The translations under genes were made by a program, and so were the position numbers. Positions 1-64,000 of a DNA stretch of 64,000 bases are shown in pieces; positions within the stretch are counted from its first letter, which is position 1, and every line of letters starts with the position of its first letter. The DNA comes from Bacteroidetes bacterium 2013_40CM_41_45 (GTDB taxonomy: Bacteria; Bacteroidota; Bacteroidia; AKYH767-A; 2013-40CM-41-45). The notes under the pieces are model-generated. The model had not been told where the DNA came from, searched no databases, and saw only the letters and a program-made list of their open reading frames with translations. The DNA lies in assembly GCA_002215675.1 (NCBI GenBank), contig NGFH01000002.1, positions 76,975-140,974 of the forward strand. The letters run 5' to 3'.

Positions 1-425
1 AGGATAAAAACAAAATCAAATTATTTGGATTAGTTCAAGGTGATTTTAATAGTGATACTAAAGCATTTATTTTGGATTATTCAAATTATCTGGATACGAT
101 ATGCGGACACGGAGAAGGACAAAAAAAATTTCGTTTATTATCTGGACTCAGGATAATTTTTACAGTCCGAGAGTGGAAACTGAACGCGGGAATTGACGGT
201 TTAGAAAAAATTGCAGCAGCCAAAGAATTAAATTTTTCTGAAAGTTCTCTTAAAATAAAAACTATTGGATGGGGTCAAAATGACGCTGCAATAGATCAGC
301 TAGTATCAGTTCTTCAACAAGTAAGCGTTAAAAATTACGCGGATGCTAGCAAAGCCTTAATTGATTTAATGAAAATATATAAAACTGCAACAAATATAAA
401 ACCTGAGGTTATTCCTATTCTTTAA
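1..425 (+). CDS. C-terminal part of a hypothetical protein; the reading frame is open back to the window edge, so the gene starts upstream of nt 1 (listed ORF 72..425 begins at an internal TTG)
   Basis: In the frame of 72..425 there is no stop codon back to nt 3 (DKNKIKLFGLVQGDFNSDTKAFILDYSNY...). A terminator-like hairpin follows the stop. Confidence 0.45.
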   Translation, partial: DKNKIKLFGLVQGDFNSDTKAFILDYSNYLDTICGHGEGQKKFRLLSGLRIIFTVREWKLNAGIDGLEKIAAAKELNFSESSLKIKTIGWGQNDAAIDQLVSVLQQVSVKNYADASKALIDLMKIYKTATNIKPEVIPIL

Positions 426-476
426 AGTTGCTAAGCTATCTGGTAAATAAATAAGCGAATGAGGATTAAGCATTAA

Positions 477-572
477 GCCTACGCTCTGCGTGGGCTTTTG
501 TTTATCTTGTTCGTGGGCATACCAGTGCCTCTCAAGCGGATAACTCAGAATGTCCCACACGGATTTTTTTTA
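477..572 (-). repeat. Structured intergenic repeat element, copy 1; its reverse complement matches 53182..53275
   Basis: Shared blocks with copy 2: gtgggacatt, gaggcactggtatgcccac, caaaagcccacgca, and an A/T run at one end. Internal inverted repeats cgtggg/cccacg. Confidence 0.5.
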
Positions 573-796
573 TATCAACTATAAAATTCAATTCAATGAA
601 TAAGTTTTTTTCTGGACCTTTTAGCGTTTTAAAAAAGTGATTCACAAATTATCAACATATCATTTACAGAACGTCATTTTGTCTAATGTTGCAATAATTA
701 CAAATACGCTCACCTGACGATTCCTTACTCTCATCCCTCTAATCTCCCCTTAGACGTAATAGCTATGATTGGTAAAACAAAAAGCGTTAGTTTTGA

Positions 797-2518
<1,722 letters not shown>

Positions 2519-2564
2519 AATCTAGTTATACTCTTAATTATTTAACCTTTTAAATTACCTGACC

Positions 2565-5500
2565 ATGAAAATCTTTAAAGCCTTAACTTTATTATTGCTG
2601 TGCTTTCAATTAGCAAACTCCCAAACTATAGTTGAAGTCACAACTCCTGACATTCGATTTTGCGCAATCAATAATTGTGAGCTCGAAGTACAAAATAGTA
2701 GTAGTTCTTCCGTAACTTTTACTTTAGAGATAGATTTAGATGCATACCCTTATCCTTCAGCGCCAAGCGGCAAAGTAAAATTTGATACTCCCGCTTCCTT
2801 TTTTTTAACCTGCGCTGGATTGGGTATTCCTTCATTCAATCCTGCCCGAACTATTGCAACAGTTAGTATAAATCTTGCTCCAACTTCCACTTGTACCCTT
2901 TCTTATCGTGTGATTCCCACGACTTTGGCTATAAGCAGTCCTAATAATTTAAGAAATACATATGAAATAAATACCGTTAATGTATCGGCATCAGAAATTT
3001 TTTACAATGCTTTATTTCCAACAAATCAAATTATCTGTTCAAACCCAATCGCTAACGATGCTCATTTTATAGGCGAGATCTTCATGCGTGAATTACAGTT
3101 TACGAATACGAGCGCATCAGAGATAATGGACAAACCAATTAAGTTTACCGATACGAGAAGCAGTCTTGACAACCCCACCTGTATTCAAGTAACCGGAGTT
3201 AATTATTGGGATAATACATCTTCGAGTTGGCTACCCCTCTCCATGACAATAAATCCTTCTCCAAACAACCAAAACTTTAATGATTTTACTTTAACCGCAG
3301 CCGATATTAGTACAATTGCAACGGCAGAGCAATTATCTGGTAATGTATTTGGACCTGCGAGTTCTATAAGACTACAATTGGTTTATGAAGTTACCTGTTG
3401 CTTTACCAGCTTAATTACGTCTAGTTTTATGGCAACCTGGGCTTGCAATGTATCAGACCCAGCCATATATCAATATGGACCAGTGTCTAATTTTCCATCT
3501 TCCTGTAATTCCAATACTAGTTTAACTCTCCAAACAAATCCCGTTTTCGGGATACCTGATTTGGATGTTACAAGTTCTAGTATTGATAATAATTTTTGTT
3601 ATGGAATTGATCATACTGCAGATGCTACCGTAACAATAACTAACAATGGAACTGGACAAGCATCAAATATTGCATTTAATATTGATCAAGGTTCGAATAG
3701 TTTTACGCACATTATAGAATCTTTTCAGATTTCTTACAATGGAGGCCCTGCAAGTTCTATTACTCCAACTTTCCAAAGTGCCGCATATAGCAATGCTTGT
3801 GATGCTCCTGGAACGCACCACACTCGAATGGAATTTGCAATTCAAGCATTAAATGCGGGCGAGTATGCAACTTTGACGTGGCAAGACAGAACGTGCGCTC
3901 CAGCTGCAACCTGCCCAAGCGGTTCGCGTCTTAAAGATTCGTGGGGATACAAATTAAGCTTTGAGGATGATTGCGGAACTACATATCCGCCTTCAGCTAA
4001 TTATAGTAACTTGTTTAACGTCCAGAATCTTGGAAGTATGGTTACAGAATATAACGGCTTGTCGGATATAGACGATAACGTAGTTAACACTGCTTCCATT
4101 GATTTAAGTTCTGTTGCGGGTTTATGGCCAGCGGCTGATGAATCTACTAATAACAGGAGACTTGCTGTCGAAATTACATTGACCAACGATTTGATTTTTG
4201 AGCCAGCGTGTCCAATATCAAATAGCACCGGAACAATTCAGCTCTATTTATTTCCTAACTCAGTGTTCAATAACTCTAATATCTGTGTGACGGCTTCTCC
4301 TTATTCGCCTAGCAGTGTAACGGTGGTTTTCCCTTCTCCACCCCCGTGTTCAACGGGGACTTCAAAGACAATCCGTGCAGAATTTGAAATTGATAATTTC
4401 GGAACATGTAGTTTTGGTAACACGCTCAATGGCTTACACAATGCAAAATTGACATTTACATACAAAGGATTATGCGGACAGCCATTTCCTTTGTCAATGG
4501 ACCATATTACTGTACATGTGTTTTTTGTTCCAGACCAATCCTGTACTAATCCTGCAGATTTATTAGTTGGCTGCACAAATGCAGATGTCGGATTGCATTG
4601 TCCCGGTTGCATAAGAAAGGGTCTTCACAGCTTAGGTTATAGCATTCAAAGGGGACCCAACTCGTATGGCTGGCAGGATTGTGATAATGATAATTGGTGG
4701 GATCCTGATAACTCTTCAGGAAATGTACCAAAGGTCATTGATGCAGTTTACCGAGCAGCACATCCTTTTATAAAGACAAAGAGGGCAATGGTGGGTGATT
4801 TAATAGAAGGAGTTTTAACCACCAAGGTAGAGAATAATAGTAATTATGGACCAGTAAACACATCTTTGACTTTTACACATGCTTATTGGAAATCTGAATT
4901 TTCTCAGGGCGATGGAAATTTAACCCCTGTTGAATGTGAGATAGTTTTTACTCATCCTACTGACCCAATCTTTTCGCCTGGGCCGGTGACAATTATTATT
5001 CCCGCTACCGATTTCAATCCACAATCTTCATCTCCTGCAATAACATATAACATTGATTTCAGCATTAGCAGATGTAGTACGTTATTCAACCCTGCTTTAA
5101 ACCCCGGGTATTCATCCTTCCCAATTACCGATTTTATCGACAAGTTAGAGATTAAATTGATTCACAGATTTAGAGTTACTGGGAATGTGGGAACTACTAA
5201 TTTGCCATGTAACGTAACTAACACGGCATACCTTGGCTTAACTGCTGAAAGTGCAGGTTTTAATTTTTTAGATGATCCTGATAGTCCTACTAATCAAGTT
5301 CCAGCAATAACAACTCCGCCTGATCCACATCCACTCGACTATGACGCTTACTGTGCTAATCCAAACGGATTTCCTCCTTGCACTGATTTACAATGGTATT
5401 GTACACATTATAATGGCACGTTTACGTTGATTGGTTACGTGTTTCTTCCTTGGAGTGTGTCATCAGGCAGTGGCACCTACGATGTAGCATGTGGTCACCC

Positions 5501-8500
5501 TTCGGTATCCATGGATTCTCGTATCATGGTTGGTGAACCCGGTGCTTTGCTTACAGGTAGAAATCCATTTCCTTATGAGTATAGGCAATGGGTAAATTAT
5601 CATCAACTCGTATATGGAATACCATCGGGTTATGTCCCATTAGGCTGGGTTTATCCAGGTCCTGATTGGAATTCTGGTAGAGCTTGGTACCATCAATTTT
5701 ACAATTCAACCGGACCTACATCTGTTTTAGGAGTTCCTCTAGTTGTGGTAAGCTCGACAACAGCAACTATTAACTTTGATGCAACTAATTATCAACCAGG
5801 ATCTGATGATAATGGGCCTTGCGGTATTCTGTCAAACGGAACGGCACAGATTTTAAGACCTGATGATGATTTTTTCAATCAAGTAAAATATCAATTCTCT
5901 CCTGGATGCGATGCACCAGCCAGTACTACATCTACTTTCTACCAAGAAATGGATTTTATACCTTCCGGATTGCCTGCTGCACAAGGAGGACCAATGGGAA
6001 TTACTGCTAATATTGATTTTGCGACTGACAATCCTCAAATTACACCTAGCGGTACAACTTGGTCTGGCACAAGAAATTTGACGTACAACTTCGTTAATAA
6101 CCGTCCATTATTACAAGTGACGGGGGTGCCTACACCACCTGCACACTTCACAGCCTATCATCAGCAAGAGTGTATGACCTTCAATGTAGAAAACACAAAT
6201 TCAGGTCCAAACGCTGATGCAACACATGCATGGGTTGCATTTAATGTACCTTCTTCTCCTCAATGCGTTACCATAACTAGCATAGAGGTAGACAATGTTG
6301 TTTATCCGAATCCTACCGCGAATCAGCTTTACTATTTTTCAGGAGTATTTGAAAATAGTCAATCACGGCAAGTAACCATCTGTTTTACATACGACTGTAC
6401 CGTAAATTGCAATGCGAACAGGTATATTAATATTCTTACTGGGTGGGATTGCCGGAGAAGTGACGAGTCTGTACCACCTATTCTTACTGCGAATGACTAT
6501 ACTACTGTTACCACTTGTACTCCTACCACAAGACAGGTTCTAATTGATGGTGCAGACGCTCAATTTCAGGCGTCTCTTACCTGTCTGACACCACATCCTG
6601 CAGTTTGCAGCTCTGTTGATTATGAGCTTCAGGTTTCAAGTACATCATTTGGTGCACTCAATAGTATCGTTGTCACTGTAACTCTCCCTTGCTCAACAAT
6701 GGTTTATAATTCTACTGCAGGTAGCAGCTTTATTTTTAATGGTAATACGGATACGGGGCCCAATGCTCAACCGGTAGTGACGCCAGGAGTTCCCCAGATA
6801 CTGACATGGGCTATTAATAATGCCAACACTTACATTGCACAAAACGGACTTGAAGGACTATTGTATCCATCGGTCGGTAATAAATATTTCTTTAAGATTC
6901 GATTCAGCGTAAATACGGGATGCGCTCTGTGTTATCAAAATCGCTCCACAGTTCAGGTTGATTACAATACGAATTGTAACGTGCCGGGTCTTTGGACTAG
7001 AAATTTCAATCCTTTGCTCGAGCAAGGTTCTCCCTTCAATGATCTGAGCGTTACGCTTGGTTCTGGAAGCTACGATTTTTGTGCTAATGCAATTCCGGTA
7101 ACCGTAACTCTTACAAACAACAACAGCAACACATTGCAAAATAATAATTTCCTTGAAGTTACTATTCCTACTGGTTATACAGCAGACGGATTTAGTATAA
7201 CACCAACGTTGATTTTCGGACAAATGATAAGATGGAATTTAACATCTCTTTCAGCTATTACATTCAATGCTCACCCTGATGATTGTGGTCCTGAGAATAT
7301 TATTGCTAATATTTATGCTCGTGGCGAATACGCTTGCACTCCCACGAGTTGCCATATCGATGAACTGGAAAGTACATTTACGTTGCCTGTAACTCCGACA
7401 GCTCCAAGTATAAACATTACTAACTGTCCTTCTCAAGCTTTACTATGTAATGACCAGCCATACCAGTTCAACTCGGATGCTACTTGCGGATTTTATTCCT
7501 GGGACTTTGGAGACGGTTCTCCTTTAGCGACAATAGCAGCACCTAGCCATGTATACACTTCTGCCGGATCATATACAGTTACCTTGACAGTAAGCGGAAA
7601 TGCCTCTGGTGGTGGATGTACATCAACTGCTACATGTGTAGTAACTGTTGATTGTCCAGATAAGAACTGCGGATACTTTTGTACATACGAAAATACATTA
7701 TACTGTCACGGGACTCCTTGTACTAGCAACAGCAACTTCAGCATAAATCAATACGCTACATGGTGGTTAATGACCGCACCGCATTTCCAAAATGCTTTTC
7801 CTGCACCAAATTATTTAGTTATAGGCTGTCCAACTCATCATATAACTTTTAACAACGCAACTTCTGTTAGGTGTTTTCTTAAAAATTGCGGAAGCCCCTC
7901 AATTACTACGTGTGTTCCGTTATTTTTCCCGACCTATTTAAACCCTTCCTGCACTAGTTGCCCATCAGCTTGTTGTACAAACAGTGCGGTAAGTAATTCT
8001 TTAGTTCGCGAGGTAACGACACTTTCTCTAACGGTCAACTTTGATCTTGCGGACGATAATTTCAATCCTCTTACGCTCTATCATTTTGCCTTTTTACATT
8101 TAACTGGTGTACCGATCACCGATTTCTTTTATAACTGGCAAGTGTCAGACATACTAACATATTCCAATGATTACATTGGGAGTTGTTCCCCTTTGCCAAT
8201 CGGCTACAGTCAGGTAAATTTCAAAAACCTAATTCAGGCAATTAATGGTAGCCATAATAATTGTGCTGATAATGGCAATCAAAATGGACATCCTCATTTG
8301 TTTGATTGCGATGATGGAAACCGTTCTTTAAGTGCTCAAATTAATCCTGAAGATGGCTCTTGCTTGAATGATAATACAGCTATGATGACTGCTTGGGCAG
8401 TCGGTGGAACTCCACCTTTCAGTTACCTATGGAGTAATGGAAGTAGCTCTTACTTTATAGATAATCTTGCGGATGGAAAATATACAGTAACAATAACAGA

Positions 8501-11240
8501 TGCTAATAATGAAACTGCGACAGCTGAATCTTTTGTAAAAAGCTCTTCAAACATTTGTTGTAACGTCAGTGGAAATCCTTTCCCTCGCTTTCCTGATAAT
8601 ACAAATGTTCTTCCATCCACAGGGTATGATGTTAATTTCTTGCCAGCTGAAACAGTTGACTTTGAAGAGTCAATGACGTTGAGTGGTAATACACTTAATA
8701 TCATGGAAGGAGTTCAGTTTGTTGTAAAGGATGGTACCACTTTGGAATTGGATAATTGCGTGCTAAGTGCATGTGGCAGCATGTGGAAGGGAATTGTAGT
8801 TGAGTCTGGAGGAGTATTAATCCTCAAGAATTCAACCATTAAAGATGCCGAACGCGGAATTTATGGAGAGGATGGTTCCAAAATTTATGTTTACACAAGT
8901 CAGTTTGAAAATAATGTTGTAGGTATTGAAACCCCTGTGAATTCTGGTGGTACGTTCAACAGCATAGATTTCGTAATTGCAGGTATAACATTTGACTTCA
9001 GTGGAGCACTGCATGATGCATATCCAGGACAAGTTCCATTTGGCACAAAACCCAAAGCGGGAATCATCTTTAATAACATGATAGGTGCAATTGGTGATGA
9101 TGGTTATCCAGAAAATACTTTTTCTGATATGAACTGTGGTATTATCTCATACGCTTCTGTACTCAAAGTGACAAATAGTAAATTCCTGGAAATCCATAAT
9201 GAATATTTTTATTCAGGACAATTCATGGGTAGTGGAATTGCAGCAATTGGAGGTGACAAAGGATCATACTCGATTGAAGTTTACCCGTATCTGCTCCAAA
9301 ATCCTACAAGTCCGACCTTTAAATTATGCGATTATGGAGTTTACGGTGATAATAATATAAACGTAACCGTCACTGGATGTTCCATGTATTCAATGAATCA
9401 TGGTATTTATATTCAAAAATGCCAACTATCGAACCAAGTGGTTCTCAAAGAGAATGATATTTCGGCAACAAACATGGGAATACAGTTTTATGCAAACGAA
9501 GGTGCGGATTTATTATATGCGGGATACAACAATGTCGAAACGACGGATCTAAAAGGAGAATGCATAATTGCATATGAATCTGGATCAGGAAAAAATCACC
9601 TCGTTGTAGAAGAGAACACTTTAAGTTGCAATGGCTCTTCTTACGGAATAGATTTAATCGGTTGTTATTCTTCCACAGTTTATCATAACACAATTGATGA
9701 AGTTACAACGGCTATAAAAAACTTCACTGGTATTAGCATATCAGCTTGTAATGAACCTAATGTTTCATGTAATATCATTAACGGGTTAACTACGACCGAT
9801 CAGTTTTTAACATACGGAATCAAAGTAAATGTAACGGACAATGCAATTTTACACTGTAACAGCACAAACCTTACAACCTATGGAATTGCTTTCCAAGGTC
9901 CCTGTGTAACTGTAGATAATGTTAAAGACAATGAAATGAATGAACATTATGAAGGATTACATTTGAATAGCAATGCAATTATAGGTAAGCAGAATAATGG
10001 TGGTAATCGGTGGATAGGTCCATTCTCAAGTGGTTATGGTGCCAATAATTTGAATTATGCAGGAGGTATAAGCGTAACCGCTTCACTATTTATTGTTCAT
10101 CAAAGCCCAGTAACAGATTTTAATCCTTCAATACCGGCTTACGATGTAACTTGGTTTCAAGTGGACCCTGCAGGAGTGCCGTATTCATGCACATCGAGAA
10201 ATGAATGCCCGGAAAAATCTTCGGAAAAGAGTATGGTCATGAATCCAGAGGTGCTTGATTATTCCATCGCAAATGACGATTCATTGTCTGTGGATTTCAT
10301 TCCGGAAACCAAAAGCATGGGGAGGCAGTTTTTATACAAAAAGTTAACAGACGTGCCGGCATTACTCGACTCAAGTTCAGACCTCAACGATTTCTATTCT
10401 GCCTATTCCAGTTCTTCGGTGCAATCATTACAAGTTGTTCGTGATGGGTTGTTGGATTTTACAGATTATGGCATGAATTTATCTGATAGCTGTAATATAA
10501 TTGACAGCACTATGATTATTATTTCAGACAGTATCGCAGTTCTAGATAGCTTAATGAGTAGTGACACAATAAATGCACCCGCATATGTTGCGCAAAAGAT
10601 GAGTCTTAGGTCACAAGCAAATACACTGCAGGCAAGCATGAATGCAATAAGGGTACAAATGAAATCTGTACTTGAGGGAAAAATTTCGACGACCGATGCC
10701 ATTAATACAAGTGTTTCATCAGCGCAGTTACCAGAAAGCAATGAGCAAATCGTTAATGATATTTACCTGCAAACGGTCGCGCTCGGAAATTATGCTTTCA
10801 GCAGCAGTCAGGTTTCTTCAGTGTTAGAAATTGCCCAGCAATGCCCATACGCGGGAGGAAAAGCTGTTTATCGCGCAAGATCTCTATATAGGTTCATCGA
10901 TGAAACAATTGAATATGATGATGACAGTACTTGTCTTGTATTCGGTATTTACAGAAGGGGAAGCAACCAACCTTCAAGTGAAATTGAAACGGGGAACATA
11001 CTTCTGATTCCGAACCCCGCTAATAACCTTGTCACGGTTGTTTATCAGTCCGCATCAGAAGGGTCGTGTGACTTATACGTTACTGACATAACAGGCAATG
11101 TGATTAAGCAAATCGATATTCCGTGTGATAAAACGCGATTTGAATTTTCTGTAGAGGATATAAAGAACGGACTATACCTCGTTGATGTGCGAAATGAAGG
11201 ACAATCTATTGGACGTAGCAAATTGGCGATAATAAAGTAA
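2565..11240 (+). CDS. Giant (2891 aa) secreted cell-surface protein: Ser/Thr/Asn/Cys-rich N-terminal region, PKD domain, right-handed parallel beta-helix repeats, T9SS C-terminal sorting domain
   Basis: Signal peptide MKIFKALTLLLLCFQLANSQ. PKD-like WDFGDGSPLATIAAPSHVYTSAGSYTVTLTV. Beta-helix-type repeats (NSTIKDAERGIYGEDGSKIYVYTSQFENNVVGIE...). Por/T9SS C-terminal domain (...LIPNPANNLVTVVYQ...GLYLVDVRNEGQSIGRSKLAIIK). Confidence 0.8.
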   Translation: MKIFKALTLLLLCFQLANSQTIVEVTTPDIRFCAINNCELEVQNSSSSSVTFTLEIDLDAYPYPSAPSGKVKFDTPASFFLTCAGLGIPSFNPARTIATVSINLAPTSTCTLSYRVIPTTLAISSPNNLRNTYEINTVNVSASEIFYNALFPTNQIICSNPIANDAHFIGEIFMRELQFTNTSASEIMDKPIKFTDTRSSLDNPTCIQVTGVNYWDNTSSSWLPLSMTINPSPNNQNFNDFTLTAADISTIATAEQLSGNVFGPASSIRLQLVYEVTCCFTSLITSSFMATWACNVSDPAIYQYGPVSNFPSSCNSNTSLTLQTNPVFGIPDLDVTSSSIDNNFCYGIDHTADATVTITNNGTGQASNIAFNIDQGSNSFTHIIESFQISYNGGPASSITPTFQSAAYSNACDAPGTHHTRMEFAIQALNAGEYATLTWQDRTCAPAATCPSGSRLKDSWGYKLSFEDDCGTTYPPSANYSNLFNVQNLGSMVTEYNGLSDIDDNVVNTASIDLSSVAGLWPAADESTNNRRLAVEITLTNDLIFEPACPISNSTGTIQLYLFPNSVFNNSNICVTASPYSPSSVTVVFPSPPPCSTGTSKTIRAEFEIDNFGTCSFGNTLNGLHNAKLTFTYKGLCGQPFPLSMDHITVHVFFVPDQSCTNPADLLVGCTNADVGLHCPGCIRKGLHSLGYSIQRGPNSYGWQDCDNDNWWDPDNSSGNVPKVIDAVYRAAHPFIKTKRAMVGDLIEGVLTTKVENNSNYGPVNTSLTFTHAYWKSEFSQGDGNLTPVECEIVFTHPTDPIFSPGPVTIIIPATDFNPQSSSPAITYNIDFSISRCSTLFNPALNPGYSSFPITDFIDKLEIKLIHRFRVTGNVGTTNLPCNVTNTAYLGLTAESAGFNFLDDPDSPTNQVPAITTPPDPHPLDYDAYCANPNGFPPCTDLQWYCTHYNGTFTLIGYVFLPWSVSSGSGTYDVACGHPSVSMDSRIMVGEPGALLTGRNPFPYEYRQWVNYHQLVYGIPSGYVPLGWVYPGPDWNSGRAWYHQFYNSTGPTSVLGVPLVVVSSTTATINFDATNYQPGSDDNGPCGILSNGTAQILRPDDDFFNQVKYQFSPGCDAPASTTSTFYQEMDFIPSGLPAAQGGPMGITANIDFATDNPQITPSGTTWSGTRNLTYNFVNNRPLLQVTGVPTPPAHFTAYHQQECMTFNVENTNSGPNADATHAWVAFNVPSSPQCVTITSIEVDNVVYPNPTANQLYYFSGVFENSQSRQVTICFTYDCTVNCNANRYINILTGWDCRRSDESVPPILTANDYTTVTTCTPTTRQVLIDGADAQFQASLTCLTPHPAVCSSVDYELQVSSTSFGALNSIVVTVTLPCSTMVYNSTAGSSFIFNGNTDTGPNAQPVVTPGVPQILTWAINNANTYIAQNGLEGLLYPSVGNKYFFKIRFSVNTGCALCYQNRSTVQVDYNTNCNVPGLWTRNFNPLLEQGSPFNDLSVTLGSGSYDFCANAIPVTVTLTNNNSNTLQNNNFLEVTIPTGYTADGFSITPTLIFGQMIRWNLTSLSAITFNAHPDDCGPENIIANIYARGEYACTPTSCHIDELESTFTLPVTPTAPSINITNCPSQALLCNDQPYQFNSDATCGFYSWDFGDGSPLATIAAPSHVYTSAGSYTVTLTVSGNASGGGCTSTATCVVTVDCPDKNCGYFCTYENTLYCHGTPCTSNSNFSINQYATWWLMTAPHFQNAFPAPNYLVIGCPTHHITFNNATSVRCFLKNCGSPSITTCVPLFFPTYLNPSCTSCPSACCTNSAVSNSLVREVTTLSLTVNFDLADDNFNPLTLYHFAFLHLTGVPITDFFYNWQVSDILTYSNDYIGSCSPLPIGYSQVNFKNLIQAINGSHNNCADNGNQNGHPHLFDCDDGNRSLSAQINPEDGSCLNDNTAMMTAWAVGGTPPFSYLWSNGSSSYFIDNLADGKYTVTITDANNETATAESFVKSSSNICCNVSGNPFPRFPDNTNVLPSTGYDVNFLPAETVDFEESMTLSGNTLNIMEGVQFVVKDGTTLELDNCVLSACGSMWKGIVVESGGVLILKNSTIKDAERGIYGEDGSKIYVYTSQFENNVVGIETPVNSGGTFNSIDFVIAGITFDFSGALHDAYPGQVPFGTKPKAGIIFNNMIGAIGDDGYPENTFSDMNCGIISYASVLKVTNSKFLEIHNEYFYSGQFMGSGIAAIGGDKGSYSIEVYPYLLQNPTSPTFKLCDYGVYGDNNINVTVTGCSMYSMNHGIYIQKCQLSNQVVLKENDISATNMGIQFYANEGADLLYAGYNNVETTDLKGECIIAYESGSGKNHLVVEENTLSCNGSSYGIDLIGCYSSTVYHNTIDEVTTAIKNFTGISISACNEPNVSCNIINGLTTTDQFLTYGIKVNVTDNAILHCNSTNLTTYGIAFQGPCVTVDNVKDNEMNEHYEGLHLNSNAIIGKQNNGGNRWIGPFSSGYGANNLNYAGGISVTASLFIVHQSPVTDFNPSIPAYDVTWFQVDPAGVPYSCTSRNECPEKSSEKSMVMNPEVLDYSIANDDSLSVDFIPETKSMGRQFLYKKLTDVPALLDSSSDLNDFYSAYSSSSVQSLQVVRDGLLDFTDYGMNLSDSCNIIDSTMIIISDSIAVLDSLMSSDTINAPAYVAQKMSLRSQANTLQASMNAIRVQMKSVLEGKISTTDAINTSVSSAQLPESNEQIVNDIYLQTVALGNYAFSSSQVSSVLEIAQQCPYAGGKAVYRARSLYRFIDETIEYDDDSTCLVFGIYRRGSNQPSSEIETGNILLIPNPANNLVTVVYQSASEGSCDLYVTDITGNVIKQIDIPCDKTRFEFSVEDIKNGLYLVDVRNEGQSIGRSKLAIIK

Positions 11241-11318
11241 GAGGTTCCGATCTGGGAGAAGGAGAATATTGATTCTTCTTCTCCCATTTTTTACATTTAC
11301 CGAATAATTCTTATTGCT

Positions 11319-13040
11319 ATGTCTGACTATATGAAAAGGAAAATTATTACTATTCTGTTTGTTAGCTTATCATTCAATTCCTTCTCACAAGCGCCAAATT
11401 GGCTCTGGAGTAAAGCATGCGGAAGCACTGGAGATGATTCAGGGTTGTCAATTGCTCTTGATGCTTCCGGCAATATTTACACTACTGGTTACTTTGAAGG
11501 AACTGTTGATTTTGACCCCGGTGTAGGCGTATTTAATTTAACTTCTGCAGGATCGTATGATATTTTTATATCCAAACTAGACCCTTCAGGAAACTTCGCG
11601 TGGGCAAAAAGGATGGGTGGAGTAACTGATGATTGGGGACTGTCCATTGCTCTTGATGCTTCCGGTAATATTTACACTACTGGTTATTTTGGAGGAACCG
11701 CTGATTTCGACCCAGGTGCAGCCATATTTAATTTAACTTCTCTAGGAGCTTATAATATTTTTGTATCAAAGTTAGATCCATCTGGCAATTTCGTTTGGGC
11801 AAAAGGAGTGGGCGGAACGGCTATTGATGCCGGCTATGCCATTTCCTTGGATAGTTCAAATGCGATAAACGTTGCGGGATATTTTACAGGAACCGTAGAC
11901 TTCGACCCAGGTGTTGGAGTGTTTAATTTAAGTTCGGGGAGTAATAATTTTGCTAACGCTTTTATTTTGCGTTTAGATAATGCTGGCAACCTTTTATGGG
12001 CAAAGGCATTTGAAGGAATAAATTATTGTTCCATTTATTCTATGACGCTTGCAGCTGGTAATATTTACACGACTGGGGAGTTCATTGGAACTGTTGATTT
12101 TGATCCGGGGTCAGGAACATTTAATATGTCTTCAGTGGCAAACAATGATATTTTTATTTCAAAAATAGATTCTTCCGGAAATTTCGTATGGGCAAAAAGC
12201 ATCGGTGGTACTGATACCGATGAAGGAATTTCGCTGACTACAGATTTGCATGGAAACGTATATACCACGGGTTACTTCGGAGGAACCGTTGATTTCGATC
12301 CAGCAGCCGGAGTATTTAATTTAACTTCAACAAGTGGCAGTTATGACATATTTATTTCCAAACTTGATACTGCAGGTAATTTCAAATCAGCAAAAATGAT
12401 TGGTGGGATCTATAATGATGTTGGTAAAGCGATTATAACTGATTCCTCCGACAACATTTATATCACAGGTTACTTTTCTGATACTGCAGATTTTGACCCA
12501 GGGATAGGTGTATTTAATTTAATTTCTCAAGCGGGAAGTGCCGATATATTCATTTCAAAATTAGATAGTGCATGTAATTTTTTATGGGCGAAAGCAGTCG
12601 GAGGAATTAATGACGAAGCAAGTCAAGATATAGCATTGAATTCATCGGGCAATACTTTTGTTATAGGATATTTTTACAGCCCATCACTCCTATTTAATAC
12701 AACAACTTTAATTAATACAGACAATCAGGGTAACACTTCTGATATGTTTATTGCAAAGCTTGATAATATAATAACTGGTATTGCAAACCTAAAAAACAAT
12801 GACGGCATATTTATTTACCCAAATCCTGTTTTAGAAAATATTACCGTGGTAAATGGTTTGAGTTATTCGGAGAAAAGTTATTTAACTATTTATAATTCTT
12901 TCGGAGAGAAGATTATTGAACAGGAAATTAAATCTTCAAAAATGAACATTGATTGTAGCCATCAACCATCTGGAATTTATTTCGTCACGATCACCAACCA
13001 AGAAGGAAATAAGATTGTACAGAAAATTATTAAGATGTAA
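11319..13040 (+). CDS. SBBP (beta-propeller) repeat protein with T9SS C-terminal sorting domain; start may be the ATG at 11331 (MKRKIITILF...)
   Basis: About 9 repeats of the SGNIYTTGYFxGTVDFDPGxGVFNLTS...DIFISKLDxSGNFxWAK type. Signal peptide. C-terminal IFIYPNPVLENITVV...GIYFVTITNQEGNKIVQKIIKM. Confidence 0.75.
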   Translation: MSDYMKRKIITILFVSLSFNSFSQAPNWLWSKACGSTGDDSGLSIALDASGNIYTTGYFEGTVDFDPGVGVFNLTSAGSYDIFISKLDPSGNFAWAKRMGGVTDDWGLSIALDASGNIYTTGYFGGTADFDPGAAIFNLTSLGAYNIFVSKLDPSGNFVWAKGVGGTAIDAGYAISLDSSNAINVAGYFTGTVDFDPGVGVFNLSSGSNNFANAFILRLDNAGNLLWAKAFEGINYCSIYSMTLAAGNIYTTGEFIGTVDFDPGSGTFNMSSVANNDIFISKIDSSGNFVWAKSIGGTDTDEGISLTTDLHGNVYTTGYFGGTVDFDPAAGVFNLTSTSGSYDIFISKLDTAGNFKSAKMIGGIYNDVGKAIITDSSDNIYITGYFSDTADFDPGIGVFNLISQAGSADIFISKLDSACNFLWAKAVGGINDEASQDIALNSSGNTFVIGYFYSPSLLFNTTTLINTDNQGNTSDMFIAKLDNIITGIANLKNNDGIFIYPNPVLENITVVNGLSYSEKSYLTIYNSFGEKIIEQEIKSSKMNIDCSHQPSGIYFVTITNQEGNKIVQKIIKM

Positions 13041-13047
13041 AAAATAA

Positions 13048-13080
13048 CAGCCCGATGTAAAAATCGGGCTGTTTAATTTT
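13048..13080. terminator. Bidirectional intrinsic terminator between convergent genes
   Basis: Hairpin cagcccgat-gtaaaaa-atcgggctg, flanked by an A-run on one side and a T-run on the other. Confidence 0.6.
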
Positions 13081-13975
13081 AAGCAGGTACAGAAGAATTC
13101 TCTTTTATGGAAGAAGCTATTTCCTTCGGCTTGGTATTTAAAATGTAATCAACTGCTTTCTGCGCTTGCACGCTTGCATAAACAATAAAACGTTTATCGT
13201 TCTTCAGCCGTTCCAACCATCCTTGAATGTAAGCTGCGCTGTTTACAATTTCCACTGCAATTCCTGCCTGAGATTTAAGATAGCATGCTCCAATTTCAGC
13301 CGTAAGCTCCTCTATGGAATATAGTTCTGAGCCGTAAGGTTTGGAGTCCATAACTTCCTTTCTGTTCAGCCGATTTGCATGTCCAGTGCTATGCACAAGC
13401 TCATGAAAGAGCGCTCCATAATAGCTTGCACTGTCTTTAAAGCTTTTTATTCTGGGCATATTAACGTAATCCATTACTGGATGATAATATGCTTTCTGCT
13501 CCTTGTGTACAATTTTCGGTCGCATCTGCATAGCTTTTACAATCTCCTCACATTCTTCAATCGGATCGTTAGGCTTTTCTACCAATGGAATTTTTTCAAT
13601 TGGTATATGCTCGCACTGTGCGATGTTGAAGACCATGTGATAGCGGAGAAAAGCTCTTTTAACGGTCTCTCCGGTTTCTTCATTCTCTTCGTCAACCCAT
13701 TTCCAGAAGACAACGATATGCGCCTTTTCACCTTTGATAACTGTGCCGCCAAGCTCCTTTAGCTGCTTGAAGGTTAAAAAGTAATTTAAAGGATAATCCT
13801 GTAAGGCGAGAAGCATTACATTAATTCCCCGGTACGGTCTACGGGTAATAAGATTCTGCGGAACACCGGCTTCCGTCCATGGCTTTTGCCAGGGAACTTT
13901 GTTCTGCTGCAGTTGTTCGATGATTCTTTCTGTGACGATTTGATAAACGTCTTTTTTTGCTGTTGCTGTTTCCAT
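13079..13975 (-). CDS. ardC: ArdC-like antirestriction protein (DUF1738 N-terminal domain + zincin-like metalloprotease domain)
   Basis: N-terminal ssDNA-binding-like domain (WQKPW...GINVMLL). C-terminal HExxH metallopeptidase motif (FHELVHSTGH). This architecture is typical of conjugative and mobile elements. Confidence 0.7.
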   Translation of the reverse strand: METATAKKDVYQIVTERIIEQLQQNKVPWQKPWTEAGVPQNLITRRPYRGINVMLLALQDYPLNYFLTFKQLKELGGTVIKGEKAHIVVFWKWVDEENEETGETVKRAFLRYHMVFNIAQCEHIPIEKIPLVEKPNDPIEECEEIVKAMQMRPKIVHKEQKAYYHPVMDYVNMPRIKSFKDSASYYGALFHELVHSTGHANRLNRKEVMDSKPYGSELYSIEELTAEIGACYLKSQAGIAVEIVNSAAYIQGWLERLKNDKRFIVYASVQAQKAVDYILNTKPKEIASSIKENSSVPA

Positions 13976-14111
13976 TGCTTATATGTTTTGATTGTTAAGG
14001 AAAAAATTCTATAACAGTGTAAGCAATGGAAAGAAGAAGTCAACAGAAAAAACAGTTACAAATTGTCATCGGGTATCGAATCAAGAAGCGCAAAAATTGC
14101 ACAGGCATTTT

Positions 14112-14147
14112 AAAAAAAGTACCCCGCTTTTGGCGGGGACTTTTTAT
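14112..14147. terminator. Intrinsic terminator (hairpin gtaccccgc-ttttg-gcggggac with flanking A and T runs)
   Basis: Perfect GC-rich stem followed by a T-run. Lies just downstream of the small minus-strand ORF 14204..14314. Confidence 0.5.
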
Positions 14148-14203
14148 TCGTGCGCATCACGAATAGAGCAGGATTAAATCCTGGGATTTCGGTAACAATT
14201 AAG

Positions 14204-14314
14204 TTACTTGCCTTTCGGACGTGGTGCCGGAGGATTATTACCTCTGCCACCACCTGAAGGCTTACCAGTATTTGTACTGGGACCGTTTACGGGTCTATGT
14301 TTATTCTTATACAT
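14204..14314 (-). CDS. Putative small basic Gly/Pro-rich peptide (36 aa; MYKNKHRPVNGPSTNTGKPSGGGRGNNPPAPRPKGK); not in ORF track
   Basis: ORF bracketed by hairpin terminators on both sides. A TAnnTTTG-like motif (TACTTTTG, minus strand 14328..14321) sits 6 nt upstream of the ATG. Confidence 0.25.
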   Translation of the reverse strand: MYKNKHRPVNGPSTNTGKPSGGGRGNNPPAPRPKGK

Positions 14315-14364
14315 GAAAAACAAAAGTACGAACTATTTTTTCTTCCTCGATTAATAAAGGGGCA

Positions 14365-14432
14365 CGGGGAAATGTGTTCCCCGCAAGATAGCAAAGTGAG
14401 CGTCCAATGGTGACGGTCACTTTGCTATCTTG
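14365..14432 (-). terminator. Tandem hairpins downstream of the 14446..15765 gene (cgggga/tccccg, and a perfect 16-bp stem caagatagcaaagtga / tcactttgctatcttg)
   Basis: Perfect 16-bp inverted repeat with a 17-nt loop, immediately 3' of the stop codon on the minus strand. Confidence 0.5.
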
Positions 14433-14445
14433 CTATGCGGGCCTC

Positions 14446-15765
14446 TTAATAGATAATACTGCTAAACGGTAAAGCTACGCTCAATCCGATTGAAAACTTA
14501 TCTCCAAAATCCTTATCAGGTTTAATGGTGTTGTTAACATCAAATGCTTTTAATTGCAATTCAATATTAACTTTTGCATCTTTATCCTTGCCTTCAAAGA
14601 CCATTGGAAAACCTAATTGAAAATTCAACGGATTGTAATCACCCGCAAGTTGTTCACCAGTCAAGCTTAATCCAATCCAGTCAAGTCCATGTAAAAAGTA
14701 TACTACCTGTCCTTTAAACCTGGCTGTAAAAAAAGTCTTGTATTGTCCGACAAATGCTTTGTCACTACTAAGCTGTGCGATTGAAATAGTATCGGTACCT
14801 CCCAACTGCTTATATTTATTTAAATCAATTTTATCAATATCCTCATTCTTCACTGTATTGTTTAAGTATCCACCGACATTAGCACTGAAAAAAAATTTTC
14901 CATATCTCTTACTTTCCCAGACATAAGTATAAATAACATTTCCTTCCCATGGATGAAATTTTTTTTCATCAAAGGCTGTTGTAAATGAATCGGCAACGCT
15001 ATAACTAGTATTTGTAAAAGGAGCATATGCACTTATACTTATCCAACTTATACGAACAGCATTATGAGAATTTTCATCATCATCAAATACTTCGGTTTCC
15101 TTTTTGGTAAAATTGGGTATAATTTTCTTATTATTTTCGTCAATAAATTCTGAACGTAACTCCGCATATGCTGCATCAGAAATAAATCTAGTTGCAACGT
15201 TGAAAGCATTTATTTTATTAATTAACTCAACTTTTTGAGTATTGAAAATTAATTTTCTTTTCGCCACCATTTTTTGCTGTTGAGTCGCTACAACATGTAA
15301 CGATTTGTTTTTTTGTTCCTGTTTTTTATTGTCAAACCAAACTGATCCTTTAAATAAACAAGTGAATTTTATATCCAGTCCAATCTTATCACTGAAATCA
15401 TTCTTTGAAAAAAGTTCAGCAAAATCATCGTCTGCTTTTGCTTTTAAACCTGTAGTTAAAATGTTTGTTAATCTGTTATCTTTGTTTGTTCGTAAATCAA
15501 AATTTCTTCCAAAAAAAAGAATCTTATCATCTATATCAGCGAGGACGTAATTTTTAAAAAGTGTCAAATCGCCTTCTTTGGCTAAGTAACTGGCTATTTT
15601 ATCAGCTATATAATTATTAAGAGCTTTGTCTGTTAAAATAACCTTACCACTGGTGTCAGCAATAGTTATGATAGTCTCGAGCCGAGTTATAGCATTGAAA
15701 TCATTGATTGTTACCAACGTATTTTGCATCAATAAATGCAAGCTAAACGCTATAAAGAAATTCAT
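14446..15765 (-). CDS. Hypothetical protein, 439 aa
   Basis: Long ORF, last gene of a minus-strand cluster. No recognisable catalytic motif. Confidence 0.55.
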   Translation of the reverse strand: MNFFIAFSLHLLMQNTLVTINDFNAITRLETIITIADTSGKVILTDKALNNYIADKIASYLAKEGDLTLFKNYVLADIDDKILFFGRNFDLRTNKDNRLTNILTTGLKAKADDDFAELFSKNDFSDKIGLDIKFTCLFKGSVWFDNKKQEQKNKSLHVVATQQQKMVAKRKLIFNTQKVELINKINAFNVATRFISDAAYAELRSEFIDENNKKIIPNFTKKETEVFDDDENSHNAVRISWISISAYAPFTNTSYSVADSFTTAFDEKKFHPWEGNVIYTYVWESKRYGKFFFSANVGGYLNNTVKNEDIDKIDLNKYKQLGGTDTISIAQLSSDKAFVGQYKTFFTARFKGQVVYFLHGLDWIGLSLTGEQLAGDYNPLNFQLGFPMVFEGKDKDAKVNIELQLKAFDVNNTIKPDKDFGDKFSIGLSVALPFSSIIY

Positions 15766-15818
15766 TTGAATCTTGTGAGTAATGAGTAATAAATTGGTTC
15801 TACTTTATTTGTGGGATG

Positions 15819-16103
15819 CTATGGAAAATGAATTACCTGTCTATTGACAATTATTGCTTGATTGGTTGTTTTATTAATTTCAACTCGAACCATAACATCT
15901 TCTGGCATATTAGGAGCAGGATAGTGATAATTAAAAAATACTTCAATTAATGCAGTGCCAGGATTTTCTGCAATAACGCGAGTGCTAATTGAAAATAAAC
16001 GAGTACTAGGATTTGCGTCTCTACTCTGCCTTGCTTGATTGACCCACGGGTCGGTAAATACAATATCAATAACTGCTTTATGATTAATGCTATCCGGTTT
16101 CAT
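15819..16103 (-). CDS. Hypothetical protein, 94 aa
   Basis: ORF placed between cluster genes on the same strand. Confidence 0.45.
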   Translation of the reverse strand: MKPDSINHKAVIDIVFTDPWVNQARQSRDANPSTRLFSISTRVIAENPGTALIEVFFNYHYPAPNMPEDVMVRVEINKTTNQAIIVNRQVIHFP

Positions 16104-16160
16104 TTTATGTGGTTTTTAATTTTTACTTGTTTCATTCAATGATAATTTCTTCTCCCTTAT

Positions 16161-16631
16161 TTACTGGCAACGGCAGGCAACAGTCCATACACCTGCGCAG
16201 ATGTCAATTACAACCATTCTACAACTACGGTTTAAAGTGCAAGTACCAGAACACCTCCCAATTGAGGGTTGGCATATTTTAAAGTCCGGTCGTTCATTGC
16301 AATGGCAAAATCCATACGAGTCTTCATCGCAACCCGGAGCGCAGGGTCTTCCAAACATTAGGACTCCGTCTGAAAATGGATCGTCACCAAGCGAGATTAC
16401 CTTAAATCCTTTAAGGTCTTTATGTAATTTTTCATCATATGTTTCTCTCACAGCATCTTTAGTATATTCTTTCCATTGGTTGCCCGTGAGATAAATGATG
16501 GGATGTCCAGGTGCTTTATTTTTCTCAACCTCATTAAAATTGACCAGTTTTAATTTGGATTTAGCAGATTGCGATTGTGCGCTAAATACTATGAAAAGTA
16601 ATAGCACTGTTGCTGTAAAAAGTTTCTTCAT
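16161..16631 (-). CDS. Secreted cysteine-rich small protein (156 aa; 12 Cys in the last ~60 residues)
   Basis: Signal peptide MKKLFTATVLLLFIVFSAQS. C-terminus PCAPGCDEDSYGFCHCNERPDFKICQPSIGRCSGTCTLNRSCRMVVIDICAGVWTVACRCQ. Conserved 33-nt element immediately upstream. Confidence 0.6.
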   Translation of the reverse strand: MKKLFTATVLLLFIVFSAQSQSAKSKLKLVNFNEVEKNKAPGHPIIYLTGNQWKEYTKDAVRETYDEKLHKDLKGFKVISLGDDPFSDGVLMFGRPCAPGCDEDSYGFCHCNERPDFKICQPSIGRCSGTCTLNRSCRMVVIDICAGVWTVACRCQ

Positions 16632-16653
16632 TGTATTGTATGTTTATTTGTCA

Positions 16654-16686
16654 GCCTACTCTTTGGCAGGATTTTCGGCTTACTCC
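16654..16686 (-). promoter_or_regulatory. Conserved 33-nt upstream element, copy 1 (minus-strand sense GGAGTAAGCCGAAAATCCTGCCAAAGAGTAGGC); 23 nt upstream of the start codon of 16161..16631
   Basis: Near-identical copy at 17351..17382 in the same position relative to another start codon. Contains the internal direct repeat GAGTA(A/G)GC. Confidence 0.45.
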
Positions 16687-17087
16687 TATTTTTCGATATA
16701 TTTTTGCTCCTCATAGTTATCTGAGACAATGAGAGGGCAAACAGCGCATGCATCTGCACCGCTTTGATAGTACCATCTACAATCCGAACGGATGCCACAT
16801 TTAGGTAATCTTATTTTTACACTTATCCTTTCTGACTGCTCCATAACAGCTTCGATAATGCCGCATCCATTTCCCGTCCATTGCCTGCACCCGTTTTCTG
16901 CACAACGATTTGAGAAGCGAAATCTTTTTTCAGGTGATCGACCTTTGTGAGCAGTTGCAATAAACTCTTTAGTAACAGGTAACGGTTGCGATAGGAAGTT
17001 AACTGTACCCTGTGCTGTCACAATACCTATCACCTGAGCACCCTCATCACAGACAGCACTTGGGCATGACTTTTTTTCTTCTTCCAT
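16686..17087 (-). CDS. Cysteine-rich hypothetical protein (133 aa; 9 Cys including C-x4-C and C-x2-C pairs), possibly metal-binding
   Basis: SCPSAVCDEG...CAENGCRQWTGNGCG...KCGIRSDCRWYYQSGADACAVCP. Three-nucleotide gap to the upstream 79-aa gene, which suggests translational coupling. Confidence 0.5.
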   Translation of the reverse strand: MEEEKKSCPSAVCDEGAQVIGIVTAQGTVNFLSQPLPVTKEFIATAHKGRSPEKRFRFSNRCAENGCRQWTGNGCGIIEAVMEQSERISVKIRLPKCGIRSDCRWYYQSGADACAVCPLIVSDNYEEQKYIEK

Positions 17088-17090
17088 TCC

Positions 17091-17330
17091 TTACCGAACC
17101 TTGAATTGGTTAAACGTTATGGAGTTCTTCAGCGCATCTGAAGTTCTGAAACGCTTCAACCAAATTCCTAACCATTCTTTTTTGGGAATTCTTTTGGCGC
17201 CCCAAATTGCGCCCAGGTCAATTTTTGCTACATGTTTTGAAACTACTGCCTGGATGTCTTTGTTAATTGCAGCTTTCTGTGCATTACTTAGTGGTATGTC
17301 CAACACCACGTTAAATCTTGTTGTTGCCAT
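17091..17330 (-). CDS. Hypothetical small protein, 79 aa
   Basis: ORF preceded by copy 2 of the conserved 33-nt element and coupled to the downstream Cys-rich gene. Confidence 0.45.
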   Translation of the reverse strand: MATTRFNVVLDIPLSNAQKAAINKDIQAVVSKHVAKIDLGAIWGAKRIPKKEWLGIWLKRFRTSDALKNSITFNQFKVR

Positions 17331-17350
17331 TTGATTTAGTTTTATATGTC

Positions 17351-17382
17351 GCCTACTCTTTTCAGGATTTTCAGCTTACTCC
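17351..17382 (-). promoter_or_regulatory. Conserved upstream element, copy 2 (minus-strand sense GGAGTAAGCTGAAAATCCTGAAAAGAGTAGGC); 21 nt upstream of the start of 17091..17330
   Basis: 28/32 identical to copy 1 and in the same position relative to the start codon. Confidence 0.45.
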
Positions 17383-17436
17383 GTTGAATAAAATGTAATT
17401 TTATTTAAGATTAATAGTTCAAGGTCGCTATTCATT

Positions 17437-18252
17437 TCATCGTTCTTCTTCAGGTAAAGCACGTCCAAGCATGTGGATAACAGCTGCATTAGCATTTTGA
17501 TAATCGCGGCAAAGTTTTGCCATGAAACAACAGAACACAAATGCTGCTGCTGCAACTAGCAGAATAATTACTGCATGAATATTCTCAGCAGGAGTTAAGG
17601 AAGAATTTTCTATTGGATTGCCTCCATCACGGAAAGGAGAATGAAAAACAAACATTGATAAAATATCTCCAATGAAAATAGTAAGAATAGTTGCGGCCGG
17701 AAGAAAGTAGAGCGATGAAAAAAGTGCCCTTGGTAATCTCCTTATGTTATTTTCATTGCTTGGAGCCGGTTGTAGTGAGTCTATCGGTCGGTCATTTTGT
17801 GTAGTGGTCGTGAATACCTGTAACGAAGTCACTCCATTGTAAATATATTTCTTAATGGCCATATTTGGCTCGTTGTTCGCTAACCTTAGAGCTTTTGCAA
17901 TCACATGATTTTCTCTCCTAAAAGAATAATATAAAAACAAAAACATGATTGTAATGATAAAGGAACCAAGTAGGCCTGCATCGGCTACATGAAATTTTAT
18001 TCCCAACACTGGCATTGTTATGAATGAACTGTCTATCCAGTCCTGAACAAGTTTTTGTTGGTTAGACATTGTTACTGCTTCACTCGACCATTTATTCATC
18101 AGAGCAAAACCTCTTAACCATGAAAAGTAAACATTAAATGCCGCAATGAATATTGATAAGCACAGTGTAACGAGTATAGACAACACCCATCGCGAACGCC
18201 TTAGAGATGTCTGCACTGCATTGATAAAGAGTTTTGCTAATTCTAAATCCAT
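17437..18252 (-). CDS. Polytopic membrane protein (about 272 aa from the MDLELAKLF start). The ORF track extends it to 18435, but that extension runs through an upstream repeat array.
   Basis: Several hydrophobic helices (VLSILVTLCLSIFIAAF, LGSFIITIMFLFLYY, AVIILLVAAAAFVFCCF). The N-terminal extension would translate the TAGGGTTTTCCCTA repeats (TRENP x2), so the internal ATG at 18252 is preferred. Confidence 0.5.
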   Translation of the reverse strand: MDLELAKLFINAVQTSLRRSRWVLSILVTLCLSIFIAAFNVYFSWLRGFALMNKWSSEAVTMSNQQKLVQDWIDSSFITMPVLGIKFHVADAGLLGSFIITIMFLFLYYSFRRENHVIAKALRLANNEPNMAIKKYIYNGVTSLQVFTTTTQNDRPIDSLQPAPSNENNIRRLPRALFSSLYFLPAATILTIFIGDILSMFVFHSPFRDGGNPIENSSLTPAENIHAVIILLVAAAAFVFCCFMAKLCRDYQNANAAVIHMLGRALPEEER

Positions 18253-18318
18253 TATTCTGTGAAAAAATTTGTTAATCCAAAGACGGCTGTAAAGGAATAT
18301 ATAATTTTTTTCATATCC

Positions 18319-18394
18319 ATTAGGGTTTTCCCTAGTTTTTTGATCCGAAAAAAGTTTAGGGTTTTCCCTAGTTTGCATTAGGGTTTTCCCTAGT
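18319..18394. promoter_or_regulatory. Three copies of an 18-bp unit containing the palindromic core TAGGG-TTTT-CCCTA (putative operator array) upstream of the membrane-protein gene
   Basis: attagggttttccctagt at 18319, 18355 and 18377. Each core is an inverted repeat with a 4-nt spacer. Lies 67–142 nt upstream of the preferred start codon at 18252. Confidence 0.45.
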
Positions 18395-18630
18395 ATTTTT
18401 TTTACACAATTTTTCCAACAACCAGCTGAAACCATTTAAGGACAAGCATTTCAGAGTTTTTTATACTGTTGTCATTGTCGGGAAGGGGTATGGGAACTTT
18501 TAATTGTTTATGATTCCAGAGTATTTTTGGAAATAATTTTTGATCAATATTAAATGGGAAGCTGAAAACCGAATAGAATAGGCAAACAAAAAAGTGCGGA
18601 GTCAGCACTATAATCACCGACAACCCTATT

Positions 18631-19212
18631 ATGAAACATTTTAAGAAAAGTCAACCAATCATTTTTTGTTTGATATTAAAGCCTAGTATGTGGATAGGAG
18701 TTTACTTCTTCCTAGTTAGTTTATTATGCTTATCCTGTCGCCACCAAACTGCTGAAAACAATGATGAATTACTAAATATTGAAATGGGAAATGATTCAAT
18801 ACAAATTAGTATGAATATTTTACCAAATCAAATGGGGAAATTTGAGTTTAAAAATAAATTTTTTGGTATAATTCCTAGAAAACTAACAGAGAGTTTACAA
18901 GAGCAGGAAATTGAATTTTATATTATTGACGCACCAACTTTCAAACTAGAGGAATTTACTATTGAAAATATTAAAAAGAAAAAATTAAACTTGAGCGCTC
19001 CTAAAAAAATCTCTTCATTCGTGCAACTGGAGCGAGAATTAAATTTGTTAGATTTAGGAATTGACAATGTTACAGTGGTTGCTAAAAAAATAGATGCAAG
19101 TGTGAAAAATGGTAAATTGACTGTTAAAGATTTGGACAATAAGACTACAACAGAATGTACTTGCCCATGCAGCGTAACATTTGATGATAAAGTAAAGGTT
19201 AGTTGTGACTAA
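18631..19212 (+). CDS. Putative lipoprotein, hypothetical
   Basis: Hydrophobic N-terminus with lipobox-like LLCLSC. Lys-rich. Confidence 0.45.
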   Translation: MKHFKKSQPIIFCLILKPSMWIGVYFFLVSLLCLSCRHQTAENNDELLNIEMGNDSIQISMNILPNQMGKFEFKNKFFGIIPRKLTESLQEQEIEFYIIDAPTFKLEEFTIENIKKKKLNLSAPKKISSFVQLERELNLLDLGIDNVTVVAKKIDASVKNGKLTVKDLDNKTTTECTCPCSVTFDDKVKVSCD

Positions 19213-19565
19213 ATATGATACAGCTTCGAGGCGAGAATAGCACGAACCCGTGACATAAAGATTAAAGAAATTAAAAAAGAAAGGGTTTGTTCGGTATTAA
19301 ACAGTGGTGTATCTAACAACAGTGTAGCGTAATTCGAACAAGGATAACTGAAGATTATCCTTTATTCACACGCTGTCTTGCTATCTTAGAATACACAATT
19401 CCAATTTACAAGAGTTGTAGATATTTAAATGTTTATCTGCAATGCTAATCGCTAAGATTGACCAACAGGTGCTAACTTGAAACTGACAACTCAAAAATAT
19501 TTCGTTGAAAGATTGGTTTTTATTAAAAGGAAGTTCTTACATTTGGATTCTAAAATTTATACATT

Positions 19566-19736
19566 ATGGAAAATTTAACTGACAACAATGCTCTTGAGAC
19601 TTTGTCTTTAGATGCAATTGATTCGCTTGAGATTTCAGAGGCTACAGAAATCATCAGCCAAGTTGAATCAAACACGAAGTGGGAAGACACTTCAAAACAC
19701 ATTACTCATAATGGTGCGGGCATGAATTGTCCGTAA
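19566..19736 (+). CDS. Small acidic peptide (56 aa; MENLTDNNALETLSLDAIDSLEISEATEIISQVESNTKWEDTSKHITHNGAGMNCP); candidate precursor peptide; not in ORF track
   Basis: ATG..TAA ORF with its own intrinsic terminator 40 nt downstream, sitting directly upstream of the HExxH/methyltransferase fusion gene. Leader-like acidic N-terminus and a short Cys/His/Met-containing C-terminus. Confidence 0.35.
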   Translation: MENLTDNNALETLSLDAIDSLEISEATEIISQVESNTKWEDTSKHITHNGAGMNCP

Positions 19737-19779
19737 TCTGAAACCATCCCTCTTGATTGGGATTATGACTAATTTTATA

Positions 19780-19811
19780 AAATGGAAACCATTTATGGTT
19801 TCCATTTTTTA
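19780..19811 (+). terminator. Intrinsic terminator (aaatggaaaccat-tt-atggtttccattt + T-run) between the small peptide ORF and the downstream enzyme gene
   Basis: Perfect 13-bp stem followed by ttttt. Confidence 0.6.
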
Positions 19812-19837
19812 TGAGTATTGACAATTGAAAATATTAG

Positions 19838-21901
19838 ATGAATAAACTTTTTCTAAATACAGCGACCGACCGTAGCAGAAAGTTTCACATCTTGAAATTA
19901 AAAACTGTTTTTAGCAAACTTCTTACTCTTGATAAAGAAAACTACTTTGAAAACTCAACTCAAAATTATTTTTCGTTCCTAAGCAAAATCAAAGCAGCAA
20001 ATTTAATTGAGCACAGCACAGATTTTTTTTGGAGTGTGGTTCACAGAGTAAGCAATGTACTTGACAAGAACAACAAAGATGAAATAGAGAAAACTTACAT
20101 CTACTTTCTTTTAAATTCATTTGATTGTTTTTACTCACTACTTCCAATTAATTCCCAACTTCAATTCAAAGGAATTGGGAGTAATGATGTCATACTGCCA
20201 AAACTGGGTCTTTCTTTAGGCTGTTACCTTGACAGCAGTACAACACTTTGCAAGGTTAGTGATACCTCCTTAAGTTATAAACTGAAAAAGTTTGATAGTA
20301 TTCCCGATAACAATTATCTAATTTTCCTCAATGAAATTCCCCAATGGTTCAAGCTAAAACAGGAAATTGTTTGCCAACGGATTTCAGTTATCTCTCAAAA
20401 GCATGAAAGCATTTTTGAAGAGCATTATTATAAAGACTGCTGTGAAAATATTTTTCTATCACACTTATTAAAGCAGAAAATAGACAGAGCATTTGAAATA
20501 ATTAAATTAACTGATATTGATTTGTATCACAAGTTAATTTCTTCAATTGACTATATAATTCCGTATGGGAACGACATTGAAAAAAAATATCCAAACTTTG
20601 CAATTGCGACACTGAAAAAAACTATATTTCTTTCTATTGACTTGCTTTCAGAATCAGACATTCATGTAGCCGAGTGCATAATACACGAATACAGCCATTG
20701 CGAATTACACTGCGTGCAAGACACAATATTGCTGACAAATATTGAGAACAATATTTTGGAGTATTACTCGCCTTGGAGAAAAGATCCCCGCCCATTGTTG
20801 GGACTTATTCATGCAATTTATATTGGTAACGAAATTCTGACGTTTTACTTTACATATCTGCAGAATAGAAATAATAATTCTGACGAAATAATATCGGTTA
20901 GAAAAAAGGTAGAAATTATTGTTCACCAAATTATTATTGCCATAAGACAAATAAAAAAATATCAATTAACTGATTTTGCATTAGAATTGATGAATAGTAT
21001 TCTAAAATCAACTCACGAAATTGCCGAACACTTATCAATTTCTACATCAAATCCACTAGAGGAAATAATTAATCATATTCAAATTTGGAAATCAAATAAT
21101 CCAAACGCAGTTATTGTTGAGAAAGAATTTAATCCATACGAAAATTCAGCTGACTTTTACGACCTTGATTTTACTGGACCTCAATATGAGGATGTTCAAT
21201 TTTATTTAGACCTAGTGAAGCAACATTGCAATGAAGTTCTTGAATTGTGTTGCGGAACGGGTCGAATAACAATCCCAATTGCCAAAAACAATATTAGTGT
21301 TACCGCAATTGACGTCTCAAAAAAAATGCTATCCATTTTTAGAAATAAATTAAAGCAGGAGCAAAGCGAAGTATCCAGTCGAATTAATTTAATTGAAGCA
21401 GACATGGTGAATTTTTCTTTAAGCAAAAAATTCAACTGTATTCTAATTCCCTTCCACTCTTTTCAAGCGTTGACCGACACTTCTCAAATTTCACAAGCAT
21501 TGAAAACAATCTTTCAACATTTAACCGATGAAGGAGTTTTTATTCTCAACTTATTCAGACCGCTTGACGACATGAAAGGGTTGGAAGGTGTTTGTGAGTC
21601 AAAGACCGTTACCGATGACAATGGTGAAATTATCTACAAAAAAAATTGCATCAACACATTTGTTGATACTTCACAGCAAGTTATTTACTACGAGTTACAA
21701 TACTTTCCTATGAACCAAGAGAACGAAGGCCGATGTGTAATTGAAAATCTAAAAACAAAATATTATTATTCAGGTCAAATAAGAGAAATTTTACAGCGAC
21801 ATAATTTTAATATTGAAACAGAATATTACGGGTTTAAAAATGATTCCGCTGATAAAAACAGTTCAGCAGAGTTGACTTTGATATGTAAAAAGAAAATTTA
21901 A
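19838..21901 (+). CDS. Fusion protein: N-terminal HExxH-motif domain (~430 aa) + C-terminal class I SAM-dependent methyltransferase
   Basis: HExxH motif at IHEYSHCELH. Methyltransferase motif I VLELCCGTGRITIPIA, post-I acidic residue (TAIDVS) and motif II (FNCILIPF). Confidence 0.6.
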   Translation: MNKLFLNTATDRSRKFHILKLKTVFSKLLTLDKENYFENSTQNYFSFLSKIKAANLIEHSTDFFWSVVHRVSNVLDKNNKDEIEKTYIYFLLNSFDCFYSLLPINSQLQFKGIGSNDVILPKLGLSLGCYLDSSTTLCKVSDTSLSYKLKKFDSIPDNNYLIFLNEIPQWFKLKQEIVCQRISVISQKHESIFEEHYYKDCCENIFLSHLLKQKIDRAFEIIKLTDIDLYHKLISSIDYIIPYGNDIEKKYPNFAIATLKKTIFLSIDLLSESDIHVAECIIHEYSHCELHCVQDTILLTNIENNILEYYSPWRKDPRPLLGLIHAIYIGNEILTFYFTYLQNRNNNSDEIISVRKKVEIIVHQIIIAIRQIKKYQLTDFALELMNSILKSTHEIAEHLSISTSNPLEEIINHIQIWKSNNPNAVIVEKEFNPYENSADFYDLDFTGPQYEDVQFYLDLVKQHCNEVLELCCGTGRITIPIAKNNISVTAIDVSKKMLSIFRNKLKQEQSEVSSRINLIEADMVNFSLSKKFNCILIPFHSFQALTDTSQISQALKTIFQHLTDEGVFILNLFRPLDDMKGLEGVCESKTVTDDNGEIIYKKNCINTFVDTSQQVIYYELQYFPMNQENEGRCVIENLKTKYYYSGQIREILQRHNFNIETEYYGFKNDSADKNSSAELTLICKKKI

Positions 21902-22066
21902 TGACAACTTAAACCAATTACGTAACTAATGGCAATCGCTTCCAGTAAGTTGTGGCTAATTTAAAAGGTATTCTTAAAATAAGAACAGATCGCGAATCAA
22001 CTGATAATAAAATAGCTATTCGTTATTCAGAACTGTAAGGTGCGTTATTGTATAGAGGCATTGTAT

Positions 22067-25000
22067 TTACATCTTCACAATCTTCTTCGTCACAGATTTC
22101 TTTCCTATATTTATTTCAATATAATAAATTCCTGGAGCCTTTTCTCGAAGGTCAACTTCATGCTTCGTTTCATTTTTTAAATCTTTCTGTTCACTGACAA
22201 TGCTACCTATTACATCAAATATTTTCAGTGACCGTTTGTCTTTATTGTTAGATTTTATTTCCACAGTAAATATTCCTTCAGTTGGATTGGGATAAATTGA
22301 AATCGTATTTAAACCATTCAATTCATTTATACCAACAGTGCATGGATTAATATTGATTGAATCTGAAATGGTGGAACAGCCAAAAGAATTGGTTACAATA
22401 CCGTAGTAATAACCATCACCAACACATAATAATGTATCGTCAGTTCCCGGAGTTGGACTACTTTGATAATACCATTGAATAGTATCTGAAGAAGTTACAG
22501 GAGAGATAATAATAGTATCATTGATATGAATTAATGGTAGAAGAATAGGTGATAGATTAACGCTTACCGTCACTTGCGCTGTTGCCGTACAACCAAGAGC
22601 ATTACCTATTACAGTGTAAGTTGTAGTCGTTGTCGGATTAGCTGTAACACTTACGCCACTTGGTGCACTCAATGCCGTTGCAGGACTCCATGTATATGTG
22701 TTCGCCCCTGCCGCTGTCAAGAGTGTAGATTGTCCCGAACAGTAAGTTACATTCGGAGAAACAGTTGTTACTGGAGTTGGGTTGACTGTTACAGTCACCT
22801 GTGCTATTGCTATACAACCATTATTGTCGGTTCCAGTAACTGTATATGTTCCACTATCAGCAAGAGTAATATTTGTTATGATTGGATTCTGCAGTGAAGA
22901 AGTGTAACTGTTTGGACCTGTCCACGAATAAGAAGTAGCGCCATTCGATATGAGATTCAACACTACTCCTTCGCAAATTATGTTGTTGTTACCAGCTGTT
23001 ACAACTGGATTCGGATTTATGGTAACAATTGTAATTACAGCGGCAGAGCAGCCGTTAGAATCGATTACAGTTACTGAATATATTCCCGTATCTGCAAGAG
23101 TGACTGTTGGTATTGCAGGATTCTGAACCGAAGAAGTGTAACTGTTTGGACCTATCCACGAATAGAAAGTACCTCCGCTTGCCGTAAGATTCAAAGTTGT
23201 TCCTACGCATATAGCACTGTTGCTTCCCGCAATAGCGTTAGGTGGAGCATTTATTAAAATAGAAATTGAATCTGCAACATGGCATCCCAAGCTGTCTGTA
23301 ATTTCAAGTATCACAACAGCGGAAGAATCTATTTGAATTGTTTGGGATGTTGAGCTATCACTCCAATGATATGTATTTGCGATGGGCGATGTTAATTGAA
23401 TGCTACCACAAACGGTCGTGTCATTCCCTAAATTTAAGCTAAGACCATTTTGAACAAATACGATTGTTGTATCAATCATTTCAACATTCCCTGCACTATC
23501 TAAAGAATAAAATTCAATTACATTCAATCCTGCATTAGTGACGGTGACGGTTGTATCTGAAATCCAGTTGCCATTATTTATTCTATATCTTGTTTCAGAA
23601 ACTCCGGAATAATAATCATAAGCAGAAAGTGAAAATGTGTAATTACAAGAGTTGGTAGTGTCAACGTTATTACTGATAGTCAATGGGGGTGTTTTATCAA
23701 TCATAACTTTGTAGCTACAAGTCACATCAGAAAGGTGACCAACTGAATCCTGTGAAACAATATGAATATACCAAATGCCATCCGACAACCTTGTGTTGCT
23801 TGTATCCATGGCAGGAATAGTAGTAATAATTAAAGTGTCTGAATTAACTGAGAAGCCGGTTTGATTAACCTGGTATGCAGAATCATGATTAAGCATAAAG
23901 TAGTATCCAACAACTGTAGAAGTGTCGACAGGATCAACCCAATTTAAAGCAATACTGTCATTTTGATTCCATTGATTTTGGTTAGGATGGGTTGGCGATA
24001 TCAATAGTGGGCAAGGTGGATTATCCAAGTCAATATATACCGTAATTTCATTAGACCAGCTTCCAATATTACCAACAAAGTCAATATCTCTGACTTTAAT
24101 ATGATGCGTGCCTGTTGTTAAAGTAGGGTGATGCGAAAAATTAAATCCGATATTAATCGGAGCTTGATTATTTATTTCAACTTCAAAAAAATCTATCCCG
24201 CTTCCAACATCTCCTGGATTCAACCATGCAAGGTAAGGTGAATCATGGGTAGTCCATAACGTGCCACAGTGGTACTCTGCAATAAGTGGTGCATTAGGCG
24301 GTGTGTTATCATATTTCATTTCACCAACTCCAGGTTGACTTAAATTTCCAAAACTGTCTTTTGCCCTGACATAAACATAACTGATGCCCTCAATATTAAC
24401 AGTAAGATTTACTGAAAGATTTGTTCCAACATTTATCCACGGGTTGCCATTGACCGAGTATTCATAAGTGACACTTCCGCTATTATCAAACACCTGATTC
24501 CACGATACAATAAAATTAGGAGAAGCAGACCATGATGAAGGATTTACCGTTACAACCGGAGACGATGGAGGAATTAAGTCTGGAATAAAAATATTTCGTG
24601 ACGCGGAATTATTTGTGTCATTGCTTTCCGTAATTTGACCGAAAGGATCAACTGAAATGGTTACAATATGGTAACCAACTGGATAATTAAATGTGAAAAT
24701 AACAGTATCAATCTGTCCGGCTGAAAAATTTAAAATCAAACTGTCAATGACATAAGAGTTTATGACAAAATGAATCTTGACACCATTCGCTGACCCTGCA
24801 CCGTTATTTTGAACAATTGCAGAAACAGTATTTGTGATTGAATCCACATGAGTATAAATAATATTCTGCGCCAGCACTTCTAAGTCAGGTAACGTATCAT
24901 GAACCTCTATTGCAGTAGAAGCATAGGCAGTGAGTAATGAATTATCTGTTGCTGTTATGCCGATTGTATAAGTTCCGTTTGTGGGTGTGTTCAGAGCTAC

Positions 25001-28000
25001 CCGCCATGTTGCTGATGAAGAATCAAATTGCATTGTGTAGTTGCTGCTTTGGTAATTTGCAACAACAGAAATTATAGAATCATTATCGGTTATGTATGAT
25101 TCAACATTTACAATTCCTCCTTCATAATTTGGGGAGGACGTGTGAATGAAATGAATGACCGGTGGTTCGTTATCTTGTACTGTTACCTGTATTGAATTGG
25201 AATTATTTAAATCATTGCTTTCAGCAATCTGATTTTGCGGGTCAATGACTGCCATTAGTTGATGCGTTCCGACTAAAGATTGCCAATGAAGAACTAAAGG
25301 TATTGTATCAAAAGCGTCCATAGAATTGATCACAATTGAGTCAACAATTTGGCTATCGGAAAGCAGATAAACGACTACATTGGAAACACTCGATATAGAA
25401 TAATTAGAAACGACAAGCGAAAATGCTGCGTTTGAATTTGGAAGGACAGAGTAGTTAGTTGAAATGGTATTCACTGCAAGGTCAGGCAGAGAATCTACGA
25501 CAGTAAATTGAACAAAAGCTGCTGATTGGAAACCGTTCGAATCTGTGAACAAAACTGGCAAGGAATAATTTCCGGTTTGTGTCGGATAAATCTGCACAGA
25601 GTATGCACTGTCTAATGAACTGAAAGGCATTAAAGTATTGAGATTATTCCAAAGAACAGTAACTGATGCATTAGTTGTTGCCGGAGCAGAAACAAGTTGA
25701 ACATTCGTTGGCGAACCAAGCGATACTACAGCAGGTATTGCTTGTGCGTTGAGTAAGTAAGTAGGAACAGGAACACAAAATTGATGGTTTACCGAGACAG
25801 AGTTATTTGCTTCGTTTGTTTCTAAGATTGAATTGGCACTATCTATTACTACATTGAAAAGGTGACTTCCACAAACGACTTGCCAGGGGAAAGAAAATAC
25901 TAAAGACGAATCGTGAAGAATATTTGCCGACTGATTTCCAATGTTGAATCCATCAACTCTCAGAATTACGTTTACATTATTTAAATCTATGCTTCCAGAA
26001 TTCCTGACTTTTGCTTGTATTAAAACATTACTTCCTGAACCCGATGATGAAGGAACAAAAAGAAAATCCGAATTGAATACTTTTAAGTCCGGTAAGTTTT
26101 GCAATACTTGAATGCTGATTGTAGTAGAAGATGAAAGACTATTTACATCGTAAGCGGTGATGACAGCATTTGAAGTTCCTACTGTATTCGCATTTATGTA
26201 GCCCTCATAGAAAGTAGTAAACGAGTTATAGGTCAGTAAAACATTTTGGCTTTGCCAATTAACAATCACTGATGATATACCTGTTGAATCAATCGTATTC
26301 ACCTGAAAGAAAACCGGGTTACTAACATGTGCCGGATTAGGGGTGGCAGATGCCTGTAAAATTGATGGCGGATAACTGTCATGGACAACAATATACCGAA
26401 TACCAGTGTTATTGTTTTCATCCGATTCAGCAATGACATCTAACGGGTCTGCTTTCACACCAATAGTATCTTGTCCCAACTGTGCAAGCCAATTAAAATT
26501 TAACTGTGCTTGCGAGAGAGCACCTAATGTAACCGTTTGTGTCTGGAATGGCACTCCATCTATAACCAAAGCAACGTCCGCATTTGCAATTGTCTGGTTG
26601 CTATTATTTTTTACAATAGCGGACAAGTGAACCGTATCAGAAATAAACAATTCGGATGGGGAAATAATAATTCCATTATTTTGAATTTCTAAGTCAGGCG
26701 TTGACGAATAGACATTAACGTATAGGATAGTATCACTTGTTAATCCGCTTCGGTCCATTGCAATGACCCGAATAGGAAATAAACCAACTGAAGTTCCGGC
26801 ATTCACCATTACCGAAAAGTTATTGCCCGAAGTATTATTCAATGAAAATGTATTGTTCTGATAAGTACATTCAACTGAAGAAATAATATCGTTATCAGTT
26901 ACTGTAGCATTAACATTAAAATTTCCATTCTGTAAAACATTGAATGGAGTGACAACCGCTGACAATATTGGTCTAATGGTATCAATAATGTAATAATTGA
27001 TAGACAGACTATCTAACTTCAGCTGGCCTGCGCTCGAAGAATACAATTTTACTGGAATAAGGATTGGACCCTGACCTGTTGAATTTACAGAAATGTAGTT
27101 GTTAAGTTCAGTAGCAAAATCGGGCGTAGTTTGATTATATTGATAAACTCCAGAATAAACCCACTCATAAATTCCATTATCTGCAACATCAATCTTGGGA
27201 CCAAGTGGATAAACCTGCTGGTAACTTGGCTGGGAAATAGTAAATGTTTTAAGAGTAATTAGCTCCCACAATCCCGAAGTATTATTTTTAATATAGAAAT
27301 TAACTTTCCAAATACCCGGTATTGATGCAGGTACATTATTAGCAATATTTATCCAACTCCATGCTTTTAAACTTCCATACCAAGCATTATTACCAGGGTC
27401 AGGGGTTGTAGTTGTAACCTGTGAATATAGGGTATTATCAGGTTTTAACCATTCCCATTTTAATTGCAAAGATTCAGCTATGTCATTCAGGGAAACCCAA
27501 CAAAAAGCTGTTGTATCCGATATTCCTGAAAATGTAGTTACACCAGGAGAAGTAGGCAAATAGGAAGAAACATCTTTACATAGAGTAATTGATGCTGCAT
27601 CGGGAAAGGTTGAATTATAAACGGTATCCTTAACAAAATAACTTACAGTATAATAGTTTGTTGTTTCATAAGTGAAGTTGCCACCCACAATATCTTTTGA
27701 AAAATATTTTGTATAGAACCTGCCCTTATCAATTTCAGAACCCCAAGTCCAAGCTTTATACCATGCAAAAGTTGAGGCGTTGCTAATACTATCTTCTAAC
27801 CACCAATTAAAAAAATTATCGGAATCGTAATTTTCCCAACGCCAACCTAAAAAATTAGTTGCTAAATTATCAAAGTACAACCAATGATATACGGTTTCGC
27901 CTCTTCTAAAAACATTCTTTTCAGTTATACAATCATAAGGAGTAGAAGACATAACACTATCAGCCGTGGTAGCCCTCACAAAACGATAATTCCCTCTCGG

Positions 28001-31000
28001 AGTATTCAAAGCGGGATTGCTAAATGATGAAATAATATTTGAAGTAACATAACTGATCCCCTGAATTGTATCTGTATAAATTGTACTTAAAGGGAGTCCT
28101 GTTATTTTAGCAGTTGCTTGCGTCACAGACGAAACAGAGGGCAAGCTAATATACGCTATACTGTTTCCTCCGCCCAGAGGATAAATAAATGTTTGGGAAG
28201 AAAGCCCATTTGAAAACGTATCTGATAAAAAATACATATAGGGTTGGTAAATAAAAAAAAGATTTGTAGTATCTGTATTTCCGAATGAATCAGTTGCTAC
28301 AAGTTTTATTTCATGTATTCCAGTTGAAAGTGCTGTCAACGACAAGTAACTACCTGAACCAAGTAAGCTATTATTGCTGCTATACCAGCTTAGGTTGCTC
28401 TGGCCCAAAATGCCATCTTCATAATCTATTCCCTGGCCCAATAAATTAACTGTATCACCTTGGGCAAATATGCTATTGGGCATAGGGCTCAATATACTCG
28501 CGACTGGTTTTCCATCATTAATGGTAATAGAGATTTGAGCAGATGTAGAAGCTCCCAATGTATCTAAAGCAATAACACTAATAGTATGGTTGCCAACTGA
28601 GAGGGTATTTATTGGAAGCTGTCCACCAGTTCCAAGAGAACCATCAATATTGGAAGACCAACTTATCCTGTGATTTGGTAAAACTCCTTCTTCGTAGTCA
28701 GTAGCATTTGCTTTTAGAGCAACTGTGTCTCCGTGTGCAAAATGATTATTATTAAAAGGAAAGTAAATTGAGACAACAGGTTGGTGCGGTGGTTCTATAT
28801 AGAAATTTACCGCGGCTGAACCGGTGAAACCATCTTGGTCAGTAGTAGAAAGAGTAATCGTTTGATTGCCGGCAATGAGAGAGTTTGTTACAATACTACT
28901 ACCCGTTCCTAAAAATCCGTCAGCATCAGAATGCCATTGCAAATTGCTGCCCGAGATGATTCCATCTTGTGGATCGGTTGCGGTTCCAGAAAGTGTAATG
29001 CTGTTTCCAAAAAAGAAATTCGCACCATTTGCAGGTTGGGTAATCGTGCAAACTGGTATACCAGCATCAATAAAAATATTATTCGAGACAACAGTGCTGT
29101 CAGCACCGTTACTATCTATTGCTTTGAGAGAAATAATATGATAGCCATAGGTCAGCGAACTGATTTGAAGCGTATCACCAAATCCCAAAAATCCATTGAT
29201 GGTTGAATACCATTTCAAATTTGTTCCATGCAAAGCGCCATCCTGTAAATCGGTTGCATGACCTATTAAGTTGATTGTGTCGTGATAATTAAAAGTTTGA
29301 TTTGATAGCGGCTGAGAAATTACCGGAACAGGAGGAGTGAATATTATATTTATAGAAATTGTTGCTGTGTCAGTTGAACCTGCGTTATCCTGTACAGATG
29401 CAGTAATGATATGACTGCCGGGTTGCATCATTACAGATATACTTTGCCCTGTTCCAAGATAACCCTGAAGATTAGAATACCAATGTACTACACCCGAGAT
29501 ATTACCTTGCGGATAATCTGTAGCTGTTGCCTGACACGTTACTAATTGATGCTGGTAAAAAGTTGAATTGGCTGACGGAGCAGTTATCGCAACCTGCGGC
29601 ACTCCATTTAAAACAGTAATTTGTCTCGATGCAGTTGCCGAGTGTCCGCTTGTGTTTTGTGCCGTAAGAGAAATAGTTTGGTTGCCCAATGACAACTGAC
29701 GGTTAATGTTACAGCCAATCCCAAGCATGCTATCAATGTTGGAACCCCAACTTGCACTGCCGCATAAAGAACCATCATTTAAATCAAGAGCATTGCCTGA
29801 AAAAAATATGCCAGTATTATTCGGTAAGGTATCACCAGTGAGCGGAGAATTTATTATAACAACCGGGTAACCCTGAGGAAAAACATAGAGGTTGATATAT
29901 GCGGATGCAGTTTGCCCATGTGAGTTTGTTCCTGTAAAAGTGATAGTATGGTTTCCTGTAGTAATGGAAGCTATTGTCAAATAGCTTCCATTACCTAACA
30001 CACCATCAATGTTTGAAGCCCAGGAAAGATTGTTGTTACTCAAATAACCATCGTGCGGATCATAAGCAAATCCCGAGAACGTCACGTTTTGATTTGCTAT
30101 GGCAGAGCCATTGGCAGGAGAAACAACAGTTACCAAAGGAATGTTGTTTTCTATCAATAGAGAATCAATGGCGATGTTGTTTGTTTCCTTTTTCTCTACC
30201 ACCTGATTACCTTCATCAATAGTCAGGATTAGTTTTTTATTTCCATAAGTAAGAGGCGTCCAGGTAAAAGAAACGTTTTGACTGCTGAATGAATCAATGT
30301 TATTAATGATTTGCTGACTAAGAAGAATATTTTGAAGCTGGCTCTGTGAATTTGTATATTGTTCATAAAGCCGCACAGGAAATTGCTGCGCATTTTTATT
30401 ACCGAAATTGTAAATCGTAGCATCAATCTGTATGGTATCACTTAATATTCGGTTAGTAGTTTGTGGAAGGATTATTCCAATCAGGTCCGCAATGGGGTAA
30501 TCAAGAGTGCCCCCATAAAAATATACTGTTGAATCCTGACTGACGTAACTTTTATCTTGGAAAACTATACTGTCTCTCAGAATTTGTGTTGAAGAATAGC
30601 TGCCGGAATCAATCGGATTGATGTTCGACATAACACAACCTCCATAAGTGGTGTTTCTATTCGCACCATTGAAATCGGTGGACGAAACTGTTGTTGTAAA
30701 TACATTGGACAGGGTAAAACAGGAATGCCAAAAACTATTTATTGTTTGATTGGTAACTGGAATATCAGTTATCCCTGTCATATCGTGGCTGTCAAATAAA
30801 TAACTAAAAGGTTTGTTAGGGTGATTCCACGCCTTGTATTGTTTGGCGAGTGCTATCGTAGTATATATCTGTCTTATTTGACTGAATGCAGAATGATTAT
30901 TTAATAAATTCCTGACAGCGGGTTCACGACTTGTTAGTTGTCCGGTAATCCAATTGTCAAAGGTATTCAGTCTGTTATTTAGGTCATTAGTTTCATTTTG

Positions 31001-32785
31001 ATTGAGAAGATTTAAGTCCATGTACCAAGTATAGATATATGGAGTGTGAAAATTTGAACTCTCTACGTTTAGCAGTGCTTGATTTATTTGAATACTGTTG
31101 GTGGAAGTATTATATGTTACTGTACCCGGAATTATTGCCGCTCTGCATGGAAAAAATGCGTAATTATTAAAACCTAATGCATGAAGACTGCTCCAATAGG
31201 GACTTTGCATAACTAAATTTTTCCAATAATTATCTACATTTACTCTGAATGAAGCGCTCCAAAATTCTTTTAAATATAAATCCGCCCAAAACATCCTATT
31301 AGCCATCTCCGAATTTCGAAAAGGTTGTGCAGCTACCCCTTCCACCACTGTCGGACCACCAGTATAATAGGTTGACCAACTTGTTGGTTGAATACTAATA
31401 TGTTGTTCATAAAACGGAGTGACCAATGCCTGCTTGAAGATTTTTTTCTGAGTTTCTGATTCCGCATTTAGGTTAATGACAGCATCACCTGGTTGGGCAG
31501 GAAAAGCATGAAACATAAATTCCAAATCATTTGTACTTTGATTTATGTTCACTCCATACATCTCAATCTTTTTATAATTACCCGGTGGAATTGTAAACTG
31601 ATTTGAAACACCGGGCTGCCAGCTAACAGTTAAAACATAATCATCACACGCATTAAATTGCGAGGAGTTGTTTGGATAAACCTTGATGTACCATATTGTT
31701 GAAAGGCTCAAGGGCTGATTTTTAATAATCACTTCATTAGTGTCACCGCCACGATAACTGCCGGCAAGTGCTGGCTGACTATTTCCTTGCAGACCATATA
31801 ATTCCATGTCATAGTTAGCGGGTAAGCTATTCAAATTAACAGATAAAACTCCGGGGCCATCAATTCCTACTGCGTACCAGTCCTGATCACTTCCAGTAGA
31901 AATATAAGAATGTATTGTTGCAATTTGTGGTGTATTAAAAAGCGGGATTTGAAAAGCAAGATGAGAGGTTTGATATAAATTATTGGGCTCATAATTATCC
32001 AAACAATTTGAATTGAAATGAGTTATACAAATACCCGTGTAAAAAGCATTAAGAATTTGGTCATATGTGTAATTATTCGGTGCATTTGCAAAATCCCTTG
32101 CCCCATATTGACATAATCCAACCCCGTGCCCATAAATATATCCAGGATTTCCAGTTGTCGATATTTGAACATTACAACATGGGTTTTCACCGCTTATGTT
32201 ACAATTTACATGTCCACTACATTGTCTACTTTGAAGATATGGAATTGTGCCGCTAGAAAAATTACAATCTAAGGGCCCATTAGTATGGAATGTTCCCATT
32301 CCATAACTTTGGGTATAATCCCCATTACATCTTGATGCATATTTTGCATCAATAACATTTCCATTATACAAAATTATCTGTCCTGAAGTAGATGCAGCAG
32401 CAGTTGAACAGATAGTACTAACAGAAGAATCAAACGCTTGTCCACAATTAACAGGTTTACCTTGATTATATCTATTCTGCGAAAAAGTACGGGCAGCTAT
32501 TGCCTGTGCCTTTTTTGCTTCAAGCGCTCCAGAGAAAAAGCCTATTTCTCCCTGAACGACCCCAGCAATGTAATCATCGAAATTTATTAATATACAGTTT
32601 GGCCCGTTGCAAGAGTTACCGTTACATGCATTATTTAAACATCCCCCATTATAACCATTGATCAAATGATAAACGCATACTTGAGTTGGTACGTTATTAT
32701 AATTACAGGATTGAGGGTAGCAATTATAAGCGAAAGAAAGATTAAAAAGTAATAAATATGCTTTTCTTAACATCTTATGGGTCAA
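22067..32785 (-). CDS. Giant (3572 aa) T9SS-secreted surface protein: N-terminal SpoIID/LytB-like domain, pre-peptidase C-terminal (PPC) domain, many Ig-like/CARDB/PKD-like repeats, T9SS C-terminal sorting domain
   Basis: Signal peptide. GHGVGLCQYGA (SpoIID/LytB-type motif). DQDWYAVGIDGPG...NYDMELYG (PPC-like). Repeated ~75-aa modules (NPNPVVTAGNNNIICEGVVLNL...YSWTGPNSYTSS...). C-terminal ISIYPNPTEGIFTVEI...GIYYIEINIGKKSVTKKIVKM. Confidence 0.8.
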   Translation of the reverse strand: MTHKMLRKAYLLLFNLSFAYNCYPQSCNYNNVPTQVCVYHLINGYNGGCLNNACNGNSCNGPNCILINFDDYIAGVVQGEIGFFSGALEAKKAQAIAARTFSQNRYNQGKPVNCGQAFDSSVSTICSTAAASTSGQIILYNGNVIDAKYASRCNGDYTQSYGMGTFHTNGPLDCNFSSGTIPYLQSRQCSGHVNCNISGENPCCNVQISTTGNPGYIYGHGVGLCQYGARDFANAPNNYTYDQILNAFYTGICITHFNSNCLDNYEPNNLYQTSHLAFQIPLFNTPQIATIHSYISTGSDQDWYAVGIDGPGVLSVNLNSLPANYDMELYGLQGNSQPALAGSYRGGDTNEVIIKNQPLSLSTIWYIKVYPNNSSQFNACDDYVLTVSWQPGVSNQFTIPPGNYKKIEMYGVNINQSTNDLEFMFHAFPAQPGDAVINLNAESETQKKIFKQALVTPFYEQHISIQPTSWSTYYTGGPTVVEGVAAQPFRNSEMANRMFWADLYLKEFWSASFRVNVDNYWKNLVMQSPYWSSLHALGFNNYAFFPCRAAIIPGTVTYNTSTNSIQINQALLNVESSNFHTPYIYTWYMDLNLLNQNETNDLNNRLNTFDNWITGQLTSREPAVRNLLNNHSAFSQIRQIYTTIALAKQYKAWNHPNKPFSYLFDSHDMTGITDIPVTNQTINSFWHSCFTLSNVFTTTVSSTDFNGANRNTTYGGCVMSNINPIDSGSYSSTQILRDSIVFQDKSYVSQDSTVYFYGGTLDYPIADLIGIILPQTTNRILSDTIQIDATIYNFGNKNAQQFPVRLYEQYTNSQSQLQNILLSQQIINNIDSFSSQNVSFTWTPLTYGNKKLILTIDEGNQVVEKKETNNIAIDSLLIENNIPLVTVVSPANGSAIANQNVTFSGFAYDPHDGYLSNNNLSWASNIDGVLGNGSYLTIASITTGNHTITFTGTNSHGQTASAYINLYVFPQGYPVVIINSPLTGDTLPNNTGIFFSGNALDLNDGSLCGSASWGSNIDSMLGIGCNINRQLSLGNQTISLTAQNTSGHSATASRQITVLNGVPQVAITAPSANSTFYQHQLVTCQATATDYPQGNISGVVHWYSNLQGYLGTGQSISVMMQPGSHIITASVQDNAGSTDTATISINIIFTPPVPVISQPLSNQTFNYHDTINLIGHATDLQDGALHGTNLKWYSTINGFLGFGDTLQISSLTYGYHIISLKAIDSNGADSTVVSNNIFIDAGIPVCTITQPANGANFFFGNSITLSGTATDPQDGIISGSNLQWHSDADGFLGTGSSIVTNSLIAGNQTITLSTTDQDGFTGSAAVNFYIEPPHQPVVSIYFPFNNNHFAHGDTVALKANATDYEEGVLPNHRISWSSNIDGSLGTGGQLPINTLSVGNHTISVIALDTLGASTSAQISITINDGKPVASILSPMPNSIFAQGDTVNLLGQGIDYEDGILGQSNLSWYSSNNSLLGSGSYLSLTALSTGIHEIKLVATDSFGNTDTTNLFFIYQPYMYFLSDTFSNGLSSQTFIYPLGGGNSIAYISLPSVSSVTQATAKITGLPLSTIYTDTIQGISYVTSNIISSFSNPALNTPRGNYRFVRATTADSVMSSTPYDCITEKNVFRRGETVYHWLYFDNLATNFLGWRWENYDSDNFFNWWLEDSISNASTFAWYKAWTWGSEIDKGRFYTKYFSKDIVGGNFTYETTNYYTVSYFVKDTVYNSTFPDAASITLCKDVSSYLPTSPGVTTFSGISDTTAFCWVSLNDIAESLQLKWEWLKPDNTLYSQVTTTTPDPGNNAWYGSLKAWSWINIANNVPASIPGIWKVNFYIKNNTSGLWELITLKTFTISQPSYQQVYPLGPKIDVADNGIYEWVYSGVYQYNQTTPDFATELNNYISVNSTGQGPILIPVKLYSSSAGQLKLDSLSINYYIIDTIRPILSAVVTPFNVLQNGNFNVNATVTDNDIISSVECTYQNNTFSLNNTSGNNFSVMVNAGTSVGLFPIRVIAMDRSGLTSDTILYVNVYSSTPDLEIQNNGIIISPSELFISDTVHLSAIVKNNSNQTIANADVALVIDGVPFQTQTVTLGALSQAQLNFNWLAQLGQDTIGVKADPLDVIAESDENNNTGIRYIVVHDSYPPSILQASATPNPAHVSNPVFFQVNTIDSTGISSVIVNWQSQNVLLTYNSFTTFYEGYINANTVGTSNAVITAYDVNSLSSSTTISIQVLQNLPDLKVFNSDFLFVPSSSGSGSNVLIQAKVRNSGSIDLNNVNVILRVDGFNIGNQSANILHDSSLVFSFPWQVVCGSHLFNVVIDSANSILETNEANNSVSVNHQFCVPVPTYLLNAQAIPAVVSLGSPTNVQLVSAPATTNASVTVLWNNLNTLMPFSSLDSAYSVQIYPTQTGNYSLPVLFTDSNGFQSAAFVQFTVVDSLPDLAVNTISTNYSVLPNSNAAFSLVVSNYSISSVSNVVVYLLSDSQIVDSIVINSMDAFDTIPLVLHWQSLVGTHQLMAVIDPQNQIAESNDLNNSNSIQVTVQDNEPPVIHFIHTSSPNYEGGIVNVESYITDNDSIISVVANYQSSNYTMQFDSSSATWRVALNTPTNGTYTIGITATDNSLLTAYASTAIEVHDTLPDLEVLAQNIIYTHVDSITNTVSAIVQNNGAGSANGVKIHFVINSYVIDSLILNFSAGQIDTVIFTFNYPVGYHIVTISVDPFGQITESNDTNNSASRNIFIPDLIPPSSPVVTVNPSSWSASPNFIVSWNQVFDNSGSVTYEYSVNGNPWINVGTNLSVNLTVNIEGISYVYVRAKDSFGNLSQPGVGEMKYDNTPPNAPLIAEYHCGTLWTTHDSPYLAWLNPGDVGSGIDFFEVEINNQAPINIGFNFSHHPTLTTGTHHIKVRDIDFVGNIGSWSNEITVYIDLDNPPCPLLISPTHPNQNQWNQNDSIALNWVDPVDTSTVVGYYFMLNHDSAYQVNQTGFSVNSDTLIITTIPAMDTSNTRLSDGIWYIHIVSQDSVGHLSDVTCSYKVMIDKTPPLTISNNVDTTNSCNYTFSLSAYDYYSGVSETRYRINNGNWISDTTVTVTNAGLNVIEFYSLDSAGNVEMIDTTIVFVQNGLSLNLGNDTTVCGSIQLTSPIANTYHWSDSSTSQTIQIDSSAVVILEITDSLGCHVADSISILINAPPNAIAGSNSAICVGTTLNLTASGGTFYSWIGPNSYTSSVQNPAIPTVTLADTGIYSVTVIDSNGCSAAVITIVTINPNPVVTAGNNNIICEGVVLNLISNGATSYSWTGPNSYTSSLQNPIITNITLADSGTYTVTGTDNNGCIAIAQVTVTVNPTPVTTVSPNVTYCSGQSTLLTAAGANTYTWSPATALSAPSGVSVTANPTTTTTYTVIGNALGCTATAQVTVSVNLSPILLPLIHINDTIIISPVTSSDTIQWYYQSSPTPGTDDTLLCVGDGYYYGIVTNSFGCSTISDSININPCTVGINELNGLNTISIYPNPTEGIFTVEIKSNNKDKRSLKIFDVIGSIVSEQKDLKNETKHEVDLREKAPGIYYIEINIGKKSVTKKIVKM

Positions 32786-32798
32786 AATTCAGGAAAAA

Positions 32799-33338
32799 TT
32801 AGTGGATATCTTTTTCCATATCCTTTGCTCTTTCTATTTCAATTTTTTCTTTTTGCTTCATTCCCTTTTTATCAAGTAAAATTAATTCCTCTTTTGATAA
32901 AAAGAGTTTTTTAATTTCAAAACTTGAGGTAGATGTTTCATCAGCATTAACTAATACAAACATATTTATCATACCTTCATACCCTTCAAGGGCAGTAGTT
33001 ACCATAAAATAATTAGGATTAATTCCTACCGGGACATTTATAGTGTACTCTCCATTAATATTCGTTTTGACCTCTAACTTCAAATCAATAACTTCTTTCA
33101 TAGATCGAATACTCTTGGCTCCGCTCGGGAGAATATCTACAATTCTTTTATATACCTTAATTTGAACACCTGTGATAGGTTTCTCGGTGATATAATCTAT
33201 AACTCTTCCTGTAATAGTTCCATACTGAGTTTTTGATTCTTGATTATTTTGAGCTTGAACACTGAATAAAAGCGTGCCAATACTCGCAGCTAGAAATAAA
33301 ATTATTTTTAATCTAGATGTCTTTTTTTTCATTTCCAT
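32799..33338 (-). CDS. Secreted carboxypeptidase-regulatory-like (CarbopepD_reg) domain protein, probably co-transcribed with the giant adhesin
   Basis: Signal peptide. GTITGRVIDYITEKPITGVQIKVY motif. 13-nt gap to the downstream giant gene. Confidence 0.55.
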   Translation of the reverse strand: MEMKKKTSRLKIILFLAASIGTLLFSVQAQNNQESKTQYGTITGRVIDYITEKPITGVQIKVYKRIVDILPSGAKSIRSMKEVIDLKLEVKTNINGEYTINVPVGINPNYFMVTTALEGYEGMINMFVLVNADETSTSSFEIKKLFLSKEELILLDKKGMKQKEKIEIERAKDMEKDIH

Positions 33339-33864
33339 TTTACACTTGAAGTAAAATTTAGTCGAGACAGGTAATAAAAAATATTTACAGAATCATTCTC
33401 GCCAAATAACATTTCATCCATCTTGCCGGTAAATGGTTTAGAACATTCTCCTACAATAATACAAAATTTCTGAGCACTAACCCTTCAACATCCTCACATT
33501 AAAATAAATTATCAGGTTTTATTATACAGGATAACACCTTGCATTGCAAGTATGTTTTACGTCTTGGTGAATACTGCCGTCCGCACTTACTTTTCCCCAC
33601 CCTTGACTTGCAATTAAATTCAATGTATGGTATACTATACCAGTAGGATTATCAATTAAATATTACCCATTGTCCCGAGAGGATCGGGCCGAAAAGGCTT
33701 GATGCAAGCAATGGCTTTTGAAGATTGCATATTCCACTCTGAAGTGTAGTATGTAGTTGTTGTACGCCTTACTGCGGACAACGCCCCCGACGGGGGAAGG
33801 AAGGTACCTTCGGGTATTATTCGCCAAAAGCCCACTTGACTTGCATCAGTGGGCTATTTGGTTT

Positions 33865-34794
33865 ATGAAATTAAGTGAAGCAATAGAAAAATTTTCAAAG
33901 TGGCGAACATTTAAGGTTAAGAAATGTACTGTCAAAGGGTACGAGCTTATCCTGAAACAATTCTGCGTATTTGTCCGCAACTGTGATATTGAAAGAGTAC
34001 GACTGGAAGATGTTACATCTTGGTTCAGTCTTTTGAACGATCTTCAGTGGCAGCACAATTCATTCATCACAAAGGCGCAGGCGCTCAGAAAGTTTTTCGA
34101 ATTCTACAAGATGCAGGGTTATTTGGTCCTTGAACCGAACCTTATTCCTCTTCCATCGAAGGAGTACAACATTCCCCGTGTTGCTTCAGAAGAAAATTAT
34201 CGCAAATTATTATCAGCATTTCCTGTTAAAACGAACGACCCAAGGCACATAAGAAATAGGGCAATCGTAATGCTTTTATGGGATACCGGAGCGCGAAACA
34301 GTGAAATTCTTGCGCTTGATGTAAATGATATGGATACAGAGAAAATGCATGCAGTTATAAAGACAGAAAAATCCAAAGGCCGCAGGCCATTCCGGGAAAT
34401 TTTTTGGACTGAAGAAACTAACAAAGCTTTGCTTGCCTGGATTACTAAAAGAGAATTTTTAAAGAAAACAAAAATGCAGCATATGGATGAATGTTTGTTT
34501 CCCTCTATCTGTTCTTCAGCAGGACTAAATTTAAGCGGAAGAAGATTAACCAATAAAGGTGTCGCGGAGTTTTTAAGACGATATTCGAACCGTGCCGGTA
34601 TTCCTTATATAAATGCACACAGTTTCCGCCATCACATGGGTCACGATATTATTTCCCAAGGAGGAAGCGCAGCAGATGTGATGAATATACTTGGTCACGC
34701 TACGCTTGCCAGTTCTTCGATTTATACAATGATGACTGGAAAAGAATTGGAGAATCGCTACAACATATTTAAAAACAGAAAATCGTCTGTGTAA
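33865..34794 (+). CDS. Tyrosine site-specific recombinase/integrase (the ORF-track start at 33757 is probably leader sequence; preferred start MKLSEAIEKF)
   Basis: LWDTGARNSEILAL (Arg box), HSFRHHMGHDI (H-x-x-R) and LGHATLASSSIYT (catalytic Tyr region). Confidence 0.8.
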   Translation: MKLSEAIEKFSKWRTFKVKKCTVKGYELILKQFCVFVRNCDIERVRLEDVTSWFSLLNDLQWQHNSFITKAQALRKFFEFYKMQGYLVLEPNLIPLPSKEYNIPRVASEENYRKLLSAFPVKTNDPRHIRNRAIVMLLWDTGARNSEILALDVNDMDTEKMHAVIKTEKSKGRRPFREIFWTEETNKALLAWITKREFLKKTKMQHMDECLFPSICSSAGLNLSGRRLTNKGVAEFLRRYSNRAGIPYINAHSFRHHMGHDIISQGGSAADVMNILGHATLASSSIYTMMTGKELENRYNIFKNRKSSV

Positions 34795-34954
34795 AGTTGC
34801 TTTCTAATAACCGCTTGCTATACTTTGAGGGCTATTTGCAAACTCAATACTTCATCTGTCATAATTAACAGATGATTTTAAAAAAGGTTTTGTGCGGCTC
34901 ACCCATGAAATATAAGCGCTGTCATGGGAAGTAGGGAATAGATGATGCCACATA

Positions 34955-34982
34955 AAACCTTTGTAACCAAAGGTTTTTTTGT
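34955..34982. terminator. Intrinsic terminator (aaaacctttg-taac-caaaggtttt + T-run)
   Basis: Perfect 10-bp stem with flanking A and T runs. Confidence 0.55.
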
Positions 34983-35174
34983 TTGTGCATAGCGGCCTGT
35001 GGACTTCATAGAATGGTTGGCATTATCCCGAATTACAAGCGGGATCGTTCCGAAGCTAATTCGGGATTGATGCGAGAGGTGCCATTGTAAAAGCTCTGGC
35101 TTCAGCCAGGTTATCCACAGACCGCTCCGCATAAAGGAGCAGGTCGAATTAATATTTAATACAAAATTTTACTT

Positions 35175-35375
35175 ATGTTAATTTATGACATCTGCGTGCG
35201 AAGGAATTACGAGAAGGAGGGGGAAAAAAAAGTCATTTGGTATAAAGTCGGGTTTTTAAAGGTGGCAGAAACCGGTAAGAAATATATCCGCCTCTTTCAG
35301 CAGCCCAATACGGACTTTTTTGTTTTTGAAAATAAGGAGAAACAGGAAGAAACTACAGAGGAAAAACAGTCATGA
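35175..35375 (+). CDS. Hypothetical small protein (66 aa)
   Basis: ORF whose stop overlaps the start of the next gene (ATGA). Confidence 0.35.
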   Translation: MLIYDICVRRNYEKEGEKKVIWYKVGFLKVAETGKKYIRLFQQPNTDFFVFENKEKQEETTEEKQS

Positions 35376-35710
35376 GCATAGGGACTACATCTGTCCCCAA
35401 TGCTCTTTTTGATTTGCACCTTAGGAGTTTAAAACTGGCGGAAATAAAAGTCCTGTTGGTGATATATCAAATGTTAAATGTAGGCGATAAGACTGCCCTA
35501 CAATGTAATTGGCTTTCAGGTAAGCAAATGCAAGCTAAAACAGGAAGTTCAAGACGAGCTATTTCTTCCGCCATTGAAATGCTTGTCCAAAAAGGACTTA
35601 TTGAAGTAATCGACAGACAGGGAAATATTCTAAGAGAACCGGTGAGAAGAAAAGGCAAGACAAAATTACTCTTCCGGCTCTCTCCCTTTCTGTCACAGAA
35701 GGGAGAATGA
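35372..35710 (+). CDS. Hypothetical DNA-binding (winged-helix-like) protein
   Basis: LSGKQMQAKTGSSRRAISSAIEMLVQKGLIEV resembles a helix-turn-helix. Confidence 0.4.
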   Translation: MSIGTTSVPNALFDLHLRSLKLAEIKVLLVIYQMLNVGDKTALQCNWLSGKQMQAKTGSSRRAISSAIEMLVQKGLIEVIDRQGNILREPVRRKGKTKLLFRLSPFLSQKGE

Positions 35711-35805
35711 AAGAATACATTATCAATTCTAATTAAAATAAACATGCAAGATTCAAAACATGAAATCTCAGTTGAAGAAATTAGAAGCTGTTGGAATGAA
35801 AGAAA

Positions 35806-36801
35806 ATGATTCTCCGAAAACACTTGAACAAAGTGATTTGTGGAGATGCACTTGAAACGTTAAAAAAATTTCCATCGGCTTCCATTGACTGTGCCATATT
35901 CTCGCCACCGTATTGGCAAATGCGCGATTACCGGTGGAAAGGACAATGGGGGCAGGAGAAGTCATTTGAAGAGTACCTAGAACGATTATGGCGCTTTATG
36001 GACGAATTAAAACGGGTTTTAAAGGCACGGGGTACGGTCTGGGTTAATATAGGTGACACCTATGGCAAACTGCCCGCTAAAACTCTGCTCCTGCTTCCGC
36101 ACCGCTTCGCTGTCGGTTGTCAGGAGCGTGGGTGGCTAATCCGCAACGATATTGTTTGGGCAAAACCGAACGGCATGCCGGAGAGCGTCAAAGACCGCTT
36201 CTCCAAAAAGCATGAGTATATCTTCTTCCTAACCAAAAGCAAAAAATACTACTTCGATTTGGACAGCGTAAGAGAGCAGCACAAAACTGCTTCCTTTGAA
36301 CGGTTGCAGCGAGGAGTTTCCGAAAATAAGGGTGGAGGCGGTCAATCTGTACACAGTATTTCGCAGCCGCGTCCGCATCTCACTAAGATTATAAAGTTAG
36401 ATGCGGAACATTATGGCTCACCGCGGGCAAGATACCATCGTGGTGATGGCACCGTGCGCTCCTTACATCCTAAAGGCAAGAACCCGGGTGATGTCTCAGA
36501 CTTTTGGAGTATCTCCACGAAGCCGAACTTCCAAAAGCATTTTGCTTCCTATAACTACGAGCTCATCAATAAACCCATTCTTGCCGGCTGTCCTAAGGAT
36601 GGAATCGTTCTCGATCCGTTCTGCGGCATAGCTACAACTGGAGTCAGAGCAATTGAACTCGGCAGAAAATTCATCGGCATTGAAGGCAAGAAGTCGTATT
36701 GCAAAATGGCGATGAAAAATATTGCGGCGGCAGAAAATTATCAGTTAAACAAACATAACTATGAACGAAAACACATTTCCATTTACAAAAGAACAGCTTG
36801 A
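35806..36801 (+). CDS. DNA amino-methyltransferase (N6-adenine or N4-cytosine), beta-class
   Basis: SPPY motif (IFSPPYWQM) near the N-terminus and FxGxG motif I near the C-terminus (DPFCGIATTG). Confidence 0.7.
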   Translation: MILRKHLNKVICGDALETLKKFPSASIDCAIFSPPYWQMRDYRWKGQWGQEKSFEEYLERLWRFMDELKRVLKARGTVWVNIGDTYGKLPAKTLLLLPHRFAVGCQERGWLIRNDIVWAKPNGMPESVKDRFSKKHEYIFFLTKSKKYYFDLDSVREQHKTASFERLQRGVSENKGGGGQSVHSISQPRPHLTKIIKLDAEHYGSPRARYHRGDGTVRSLHPKGKNPGDVSDFWSISTKPNFQKHFASYNYELINKPILAGCPKDGIVLDPFCGIATTGVRAIELGRKFIGIEGKKSYCKMAMKNIAAAENYQLNKHNYERKHISIYKRTA

Positions 36802-37045
36802 ACGATTCAGAAACGAAATAGATGAAGCTGGGAGTTTTGAGAAATTAATGATTAAGAAAAGAGCCCTAGTTCGAAGGGACGGACAGAAATGTATCGCTTA
36901 CTACTACGATATGGAAAGATACAAAAGAATACACTTAAACGGAGTTTATGAATCGCTCCATCCCATGTACGAAACCGTCATGCCTTACGTTTTCTGGAGC
37001 GATATGTACGAGATATTACAACAGAGCGAAGCTAAAAAAATATGA
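36761..37045 (+). CDS. Hypothetical protein (94 aa) overlapping both flanking methyltransferase genes
   Basis: ORF whose stop overlaps the start of the Dam-like gene (ATGA). Confidence 0.35.
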   Translation: MNENTFPFTKEQLERFRNEIDEAGSFEKLMIKKRALVRRDGQKCIAYYYDMERYKRIHLNGVYESLHPMYETVMPYVFWSDMYEILQQSEAKKI

Positions 37046-37833
37046 GGACACCACTAACCTATTTCGGTGGTAAACAAAAACTTGCAAAGCATATTCTTCC
37101 TTTAATTCCAAAACATAACCTATACTGTGAACCTTTTTTCGGAGGCGGTGCAATTTTCTTTGCCAAACAGCCGTCAGAAATTGAGGTTGTCAATGATATC
37201 AACGGAGATCTGATTAATTTCTACTTTGTAATGAAAAATGATTTTAAGAAGTTACAGAAAGAAATTAAGGTAACGCTTCACAGCAGAGAATATCATCATA
37301 TAGCAAAAATAGTTTTGGGTTATCCACAGTTATTCAATAACGTAAAGCGTGCTTGGGCTATATGGGTACTTGCTAATGAAAGCTATTCTTCCCGGCTTGA
37401 TTCAGATTGGGGATATGATAGGAAAAAAAATACATCTGCAAAGCGCTTGCAACACAAAAGAGAAGATTTCTCCGATGATTATGCGAAGCGTCTTGAACAA
37501 ACCGAGATTGAAAACACGGATGCGCTTAAAGTCATTGAAACAAGGGATAGCAAACAGAGTTTTTTCTACTGTGACCCGCCTTATTTCAATGCAAGCCGGG
37601 GGCATTACATTAAATACTCAGAACAAGATTTTGAAAACCTGCTGAAGTTGCTCGCAACGATTAAAGGAAAATTTCTTTTGAGTTCCTATCCCTCCGAATT
37701 GCTCAACAAATATTCAAAGAAGAACCACTGGCATACGAGGGAAATCGATATGTCGCTTGATATTACTGCGAAGTTCAATACCGGGAAGAGGAAAAAGGAG
37801 ACCCTGACGTCTAATTACAACCTTAATCTTTGA
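37042..37833 (+). CDS. Dam-family DNA adenine methyltransferase (alpha-class)
   Basis: YFGGK, EPFFGGGA (motif I) and DPPY (FFYCDPPYFNASRGHY). Confidence 0.8.
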   Translation: MRTPLTYFGGKQKLAKHILPLIPKHNLYCEPFFGGGAIFFAKQPSEIEVVNDINGDLINFYFVMKNDFKKLQKEIKVTLHSREYHHIAKIVLGYPQLFNNVKRAWAIWVLANESYSSRLDSDWGYDRKKNTSAKRLQHKREDFSDDYAKRLEQTEIENTDALKVIETRDSKQSFFYCDPPYFNASRGHYIKYSEQDFENLLKLLATIKGKFLLSSYPSELLNKYSKKNHWHTREIDMSLDITAKFNTGKRKKETLTSNYNLNL

Positions 37834-37885
37834 TAAGTTTGTGAAAAACTGATAAAGTTCTATTTTTGTAGAAAATAAAATAACT

Positions 37886-38227
37886 ATGTCATTATCGATT
37901 ACAGACCTTGATGAGTTCCATCAATATTTTAATGGAGTTATGAGCCGAACTGCTCATCACGCACCGAATGTGGATGAAATTATTTTTACAATTGTCGGAG
38001 GTGTTCTTTGGAAAGCAACTCACAATATAAAAGTCAGAGAACAAGACGGAGAAACAAAAAATATACTTTGGTTCAATGTCGGTGATAAACGTTATACATT
38101 AAGGTATGAACATGGCAATGGTGGAAGTATAGAACTTCTGTCAGGTACGTTACAAGGATCATTTGTGGCGCGTTTTGATAATCAAACAACTCTATCGGCT
38201 GTCCGGCAAGTATTTTCCACCCTTTAA
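37886..38227 (+). CDS. Hypothetical protein, 113 aa
   Basis: ORF only. Confidence 0.4.
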   Translation: MSLSITDLDEFHQYFNGVMSRTAHHAPNVDEIIFTIVGGVLWKATHNIKVREQDGETKNILWFNVGDKRYTLRYEHGNGGSIELLSGTLQGSFVARFDNQTTLSAVRQVFSTL

Positions 38228-38246
38228 ATCTTAATACACTATATCA

Positions 38247-38591
38247 ATGGAATCAATAATAGCGCATAATAGGACAGCAGTTGTACTAAATGCAAACCAA
38301 GAACAACATATTTCGTTTGGTACTAATATCGATGCAACAGAAGCAAGAGTGTATTTGCGATATCCTCCACTTAAAAACGACAGTAGACTGGAAATTTTCT
38401 TTTCTGATACTGATGGTAGAAAGGCAGGAAACGGGCATGTGATTCTATCGAATAGTGGAACTTCAGAATTCACATTAGAATTCTCAGATGAACAATATGT
38501 AGGTATGAAATCATATATTTTTAATGGAATAGCGTTCAAATGCCCTCATAACTTCACTTTTGAATTCTGGATTGAAAGGCAACCATTATAA
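38247..38591 (+). CDS. Hypothetical protein, 114 aa
   Basis: ORF only. Confidence 0.4.
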   Translation: MESIIAHNRTAVVLNANQEQHISFGTNIDATEARVYLRYPPLKNDSRLEIFFSDTDGRKAGNGHVILSNSGTSEFTLEFSDEQYVGMKSYIFNGIAFKCPHNFTFEFWIERQPL

Positions 38592-38685
38592 ATCTATAAC
38601 ATTCGAGTTGATTCACTAGGCGCGATGCATTTTTTGTAGAATCGATACGAAATGTTAGGTTTGTGTTCACGAGATTAGCTCTATA

Positions 38686-41079
38686 GTGAACTTTAAAGGT
38701 CTTTTTGAAAAGCTTTATTTCGCTTCCTCTGAAGAAGCGGTTGATGAAATTATTAATCAACATCCTGATATTTTTAAAAATGAAAATTGGAGTCCGTTTG
38801 GAGGAGACGAAAAACTTTTTGGAATTGTCAGAGGTCAGCAATCCAGTCCTATCGCTGCATTGGTTGAGAAAGTGACAAATTCCATTGACGCAATTTTAAT
38901 GAGGAAGTGTTTTGAATCAGGAATTAATCCGTCCTCAACGAATGCTCCACGTACTATGGGTGAGGCAATCAATAAATTTTTCCCTGACCATAAGAACTGG
39001 GATCTGTCAAAGTTTAGAGCGAAGCAGTCAGAGGAAATTCAGGTTGTTGCTGATGGTCCACCCCGTAACACTTCAGTAATTATCTATGACAATGGCGAAG
39101 GACAACACCCACAGGAATTTGAAAACACATTTTTGTCTTTGGTGCGCGGGAATAAAATCAACATCCATTTTGTGCAGGGGAAATATAACATGGGCGGCAG
39201 CGGTGCTTTAGTTTTCTGTGGAAGGAAGCGATTTCAACTCATTGGCTCAAAGCGGTTTGACCATTCAGGGAAATTTGGTTTTACATTATGCAGACAACGA
39301 AAGATAGGTGATGCGACTGATGCAAAACGTTTCAGCTATTTTGAATATCTAAAAATTGAAGGAGAGATTCCTTTGTTTGAATCCGGTGAAATGGATTTGA
39401 AGCTCTTAAATAGAAAATTTAAAACGGGCACAATAATTAAATTGTATTCATATCAATTTCCTTCGGGATATTCTGGGTTTGCTCAGGACTTAAATCAAAG
39501 CTTAAATGAATTTCTTTTTGAACCCGTACTGCCTGTTTACACAGTTGATAACAAAGAACGATATCCAAACAACAAAGTTCTTGAGCTTGATTTATATGGA
39601 TTGAAAAGAAGATTAGAAGAGGATAAAAACGATTATGTTGAAAGATTTTTTTCGGAAGAATACGTTGATGAGCTTTTTGGAATAACAAAAGTCACATGTT
39701 ATGTTTTCAAACCTAAACTTGAGAAGCGAAATGTAAAAGAATCAAAAAAGATTATTGGGGACCGGTTCTTTCGGAATGATATGTCAGTTATGTTTTCCGT
39801 AAATGGACAAGTTCAGGGCAGTTATACTTCTGAATTCATTACGCGTACATTGAAATTTAATTTGCTGAAGGATTATTTACTTATTCATTGCGACTGTACG
39901 AATATGAAACCTGACTTCAGGGAAGAAATATTTATGTCCGATAGGGAAAGGTTGTCCAAAGGGGAGGACGCTCTTGCTCTTCGGGATTACTTAGGAAAGA
40001 AGCTGCGAAAGAGTCAATTGGATGAAATCAATCGACACAGAAAAGAATCCATCGGATTAGAAAGTGAAGATACTTCTGAACTGATAAAGTCATTTGCGAA
40101 AAATCTTCCGAAAGACAGTGAGTTGTTCAAACTTCTACAAAACACATTGAAGCTGGAAGAGAAAAAAGAAACCAAGAAATCTGAGGACGGACAAAGGCCA
40201 AAAAATGTAAAGGAAGAAAAACCGTTTAATCCAAGTCGTTTCCCATCGCTGTTTAAGTTGAATGGAAGTAAAGGCGGTATAACCGTGATCAATCTGCCAG
40301 TTAACGGAGAGAAAACAATAAGGTTTGATACTGACGTTGAAGATGATTATTTCGACAGGGTTGATGAACCAGGTGAACTGCAGATAGCTCTTTTGAAGAT
40401 AAAAAGAAATATTGTTGGAGGTGGAGATAAACCTGGAAGTAAAAAAGAAATTTCCGAATATCTGAATATTGTAAAAAGCAGCCCTAGTAGAGGTACTATA
40501 AGACTTACTCTCAATCCCACCCATGAGTTGAAAATAGATGACGAAGTTGAAATAAAAGTTTCACTTACTGCTCCAGGAGAAGCAAAGGACGAAATGCTTC
40601 TTGTAAAAATTGTTCAACCTGAAGCGCCGAAAGAAAAAGCACCTAAACAGGAGGAAGAATTAGAAAGTATAGGTTTACCTGAACTCAAACGTGTTACATC
40701 TCAGCAATGGGAACAAATGGAACAACACGGTATTTCAATGAACAGAGATACAGTAATGTTTCCTGTTGGCGAGGGAGATAAACTTGAAAAAGTTTACATC
40801 AACTTAGACAGTCGTGTTTTTTTGAATCATCGCTCTAAGCTGAAATCAGAAGATCAAATTACAGTTGCGCAAAAACGTTACCTCTCCTCTGTATATTTTC
40901 ATACTCTATTTCTTTACATAATTACAAAAAGAAAAAAATATTCTCTTACTATCCCAAAAGGGGATAAGCAGGAAGAAGTTACCGTTGATGAATATATCCG
41001 CGATGTATTTGATAGTTACTACTCCGACTTTTTATTGAACTTCGGGATGGAGCAATTGATGGGAGTGTTAGAAGAATAA
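38686..41079 (+). CDS. GHKL (Bergerat-fold) ATPase-domain protein, 797 aa, with a long charged Lys/Glu-rich linker
   Basis: N box EKVTNSIDA and G1 box YDNGEGQ near the N-terminus. GTG start. The last 51 nt of the gene are repeated at 41889..41939. Confidence 0.55.
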   Translation: MNFKGLFEKLYFASSEEAVDEIINQHPDIFKNENWSPFGGDEKLFGIVRGQQSSPIAALVEKVTNSIDAILMRKCFESGINPSSTNAPRTMGEAINKFFPDHKNWDLSKFRAKQSEEIQVVADGPPRNTSVIIYDNGEGQHPQEFENTFLSLVRGNKINIHFVQGKYNMGGSGALVFCGRKRFQLIGSKRFDHSGKFGFTLCRQRKIGDATDAKRFSYFEYLKIEGEIPLFESGEMDLKLLNRKFKTGTIIKLYSYQFPSGYSGFAQDLNQSLNEFLFEPVLPVYTVDNKERYPNNKVLELDLYGLKRRLEEDKNDYVERFFSEEYVDELFGITKVTCYVFKPKLEKRNVKESKKIIGDRFFRNDMSVMFSVNGQVQGSYTSEFITRTLKFNLLKDYLLIHCDCTNMKPDFREEIFMSDRERLSKGEDALALRDYLGKKLRKSQLDEINRHRKESIGLESEDTSELIKSFAKNLPKDSELFKLLQNTLKLEEKKETKKSEDGQRPKNVKEEKPFNPSRFPSLFKLNGSKGGITVINLPVNGEKTIRFDTDVEDDYFDRVDEPGELQIALLKIKRNIVGGGDKPGSKKEISEYLNIVKSSPSRGTIRLTLNPTHELKIDDEVEIKVSLTAPGEAKDEMLLVKIVQPEAPKEKAPKQEEELESIGLPELKRVTSQQWEQMEQHGISMNRDTVMFPVGEGDKLEKVYINLDSRVFLNHRSKLKSEDQITVAQKRYLSSVYFHTLFLYIITKRKKYSLTIPKGDKQEEVTVDEYIRDVFDSYYSDFLLNFGMEQLMGVLEE
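41029..41079 (+). repeat. 51-bp direct repeat, copy 1 (3' end of the GHKL gene)
   Basis: tttttattgaacttcgggatggagcaattgatgggagtgttagaagaataa; 46/51 identical to 41889..41939. Confidence 0.6.
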
Positions 41080-41098
41080 AAAGTAAAAAGCTAAAAAA

Positions 41099-41869
41099 AT
41101 GAAAATCTTAGATTTATTAAAAAAGCTTTCATTATTTATTTCTATAACGTTCTTAGGAGTACTTATTTCTAACTTATTTCCTGGTCAATATAACAAACTT
41201 ATTGTTATAATAATTTGCATTGCATTTATTTCATATGCGGCTACTTATTTCATACATAGGAGTATAAGCAAAAATATAACTAATAAGTCCTTAGATATTA
41301 CTGGTTTTTTTCTCACCGAAAGAGGAAGGAAATTTATTGCAACAATGGAAGTAATGGGTATTCATGATGTATTTAGTAAGCTAAGAGGAAGCGAGGCGGA
41401 TCCTCGTAATATCGTAAAAAGTGTAAAAAAATCCTTATATTTTATGGGAGGTACAGCATCCAAATGGAGAGATATGGAGGCTCTAAATGGAATTGCAAAG
41501 TTGCAAGCTGATAATGTTGAAATTAAATTTCTTTTATTCAATCCCGAATCAAAAAATAAGCAAGAATTCTTTAAGTTAAGACAACTTGAAGCGAGCAATA
41601 CATATTTTATGGAATTTATGAATAGAAATAAAAATGTTGAAATAAGAGTATTCGATTTTTTGCCACATATTCGTTTAAACATAATTGATAACAAAGTCAT
41701 GTATGTTTATAGTTATTATGATCATAATGCAAACTATAGTTTTGGGGAAGAAACTCCAGTTATTAAGCTCTTAAATGATTCTGAGATTCAAAAACCTTTG
41801 TACGAGGCGTTTCAAAAATATTTTGAAAATGTTTGGTCTGAGTCTAAGCAAATAATTCCAAAAGTTTGA
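41099..41869 (+). CDS. Membrane protein (two N-terminal TM helices + ~190-aa cytoplasmic or periplasmic domain), hypothetical
   Basis: LFISITFLGVLISNLF and LIVIIICIAFISYAATYFI hydrophobic helices. Confidence 0.5.
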   Translation: MKILDLLKKLSLFISITFLGVLISNLFPGQYNKLIVIIICIAFISYAATYFIHRSISKNITNKSLDITGFFLTERGRKFIATMEVMGIHDVFSKLRGSEADPRNIVKSVKKSLYFMGGTASKWRDMEALNGIAKLQADNVEIKFLLFNPESKNKQEFFKLRQLEASNTYFMEFMNRNKNVEIRVFDFLPHIRLNIIDNKVMYVYSYYDHNANYSFGEETPVIKLLNDSEIQKPLYEAFQKYFENVWSESKQIIPKV

Positions 41870-41888
41870 CAGGAAGACATTCTAATTT

Positions 41889-41939
41889 TTTTTATTGAAC
41901 TTCGGAATGGAGCAATTGATGGGAGTTCTTGAGGAATAA
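41889..41939 (+). repeat. 51-bp direct repeat, copy 2 (immediately after the membrane-protein gene)
   Basis: tttttattgaacttcggaatggagcaattgatgggagttcttgaggaataa. Confidence 0.6.
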
Positions 41940-41940
41940 T

Positions 41941-42978
41941 TTAAGCAGCTTTTACAAATAGTTTATCTGCTTCAATCTTTAAAAGCCGTATAATATCATT
42001 AATTTCAGTGTATCTCCTTTTCTTAGAATGATTAAGCATTGTTCTGACAATTTGGTAAATTCTCGAATGCTTAATCATAAAATCCTTTTCCTTTATTACT
42101 CCAATTGGAGCATTATATTGAAATATGTACCAAAACACTTTTCCCAATTGAAATATATCAGACTGATGGTCAATAAAACAATTATGATCGAATTCAAAAT
42201 TCTTTCCTTCGCATAAAAATTTATTCATTGACTCAGGAGACAGCCATCCGGCGGGACCTATACGCTCTGCAATGTTATCTATCATATCTAAACTATTCCG
42301 TTCTGCGATTAGGCCTAAATCACCTATTTTCCAAAGTGAATCAATCATAAAAATATTATCGGGCTTAATGTCTCTATGATAATAACCTAATGAAAATAAT
42401 TCCTTTAATCCTTCACAAAGACTTATAGATAATTCAATCTTTTCATATAATTCTAAACGGTTGTGATTAAGCTCAATGTATTTTTTCAAATCATTGTTGG
42501 CATATTCCATTGTGTAAAACAAATATTCATCATAGGATGTATTAGGAACGTTTCTTATTTTGCAAGTTCCATCATGAAAGATTTTTATAACGTTCTGAAA
42601 GTTTTCTGCATTACATTTTTTTAGAGCGTCTATTTCCTTTTTGAACCGCTTCTCTTTTTTTGACGGAAATCTTAAATTAGAAGAGTTTTTTGAGTTCGAT
42701 ATTTTCAAAACAATATCGGGATCTCCATATTCAATATTTCCTGTATTGACTTCATCGAATGTCTGACTTTCATAAAGATTTAGGATAATAGAATTACCAC
42801 CCTTATTACCTGGACTTGCCCCATTAAGGTATGTAAAGTAATATCCTATTCCATCAATTGTAATAAAATTATCTTTTGGATTTTCTATAGTAATAGGCTG
42901 GCCATATTGACTGGTTCCAACTCGATTGTAAATCGTGCTATTTATAATTAATTTATTATCTGGAAAATTAAATTCCAT
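41941..42978 (-). CDS. Eukaryotic-like protein kinase fold protein (345 aa)
   Basis: Catalytic loop YYHRDIKPDNIFM, DLG (DFG-equivalent) in KIGDLGL, SPE (APE-equivalent) in GWLSPES, Gly-rich GNKGGNS, and VLKI (beta3 Lys). Four-nucleotide gap to the upstream DUF262 gene. Confidence 0.6.
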   Translation of the reverse strand: MEFNFPDNKLIINSTIYNRVGTSQYGQPITIENPKDNFITIDGIGYYFTYLNGASPGNKGGNSIILNLYESQTFDEVNTGNIEYGDPDIVLKISNSKNSSNLRFPSKKEKRFKKEIDALKKCNAENFQNVIKIFHDGTCKIRNVPNTSYDEYLFYTMEYANNDLKKYIELNHNRLELYEKIELSISLCEGLKELFSLGYYHRDIKPDNIFMIDSLWKIGDLGLIAERNSLDMIDNIAERIGPAGWLSPESMNKFLCEGKNFEFDHNCFIDHQSDIFQLGKVFWYIFQYNAPIGVIKEKDFMIKHSRIYQIVRTMLNHSKKRRYTEINDIIRLLKIEADKLFVKAA

Positions 42979-42982
42979 GATT

Positions 42983-44101
42983 TCATTTATTTAAGCTTTC
43001 AACATCAAGCAATTCAAAATTTCCAATTTTCTTCAGACTTACTTTTCTATTTCCAAACAATGACGATAAATAATTTAATACGTCAGCCAAAGTCTCATTA
43101 ATATTAATAGATTCATTTTTAAGTATCGCATTAAAAAAATTCAATCTTTTTTCTCTGGCACTTTTTGAATTGGATTGAGTGATACAATTATTTGCATATT
43201 CCTTAAGAGCTAGGCACTCTTCGTTAGATGGACGTATCATTTGCCTCCCATCTTTATCTTTACCATCGATAACAAGCAATATTTTGTATTGATACTTTAA
43301 GACCTCATTTTCTAAATCAATATTCTCACTAAGGAATGAGAATAATGTGTAAAAATCATTCTTCTGTTTATATCGTGTTCCAACCAGTGGAGTGATATTA
43401 TTTAGCAATTCTATTTTATCTATTATTCTTTTAAAAGTTTTGTCAAGGTAATTGTACTCATCTTGATTAATGTCTGATTTAAAAACACCCTCTACAGACT
43501 TCCTTTTGTCTTTAACTCCTGAAATTAAATATGCTAAAAGTTCCTCAATGAACGCTCTATCATTCATTCGTTTTGAAGTTGCTTCGGAGAAGAGATTCAA
43601 ATTGATTAAATTCTGATACGAAAGCAAATCATTCGCTAATTTCATAAACATAGAATCGTGAAATTCAGATTTATTTACTTCCGCTATATTAAGGTGAACC
43701 CCTTTTTTATTAATGAGGACATAAAATTCTTTTAAAAAAGCAGGATTTGAAACCTCGCGGATTAAAATTACGGGAATTCTATAATCAAGAAATCTTTCTT
43801 GATCTACACTAGAAAATTGAATTTTACTAAATGCTTTTGAAGATGTAATTTGTCCTTTAACAAATCGATAAATTGTTTTTGTCCGCTGTTGCCCGTCCAC
43901 AATTTCATAAGTTCCTCCTGGTTTTTCATAAAAGAAAAAACTTGGAAGTGGATATGCTTTCAAAATTGTATCAATTAGCTCCATTTGATTATCTGGAGAC
44001 CAAATAAAGTTCCTTTGATACGAGGGATTTAAATCAATAAGATTATTATCAATTAAATGAATGACTTCTCTTATTGAAAATTCTTTAAGAATAAATTCCA
44101 T
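42983..44101 (-). CDS. DUF262 (ParB/GmrSD-N-like) domain protein with DGQQR motif; SspE-N-terminal-like or DndB-like
   Basis: PSYQRNFIWS ... GTYEIVDGQQRTKTIYRF. No recognisable nuclease motif in the C-terminal 170 aa. Confidence 0.65.
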   Translation of the reverse strand: MEFILKEFSIREVIHLIDNNLIDLNPSYQRNFIWSPDNQMELIDTILKAYPLPSFFFYEKPGGTYEIVDGQQRTKTIYRFVKGQITSSKAFSKIQFSSVDQERFLDYRIPVILIREVSNPAFLKEFYVLINKKGVHLNIAEVNKSEFHDSMFMKLANDLLSYQNLINLNLFSEATSKRMNDRAFIEELLAYLISGVKDKRKSVEGVFKSDINQDEYNYLDKTFKRIIDKIELLNNITPLVGTRYKQKNDFYTLFSFLSENIDLENEVLKYQYKILLVIDGKDKDGRQMIRPSNEECLALKEYANNCITQSNSKSAREKRLNFFNAILKNESININETLADVLNYLSSLFGNRKVSLKKIGNFELLDVESLNK

Positions 44102-44104
44102 TTT

Positions 44105-45211
44105 TCAAACAAAACAAGCCGTACATCCTTCGTCGTCTAATTTTGGTAAGATGTCAAGCAACTTGTTGGATTTTGGCTTTTCGTTTTTTGTACGTTTAAG
44201 ATATTCTGATTTGATTTGCTCCATCCTGTTGGGTTGAATCAAATCGGTCAGACTTTCGTGCTGGTTCCATGTAAAACCCGCTTTTTCGTTTTCATATTTC
44301 ACTGCCGAATTAAAAAGGTCAGGATGTTGTTCGTAAAGCCAAATCCATTCTATGCGCTGCTGAAAAAAGCAAAAGTAGCAACCGGAACGACTCCGTGCAT
44401 ACATTCCATTTTCGCTCTCGGTTTTAAAAGGAAGTTTGGTGTAGTAGTTTGGCATCCCAACAGTTTCACGAAGTAGCTCTACAACATCTTCCATTTTATA
44501 AATATCTTCATTATCCAGTAAAGGAAAATTATGAACATTAGCTAAAGGATAAGATGTGCTTTTCAAAAACTCGAATGTTATGTGATTAAATGTAACGGTA
44601 TCTAAATTCAAAAGTGCTTTTAATTTTTGCTCTTTAGTGAATTCAACAGTGATAGGTTCTTCAATTACAGAAATGAAACGCGGTAAGCGTTCTTCACTTA
44701 CACGTTGCTGGTATTGTTTAGAAAGAAATGGAATATTGGTATTCGCCAACACTTTTGCAATTATATCTACGCTCCATATATTTTGACGGAAAGGAAAAAT
44801 AGATTGAATGTTTGGCTTGGTGGAGATGTATCCTTCGCGGTTTTCATCACCCCGAATACCGACATACGAAATCACAGGAGTATCACCGACAAATTTTTCA
44901 AACGGTTCAATTTTTAATTTCTTCGTACACCAGCGAGCTGTTGGGCTTGGCAGGTATCCACCGAAAAGATTAAAGTAGTGATCAAATGGGTCTTTGTTGG
45001 AATCTTTGGCAGCTTCGAGATATGTAACCTTTTTTCCAAGGAAGCTTTCAAGATTCTTTATCAGGGTATAAGTGTCCTCTAATTCTTTTCCCGTATCGCA
45101 AAAATAATATTCAATATCCAGTTGAGGATAATTACGCTTCATATAAACCGCTAAAGCAGCGCTGTCCTTGCCTCCCGATATGCCGAGTACGTGCCTTATG
45201 CTATTGTTCAT
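44105..45211 (-). CDS. PAPS-reductase-like PP-loop ATP pyrophosphatase (SspD/DndC-like)
   Basis: PP-loop LGISGGKDSAALAVYM. C-terminal Cys motifs CYFCFF / GCTACF. Confidence 0.7.
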   Translation of the reverse strand: MNNSIRHVLGISGGKDSAALAVYMKRNYPQLDIEYYFCDTGKELEDTYTLIKNLESFLGKKVTYLEAAKDSNKDPFDHYFNLFGGYLPSPTARWCTKKLKIEPFEKFVGDTPVISYVGIRGDENREGYISTKPNIQSIFPFRQNIWSVDIIAKVLANTNIPFLSKQYQQRVSEERLPRFISVIEEPITVEFTKEQKLKALLNLDTVTFNHITFEFLKSTSYPLANVHNFPLLDNEDIYKMEDVVELLRETVGMPNYYTKLPFKTESENGMYARSRSGCYFCFFQQRIEWIWLYEQHPDLFNSAVKYENEKAGFTWNQHESLTDLIQPNRMEQIKSEYLKRTKNEKPKSNKLLDILPKLDDEGCTACFV

Positions 45212-48200
45212 TCGATAATTCTTCCTGTAAAAGTTTTACAAGGATACTGAGATTTGTTTTAGTGTCCTTTCGCAATATCGTCTTTATTTTTTGCACTGCA
45301 ACATCCACGTCCTTTTGCTGTGATTTTGGAATACGCAGAATCCTTTTACTTAATCCTTTTACAAAAGAAGATACTTGAAACATTAAAACTTCTTCATTTG
45401 CTTCATCCACATCCGACTTACTAAGTTCGCTTAAAGAATCCAATTCCAAAATAAATTCGCTGAACTGGGTGTGTAGTTTGCTTTCTTCTTCATCGGTTAT
45501 TGAATCCAAGGATTTTCCTATACAAGCCTGTGCAATAGAGGCAAGATAAGAATCGCGGTCATCCAATTCGGAAGTTAGACGGTTATAAAATGCTTTTTGT
45601 GCGGGAAGCAGCAAATACGTTTTTAAGCCGGAGAATCGCTTCTTAATAGAATTTTTGTAAGAAGGGAAATTTCCCTCAACGCCTAAAACATTTTTAACTG
45701 TTTCTTCAAAGAGAGTTAGTAGCTGGTTATAACTGCCTTGAATTTCACGAATGTAAGTTTGCAATTCTTGGACAAATTTCTCAGCAAGTTTTTCATCTTT
45801 TTTTAACTGAGGTAATGTATAGCCCAGTGCTGCCGGAAAATCTTCAAAGAAAATTTTTTCAGGATCAATTGCATTTGCGATTGCATCACGCAATGCGATT
45901 GCTTTTTTAGAAATGCGCTTTGTGGTTTTCGAATAGCTGCTGAGGTTTCTGTACAGGACTAAAAAGGGTCTAATCGTTTCAATAAAACTTTTATTTGATA
46001 CCCTAATGTCCTTGCTTTGATTGATAAGGGTGCGATACCGCCTGAATAATTTTATCCGAATGCTGTCCAAATCAAATGCCTTGATGCTGAAGTTTGCCGG
46101 CTTGCGAACGAGCAGATCTAAAACATCAGATTTAATTTCTGGAATATATTTTCCCTCATCATCATAAAGTGCATATTCATCCTGTTGTGAGATAAGAAAA
46201 ACGCATAGCCAAAAATCAAGAAATCCTTTTTTGAGTTTGATAGGTTTGCGAGAAAGAATATCTACTAACTCCTGTAAATTGCGTTTATCTGTTTTCGCAC
46301 TCGAAATAAAATCAACGCATATTTTCCACAGTGGCAGGAAAGAACTTTCAGCAGGTCGGCTTAATTGCCAGAATCCTTCACTGTTGTTATGTATGCCGGG
46401 TTCCTTTAAAAGAGAAAGGTAAATAGTTTTCTGAGGTGGAAAATGAGTTTCATCAAACCCAATATTTTCTATGTCACAACGCGATAAAAGCGCAAGAACC
46501 AAATCCCTTCTTGCAGCTGAAATCTGAGGGGAAATACTTGTTTTATTCACCATCTCATTTTTGAAATGAGGTGTTCTATTGTAAACGGTATTACAGATTT
46601 CGGAAAGTTTCTGATTCAGTTGCGTGCTGTTTTTGATATGTAGTTTTTCATCCCTAAAATACCATTCAACAATTTCAGGATTGTAGAAACTATCCATCAC
46701 AGCATGATTAAGTAAATTGCGGTTGTGTTGCAAAATACCTTTAAGTTCGCGGACAGCTACTTTATCATCCGGATTTAGTTCAATTACTTTGTTTACTTTT
46801 TGAATTTCAAAAAGTAGCTTCTGAATTTCTTTTGTGTTCTTAAAGCAACCAAATAAAATTGCTTCATCAGAGTTTGCAGAAGCACGCCTTATTTCTGCTG
46901 CCCTAGGGTTGAGGGAGAAGACAAGATTAATGTAACCATCAATTTCATCTTCTGGAACTAAGCTAATTGGATTTTCACTGATTTGAAATTGAAAAAAACG
47001 GGGAGTACCTGTTTTAAAAAATTCTTTCTTGGTAAGTATAAAAGGGAACTCAAAATTTTGTTGCAAGTGATGAACTACGTTTGTTACACGTTCTATCAAA
47101 TTACCTGCTTGATCAATTGCTAAATCAATATCAATATCAGTTCCTTCAAACAGAATGTACTTAAATGCATAATTAACGTACCGAATGATTTTATACTTTT
47201 CTAAGGTTTCAATGATATGTTCCGCATTACGAATACCCAAAGAATATTTTGCATAGTCAATCAAAAATGATTTTGTAAGTTTAGCTGACGCAGTGGCAAA
47301 AATGTTAAGTAAACCAATACTCTTAATTAATTTAACTGCGTCATTTTGTTGCTTACTTTTAAATGCTTCTATTCCTTCAACTTGTGCAATAGATTTTTTT
47401 AAAAGATTCCATTCTACAAAGTGGGGGTTATTTTTACTGTTGATGAACGAATAATAATTATGAGCGAAATACTCGTATATACAAGCAAGGTTGTAATAAG
47501 GGTGCTCATCTGAATTATAATCGTTTATGCCGTAGAAGTCATTTGATTCTAAAAATGAAAATAAGCTGCGTTCGTTTTGCCCATAACGTTGTAATGCCAA
47601 AGTGAGCACCGCTGCTGAAAGAATATCAAACGGAAGGAGTTTCTGAGCAATATCTTCATTGAAATAATCACGAAGTGGGAATGCTTTCGCATCTCGGATA
47701 ACTTCAAACAACTTTTGAAAATCTTTGGCGTCATTTCCTTTTGTACTTCTAAGCATCCTCTCAGAAGCTAAATATAGAAGTTGTTCTACGGGTTCATTAA
47801 ACGTAATATCTTTTAATCTTCCTTTGACTTTATTCCATTCATTACGCTGTGCTTTTGTCAAATCAAAAGCATAAGTGCCAAAATCCTGGTGAAGAGTTGT
47901 AATTAAAAGCAAATTATTTTTTTCATCATTTGCCAATTCTGCTAGCTGTTGAATAAAATAAAGTTCCTCTTCGGGATCATTTTTTGCAGCGCATTCTAAA
48001 AATTTTCCAAACTCATCTACTGCAATTATTGTTTTATAATTTTTCTTTTTATTCGATTTACAACGAAATGAAATTTCCTGAAGCAAATCGGAAATTTTGA
48101 ATAGAGAATTATGGCGGACTTTAAAACGCTCTGAAAAAGATTGTGTGATAGAAACGTAACTACCTATCACTTCAATAAACTCCATTTTTCCATATGAGTC

Positions 48201-48449
48201 TGTAAATTTTTTTGCTTCAGGAAAGTGATTATGTCTTCCATTCAGTGTCTGATAAAGAGCGAGTAAGAAAGATGATTTACCTGTGCCATATGCACCGATA
48301 ATATTAAACGCGCGATTTCCAGCATCAAAATCTAAAAGAAGTTGTTTATAAACCTGCTTGGCGTTAGGTGTTGAAATGTAATTCAACGGTGAATCTAAGT
48401 CACGCTGAATATTTGCCGAGGGAGAAAATTTTGGTTTAATAGCAATCAT
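45201..48449 (-). CDS. Large P-loop NTPase (1082 aa), SspC/BrxC-like
   Basis: Walker A GAYGTGKSS and Walker B TIIAVDEFGK. Overlaps both neighbouring genes. Confidence 0.6.
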   Translation of the reverse strand: MIAIKPKFSPSANIQRDLDSPLNYISTPNAKQVYKQLLLDFDAGNRAFNIIGAYGTGKSSFLLALYQTLNGRHNHFPEAKKFTDSYGKMEFIEVIGSYVSITQSFSERFKVRHNSLFKISDLLQEISFRCKSNKKKNYKTIIAVDEFGKFLECAAKNDPEEELYFIQQLAELANDEKNNLLLITTLHQDFGTYAFDLTKAQRNEWNKVKGRLKDITFNEPVEQLLYLASERMLRSTKGNDAKDFQKLFEVIRDAKAFPLRDYFNEDIAQKLLPFDILSAAVLTLALQRYGQNERSLFSFLESNDFYGINDYNSDEHPYYNLACIYEYFAHNYYSFINSKNNPHFVEWNLLKKSIAQVEGIEAFKSKQQNDAVKLIKSIGLLNIFATASAKLTKSFLIDYAKYSLGIRNAEHIIETLEKYKIIRYVNYAFKYILFEGTDIDIDLAIDQAGNLIERVTNVVHHLQQNFEFPFILTKKEFFKTGTPRFFQFQISENPISLVPEDEIDGYINLVFSLNPRAAEIRRASANSDEAILFGCFKNTKEIQKLLFEIQKVNKVIELNPDDKVAVRELKGILQHNRNLLNHAVMDSFYNPEIVEWYFRDEKLHIKNSTQLNQKLSEICNTVYNRTPHFKNEMVNKTSISPQISAARRDLVLALLSRCDIENIGFDETHFPPQKTIYLSLLKEPGIHNNSEGFWQLSRPAESSFLPLWKICVDFISSAKTDKRNLQELVDILSRKPIKLKKGFLDFWLCVFLISQQDEYALYDDEGKYIPEIKSDVLDLLVRKPANFSIKAFDLDSIRIKLFRRYRTLINQSKDIRVSNKSFIETIRPFLVLYRNLSSYSKTTKRISKKAIALRDAIANAIDPEKIFFEDFPAALGYTLPQLKKDEKLAEKFVQELQTYIREIQGSYNQLLTLFEETVKNVLGVEGNFPSYKNSIKKRFSGLKTYLLLPAQKAFYNRLTSELDDRDSYLASIAQACIGKSLDSITDEEESKLHTQFSEFILELDSLSELSKSDVDEANEEVLMFQVSSFVKGLSKRILRIPKSQQKDVDVAVQKIKTILRKDTKTNLSILVKLLQEELSNEQ

Positions 48450-49320
48450 TCAACACCTCCATTTTATCAAGTGTTTTTTTAAATTGTAATTCCTGAACTC
48501 CGGCATTTTCTGAAAAAGTTACGCCCTGACTTTTATAATCTTTTTTTATTTGTTCCAATTTCGCAAACAGGCCTTCTCTGCTGAGAGCGAATATCGAACC
48601 AGGCATATTTTTTCCAATATGCAGGTCTTTAAATGAAATTGATTTACTGTTGGGACGCGCATCTAAAATGGTAAAGAGCAATAAACCTGTTGGCAAGTCA
48701 TACCGAAGACCACTCTCAATTTTAAAGTAATCTACCCTTTTATTTTCATAGTCACGACCTTCTATTTGCTCCATCAATTGCAAATCCACCAACACACTTG
48801 AAAAATCTTCTTCGATTCCTTCACGTGTATCTTTAGAAGACGGTTTTATGTAAGTGCGAATAAAAACTGCAATGTCGTTATTAATTGTGGTTGTGCTCAA
48901 TTTAATTTCGTCTTCTTGTAGTCGCTTAGTTACAAAAGCGAGTAAATGTTCACGGCTGAATTCCATTCGTTGCCGTCTAAATTCATTAAAGAAAATATTG
49001 TACAATGAAGAATGATTATTGCTTACTAGTAAGTAGTGCAACAACCAAACAGTTGCAATGTTCTCGATATATGGGTCTTCACCCTTTTTGTCGTCAAAGA
49101 TGAATCGTCCGATACCAGTCAACTGATTTTTAGTATCTATCACGCTAAAGCCTTTCATCCAATAATGGACGGCACTCACCATATTCTTACCAACCCCCAA
49201 TTTTATAACAGCTTTTTCCTCACGGAAAGAGTTACCTTCATTCACAAAGTCATAGCCCTTCTTGAGCCAAAAATGCTTACAGATAAATGAATCGTGACCA
49301 GAGAATAACAATTTATTCAT
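48436..49320 (-). CDS. First gene of the operon (294 aa); position and size fit a DUF4007/SspB-like protein
   Basis: Assignment rests on synteny and size only. Overlaps the ATPase gene by 14 nt. Confidence 0.4.
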   Translation of the reverse strand: MNKLLFSGHDSFICKHFWLKKGYDFVNEGNSFREEKAVIKLGVGKNMVSAVHYWMKGFSVIDTKNQLTGIGRFIFDDKKGEDPYIENIATVWLLHYLLVSNNHSSLYNIFFNEFRRQRMEFSREHLLAFVTKRLQEDEIKLSTTTINNDIAVFIRTYIKPSSKDTREGIEEDFSSVLVDLQLMEQIEGRDYENKRVDYFKIESGLRYDLPTGLLLFTILDARPNSKSISFKDLHIGKNMPGSIFALSREGLFAKLEQIKKDYKSQGVTFSENAGVQELQFKKTLDKMEVLNDCY

Positions 49321-49338
49321 AATAAGGGAGCTAAAATA

Positions 49339-49375
49339 TCAAAAAAATAAAGCCACCTGCGTTAAACAGGTGGCT
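49339..49375 (-). terminator. Intrinsic terminator for the upstream 148-aa gene (agccacctg-cgttaaa-caggtggct + T-run on the minus strand)
   Basis: 9-bp perfect stem, then ttatttttttgat reading on the minus strand. Confidence 0.55.
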
Positions 49376-49394
49376 ATGATTGAACAAAAGCACT

Positions 49395-49841
49395 TCAGGG
49401 CTTCACTAACCTCTTTAACAAAGCTATCACTTCCTGCAAATGCTTCACGCTTTCAATCACGATTGTACAACTTGGACCATTCCAGAACTTCTGAACACTT
49501 GCTGTAAGCGTCTTAATTTCATGATGTTTGATTAACTTCCGGGTGTCCTTCTCGGGATGCTTTACTACAAGGTTAATCCTCTTCCGAGAAAAATGGAAGA
49601 AAGCTATGCTCCGGTCTTTCTTAACAGAAATGTAATATTTCTGAGGATTAAACTTAAGTTGCTTGTTGACCTTCAGAAGCTCTTTCTTCACCCTGGTGTA
49701 TATCTGTTTCACATCTTCCGTTGCATCCTTAAGATGATACTCCTCGGTAAACGCTTCCGGCTTAACCTTCGTATGATTACTTTCTACTTTGGCAATCATC
49801 GGCTTAACTTTTTTGGATTGTTTTTTCTTTTTTGTTTTCAT
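49395..49841 (-). CDS. Lys-rich hypothetical protein (148 aa)
   Basis: ORF with its own terminator. Confidence 0.45.
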   Translation of the reverse strand: MKTKKKKQSKKVKPMIAKVESNHTKVKPEAFTEEYHLKDATEDVKQIYTRVKKELLKVNKQLKFNPQKYYISVKKDRSIAFFHFSRKRINLVVKHPEKDTRKLIKHHEIKTLTASVQKFWNGPSCTIVIESVKHLQEVIALLKRLVKP

Positions 49842-49996
49842 GATTGAAAGGTTTGAATTATTAAAGAAATATTTTCAATCATATTAGCAGAGAATAATCA
49901 GCAGTCAAGAAAAAATGTCGTTATAGTTGAGGCATTTCTCTTTGTCCAGAAGAGCAAAATTTGCATAACCAAAATAGAAAAATAAAAACATTACTT

Positions 49997-50031
49997 TTTG
50001 ATGAACGTTACATTTTTTTCGTTTACTTTTG
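49997..50031 (+). promoter_or_regulatory. Bacteroidetes-type promoter (-33 TTTG ... -7 TACTTTTG) upstream of the protease gene
   Basis: TTTG at 49997, TAnnTTTG at 50024..50031, then 16 nt to the ATG at 50048. Confidence 0.35.
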
Positions 50032-50047
50032 TAGAAATAACTCAATT

Positions 50048-50989
50048 ATGATATATCGCGCCAAACAGTATATTGAAGATGTCATGTTTTCAATTATTGG
50101 AAATAATCTTACGGACCTATTTGAAAGTTCTGATTTTGTTATAAGAAAGGCAGTCGGAAATTATAAGGACGAGGATATTCTCTGCTCTGTTATCGGGGTA
50201 GGAATGAGATGGAATGGTCAATTAGAAATAGCATTAGACCGAAAATTTATTTGTCATTCAAAAGCATGTTATTCACTACTCGCAAAAATTTGCGATGCTT
50301 TTCATCTCGCGGAACATAACGTTTTAGTTCATGCAAGATCAAAGTCCAGTATACATTACAAGTATATACAAAGCGGCTCAGCGGTAGGACATCGATCTTT
50401 AGTTGCCAATTCAAGTTATGGAACGCTCGGAGGATTTTTGATTCCACAAAGTGGGGATGGAGGAATAAAAATATTCAGTAACAACCATGTGCTTGCCAAT
50501 TCAAACAATGCTTTAATTGGAGATTCGATTTATAAATATGACACTCATTCAGAGTTAATCGGAAGATTGGAAAATTTCGTCCCAATTGATCGTAACGGTA
50601 AAAATTACCTCGATTTGGCCGTAGCAAGTTTGAATCAGGATGTGGCGCTACCTGCGGTCAATCACTTAAAAAGAAGACTGCCGCAATTAGAGGAAATCGT
50701 TATCAAAGTAGGAGCCGCTACCGGAGAAACTTTTGGTTTTGTTTCTTCAATTGATTATACAGACAAGGTATCTTATGGAAAATTTGATGCCCTTTTCACC
50801 GAACAAATTCAAATTCGCAGTTTCAACGATGTGCCTTTTAGCTCACCTGGCGATTCTGGATCAATTATCTACAGCTCGACTGATAATGCATTTATTGGAT
50901 TGCTGTTTGGCGGTTCAGGTGTAATGACGTTGGCTAACCCAGAGAAATATGTTTATAGTCAGTTGAATCAATGGAGGTATATAAGGTGA
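50048..50989 (+). CDS. Trypsin-like (S1 family) serine peptidase; the ORF-track start at 49961 is probably too early
   Basis: Catalytic Ser motif PGDSGSIIY, His region NNHVLAN, and Gly-rich GGSGV. Confidence 0.6.
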   Translation: MIYRAKQYIEDVMFSIIGNNLTDLFESSDFVIRKAVGNYKDEDILCSVIGVGMRWNGQLEIALDRKFICHSKACYSLLAKICDAFHLAEHNVLVHARSKSSIHYKYIQSGSAVGHRSLVANSSYGTLGGFLIPQSGDGGIKIFSNNHVLANSNNALIGDSIYKYDTHSELIGRLENFVPIDRNGKNYLDLAVASLNQDVALPAVNHLKRRLPQLEEIVIKVGAATGETFGFVSSIDYTDKVSYGKFDALFTEQIQIRSFNDVPFSSPGDSGSIIYSSTDNAFIGLLFGGSGVMTLANPEKYVYSQLNQWRYIR

Positions 50990-51207
50990 TATCAATCGAG
51001 GTAGCAAAAAAATCTCTTGAAAAGGAAGTCATCCATATTCCTAATGTATATGGTATTGGTGTTGTTTTCTCAAATGGTGAAAAGGTGATAGAGGTTTCTG
51101 TCAGCGATGAAGAGACAAAAACCAACATTTTGCAACGGCTTCCCAATAGTAAATGGAATGGATATGTGGTTAACGTGATTATCCGAGAACAGACAAACCT
51201 TTATTGA
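50971..51207 (+). CDS. Small hypothetical protein (78 aa) overlapping the protease gene's 3' end
   Basis: ORF with a 19-nt overlap. Confidence 0.4.
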   Translation: MEVYKVISIEVAKKSLEKEVIHIPNVYGIGVVFSNGEKVIEVSVSDEETKTNILQRLPNSKWNGYVVNVIIREQTNLY

Positions 51208-51264
51208 TAACTTTTTATTTAAACACGAGAAAGAACTGCTGCAAACCCGTAACCACCATTTAAG

Positions 51265-51530
51265 CTGAACGGCAAGACATGCAAGGAGGAATTGGAATAA
51301 ACAAAAGCAAGGTGAAAATCCTTTTAAAATTGAAAGTGTTTGTCGACACGAAGTGACAGAAAAACTTTTTCCTAAAAATTTTTCTCCTTGCTTTTGCTTT
51401 ATGCCGAGAAAATCCTTGCGTTGTCTTGTCCGTTCAGAATACTTTTGTGAAGGGATTGAAGCTGTGGCAGCAAGGTTGTGAAATGAACAAACGATGGCGA
51501 GGCGTAGCCGCCTCGCTTTGTGAATGAACG
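51265..51530 (+). ncRNA. Candidate structured RNA / long imperfect inverted repeat with a terminal GC hairpin
   Basis: gctgaacggcaagacatgcaagg (51265..51287) pairs with ccttgcgttgtcttgtccgttcag (51414..51437). Inner pair caaaagcaagg / ccttgcttttg. Hairpin ggcgaggcg-tagc-cgcctcgc then tttgtg at 51499..51526. Confidence 0.3.
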
Positions 51531-51608
51531 TCCTTGCTTTGTAACTTAGCAATACGGATAAAAATTACGAAGGAATTTCTTATTGGGTATTGCTCCGTAA
51601 TTATGAAA

Positions 51609-52235
51609 TTACTTCAAATCAAATTCCAAACCTAATGCCAAAATAAATCCATCCTGCCAAAAATTGTAGGCAAAACCTTCAATAGTAAAGGGCTTCTTCT
51701 GAACGCTAAACATTACACCTTTATCAATAGCCGGACTGAAATTCGGAAGAGCAATCCACCGCCAGCTTATTCCTATTCCACTGTTAGAAAGCAGAGGAGT
51801 GGTGATTCCTGTCCAGTTGAAGAAGAAGTTTTTTCCATTTTCAATAATACTCACCGCAAATTCGCTCTGACTGAAACCTTTCAGCCATTTGCTTTTGTGA
51901 AGGCATGTCAAGGCAGGCGCAATGCCTTGAAACTGTCCGCATATCCCACCAACCATCGGTATTATTTCCCACTCTTCATTCTTTCCGGCTAAAAACGATT
52001 TGCCGCAGAAAAGAGATACCGTCCTGCGATCCTCGTAATTTAATCTTCCTTCCAGGTAAAAATCATCAGCATAGGTCCAAACCTGCGGAGTAATCAGAAT
52101 ATCCTCCCCAGCCATCCATTGCAAACTGGTGTAAATGCCGGAATTGTGAAAGAGAGAACTCTTCGGCTGTCCGTCTGCTTTAGAGCTAAGGATAAATACG
52201 ATCCCGTACAATAATGATTTAATAAATGTTTTCAC
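51609..52235 (-). CDS. Secreted hypothetical protein (208 aa)
   Basis: Signal peptide MKTFIKSLLYGIVFILSS. Confidence 0.5.
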   Translation of the reverse strand: MKTFIKSLLYGIVFILSSKADGQPKSSLFHNSGIYTSLQWMAGEDILITPQVWTYADDFYLEGRLNYEDRRTVSLFCGKSFLAGKNEEWEIIPMVGGICGQFQGIAPALTCLHKSKWLKGFSQSEFAVSIIENGKNFFFNWTGITTPLLSNSGIGISWRWIALPNFSPAIDKGVMFSVQKKPFTIEGFAYNFWQDGFILALGLEFDLK

Positions 52236-53137
52236 GTGGTTTTTGTGATAATAAATTTTTTCAAAAAGAAAACGGGTTTGTATTTGCTCTTGGAAAGCCG
52301 CAGAGTAGGAATTCCTAAATCCTGTTCAAAGTTTAAATACTTAATTCCTTTTTCGTCCAGCATTTTTCCGACCTCACACAGCAATGCATCGTAAATTCCT
52401 TTGTAGCTTGTATTCGCTTTTCCAAAATGCGCCATAGCATAATCATTGGAAAGTATTTCAACCGTAACAAATCCTATAAGTAAATTGCCATCGTAGAATG
52501 AAACAATAATATTTCCATTCTCGTTGTTCAGCAACAATCTTTCAAACGCTTTGAATTCATTTAATTCCCCATGATTATGATTTTTATTATCTGCCCAACT
52601 CTTAAATAGCGCGATATGCTCATTGATTGATATTTCTTTATCGGAAAATCTCTTTACATGATAATGAGGATAGAATTTCAAGAAACGTTTACACCCCTTT
52701 CCGGCATGAGTGATTTTACTTGCAGGTTGTCTGCATAAATCTTTCAAAAAGGATACAGATAAAATGTAATCGTGGGAATCCTCATCTGGTACAATGCGGA
52801 ATTTGTTATCTGGTAGATCAAGCGCTACTGATTCGGGAATCAGTTTCAGAAAATCAACCTGGAAATTTCTTTTAGAATATTCAAGCAACTCTGTTGCCGT
52901 TTCTGAAAGATTAGTGCTGCCTATGAAGGAGAGAAAGGGCTTTTCAGAGAGGTAGTCATAAAACAGCACGACCAAGTTATCATGAAGTTGCGAAAGCATC
53001 ATTTTATCATTCGTGTTCCATGACGATAAACTCACGAAATTGAAATCAGAATAGGGAAGAAAACTTTGAGTAAATCGGGTTACTTCTTCTTTGTTGCGCC
53101 ATTCAAGTTTTTTGAATTCAGGATAGGAAGGTATCAA
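52232..53137 (-). CDS. Hypothetical protein; possibly DUF2156 / MprF C-terminal-like (tandem GNAT fold)
   Basis: Weak recollection of the family pattern only. Confidence 0.35.
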   Translation of the reverse strand: MIPSYPEFKKLEWRNKEEVTRFTQSFLPYSDFNFVSLSSWNTNDKMMLSQLHDNLVVLFYDYLSEKPFLSFIGSTNLSETATELLEYSKRNFQVDFLKLIPESVALDLPDNKFRIVPDEDSHDYILSVSFLKDLCRQPASKITHAGKGCKRFLKFYPHYHVKRFSDKEISINEHIALFKSWADNKNHNHGELNEFKAFERLLLNNENGNIIVSFYDGNLLIGFVTVEILSNDYAMAHFGKANTSYKGIYDALLCEVGKMLDEKGIKYLNFEQDLGIPTLRLSKSKYKPVFFLKKFIITKTT

Positions 53138-53181
53138 GTGGGTGGTTTTCTTTCCACACTGTCCCTGATGCAGAGGGTACG

Positions 53182-53275
53182 TAAAAAAACTGCGTGGGAC
53201 ATTTCACCTGCCCGCGACAGAGGCACTGGTATGCCCACACACGAAACAAGCAAAAGCCCACGCATTGCATGAACG
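53182..53275 (+). repeat. Structured intergenic repeat element, copy 2 (reverse complement of the 477..572 copy)
   Basis: Closing stem tgcgtggg / cccacgca encloses ~65 nt. On the minus strand it ends ...gtcccacgcagttttttt. Confidence 0.5.
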
Positions 53276-53575
53276 TTTTGCCTAACCTCGTGTGTATGAA
53301 ACTTACCAGTTTTCTGTCGCGAGAATCAGCTTAACGCAATTCTATTTTGATTTTCTTGATTACATTTTTAATTTATTTTTCGTTTGAAACAAATATAATG
53401 GAATTTTTTATCCTGCAAATATCCGTTGCAAACCTACTCATTAAACACCCCAAACGACTAAAAAAGGAAAAGCTGAATGCTCAAGAGGTGACAAGTAGGA
53501 ATTGAATAAATAAAAAGCAAACGGAAAATCTCTTTCAGAAAAAACTTACCGATCTATTTATACGTTTGGAAACGC

Positions 53576-54763
53576 CTAAAATAAAAATGAATGTTCTTTA
53601 GTATACTTATCTAAAAGACTTTTCAATGCAGCTTGCTTAGCTCCCGAAGGAGAAAAAATATTTCCCCAGGGTCCATCTGAGTCAACGGTAAAACTCTGGG
53701 TAACGTATTTCTTGGCGACATTAATAATGCTTATTTTTATTAAAGCGTTGCAAGCGAATGTAACATTGATGCTGTCAGGTTCGGGTCGAGTAAAGTGGTT
53801 ATAATTTATTTTCCCGATAACTAAATAATTTGTATGCATATTTAGTTTTAATTTTTCTATTACAGTTGAGTTGCCTTCAAACAGATCATTGAATTCGGGT
53901 CTTTTTGCGAATCTATTTTTTAGCAAGCCAATACCAGTGCTTTTTCCGCTCTTTGCATATACGTTAGCAATATCACCTGAAAGAGACGTTTCAATATTTC
54001 CTGCAGTATCCACAACTATGACTGATACGTCAACCATCTCTGAAAAATTAACATAAGTGCTTAAATCTTTTTCAGATGATGTGATAAGTATTTTAGAATT
54101 ACCATCTACTGGTATCCTATTTTTTACTTCAGATAAATTATTCTGTTTTTGAAAGGGAGAGGTAATTGAATCCTTCTTTCCCGTCTGTATCTCTGGTGTT
54201 ATTTCGATTTTGCTTGGAAAATACTTGAATAAATAAAAAATTATTACAGACAGAAACGATAGGATTGCTAGCATTGTAATTGCTATCCGTTTTCTTCTTC
54301 GCCATCTCTTCTTCCGTTTTAGTTCCGTTGTATTTTTATCTTCAAAATCTTTTGCTTCTTGTGCCACAGGAACCGTATTAATTTGCTCATCTTTTAAGAA
54401 TTTTGTGAATTCAGAATTACTATTTCCCAACTTGATACAAAATTCTCTGAACGAAAAAGGAATCTGAAATATAGTTTGAATGTCCTGAAGCGTATCGTGA
54501 CTGGGCGTACCTCTAAGATTAAGCGCTTTATAAATATTTTTTTCTGGCGACAGAGTAATTAAAGACTTGCCTGTTGCTTCTATTACTTTTTTATTAGTAA
54601 AGTAACGAAAGTTGACTTCGCTTCTCTTTAATGAGGCTACTGAATCAAACCCGCATATCGTTAGAATATGTAAATTTTCATTAAGATAATGAATGACATA
54701 TTTCACATATGCCTTTCTCTTATCTGCCTCAGTATAATTTTTCATTTTTAAAGGGAGTTTCAA
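53576..54763 (-). CDS. Membrane-anchored hypothetical protein (N-terminal soluble domain, one TM helix, C-terminal domain)
   Basis: TM segment IAITMLAILSFLSVIIFYLF preceded by the basic stretch RKKRWRRRKR. Confidence 0.5.
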   Translation of the reverse strand: MKLPLKMKNYTEADKRKAYVKYVIHYLNENLHILTICGFDSVASLKRSEVNFRYFTNKKVIEATGKSLITLSPEKNIYKALNLRGTPSHDTLQDIQTIFQIPFSFREFCIKLGNSNSEFTKFLKDEQINTVPVAQEAKDFEDKNTTELKRKKRWRRRKRIAITMLAILSFLSVIIFYLFKYFPSKIEITPEIQTGKKDSITSPFQKQNNLSEVKNRIPVDGNSKILITSSEKDLSTYVNFSEMVDVSVIVVDTAGNIETSLSGDIANVYAKSGKSTGIGLLKNRFAKRPEFNDLFEGNSTVIEKLKLNMHTNYLVIGKINYNHFTRPEPDSINVTFACNALIKISIINVAKKYVTQSFTVDSDGPWGNIFSPSGAKQAALKSLLDKYTKEHSFLF

Positions 54764-55031
54764 GAATTCTTGCGAATTCGTGAGAATTCGGGGTGTCTAC
54801 CTTCTTCCTTCTTCTATACTCGCAGAACAAAAATAGAAAATTATAAATGTTGTCTTAAATGCATAAAAAATCCCCGCGTATTATCAGTACACGGGGTGGG
54901 AACAGGACCATAGCCCTGTCTCCTTTTTTTCCTTACGCAATTCACTGGATTGCGAAAGGCAGGCAGATTATAACATACCGTGCTTGTAAAAGTCAAGTGC
55001 TGTAAGCCAAGTCTTTCCTTTCATTTCTTCA

Positions 55032-55586
55032 GTGATTTCCGTAAGGTGCAATTCAAGCAAAATGCACCGAATGAGAAGAAGAAAACATACAGCAAAAAAT
55101 TACTTCCAGGAAGCGGTCATTCAATCCCTCGTTCACTTAAAGAAGGACGATCCTGAGCGTTTTATTGATGTAATTTCCTTACCTGCTATTACAGGTTTAT
55201 TTTCCTCAGAAAAACTAGAATGGCTTGGAAGCGAAAAATCCCTGCGAGTGTTTTTCGATTTATTAAAGGTCAGAGAAAAAATTTCTTGTGAGTGGGAATC
55301 CTTTAAAAGCCTTTTCATCGGACCAGAGCCAATAAATAAGCAAACTTGGAATTCAGAAATCAACGAGTTGATTTATCTGATCGACTGTTTTCGGGACGAA
55401 GGAACTATCCGGAAGCATAAGACGCCACATAAGCAGTTGCAGAAATTATTTTTGAATAAGTATGGAGAGTCATTAGAAAGTAAAATCATCGCTTCAACAC
55501 TTTATAAAGGTATTAGACGCGAAGACATCAGAAACGATTTAGAAGATATTATTAAAGCAGTCCTCAAGGCAAAATCTGGTGGTTGA
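55032..55586 (+). CDS. Hypothetical protein (184 aa)
   Basis: ORF only. Confidence 0.4.
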   Translation: MISVRCNSSKMHRMRRRKHTAKNYFQEAVIQSLVHLKKDDPERFIDVISLPAITGLFSSEKLEWLGSEKSLRVFFDLLKVREKISCEWESFKSLFIGPEPINKQTWNSEINELIYLIDCFRDEGTIRKHKTPHKQLQKLFLNKYGESLESKIIASTLYKGIRREDIRNDLEDIIKAVLKAKSGG

Positions 55587-55668
55587 TGTGGTTGATATTC
55601 CTATGTAATCATCCGATATAACCAGTAACACAAATGCTAGTCAGACCTTAGCATAAAATTAGAGACTC

Positions 55669-55932
55669 ATGAAAACTGAAAAAATTTTTACTTCTTTCAA
55701 GGATAGCCAAACAACCGAGATGGATATCCTAGAAGCTTATGAGCGGCAATTGAGATATCTGCAAAGGACTGATTATTTGAAACCATTTCTCTATAATTTT
55801 TTCATTAACATAATGGAACGATCAATTTATTCTCTTCAAAAAATTGTTGCAGAATACTCAGGCACTGCAGGCTTACGAGCCAAAACACTGTTGGAACAAT
55901 ATATTGGACTTTGGGAAAGTGATTTTAAATGA
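55669..55932 (+). CDS. Hypothetical small protein (87 aa)
   Basis: ORF only. Confidence 0.4.
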   Translation: MKTEKIFTSFKDSQTTEMDILEAYERQLRYLQRTDYLKPFLYNFFINIMERSIYSLQKIVAEYSGTAGLRAKTLLEQYIGLWESDFK

Positions 55933-55990
55933 AAAAACTCGAATCTGCATAAACCAGTTATTACAGTAAAACTTAAAAATTTAATTTAAC

Positions 55991-56230
55991 ATGAACACAC
56001 ATTTCGCAAATTGCGACAGATGCGGAAAAGCTATCCTTTATGGTAACGCATTTGTAAGTATCTCCCGATACGTGGAGCAGATAGAATTCTCTATCGCGCG
56101 AAACCGAATTGAAACACAGCCAATTGATGCCGTTACTATCATAACGATCTGTGCTGCTTGCGGAAATGTATTTGATGAGACAACTTTTCGAAAAATTCTC
56201 AAAAACTCTTTGCTAACTGATCAATGCTGA
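55991..56230 (+). CDS. Zinc-ribbon small protein (CxxC ... CxxC)
   Basis: CDRCGKAILYGN ... ICAACGNVF. Confidence 0.45.
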   Translation: MNTHFANCDRCGKAILYGNAFVSISRYVEQIEFSIARNRIETQPIDAVTIITICAACGNVFDETTFRKILKNSLLTDQC

Positions 56231-56245
56231 AACTTATTAGATAAT

Positions 56246-56533
56246 ATGTTACAGAGAATTTACTTACAATCTGGACTAACTGAGCTTGGTTACAAAGACA
56301 GGCGCAGTTTTAAAAGATGGTGTGAAAATAACGGGGTTGAAATTTTGTCCGATAACGGAAGCAATAAAATGTATGTGCTAGAAGAAGAGTTTAAAGAGGC
56401 AAAAGCACGGAAAGCAAATGACTATCTCAAAAGGAAGGAAGCGGAATTGAAAAAGCAGAACAACTACAAACCCCAAGGAGAACACGAGAAAAAGTTTATT
56501 TCAATATTGACTCGCAAATCTTCCGAGCTATAA
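56246..56533 (+). CDS. Small basic protein immediately upstream of the integrase (excisionase/regulator-like position)
   Basis: Position next to the integrase and its Lys/Arg-rich C-terminus. Confidence 0.4.
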   Translation: MLQRIYLQSGLTELGYKDRRSFKRWCENNGVEILSDNGSNKMYVLEEEFKEAKARKANDYLKRKEAELKKQNNYKPQGEHEKKFISILTRKSSEL

Positions 56534-56543
56534 TCCTCTATCG

Positions 56544-57962
56544 ATGGAAAAGCCCTTACATATACCGCCTACCGTAAAGCTCAAAGGGTTTACTGTATAC
56601 TGCCGTAAATGTAACACGGATATTGGCGACACATGCAAGGAGACAGGAAAGCCCATCAAGCAATGTTCGTTTGGAGGCAGGCACGTATTTAAAAAATACG
56701 TTCATCTGCCGGGGACAAGAAACGATAGAAAAACGAAGACGTTTGAAACGAGAGATCTGAAAGAAGCTATCAAAGAGGCGCTTGATTTTGAGAGTAAAGT
56801 GAAAGCTGAGAACGGTCAACCGGAAATCAAAATCGAAAATAGAAAGGAGAATATCCAGGCAATGGAAAAGAATGTACCTCATCTTCTTATTAACGCTATT
56901 GCCCGTTATTCTGGTTGGCTGCGAAATGAAAACGTGCCGGAACATTTGCATGAAGAACGGAGTAAGGAATACGTGGAGGACATTGAACGGAAACTTAAGT
57001 TGCTTGTCGAGAGCTTAAAGGATAGAGGGTATGACCTTTCTTCATTCAGAGTGGATCAAATTAATGATATAACCGTAGGGCATGTGTTTTCTTACTTAAA
57101 AAAGGAAAAGCAATTTTCAGCAAGAACATTTAATAAGCACTTCAGTTACTATACGTCCTTTCTGAAATGGTTCTCCGAGGAATATTATCGGATACGCAGT
57201 TGGTTTACCCGCGTGGATAAAATGAGACCTGTTTCAAAACCGCAAGCTATCAACAAGGAAGAAGTTGAAGCATTACTAAAAAGAATCATTCCTGAAAATG
57301 GAATTGAAAGCTACGATACAGGAGTAAAAGAAACCCGGAATTTCTATCGCCCGTACTTGGGAAATGCCTTCCGGCTAGCACTTTTAACAGGAACCAGGAG
57401 GGAAGAATTAATTAAAATGAAATTCAATGGCATCCATAAGGATAAGGACGGAAGAGGATATATTAAGGTAGAAGATTTTAAAATAAATCACATTCAAAAA
57501 CGGACAACGGAAGAAGACAAAAAATACCGCACAGTTTTCCTTACAAGAGAATTATGCGGGCTGCTTGATGAAATGGGCTACCAAGAAATGAAAGGCACTG
57601 ACAATTACATTCTGGCACCTGAAGTTAAAAGCAATAGAGGCAAACCAATGACTGATCTTATTTCCCGAGCCTTCACTCATTATTACAAGCAACTTAAGAC
57701 CGGCAGGAAGCTGACCTTCCGCTCGTTTCGGAAGACATACATCACAAGGCTTGCGATTTATATGCGGGAGGTGGAAACTGAGAAATACACGGGGCACTCG
57801 AATAAAAGAACAATCGAGCAGTATTACACCGACCCTGAAATGATGGCAAAATCAATGTGGAACTTTGAAATTTTTTCTGAGGAATTGGAACGCAAGAATG
57901 ATATTAAGCAGGTAAGAAATAAATCGTGGGTTACACAAAAAGGACTGGAGGTTGGACAATGA
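56544..57962 (+). CDS. int: Tyrosine site-specific integrase
   Basis: LALLTGTRREELIKMKF (Arg box) and FRSFRKTYITRLA ... YTGHSNKRTIEQYY (catalytic Tyr). Adjacent to a tRNA gene. Confidence 0.8.
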   Translation: MEKPLHIPPTVKLKGFTVYCRKCNTDIGDTCKETGKPIKQCSFGGRHVFKKYVHLPGTRNDRKTKTFETRDLKEAIKEALDFESKVKAENGQPEIKIENRKENIQAMEKNVPHLLINAIARYSGWLRNENVPEHLHEERSKEYVEDIERKLKLLVESLKDRGYDLSSFRVDQINDITVGHVFSYLKKEKQFSARTFNKHFSYYTSFLKWFSEEYYRIRSWFTRVDKMRPVSKPQAINKEEVEALLKRIIPENGIESYDTGVKETRNFYRPYLGNAFRLALLTGTRREELIKMKFNGIHKDKDGRGYIKVEDFKINHIQKRTTEEDKKYRTVFLTRELCGLLDEMGYQEMKGTDNYILAPEVKSNRGKPMTDLISRAFTHYYKQLKTGRKLTFRSFRKTYITRLAIYMREVETEKYTGHSNKRTIEQYYTDPEMMAKSMWNFEIFSEELERKNDIKQVRNKSWVTQKGLEVGQ

Positions 57963-58080
57963 AAGTTAAAAAATTCCCCACTTGGTTTCCCCACTTGCTT
58001 GCTTTTGGCAAAGAAGGGGATGAAGTGCTTTCGAGAATGAAAGAAGCCGAAATGCTTGACTTACAAAGTGTTTCGGCTTG

Positions 58081-58164
58081 TACCCGGAGTCGGAGTCGAA
58101 CCGACATGTTATTGCTAACACTGGTGTTTGAGACCAGCGCGTCTACCAATTCCGCCATCCGGGC
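58081..58164 (-). tRNA. tRNA-Leu (anticodon CAA), class II with long variable arm; CCA not encoded
   Basis: The reverse complement folds as: acceptor GCCCGGA/UCCGGGU, D stem GCG/CGC, anticodon stem CTGGT/ACCAG with loop CTCAAAC, 16-nt variable arm, T stem GTCGG/CCGAC with loop TTCGACT. Confidence 0.8.
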
Positions 58165-58288
58165 GGGTTTTTAACAAATTAAGTGGCGAAAATACCCATT
58201 AAAACGTAGTCTGCAGGGTAGAGAAACAATACTTTGCTGGCACATATAAAATTATTTAATTTGCGTCCCCTTTTCAGAGGGGATCAAC

Positions 58289-59251
58289 ATGCAGCAATAC
58301 CGCAATATCAAGTTGTTTTCGGGCACTTCGTCCCGATATCTCGCCGAAAAAATAGCGGAATCCTATGGCATTTCGCTTGGTGAGGTAACGTTAGCGCGTT
58401 TTAGCGATGGTGAATTTCAACCATCGTTTGATGAAACGGTTCGTGGCTGCGATGTATTTATTATTCAGTCTACCTTTTCGCCTACCGATAATTTATTTGA
58501 GTTGCTTATGATGATAGATGCTGCCAAAAGAGCATCGGCACATTATATCACCGCTGTAATTCCATACTTTGGATATGCAAGACAGGACCGGAAAGACAAA
58601 CCACGTGTTGCAATTGGAGCCAAGCTTGTTGCCAATCTTCTTACCGCAGCCGGAGCAACGCGCATTATGACGATGGATTTACATGCTCCTCAAATCCAGG
58701 GATTCTTCGATATTCCGGTTGACCACCTGGATGCCACTACTATGTTTGTTCCTTATATCGAATCGCTCAACTTAACGGACCTTGTAATTGCCGCGCCCGA
58801 CACGGGAAGCGCGCACCGTGCAAGAGTGTTTGCAAAATTCTTTAATGCCGAAATTGTTATTTGCGATAAGCATCGCAAACGTGCCAATGAAATAGAAAGC
58901 ATGACCGTGATAGGAGACGTGGAGGGAAAAAATGTAATCATCACCGATGACATTGTTGACACAGCAGGAACCATGACAAAGGCGGCATCATTACTTCGGG
59001 AAAAAGGAGCCCTTAGTGTAAGAGCAGTATGTACTCACCCAATTTTCTCCGGTAACGCATACGAACGAATTGATAAGTCATCGCTCGAAGAAGTGGTGGT
59101 CTGTGATACGATACCATTGAAAAAGAAATCAAACAAAATAAAAGTGCTGTCAACGGCAGAATTTTTTGCAGGAGTAATCCGTAATGTATACACCTACGAA
59201 TCTATAAGCCCGTTGTTTGCTAAAGAAAATGTTAATGCACCATCTGCTTAA
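58289..59251 (+). CDS. prs: Ribose-phosphate pyrophosphokinase
   Basis: Full-length Prs-like sequence with PRPP-binding loop DDIVDTAGT. Confidence 0.85.
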   Translation: MQQYRNIKLFSGTSSRYLAEKIAESYGISLGEVTLARFSDGEFQPSFDETVRGCDVFIIQSTFSPTDNLFELLMMIDAAKRASAHYITAVIPYFGYARQDRKDKPRVAIGAKLVANLLTAAGATRIMTMDLHAPQIQGFFDIPVDHLDATTMFVPYIESLNLTDLVIAAPDTGSAHRARVFAKFFNAEIVICDKHRKRANEIESMTVIGDVEGKNVIITDDIVDTAGTMTKAASLLREKGALSVRAVCTHPIFSGNAYERIDKSSLEEVVVCDTIPLKKKSNKIKVLSTAEFFAGVIRNVYTYESISPLFAKENVNAPSA

Positions 59252-59263
59252 ATTCCATTTATT

Positions 59264-59959
59264 ATGAAATCAATTGCTATTGAAGTAACCAAAAGAAATG
59301 CCGGCACAAAGCAGGCAGTAAAAACTATTAGAAGCGAAGGCAAAGTTCCCTGCGTGCTATATGGAGGAAAGGATGTTATCCATTTTATGGCTCCCGAACT
59401 TTCGTTTCGTCATCTTGTGTATACACCTAATGTTTACACAGTGGATTTAAATATTGATGGAGAAACGCGCCAGGCAATCATGAAAGATATCCAGTTTCAT
59501 GCGGTCACGGATAAAATCCTTCATATTGATTTTCTGGAACTGAATCCTGATAAAAAAGTAGTGGTAGAAATTCCTCTTAAATTTTCAGGCAGCCCTGTGG
59601 GTGTGAGAGAAGGAGGAGAGCTGCGAACCAAAATCCGTAAGTTGAAAGTAAGGGCGCTGCCTGCTAATCTTCCCGATGAAATTGAAATTGATGTATCGGA
59701 CTTAAAAATCAGCGATGCCGTTCGTGTTAAAGACATAAAAGTAAAAGGCGCAGAAATTCTTGACCTGCCGAATAATATCATCACAGCGGTCAAGATTCCC
59801 AGAGTTATTGTTGAAGAAACACCGGCAGCAACGGAAGCAGCAGCAGTTCCGGGCGCAGAAGGCGCACCGGCAGCACCAGGCGCAGCTCCAGCTGCACCAG
59901 GCGCAGCCCCAGCCGCACCGGGCGCAGCCCCTGCCGCACCGGCACCAGCAAAAAAATAA
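59264..59959 (+). CDS. rplY: 50S ribosomal protein L25 / general stress protein Ctc, with Ala/Pro-rich C-terminal tail
   Basis: N-terminal L25 fold sequence (VKTIRSEGKVPCVLYGG). Tail AAPAAPGAAPAAPG encoded by 18-nt tandem repeats. Confidence 0.8.
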   Translation: MKSIAIEVTKRNAGTKQAVKTIRSEGKVPCVLYGGKDVIHFMAPELSFRHLVYTPNVYTVDLNIDGETRQAIMKDIQFHAVTDKILHIDFLELNPDKKVVVEIPLKFSGSPVGVREGGELRTKIRKLKVRALPANLPDEIEIDVSDLKISDAVRVKDIKVKGAEILDLPNNIITAVKIPRVIVEETPAATEAAAVPGAEGAPAAPGAAPAAPGAAPAAPGAAPAAPAPAKK

Positions 59960-59980
59960 CAGCAGGAAATATTTTATATC

Positions 59981-60013
59981 AAAGGCGGAAGTTCTCTCCG
60001 CCTTTTTTATTTT
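59981..60013 (+). terminator. Intrinsic terminator-like hairpin (aaaggcgga-agttctc-tccgccttt + T-run) between rplY and pth
   Basis: 9-bp stem followed by ttttatttttat. Confidence 0.45.
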
Positions 60014-60019
60014 TATATC

Positions 60020-60604
60020 GTGAAAAAATTTCTGATAGCAGGACTGGGAAACATCGGTGATGAATATGCGCGTACCCGCCATAACATCGGCTTTGATATT
60101 GCCGATGCATTGGCAGATGCGTTAGCAAAGGAAGACTCCGATAAAAAGTTTTTTTCTGACAGGAGGTATGCGATGATGACCTACAGAACTTTTAAGGGGA
60201 GAAAACTTACTATCATAAAACCATCTACATACATGAACCTGAGCGGCAAGGCAGTTAACTACTGGCTGACACAGGAAAATATTGAGCCTGAAAACCTTCT
60301 TGTTATAGCAGATGATATTGCATTGCCTTACGGGAAACTCAGGATAAAAAAGAAAGGAAGCGATGGCGGGCACAATGGCCTGACAAGTGTTATTGAAACT
60401 CTGGGGACCAATGAATTTCCCCGGCTTCGTTTTGGAGCAGGCAATGAATTCAGGAAAGGCGGACAGGTAGATTATGTTCTGGGTAAATGGAATGATGAAG
60501 AGAAAAAGGAGTTAAACGAAAAAATTTCTGCGGCAGTAGAATGTATAAAGAGCTTTGTAACTGCCGGAATAGAACATACTATGACCGACTTCAATAAAAA
60601 GTAG
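60020..60604 (+). CDS. pth: Peptidyl-tRNA hydrolase
   Basis: LIAGLGNIGDEYARTRHNIGF and GHNGL motifs. Confidence 0.9.
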   Translation: MKKFLIAGLGNIGDEYARTRHNIGFDIADALADALAKEDSDKKFFSDRRYAMMTYRTFKGRKLTIIKPSTYMNLSGKAVNYWLTQENIEPENLLVIADDIALPYGKLRIKKKGSDGGHNGLTSVIETLGTNEFPRLRFGAGNEFRKGGQVDYVLGKWNDEEKKELNEKISAAVECIKSFVTAGIEHTMTDFNKK

Positions 60605-60647
60605 CCTTTCAGAGAAAATTGTATTTTAGCTTTGATAATTTAACCCG

Positions 60648-61937
60648 ATGAAAAAAAATTATTTCAGATTAATCGCTTTTATTTTTTTGATAGCATCATT
60701 AAGCCCGCTTAAAGGAACTGCACAGCTTATACGATTGTCACAGGGCTTTGATAACTATATCGGTTCGGTTGCAACGGTTCCTGTCGGTTGGTATATATCG
60801 TGGAATTCCACTTCGTCTCCATCTTATTATATTACATCAGGAAATTACGGAGCTGCAATCCCCGCTTATAAATTTGCCAACAATGGCGATGAAATCATTA
60901 GCCCATATTTTCTTTCAGGGGATACCCTGAGGTTTTGGTATAAAGGACAAGGACTATTCAGTGCACAGAATTCACTCTCTATATTGTACTCATCAGACAG
61001 CACTAGTTGGAACATCCTGGTGAACCCCGATACATTACTTGTAACGGGCACAACATTTTCATATCCATTACCATGTCAGGCGCACTACCTCATGTTTATT
61101 TATCACCAGGTAAGCGGCAACCTGGCTTTTGATGATGTGCTTGTAACGATGACAAATTTCTCACCCGATGCTGTTGCTGTAACAACATTAAACCTGCATT
61201 GTGCCGGAGATACTGTTTGCTTTTTTGATATGTCGACCATGGCAGGTTGTGACAGCATCCTATCACGCGTATGGAATTTTGGTGACAGCACGGCAACAGA
61301 CAGCAGCGCAAGTCCTTGTCATATTTTTTCGCAGGCAGGAAATTACAACGTGAAACTTTTTGTTACTGCAAGCAACGGCAATAGCGATAGTACGTCATTA
61401 AACATAAGCATAAACCCCGTTCCGTCTGCGCAGTTCAGCGCTGTTAATACAACCGGAACAGTGGTTGACTTTACAGATTTATCTTCTGTTTCAAGTGGGA
61501 GTATTGCAAGCTGGTTCTGGAATTTCGCTGACTCTACGTTGTCTATTCAGCAAAACCCTATGCACGCTTTTCCTTCAGTTGGAACCTTCTTCGTTTGTCT
61601 TACCGCAACCTCCAGTTCAGGATGCCCGGCTACGGTTTGCGATTCAGTTTACGTTATAGGCGCAGGCGTTGAAGATTATCAATCAGAATTTCTTCCCGTA
61701 TCATTCACTCCTAACCCTGCACAAAATGAAATTGAAGTGCATGTGCCTGATGCAGGTGACTTATTGCCGCAGTTTGAAATGTTTGATTTGACGGGAAACA
61801 AATTTTTAATTTCAGGAGAAAGGATAAGGGAAGAAACATTTCACCTGGCGCTACCTCATGTTGCAGACGGAATTTACTTTTTGAAAGTTATGACGGACCG
61901 AAAATCTGCAGTGCTCAAGATTTTAATTGCGAATTAG
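60648..61937 (+). CDS. Secreted PKD-domain protein with T9SS C-terminal sorting domain
   Basis: Signal peptide. Two PKD-like WNFGDS/WNFADS modules. C-terminal FTPNPAQNEIEVHV ... GIYFLKVMTDRKSAVLKILIAN. Confidence 0.7.
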   Translation: MKKNYFRLIAFIFLIASLSPLKGTAQLIRLSQGFDNYIGSVATVPVGWYISWNSTSSPSYYITSGNYGAAIPAYKFANNGDEIISPYFLSGDTLRFWYKGQGLFSAQNSLSILYSSDSTSWNILVNPDTLLVTGTTFSYPLPCQAHYLMFIYHQVSGNLAFDDVLVTMTNFSPDAVAVTTLNLHCAGDTVCFFDMSTMAGCDSILSRVWNFGDSTATDSSASPCHIFSQAGNYNVKLFVTASNGNSDSTSLNISINPVPSAQFSAVNTTGTVVDFTDLSSVSSGSIASWFWNFADSTLSIQQNPMHAFPSVGTFFVCLTATSSSGCPATVCDSVYVIGAGVEDYQSEFLPVSFTPNPAQNEIEVHVPDAGDLLPQFEMFDLTGNKFLISGERIREETFHLALPHVADGIYFLKVMTDRKSAVLKILIAN

Positions 61938-61938
61938 G

Positions 61939-64000
61939 CTATTTCAATCCCGGTTCGTTTTCGGTGAAATGAAATGCATAGCCTGTGCGCGGGTTATCCG
62001 CTTCCAGCTGATATAACGGTTCTATTACAGTTATAGGCTCTCCTGCCGTATCCGTAATTTCCAGGTGCCTGTCAGGCGCGTGACCGGATGTATCACTCAG
62101 TGTAAAAATAATTTCTTTACTATACCTGGAGGTCGCTTCCCCTATATATCCCTTGGGCTCGACAGGAAATTTCTGCTGCTGAATAAGGCGGCCCTCCGAA
62201 AAAAGAGCAACCTGCAAGTTGAATAAATTATCTTTTCTTTTTATCCCGAACGAAATAGCGCTCATCGCAGAATCAAACGGCAGCGCAATTTGTACATTCT
62301 TATCTATAGCAACCGGTATTCCGAAATCCCATTTCCGGTCGTAACATTTAATCAGCGAATCAGCAGGAACCACAAGACGTACATGTTGTTCTGCACCTGA
62401 ATTTTTTTTGAAAATTCTAAAGGCAGGCCATCCATTTTCACATATATCGTAAAATGATTTTACGGGAACATAATTGTTACTGTCCATGCTGTTCAGGATG
62501 AAGTCAAGTCCATGAGTTACTATAAACTGCGGTTTGAATATCCTGGTAACACTGTCAATATTGTTTTTGTAACGAGTGGATAGTTTTGAATTCAACCCCG
62601 TCATGTCAATCACATACGCTTTGGTATAGCGTGATATGTGACCATGCTGCGCAATCAAGGTATCCTTTTCACCGGTAATGGTAGCCAGGTATTTTCCTAT
62701 AGTAATTCTCTCATTCTCGGTGTAGTCGAGATAATTTTTCATCCAGATTCTCCCATAATATGTATCGAAGAATAAGAAAAGCCCTGCTCCCACAAAAAGC
62801 AAAGACCATGCATAAGGTTTGTAAGTTGAAATAAAAAATTCTTCCGAGATAAAATAAAAACTTACGGCAGTTTGAGCGAGCAGGAAAAAATCGGGCATAG
62901 CATAATACCATGTCATCCGCTCTATGGGATTATAGAAATAATAGAGAATCAAGGTAGAGATAAATCCAAAGCCGAACGCAAGAGAGCGGACCGAATATTT
63001 ACCGCGGGAGAATACCACCAGCAGCACGTGAACAATGAATAAGACGAGGAAGAGATAGAAAACAGGCATTCGAAATTCATTCTCTATAAAGTATTTCAGA
63101 AAAGGGAACCAATGGTCGCTGTCATGGAAATGGAAATATATTTTTGAATATGCCGACTGGGGCAACGGGCTGCCGAAAACAACAATTGCAAATAGTACCC
63201 ACGCACATAAAGGCAACAGGCAAAAAAGAATAAATTCTCTTAATGTTTTATTCTTCCACGAAACCGGGCGCAGGTTTTTTCTGTTCTGAATTAAATGAAT
63301 ACTTCCCAATGTTAAGGCGAGAGGAACGGCATCCAGCTTGGAAATAACCGATATGGTAAGCATGAGCCACATCGTTTTTGATTTTTCCGTAACGAAAAAA
63401 TAAATGGCCGACATTACGATGGCAAGGTGCACAGCTGTTTCCATGCCTGTCGTAACGGAGTTGAGAAAAAATTTACTGCCAAAAAGGATGAAGAGGAATG
63501 ATAGCAGCAATTGCAACAGGTTCATTCCGTATCGCTCCAGGATTTTCAGTAGAAAAAAGCAAATACAAAACAGCCCTGCCACCGAAGTAACAACAATGCT
63601 TTGGTCAGGAGTTACCAAATGCGTCATGCAAAGAATGCCGTTGATGATTCCATATGAGAATGATGATATTCCGAAAACCGGGCCATCCTGCGGATTGAAG
63701 GAATAGAAATATCCCCTGGCGAAATTGTCGAGATATCGCAAAAGAAAACCGGCATCGTCAAAAAGAATAAAGTTCCAATTGATAAAAATAAAAACGGTGG
63801 TGCTTGCAGAAAGTAGCAGGTACAAGGCCAGTCGCGTCCATTTAAAAGAAATTTTTTTTTCATTGCGAGCCAGCCAGCCAATAAGAATTGCCGTGCCGGC
63901 AAATAAAATTACGAAAGGAAAAATTCCTTCTTCATTGCGTTCTACAGATTGCCAAACGGCAGCTATAATTGCAACAATAAGAACCGAAATAGAAATTATT
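61939..64000 (-). CDS. Polytopic membrane protein, possibly glycosyltransferase-family-39/ArnT-like. The reading frame stays open to the window end, so the true start lies beyond nt 64000.
   Basis: The frame of 61939..63825 continues without a stop to nt 64000 (..IISISVLIVAIIAAVWQSVERNEEGIFPFVILFAGTAILIGWLARNEKKISFKWTRLALYLLL). Many TM helices. Confidence 0.45.
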   Translation of the reverse strand, partial: IISISVLIVAIIAAVWQSVERNEEGIFPFVILFAGTAILIGWLARNEKKISFKWTRLALYLLLSASTTVFIFINWNFILFDDAGFLLRYLDNFARGYFYSFNPQDGPVFGISSFSYGIINGILCMTHLVTPDQSIVVTSVAGLFCICFFLLKILERYGMNLLQLLLSFLFILFGSKFFLNSVTTGMETAVHLAIVMSAIYFFVTEKSKTMWLMLTISVISKLDAVPLALTLGSIHLIQNRKNLRPVSWKNKTLREFILFCLLPLCAWVLFAIVVFGSPLPQSAYSKIYFHFHDSDHWFPFLKYFIENEFRMPVFYLFLVLFIVHVLLVVFSRGKYSVRSLAFGFGFISTLILYYFYNPIERMTWYYAMPDFFLLAQTAVSFYFISEEFFISTYKPYAWSLLFVGAGLFLFFDTYYGRIWMKNYLDYTENERITIGKYLATITGEKDTLIAQHGHISRYTKAYVIDMTGLNSKLSTRYKNNIDSVTRIFKPQFIVTHGLDFILNSMDSNNYVPVKSFYDICENGWPAFRIFKKNSGAEQHVRLVVPADSLIKCYDRKWDFGIPVAIDKNVQIALPFDSAMSAISFGIKRKDNLFNLQVALFSEGRLIQQQKFPVEPKGYIGEATSRYSKEIIFTLSDTSGHAPDRHLEITDTAGEPITVIEPLYQLEADNPRTGYAFHFTENEPGLK

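Follow-up and report, generated by a model that had tools for sequence, protein, structure and literature searches.

The window, that is, the whole 64-kb stretch of DNA that was analysed, contains a minus-strand operon with the gene order SspB-SspC-SspD, DUF262, kinase, and the following features surround and compose it:

38686-41079, plus strand: 797-aa protein with a weak N-terminal GHKL-ATPase signature (HATPase_c_3, 1.2e-4), convergent on the operon
41941-42978, minus strand: Hanks-type (ePK) protein kinase of 345 aa (Pfam, AF2, Foldseek, 118-sequence alignment)
42979-42982, minus strand: 4-nt spacer AATC between the DUF262 stop codon (TGA) and the kinase ATG
42983-44101, minus strand: DUF262 protein of 372 aa, ParB/Srx-fold NTPase domain plus helical C-terminal domain (Pfam, PADLOC, AF2, Foldseek)
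44105-45211, minus strand: SspD, PAPS-reductase-type ATP pyrophosphatase (PADLOC SspD, 4e-92; Pfam PAPS_reduct)
45201-48449, minus strand: SspC, 1082-aa ATPase (PADLOC SspC, E=0, 1309 bits, full length)
48436-49320, minus strand: SspB (Pfam DUF4007, 6.6e-72; PADLOC SspB, 1.4e-98)
49351-49375, minus strand: terminator-like hairpin between the DUF5655 gene and the ssp operon (10-bp stem with 6 G-C pairs, then a T-run)

The SspB and SspC genes overlap by 14 nt and those for SspC and SspD by 11 nt, and by its gene content SspBCD is assigned as a DNA phosphorothioate (PT; sulfur in the backbone) modification module. No homologue of the cysteine desulfurase SspA was found within the 64-kb window; its role may be supplied in trans, as in other Ssp systems (PMC12914056). 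The DUF5655 gene 5' of the operon (49395-49841) was considered as a member of the system and placed outside it because it is missing in every related locus and is separated from the operon by the hairpin. A promoter scan was uninformative (33 sites versus 35 expected). The original prediction had assigned the kinase to a defence operon; the defence context stands, but the phosphorothioate-modification module, recognised by the PADLOC matches of SspB, SspC and SspD, had been overlooked.

The kinase gene starts with an ATG at 42978 on the minus strand and encodes 345 aa, and the plus-strand reading of 41941-42978 contains many stops. The reading frame had been predicted at its correct length with the strand left unstated. 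Its position 4 nt downstream of the DUF262 gene, also predicted, is seen directly in the sequence as TGA, AATC and ATG in succession. This spacer suggests translational coupling of the two genes, which in relatives lie at most 1 nt apart or overlap, by up to 14 nt. The kinase is the sole operon gene 3' of the DUF262 gene, and the next gene is convergent.

The product of this gene matches Pfam Pkinase with an E-value of 1.2e-18 (67.9 bits against a cut-off of 31.7). We collected 839 homologues, the best 120 of which are 51-67% identical to it, and assessed residue conservation in an alignment of 118 homologous sequences. The motifs named in the original prediction (GNKGGNS, VLKI, HRDIKPDN, DLG and SPE) were all found, starting at residues 57, 90, 201, 220 and 247:

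42790-42810, minus strand: atypical glycine-rich loop GNKGGNS, residues 57-63, between β1 and β2 of the model
42703-42705, minus strand: Lys92, the β3 'VAIK' lysine within VLKI, invariant, as is helix-C Glu115
42355-42378, minus strand: catalytic loop HRDIKPDN, residues 201-208, Ser/Thr type (codons read directly)
42313-42321, minus strand: Mg-binding DLG (variant of DFG), residues 220-222 (invariant in 118 sequences; codons read)
42232-42240, minus strand: SPE, end of the activation segment, residues 247-249, preceded by a conserved GPxGW (codons read)

The kinase motifs are invariant among the 118 homologues, with K92, E115, H201-R202-D203, K205, N208, D220-L221-G222, P248-E249, D274 and R322 present in every sequence. 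Within the catalytic loop P206 and D207 are invariant as well, as are G241, P242, G244 and W245 ahead of P248 and E249. The catalytic loop resembles that of Ser/Thr kinases, and the P+1 loop with GPxGW resembles that of Tyr kinases. Elements specific to protein kinases are thus represented by the APE-like S/T-P248-E249, the F-helix Asp274 and the subdomain XI Arg322. The glycine-rich loop is in the right position with respect to the canonical GxGxxG but atypical in sequence: G60 is invariant, and K59, G61, N62 and S63 occur in at least 90% of the 118 sequences. No conserved phospho-acceptor was detected in the activation loop in this alignment. The AF2 model (pLDDT 93.2, pTM 0.90) adopts the bilobal ePK fold that had been expected, and in Foldseek it matches more than 2000 PDB kinase chains with a target-normalised TM of ~0.7. 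It places β1 at residues 44-50, β2 at 63-70, β3 at 89-97 and helix C at 107-124, and its helices match the protein-kinase-specific C-lobe (F to I). Together, the invariant catalytic residues, the Pfam match and the model argue, as predicted, for a catalytically competent and apparently active Hanks-type enzyme. Neither outcome that the original prediction had named as refuting, a model lacking the kinase fold or motifs that vary among homologues, was observed. It has neither a signal peptide nor a TM segment (maximum Kyte-Doolittle 19-mer score 0.82), again in agreement with the original prediction.

The N-terminal extension had been put at ~120 aa and is much shorter, comprising ~45 β-rich residues, with a separate insert of ~20 aa between β2 and β3. 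As GNKGGNS is the glycine-rich loop and VLKI carries the β3 lysine, the kinase domain starts near residue 45 and runs to residue 345; the Pfam alignment begins only at residue 102, and the extension was therefore overestimated. The extension could also have been a product of a shifted gene boundary, the DUF262 proteins of Alphaproteobacteria and Cyanobacteria having a longer C-terminus to which it might correspond; this was rejected by visual inspection, since those tails are Cys-rich and zinc-ribbon-like, unlike the extension.

The DUF262 protein matches Pfam GmrSD_N (1.1e-20), and its best PADLOC match is NsnA (1.2e-29, residues 6-236). Its AF2 model (pLDDT 87.5) is helical beyond residue 120, and Foldseek relates it to ParB/Noc and BrxU, with weak matches to SspE (6jiv) and DndI. 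Two of its motifs are conserved:

44012-44026, minus strand: motif I, P26-S-Y28-Q29-R30 (P26, Y28, Q29, R30 and W34 invariant in 94 sequences)
43883-43897, minus strand: motif II, D69-G-Q-Q-R73, the NTPase centre (invariant in the DUF262 alignment of 94 sequences)

In Escherichia coli SspE, the phosphorothioate-sensing pocket is formed by P61/Y63/Q64, and the GTPase requires the Arg of DGQQR (PMC13251355). By motif comparison, as opposed to alignment with SspE, motif I corresponds to this pocket. It is a general DUF262 motif and hence non-discriminating for PT sensing; as the aromatic-QR and DGQQR motifs are both general to DUF262, they are no proof of such sensing. Alphaproteobacterial and cyanobacterial partners have F in place of Y in the aromatic-QR motif. 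ParB-DUF262 followed by a helical domain is an architecture shared by NsnA, SspE and GmrSD, for which DNA sensing has been proposed (PMC12065111).

Related loci were retrieved from metagenome contigs, which were scanned with an alignment limited to the family-specific C-terminal part of the kinase. A scan of genome contigs with the generic HRD[IL]KPDN pattern returned mostly unrelated kinases, the relatives among them being L001 and L002 only. The partnership with a DUF262 protein suggested in the original prediction is well supported: of the 66 loci with enough sequence, 65 have a co-oriented DUF262 gene as the immediate 5' neighbour of the kinase gene, and the distance matrices of the two proteins correlate with r=0.906. 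The correlation persists after controlling for SspD (partial r=0.75), and that between kinase and SspD given DUF262 is only 0.24. Mean pairwise distances are ~0.5 for the kinase and the DUF262 protein, 0.41 for SspD and 0.59 for SspC.

Linkage to the modification genes is similarly consistent. SspB/C/D genes are present in 36 of the 37 non-redundant loci on contigs that extend far enough to show them, and the sole pair locus lacking them is IS-rearranged, with an IS1595 transposase directly upstream. The gene order seen here is retained for kinases that are only 35-48% identical, and the Ssp linkage spans three phyla at kinase identities down to 26%; the pair adjoins SspABCD in Asticcacaulis (Alphaproteobacteria) and directly follows SspFGH in Pseudanabaena (Cyanobacteria). 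Thus kinase and DUF262 protein co-vary, their pairing is nearly universal, and so is their Ssp linkage across three phyla. The best reading of this gene content is that the pair is a dedicated accessory of the SspBCD modification machinery. Its position relative to SspBCD varies (after SspD, after Pbe, before SspB, divergent or convergent), and its G+C content is below that of SspC/D in 33 of 33 loci, by 5.4 points on average. No pair was found in IMG/VR viral contigs, which indicates that it is not phage-borne; the plasmid collection gave no kinase match at E<=1e-20, and more distant pairs on plasmids were reached via the DUF262 partner. Stand-alone pairs were found in neither the plasmid nor the viral collections.

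The conserved system is wider than the original prediction had allowed for, as it extends to the convergent GHKL-like gene and, in other genomes, to PbeABCD-like or SspFGH modules. Neither of these modules is present in the 64-kb window, where the 797-aa GHKL-like protein occupies the neighbouring position instead. In 16 of 48 non-redundant loci the kinase gene is immediately followed by a convergent homologue of it (51-74% identity), and homologues also adjoin SspABCD on Hymenobacter, Devosia and Ensifer plasmids. It is a probable further component of the system or an alternative restriction arm. A PbeABCD-like module stands beside the pair in 22 of the 48 loci, and SspFGH does so in Pseudanabaena. 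Within 10 kb, the loci L001, L084, L125 and L135 have no component besides modification genes and the pair. On a Hymenobacter plasmid, SspB-C-D and an NsnA-like DUF262 gene are followed by a gene for a ThsA-like SIR2 NADase (PADLOC, 1.6e-31), which holds the exact slot of the kinase, convergent on a GHKL-like gene homologous to that of the 797-aa protein. This replacement is a single example, and its DUF262 protein is only 30% identical to the one studied here, over the N-terminal 124 residues.

Among characterised systems, SspABCD-SspE (Xiong 2020; PMC13251355) shares the modification genes for SspB, SspC and SspD with this operon, and here, as in SspE, the gene right behind sspD encodes a DUF262 ParB-fold NTPase that combines the invariant aromatic-QR and DGQQR motifs with a helical domain behind them. 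By analogy, both may also work alike, a sensor gated by PT or NTP licensing an effector. Unlike SspABCD, the window lacks SspA; unlike SspE, the DUF262 protein has no DUF1524/HNH nuclease match in Pfam, and the effector position is taken by a separate protein kinase gene. In database comparisons the DUF262 protein gives only a weak fold match to 6jiv, with no SspE match by HMM or by PDB sequence comparison, and we rejected its identification as SspE on the missing nuclease domain and the missing HMM match. The best HMM match is Menshen NsnA (NsnABC; PMC12065111). The protein studied here likewise has DUF262 as a stand-alone N-terminal domain, then a helical C-terminal domain, and lacks a fused nuclease, an arrangement that we tentatively equate with the ParB-DUF262 plus ParBDB architecture of NsnA. 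In contrast to Menshen, no NsnB ABC ATPase or NsnC effector gene lies beside the DUF262 gene, the partner is a kinase, and the pair is tied to a PT-modification operon; the missing NsnB and NsnC led us to reject an assignment to Menshen. DndB is another ParB-superfamily protein encoded with PT-modification genes. The DUF262 protein differs from it in its kinase partner and in giving no DndB HMM match (Pfam, PADLOC), on which ground it was not classed as DndB. The Asticcacaulis loci contain, besides the DUF262-kinase pair, a separate gene annotated as DndB by RefSeq (no PADLOC match). The SspFGH and PbeABCD PT-dependent restriction modules share many loci with the pair, and their proteins are unrelated to it.

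Eukaryotic-type kinase domains are known from the antiphage systems Stk2, PD-T4-6, MAD6 (MADS), PglW (BREX type 2/Pgl) and kinase-bearing DndF variants, and MAD6 and PglW are, like the kinase described here, located in modification-based systems. None of them is coupled to DUF262 or Ssp, and the kinase studied here is small, consists of a single domain and carries an N-terminal β extension of its own. PADLOC cross-matches (mad6, 1.9e-22; PD-T4-6, 1.5e-16; Stk2, 9.5e-16) reflect the generic kinase core only. Its identification as MAD6 fails on the NCBIfam score (24.3 bits against a cut-off of 460), and a stand-alone defence kinase of the Stk2/PD-T4-6 type was rejected given the near-constant DUF262 gene ahead of it.

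On balance, it seems probable that the DUF262 protein and the kinase form a split SspE-like device accessory to SspBCD, with the DUF262 protein, a ParB-fold NTPase with a helical and putatively DNA-binding domain, as the phosphorothioate sensor and the kinase as its output. In the scheme that we infer, SspBCD and a cysteine desulfurase encoded elsewhere would place the PT mark on host DNA, and the DUF262 protein would read the PT status of DNA through its NTPase cycle, as does the DUF262 domain of SspE. It would then contact the kinase and switch it on rather than licensing a fused nuclease, and phosphorylation of host and/or phage proteins by the kinase would block phage replication or arrest the infected cell. 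In favour of this scheme, SspE has this DUF262 architecture fused to an HNH effector, and in Hymenobacter SIR2 occupies the kinase slot, which points by analogy to an effector role for the kinase. Against it, the pair is retained next to each of three restriction-like modules (PbeABCD-like, SspFGH and GHKL-like), a constancy that would fit a regulatory role too, and for effectors the two proteins vary rather little. Plausible, if tentative, is the general principle that a PT mark could be read by a stand-alone ParB-fold DUF262 NTPase and transduced to a Hanks-type kinase, turning self/non-self DNA status into protein phosphorylation, with an apparently interchangeable effector slot (kinase, SIR2, HNH).

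Such a regulatory role would make the pair a DndB-like monitor of PT or NTP status, whose kinase phosphorylates SspB/C/D or the restriction module and thereby tunes modification versus restriction. The constancy of the pair next to varying presumptive restriction modules agrees with this, as do its place within the modification operon, where neighbouring genes overlap or nearly abut, a conservation about equal to that of SspD, and the precedent of DndB, a ParB-superfamily regulator of PT modification (PMC10853773). We nevertheless consider it unlikely: replacement of the kinase in one Ssp operon by SIR2, a typical NAD-depleting effector, is hard to square with phospho-regulation, DndB HMM matches are absent, and no cognate phosphatase is encoded near the pair. 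Moreover, SspE and SspFGH co-occur and act additively (PMC8092258), and co-occurring modules are therefore no argument against an effector. The SIR2 replacement also bears on the proposal, improbable in our estimate, that the effector is the DUF262 protein, acting as an NTPase or DNA nickase of the ParB/Srx type, and the kinase a switch or safeguard that, for example, keeps it off by phosphorylation until infection. Nicking of DNA and hydrolysis of NTPs both occur among members of the ParB/Srx superfamily (cited in PMC12839542 and PMC10853773), the NTPase motifs are invariant and the genes are tightly coupled; however, the partner slot can carry an autonomous effector, and in SspE, GmrSD and BrxU it is a separate DUF1524/HNH domain that cleaves, DUF262 being the sensor.

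The lower G+C content of the pair, its shifting placement relative to SspBCD, the stronger co-variation of the kinase with DUF262 than with SspC/D and the one locus without Ssp would all be expected of an independent two-gene defence system lodged in ssp loci, as in a defence island or as an embedded gene, and working regardless of phosphorothioation. Ssp linkage in all but one informative non-redundant locus, across three phyla and at such low kinase identities, makes this improbable, the more so as the sole exception is IS-rearranged and the plasmid and viral collections yielded no stand-alone examples. Very improbable is a pseudokinase or scaffold that binds nucleotide without phosphorylating proteins, or a small-molecule kinase. 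The atypical glycine-rich loop, DLG in place of DFG and an activation loop lacking a conserved phospho-acceptor could be read in that way, but K92, E115, D203, K205, N208 and D220 are all invariant, as are the ePK-specific APE-like motif, Asp274 and Arg322, and the modelled helices match those of a protein-kinase C-lobe.

In the openly searchable literature (subscription-only papers lay outside its scope), we found no description of a DUF262-kinase pair associated with Ssp, and the locus suggests an undescribed bacterial route from a DNA mark to protein phosphorylation. In a 2021 census, ~15% of 2,678 sspBCD clusters had SspE or SspFGH; the ~85% of clusters with no known restriction partner leave room for a new one (PMC8092258). 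The module is widespread, occurring in Bacteroidota (including human-gut strains), Alphaproteobacteria and Cyanobacteria. If the split-sensor reading is correct, the module would explain a sizeable share of partnerless sspBCD clusters in Bacteroidota, including the gut-metagenome loci found here, and phosphorothioate-based immunity would gain protein phosphorylation as an output other than a nuclease, which would be a new class of output for immunity based on modification; the DUF262 sensor would then be a portable front end for HNH, SIR2 or kinase effectors. The pair also offers a small, tractable two-gene model for the communication of a ParB-fold NTPase with a partner enzyme. Comparison of the loci further flags the 797-aa GHKL-like protein as a second uncharacterised Ssp-associated protein.

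The kinase gene is the last of five genes whose overlapping or nearly abutting junctions (from sspB to the kinase in order, overlaps of 14 and 11 nt, then gaps of 3 and 4 nt) fit a single operon, sspB-sspC-sspD-DUF262-kinase. By profile matches, this is a DNA phosphorothioate (PT) system with an SspBCD modification module:

49375-49351, minus strand: terminator-like hairpin, which cuts off the DUF5655 gene upstream of the operon
48436-49320, minus strand: SspB/DUF4007 (Pfam 6.6e-72, PADLOC 1.4e-98)
45201-48449, minus strand: SspC (PADLOC E=0)
44105-45211, minus strand: SspD (PADLOC 4e-92)
42983-44101, minus strand: DUF262 partner, 372 aa, ending in TGA (Pfam GmrSD_N (DUF262) 1.1e-20)
41941-42978, minus strand: kinase, 345 aa, ATG at 42978, the sole ORF of the interval

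No SspA was found in the whole 64-kb window. The DUF5655 gene was rejected as part of the operon, as it lies behind the hairpin and is not kept in related loci. The plus-strand translation of 41941-42978 has many stops. A 4-nt spacer, AATC, separates the DUF262 TGA from the kinase ATG, just as the original prediction had placed the two genes. The motifs that it quoted are all present in the translation:

residue 57, minus strand: GNKGGNS
residue 90, minus strand: VLKI
residue 201, minus strand: HRDIKPDN
residue 220, minus strand: DLG
residue 247, minus strand: SPE

The kinase matches Pfam Pkinase (E=1.2e-18) and PK_Tyr_Ser-Thr (E=1.9e-15), and a search of 5.8 billion proteins returned 839 relatives, the best 120 of which share 51-67% identity with it at nearly constant length. 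Invariant in an alignment of 118 kinases are K92 (the β3 lysine), E115 (helix C), H201-R202-D203, K205, N208, D220-L221-G222, P248-E249, D274 (F-helix) and R322 (subdomain XI). An AlphaFold2 model built from this alignment has pLDDT 93.2 and pTM 0.90; with it Foldseek matched over 2000 kinase chains of the PDB, at a target-normalised TM of about 0.7 and 15-20% identity, and FGFR2, JAK1/2, AAK1, PknB and TTK headed the list. The eukaryotic protein kinase fold and the conservation of the motifs among homologues, both named as checks in the original prediction, were thus found, and the protein is a genuine member of the Hanks kinase superfamily and probably active. A profile search of PDB sequences gave only generic kinase matches (best 1.7e-14), so there is no solved structure for any close relative. 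The expected lack of a signal peptide or transmembrane segment also holds, no fitting hydrophobic stretch being found in the kinase (best 19-residue Kyte-Doolittle mean 0.82). The proposed N-terminal extension of about 120 aa had to be revised: the modelled positions of β1 (44-50), the glycine-rich loop (51-62), β2 (63-70), β3 (89-97) and helix C (107-124) leave a β-rich extension of about 45 aa, with conserved F3, F5, P6, G14, P34 and N37, and an extra insert of about 20 aa between β2 and β3. Hydroxyl specificity is not readable from the sequence, because a catalytic loop HRDIKPDN that is, in terms of the Hanks subdomains, of Ser/Thr type occurs together with an invariant G241-P-x-G-W245 ahead of SPE that resembles the tyrosine-kinase P-x-x-W. 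Apart from the S/T of SPE, the alignment contains no conserved Ser, Thr or Tyr in the activation loop, which hints that activity may be set by a partner and not by loop phosphorylation.

The DUF262 partner has no Pfam domain other than GmrSD_N. PADLOC matches it best to Menshen NsnA (1.2e-29) and to none of SspE, DndB and Dazbog. Its AlphaFold2 model (pLDDT 87.5) consists of a ParB/Srx-fold N-terminal domain followed by a helical C-terminal half; Foldseek matched it to ParB and Noc CTPases and BrxU (7p9k), and weakly to SspE (6jiv) and DndI (9jfl). In Menshen, SspE and GmrSD, DNA sensing has been proposed to be the task of this architecture, a stand-alone ParB-DUF262 with a helical DNA-binding domain (PMC12065111). 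Two motifs, P26-x-Y28-Q29-R30...W34 (motif I) and D69-G-Q-Q-R73 (motif II), are invariant in 94 DUF262 sequences. The pocket with which E. coli SspE senses PT is made up of P61/Y63/Q64, and its PT-stimulated GTPase depends strictly on the DGQQR arginine (PMC13251355). The motifs are consistent with PT sensing by the DUF262 partner and are not proof of it, because they are general to DUF262.

None of the known systems compared with it accounts for the pair of DUF262 partner and kinase. SspE combines the same type of DUF262 sensor with a fused HNH nuclease, whereas the window protein lacks HNH both by Pfam and in the AlphaFold2 model, has no HMM match to SspE, and has its kinase as a separate gene. 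Menshen was rejected since NsnB and NsnC have no counterpart here, and MAD6 since the kinase scores 24 bits against an NCBIfam cut-off of 460; no NCBIfam model was found for either protein of the pair. An Ssp-associated DUF262-kinase pair was not found described in the openly searchable literature, 7.7 million PMC papers and bioRxiv, nor does it appear in surveys of Dnd/Ssp comparative genomics, BREX diversity, Menshen/DUF262, gut PT systems, SspFGH or embedded defence. Only about 15% of 2,678 sspBCD clusters carry SspE or SspFGH (PMC8092258), which leaves room for partners such as this pair. What would be new is a kinase as the putative output of PT-based immunity, itself of a known kind.

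Metagenome contigs scanned with an alignment of the C-terminal part specific to this kinase family yielded 80 loci, which dereplicated at 90% kinase identity into 48 clusters; a profile search of the full library gave 114 cluster representatives at E<=1e-30. The DUF262 gene lies immediately 5' of the kinase gene, on the same strand, in 65 of the 66 loci whose sequence extends 1.3 kb or more upstream, and a stand-alone kinase of the Stk2 or PD-T4-6 type was rejected on this ground. Dyadobacter sandarakinus has SspB-SspC-SspD-DUF262-kinase with SspA on the opposite strand, and the five-gene order is kept, in Mucilaginibacter and two others, with kinases of merely 35-48% identity. Outside Bacteroidota, the pair occurs on plasmids of Asticcacaulis (Alphaproteobacteria) and of the cyanobacterium Pseudanabaena, so that the Ssp linkage spans phyla. 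In these genomes the kinases have no N-terminal extension, and the DUF262 proteins end in an added tail rich in Cys; HRDIKPDN, GPRYWMSPE and SDVFQLA.VFW are common to the window kinase and three such plasmid examples. On Asticcacaulis plasmids (L170, L173), DUF262 and a "protein kinase" are convergent with a gene annotated as DndB, beyond which come SspA-B-C-D. On the Pseudanabaena plasmid (L172, 158-11218), the pair lies directly 3' of SspF-SspG-SspH (PADLOC E down to 0), with a cysteine desulfurase gene next in order. In IMG/VR viral contigs no example was found.

DUF262 and kinase behave as a single module. In a set of 23 distinct loci their pairwise-distance matrices correlate at r=0.906, and at 0.75 with SspD controlled; kinase against SspD given DUF262 falls to 0.24, and SspC-SspD stands at 0.937. 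No split pair was seen among the loci examined, with one possible exception, a Sphingopyxis plasmid, likewise from outside Bacteroidota, on which genes that resemble SspFGH in RefSeq annotation and in size accompany DUF262, and an IS element takes the place of the kinase.

The best reading, which we hold to be somewhat better than an even chance, is a chain in which SspBCD would put a mark on host DNA, the DUF262 partner, in complex with the kinase, would read PT or NTP status like the SspE N-terminal domain and switch the kinase on, and the kinase would phosphorylate host or phage proteins, so that infection is blocked. Unlikely, by comparison, is a DndB-like regulatory unit; no DndB profile matched the DUF262 partner. 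It is quite improbable that the pair is a system of its own that just happens to sit in ssp loci. Its placement relative to SspBCD differs between loci. Its G+C is below that of SspC/D in 33 of 33 loci, with a mean difference of 5.4 points (window values are 0.29-0.30 for 41941-44101, 0.345-0.378 for sspBCD at 44105-49320 and 0.374 overall), which could come from the make-up of the proteins or from the pair having evolved separately. Ssp genes are present in 36 of the 37 clusters with contigs long enough to show them, and in the remaining cluster (L109) the gene just 5' of the pair encodes an IS1595 transposase. We give similarly little credence to a reading in which the DUF262 protein is the actual effector and is switched by the kinase. 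A pseudokinase or small-molecule kinase is very improbable, the catalytic residues being intact throughout the alignment.

A Hymenobacter plasmid (NZ_CP110137.1, L168, 12439-19545) encodes SspB-SspC-SspD, an NsnA-like DUF262 protein and, exactly in the kinase slot and convergent on a homologue of the GHKL-like gene (38686-41079 in the window), a 279-aa SIR2 protein (PADLOC ThsA 1.6e-31), by assignment a classic NAD-depleting effector domain. This SIR2, together with the HNH fused to the SspE sensor, suggests one DUF262 sensor whose output can be exchanged between HNH, SIR2 and kinase; the swap was seen once only, with a DUF262 that shares just 30% identity with that of the window, over the N-terminal 124 residues.

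Beyond the kinase, the operon is flanked by a region (33757-41869) with the look of a mobile defence island, in which no restriction enzyme matching the two methyltransferases was identified:

33757-34794: tyrosine integrase
35806-36801: type II DNA methyltransferase, N6_N4
37042-37833: type II DNA methyltransferase, Dam-like
37886-38227: VCH_CASS14 integron-cassette protein
38686-41079, plus strand: GHKL-like protein, 797 aa, convergent on the operon, with only a weak N-terminal HATPase_c_3 (GHKL ATPase) match (1.2e-4)
41099-41869: DUF5919 protein, between the GHKL-like gene and the kinase

Homologues of the GHKL-like protein (about 800 aa, 51-74% identity) are convergent just past the kinase in 16 of the 48 clusters, and others, at 43-50% identity, are plasmid-borne neighbours of SspABCD in Hymenobacter, Devosia and Ensifer. 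The window protein has no sequence relative in the PDB and is a candidate for an undescribed PT-associated restriction or effector component. A PbeABCD-like set, comprising a PbeA SNF2/DEAD helicase (PADLOC E=0), a PbeC SMC-like ABC ATPase and a dnd_assoc_4 protein (160-190 aa), occurs in 22 of the 48 clusters, human-gut loci among them, either between SspD and DUF262 or 3' of the kinase (L111, 2979-8242, and about 20 others, e.g. L148 and L167). In many Bacteroidota loci the set thus accompanies Ssp and not Dnd modification genes. It is never found together with the GHKL-like gene in the 48-cluster sample, and four clusters (L001, L084, L125 and L135, with 10 kb shown on each side) have neither. 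In a Mucilaginibacter-type locus (L165), a 181-aa RNA 2'-phosphotransferase (PTS_2-RNA/KptA; 10954-11499) overlaps the kinase end by 4 nt and is followed by an NB-ARC/TPR protein and then the GHKL-like gene.

The window also contains two giant ORFs:

2565-11240, plus strand: 2891 aa
22067-32785, minus strand: 3572 aa; the public contig calls a 3568-aa product that bears CARDB/Ig-like repeats and, as its T9SS signal, a Por_Secre_tail

The T9SS signal of the latter product marks the host as a member of Bacteroidota.
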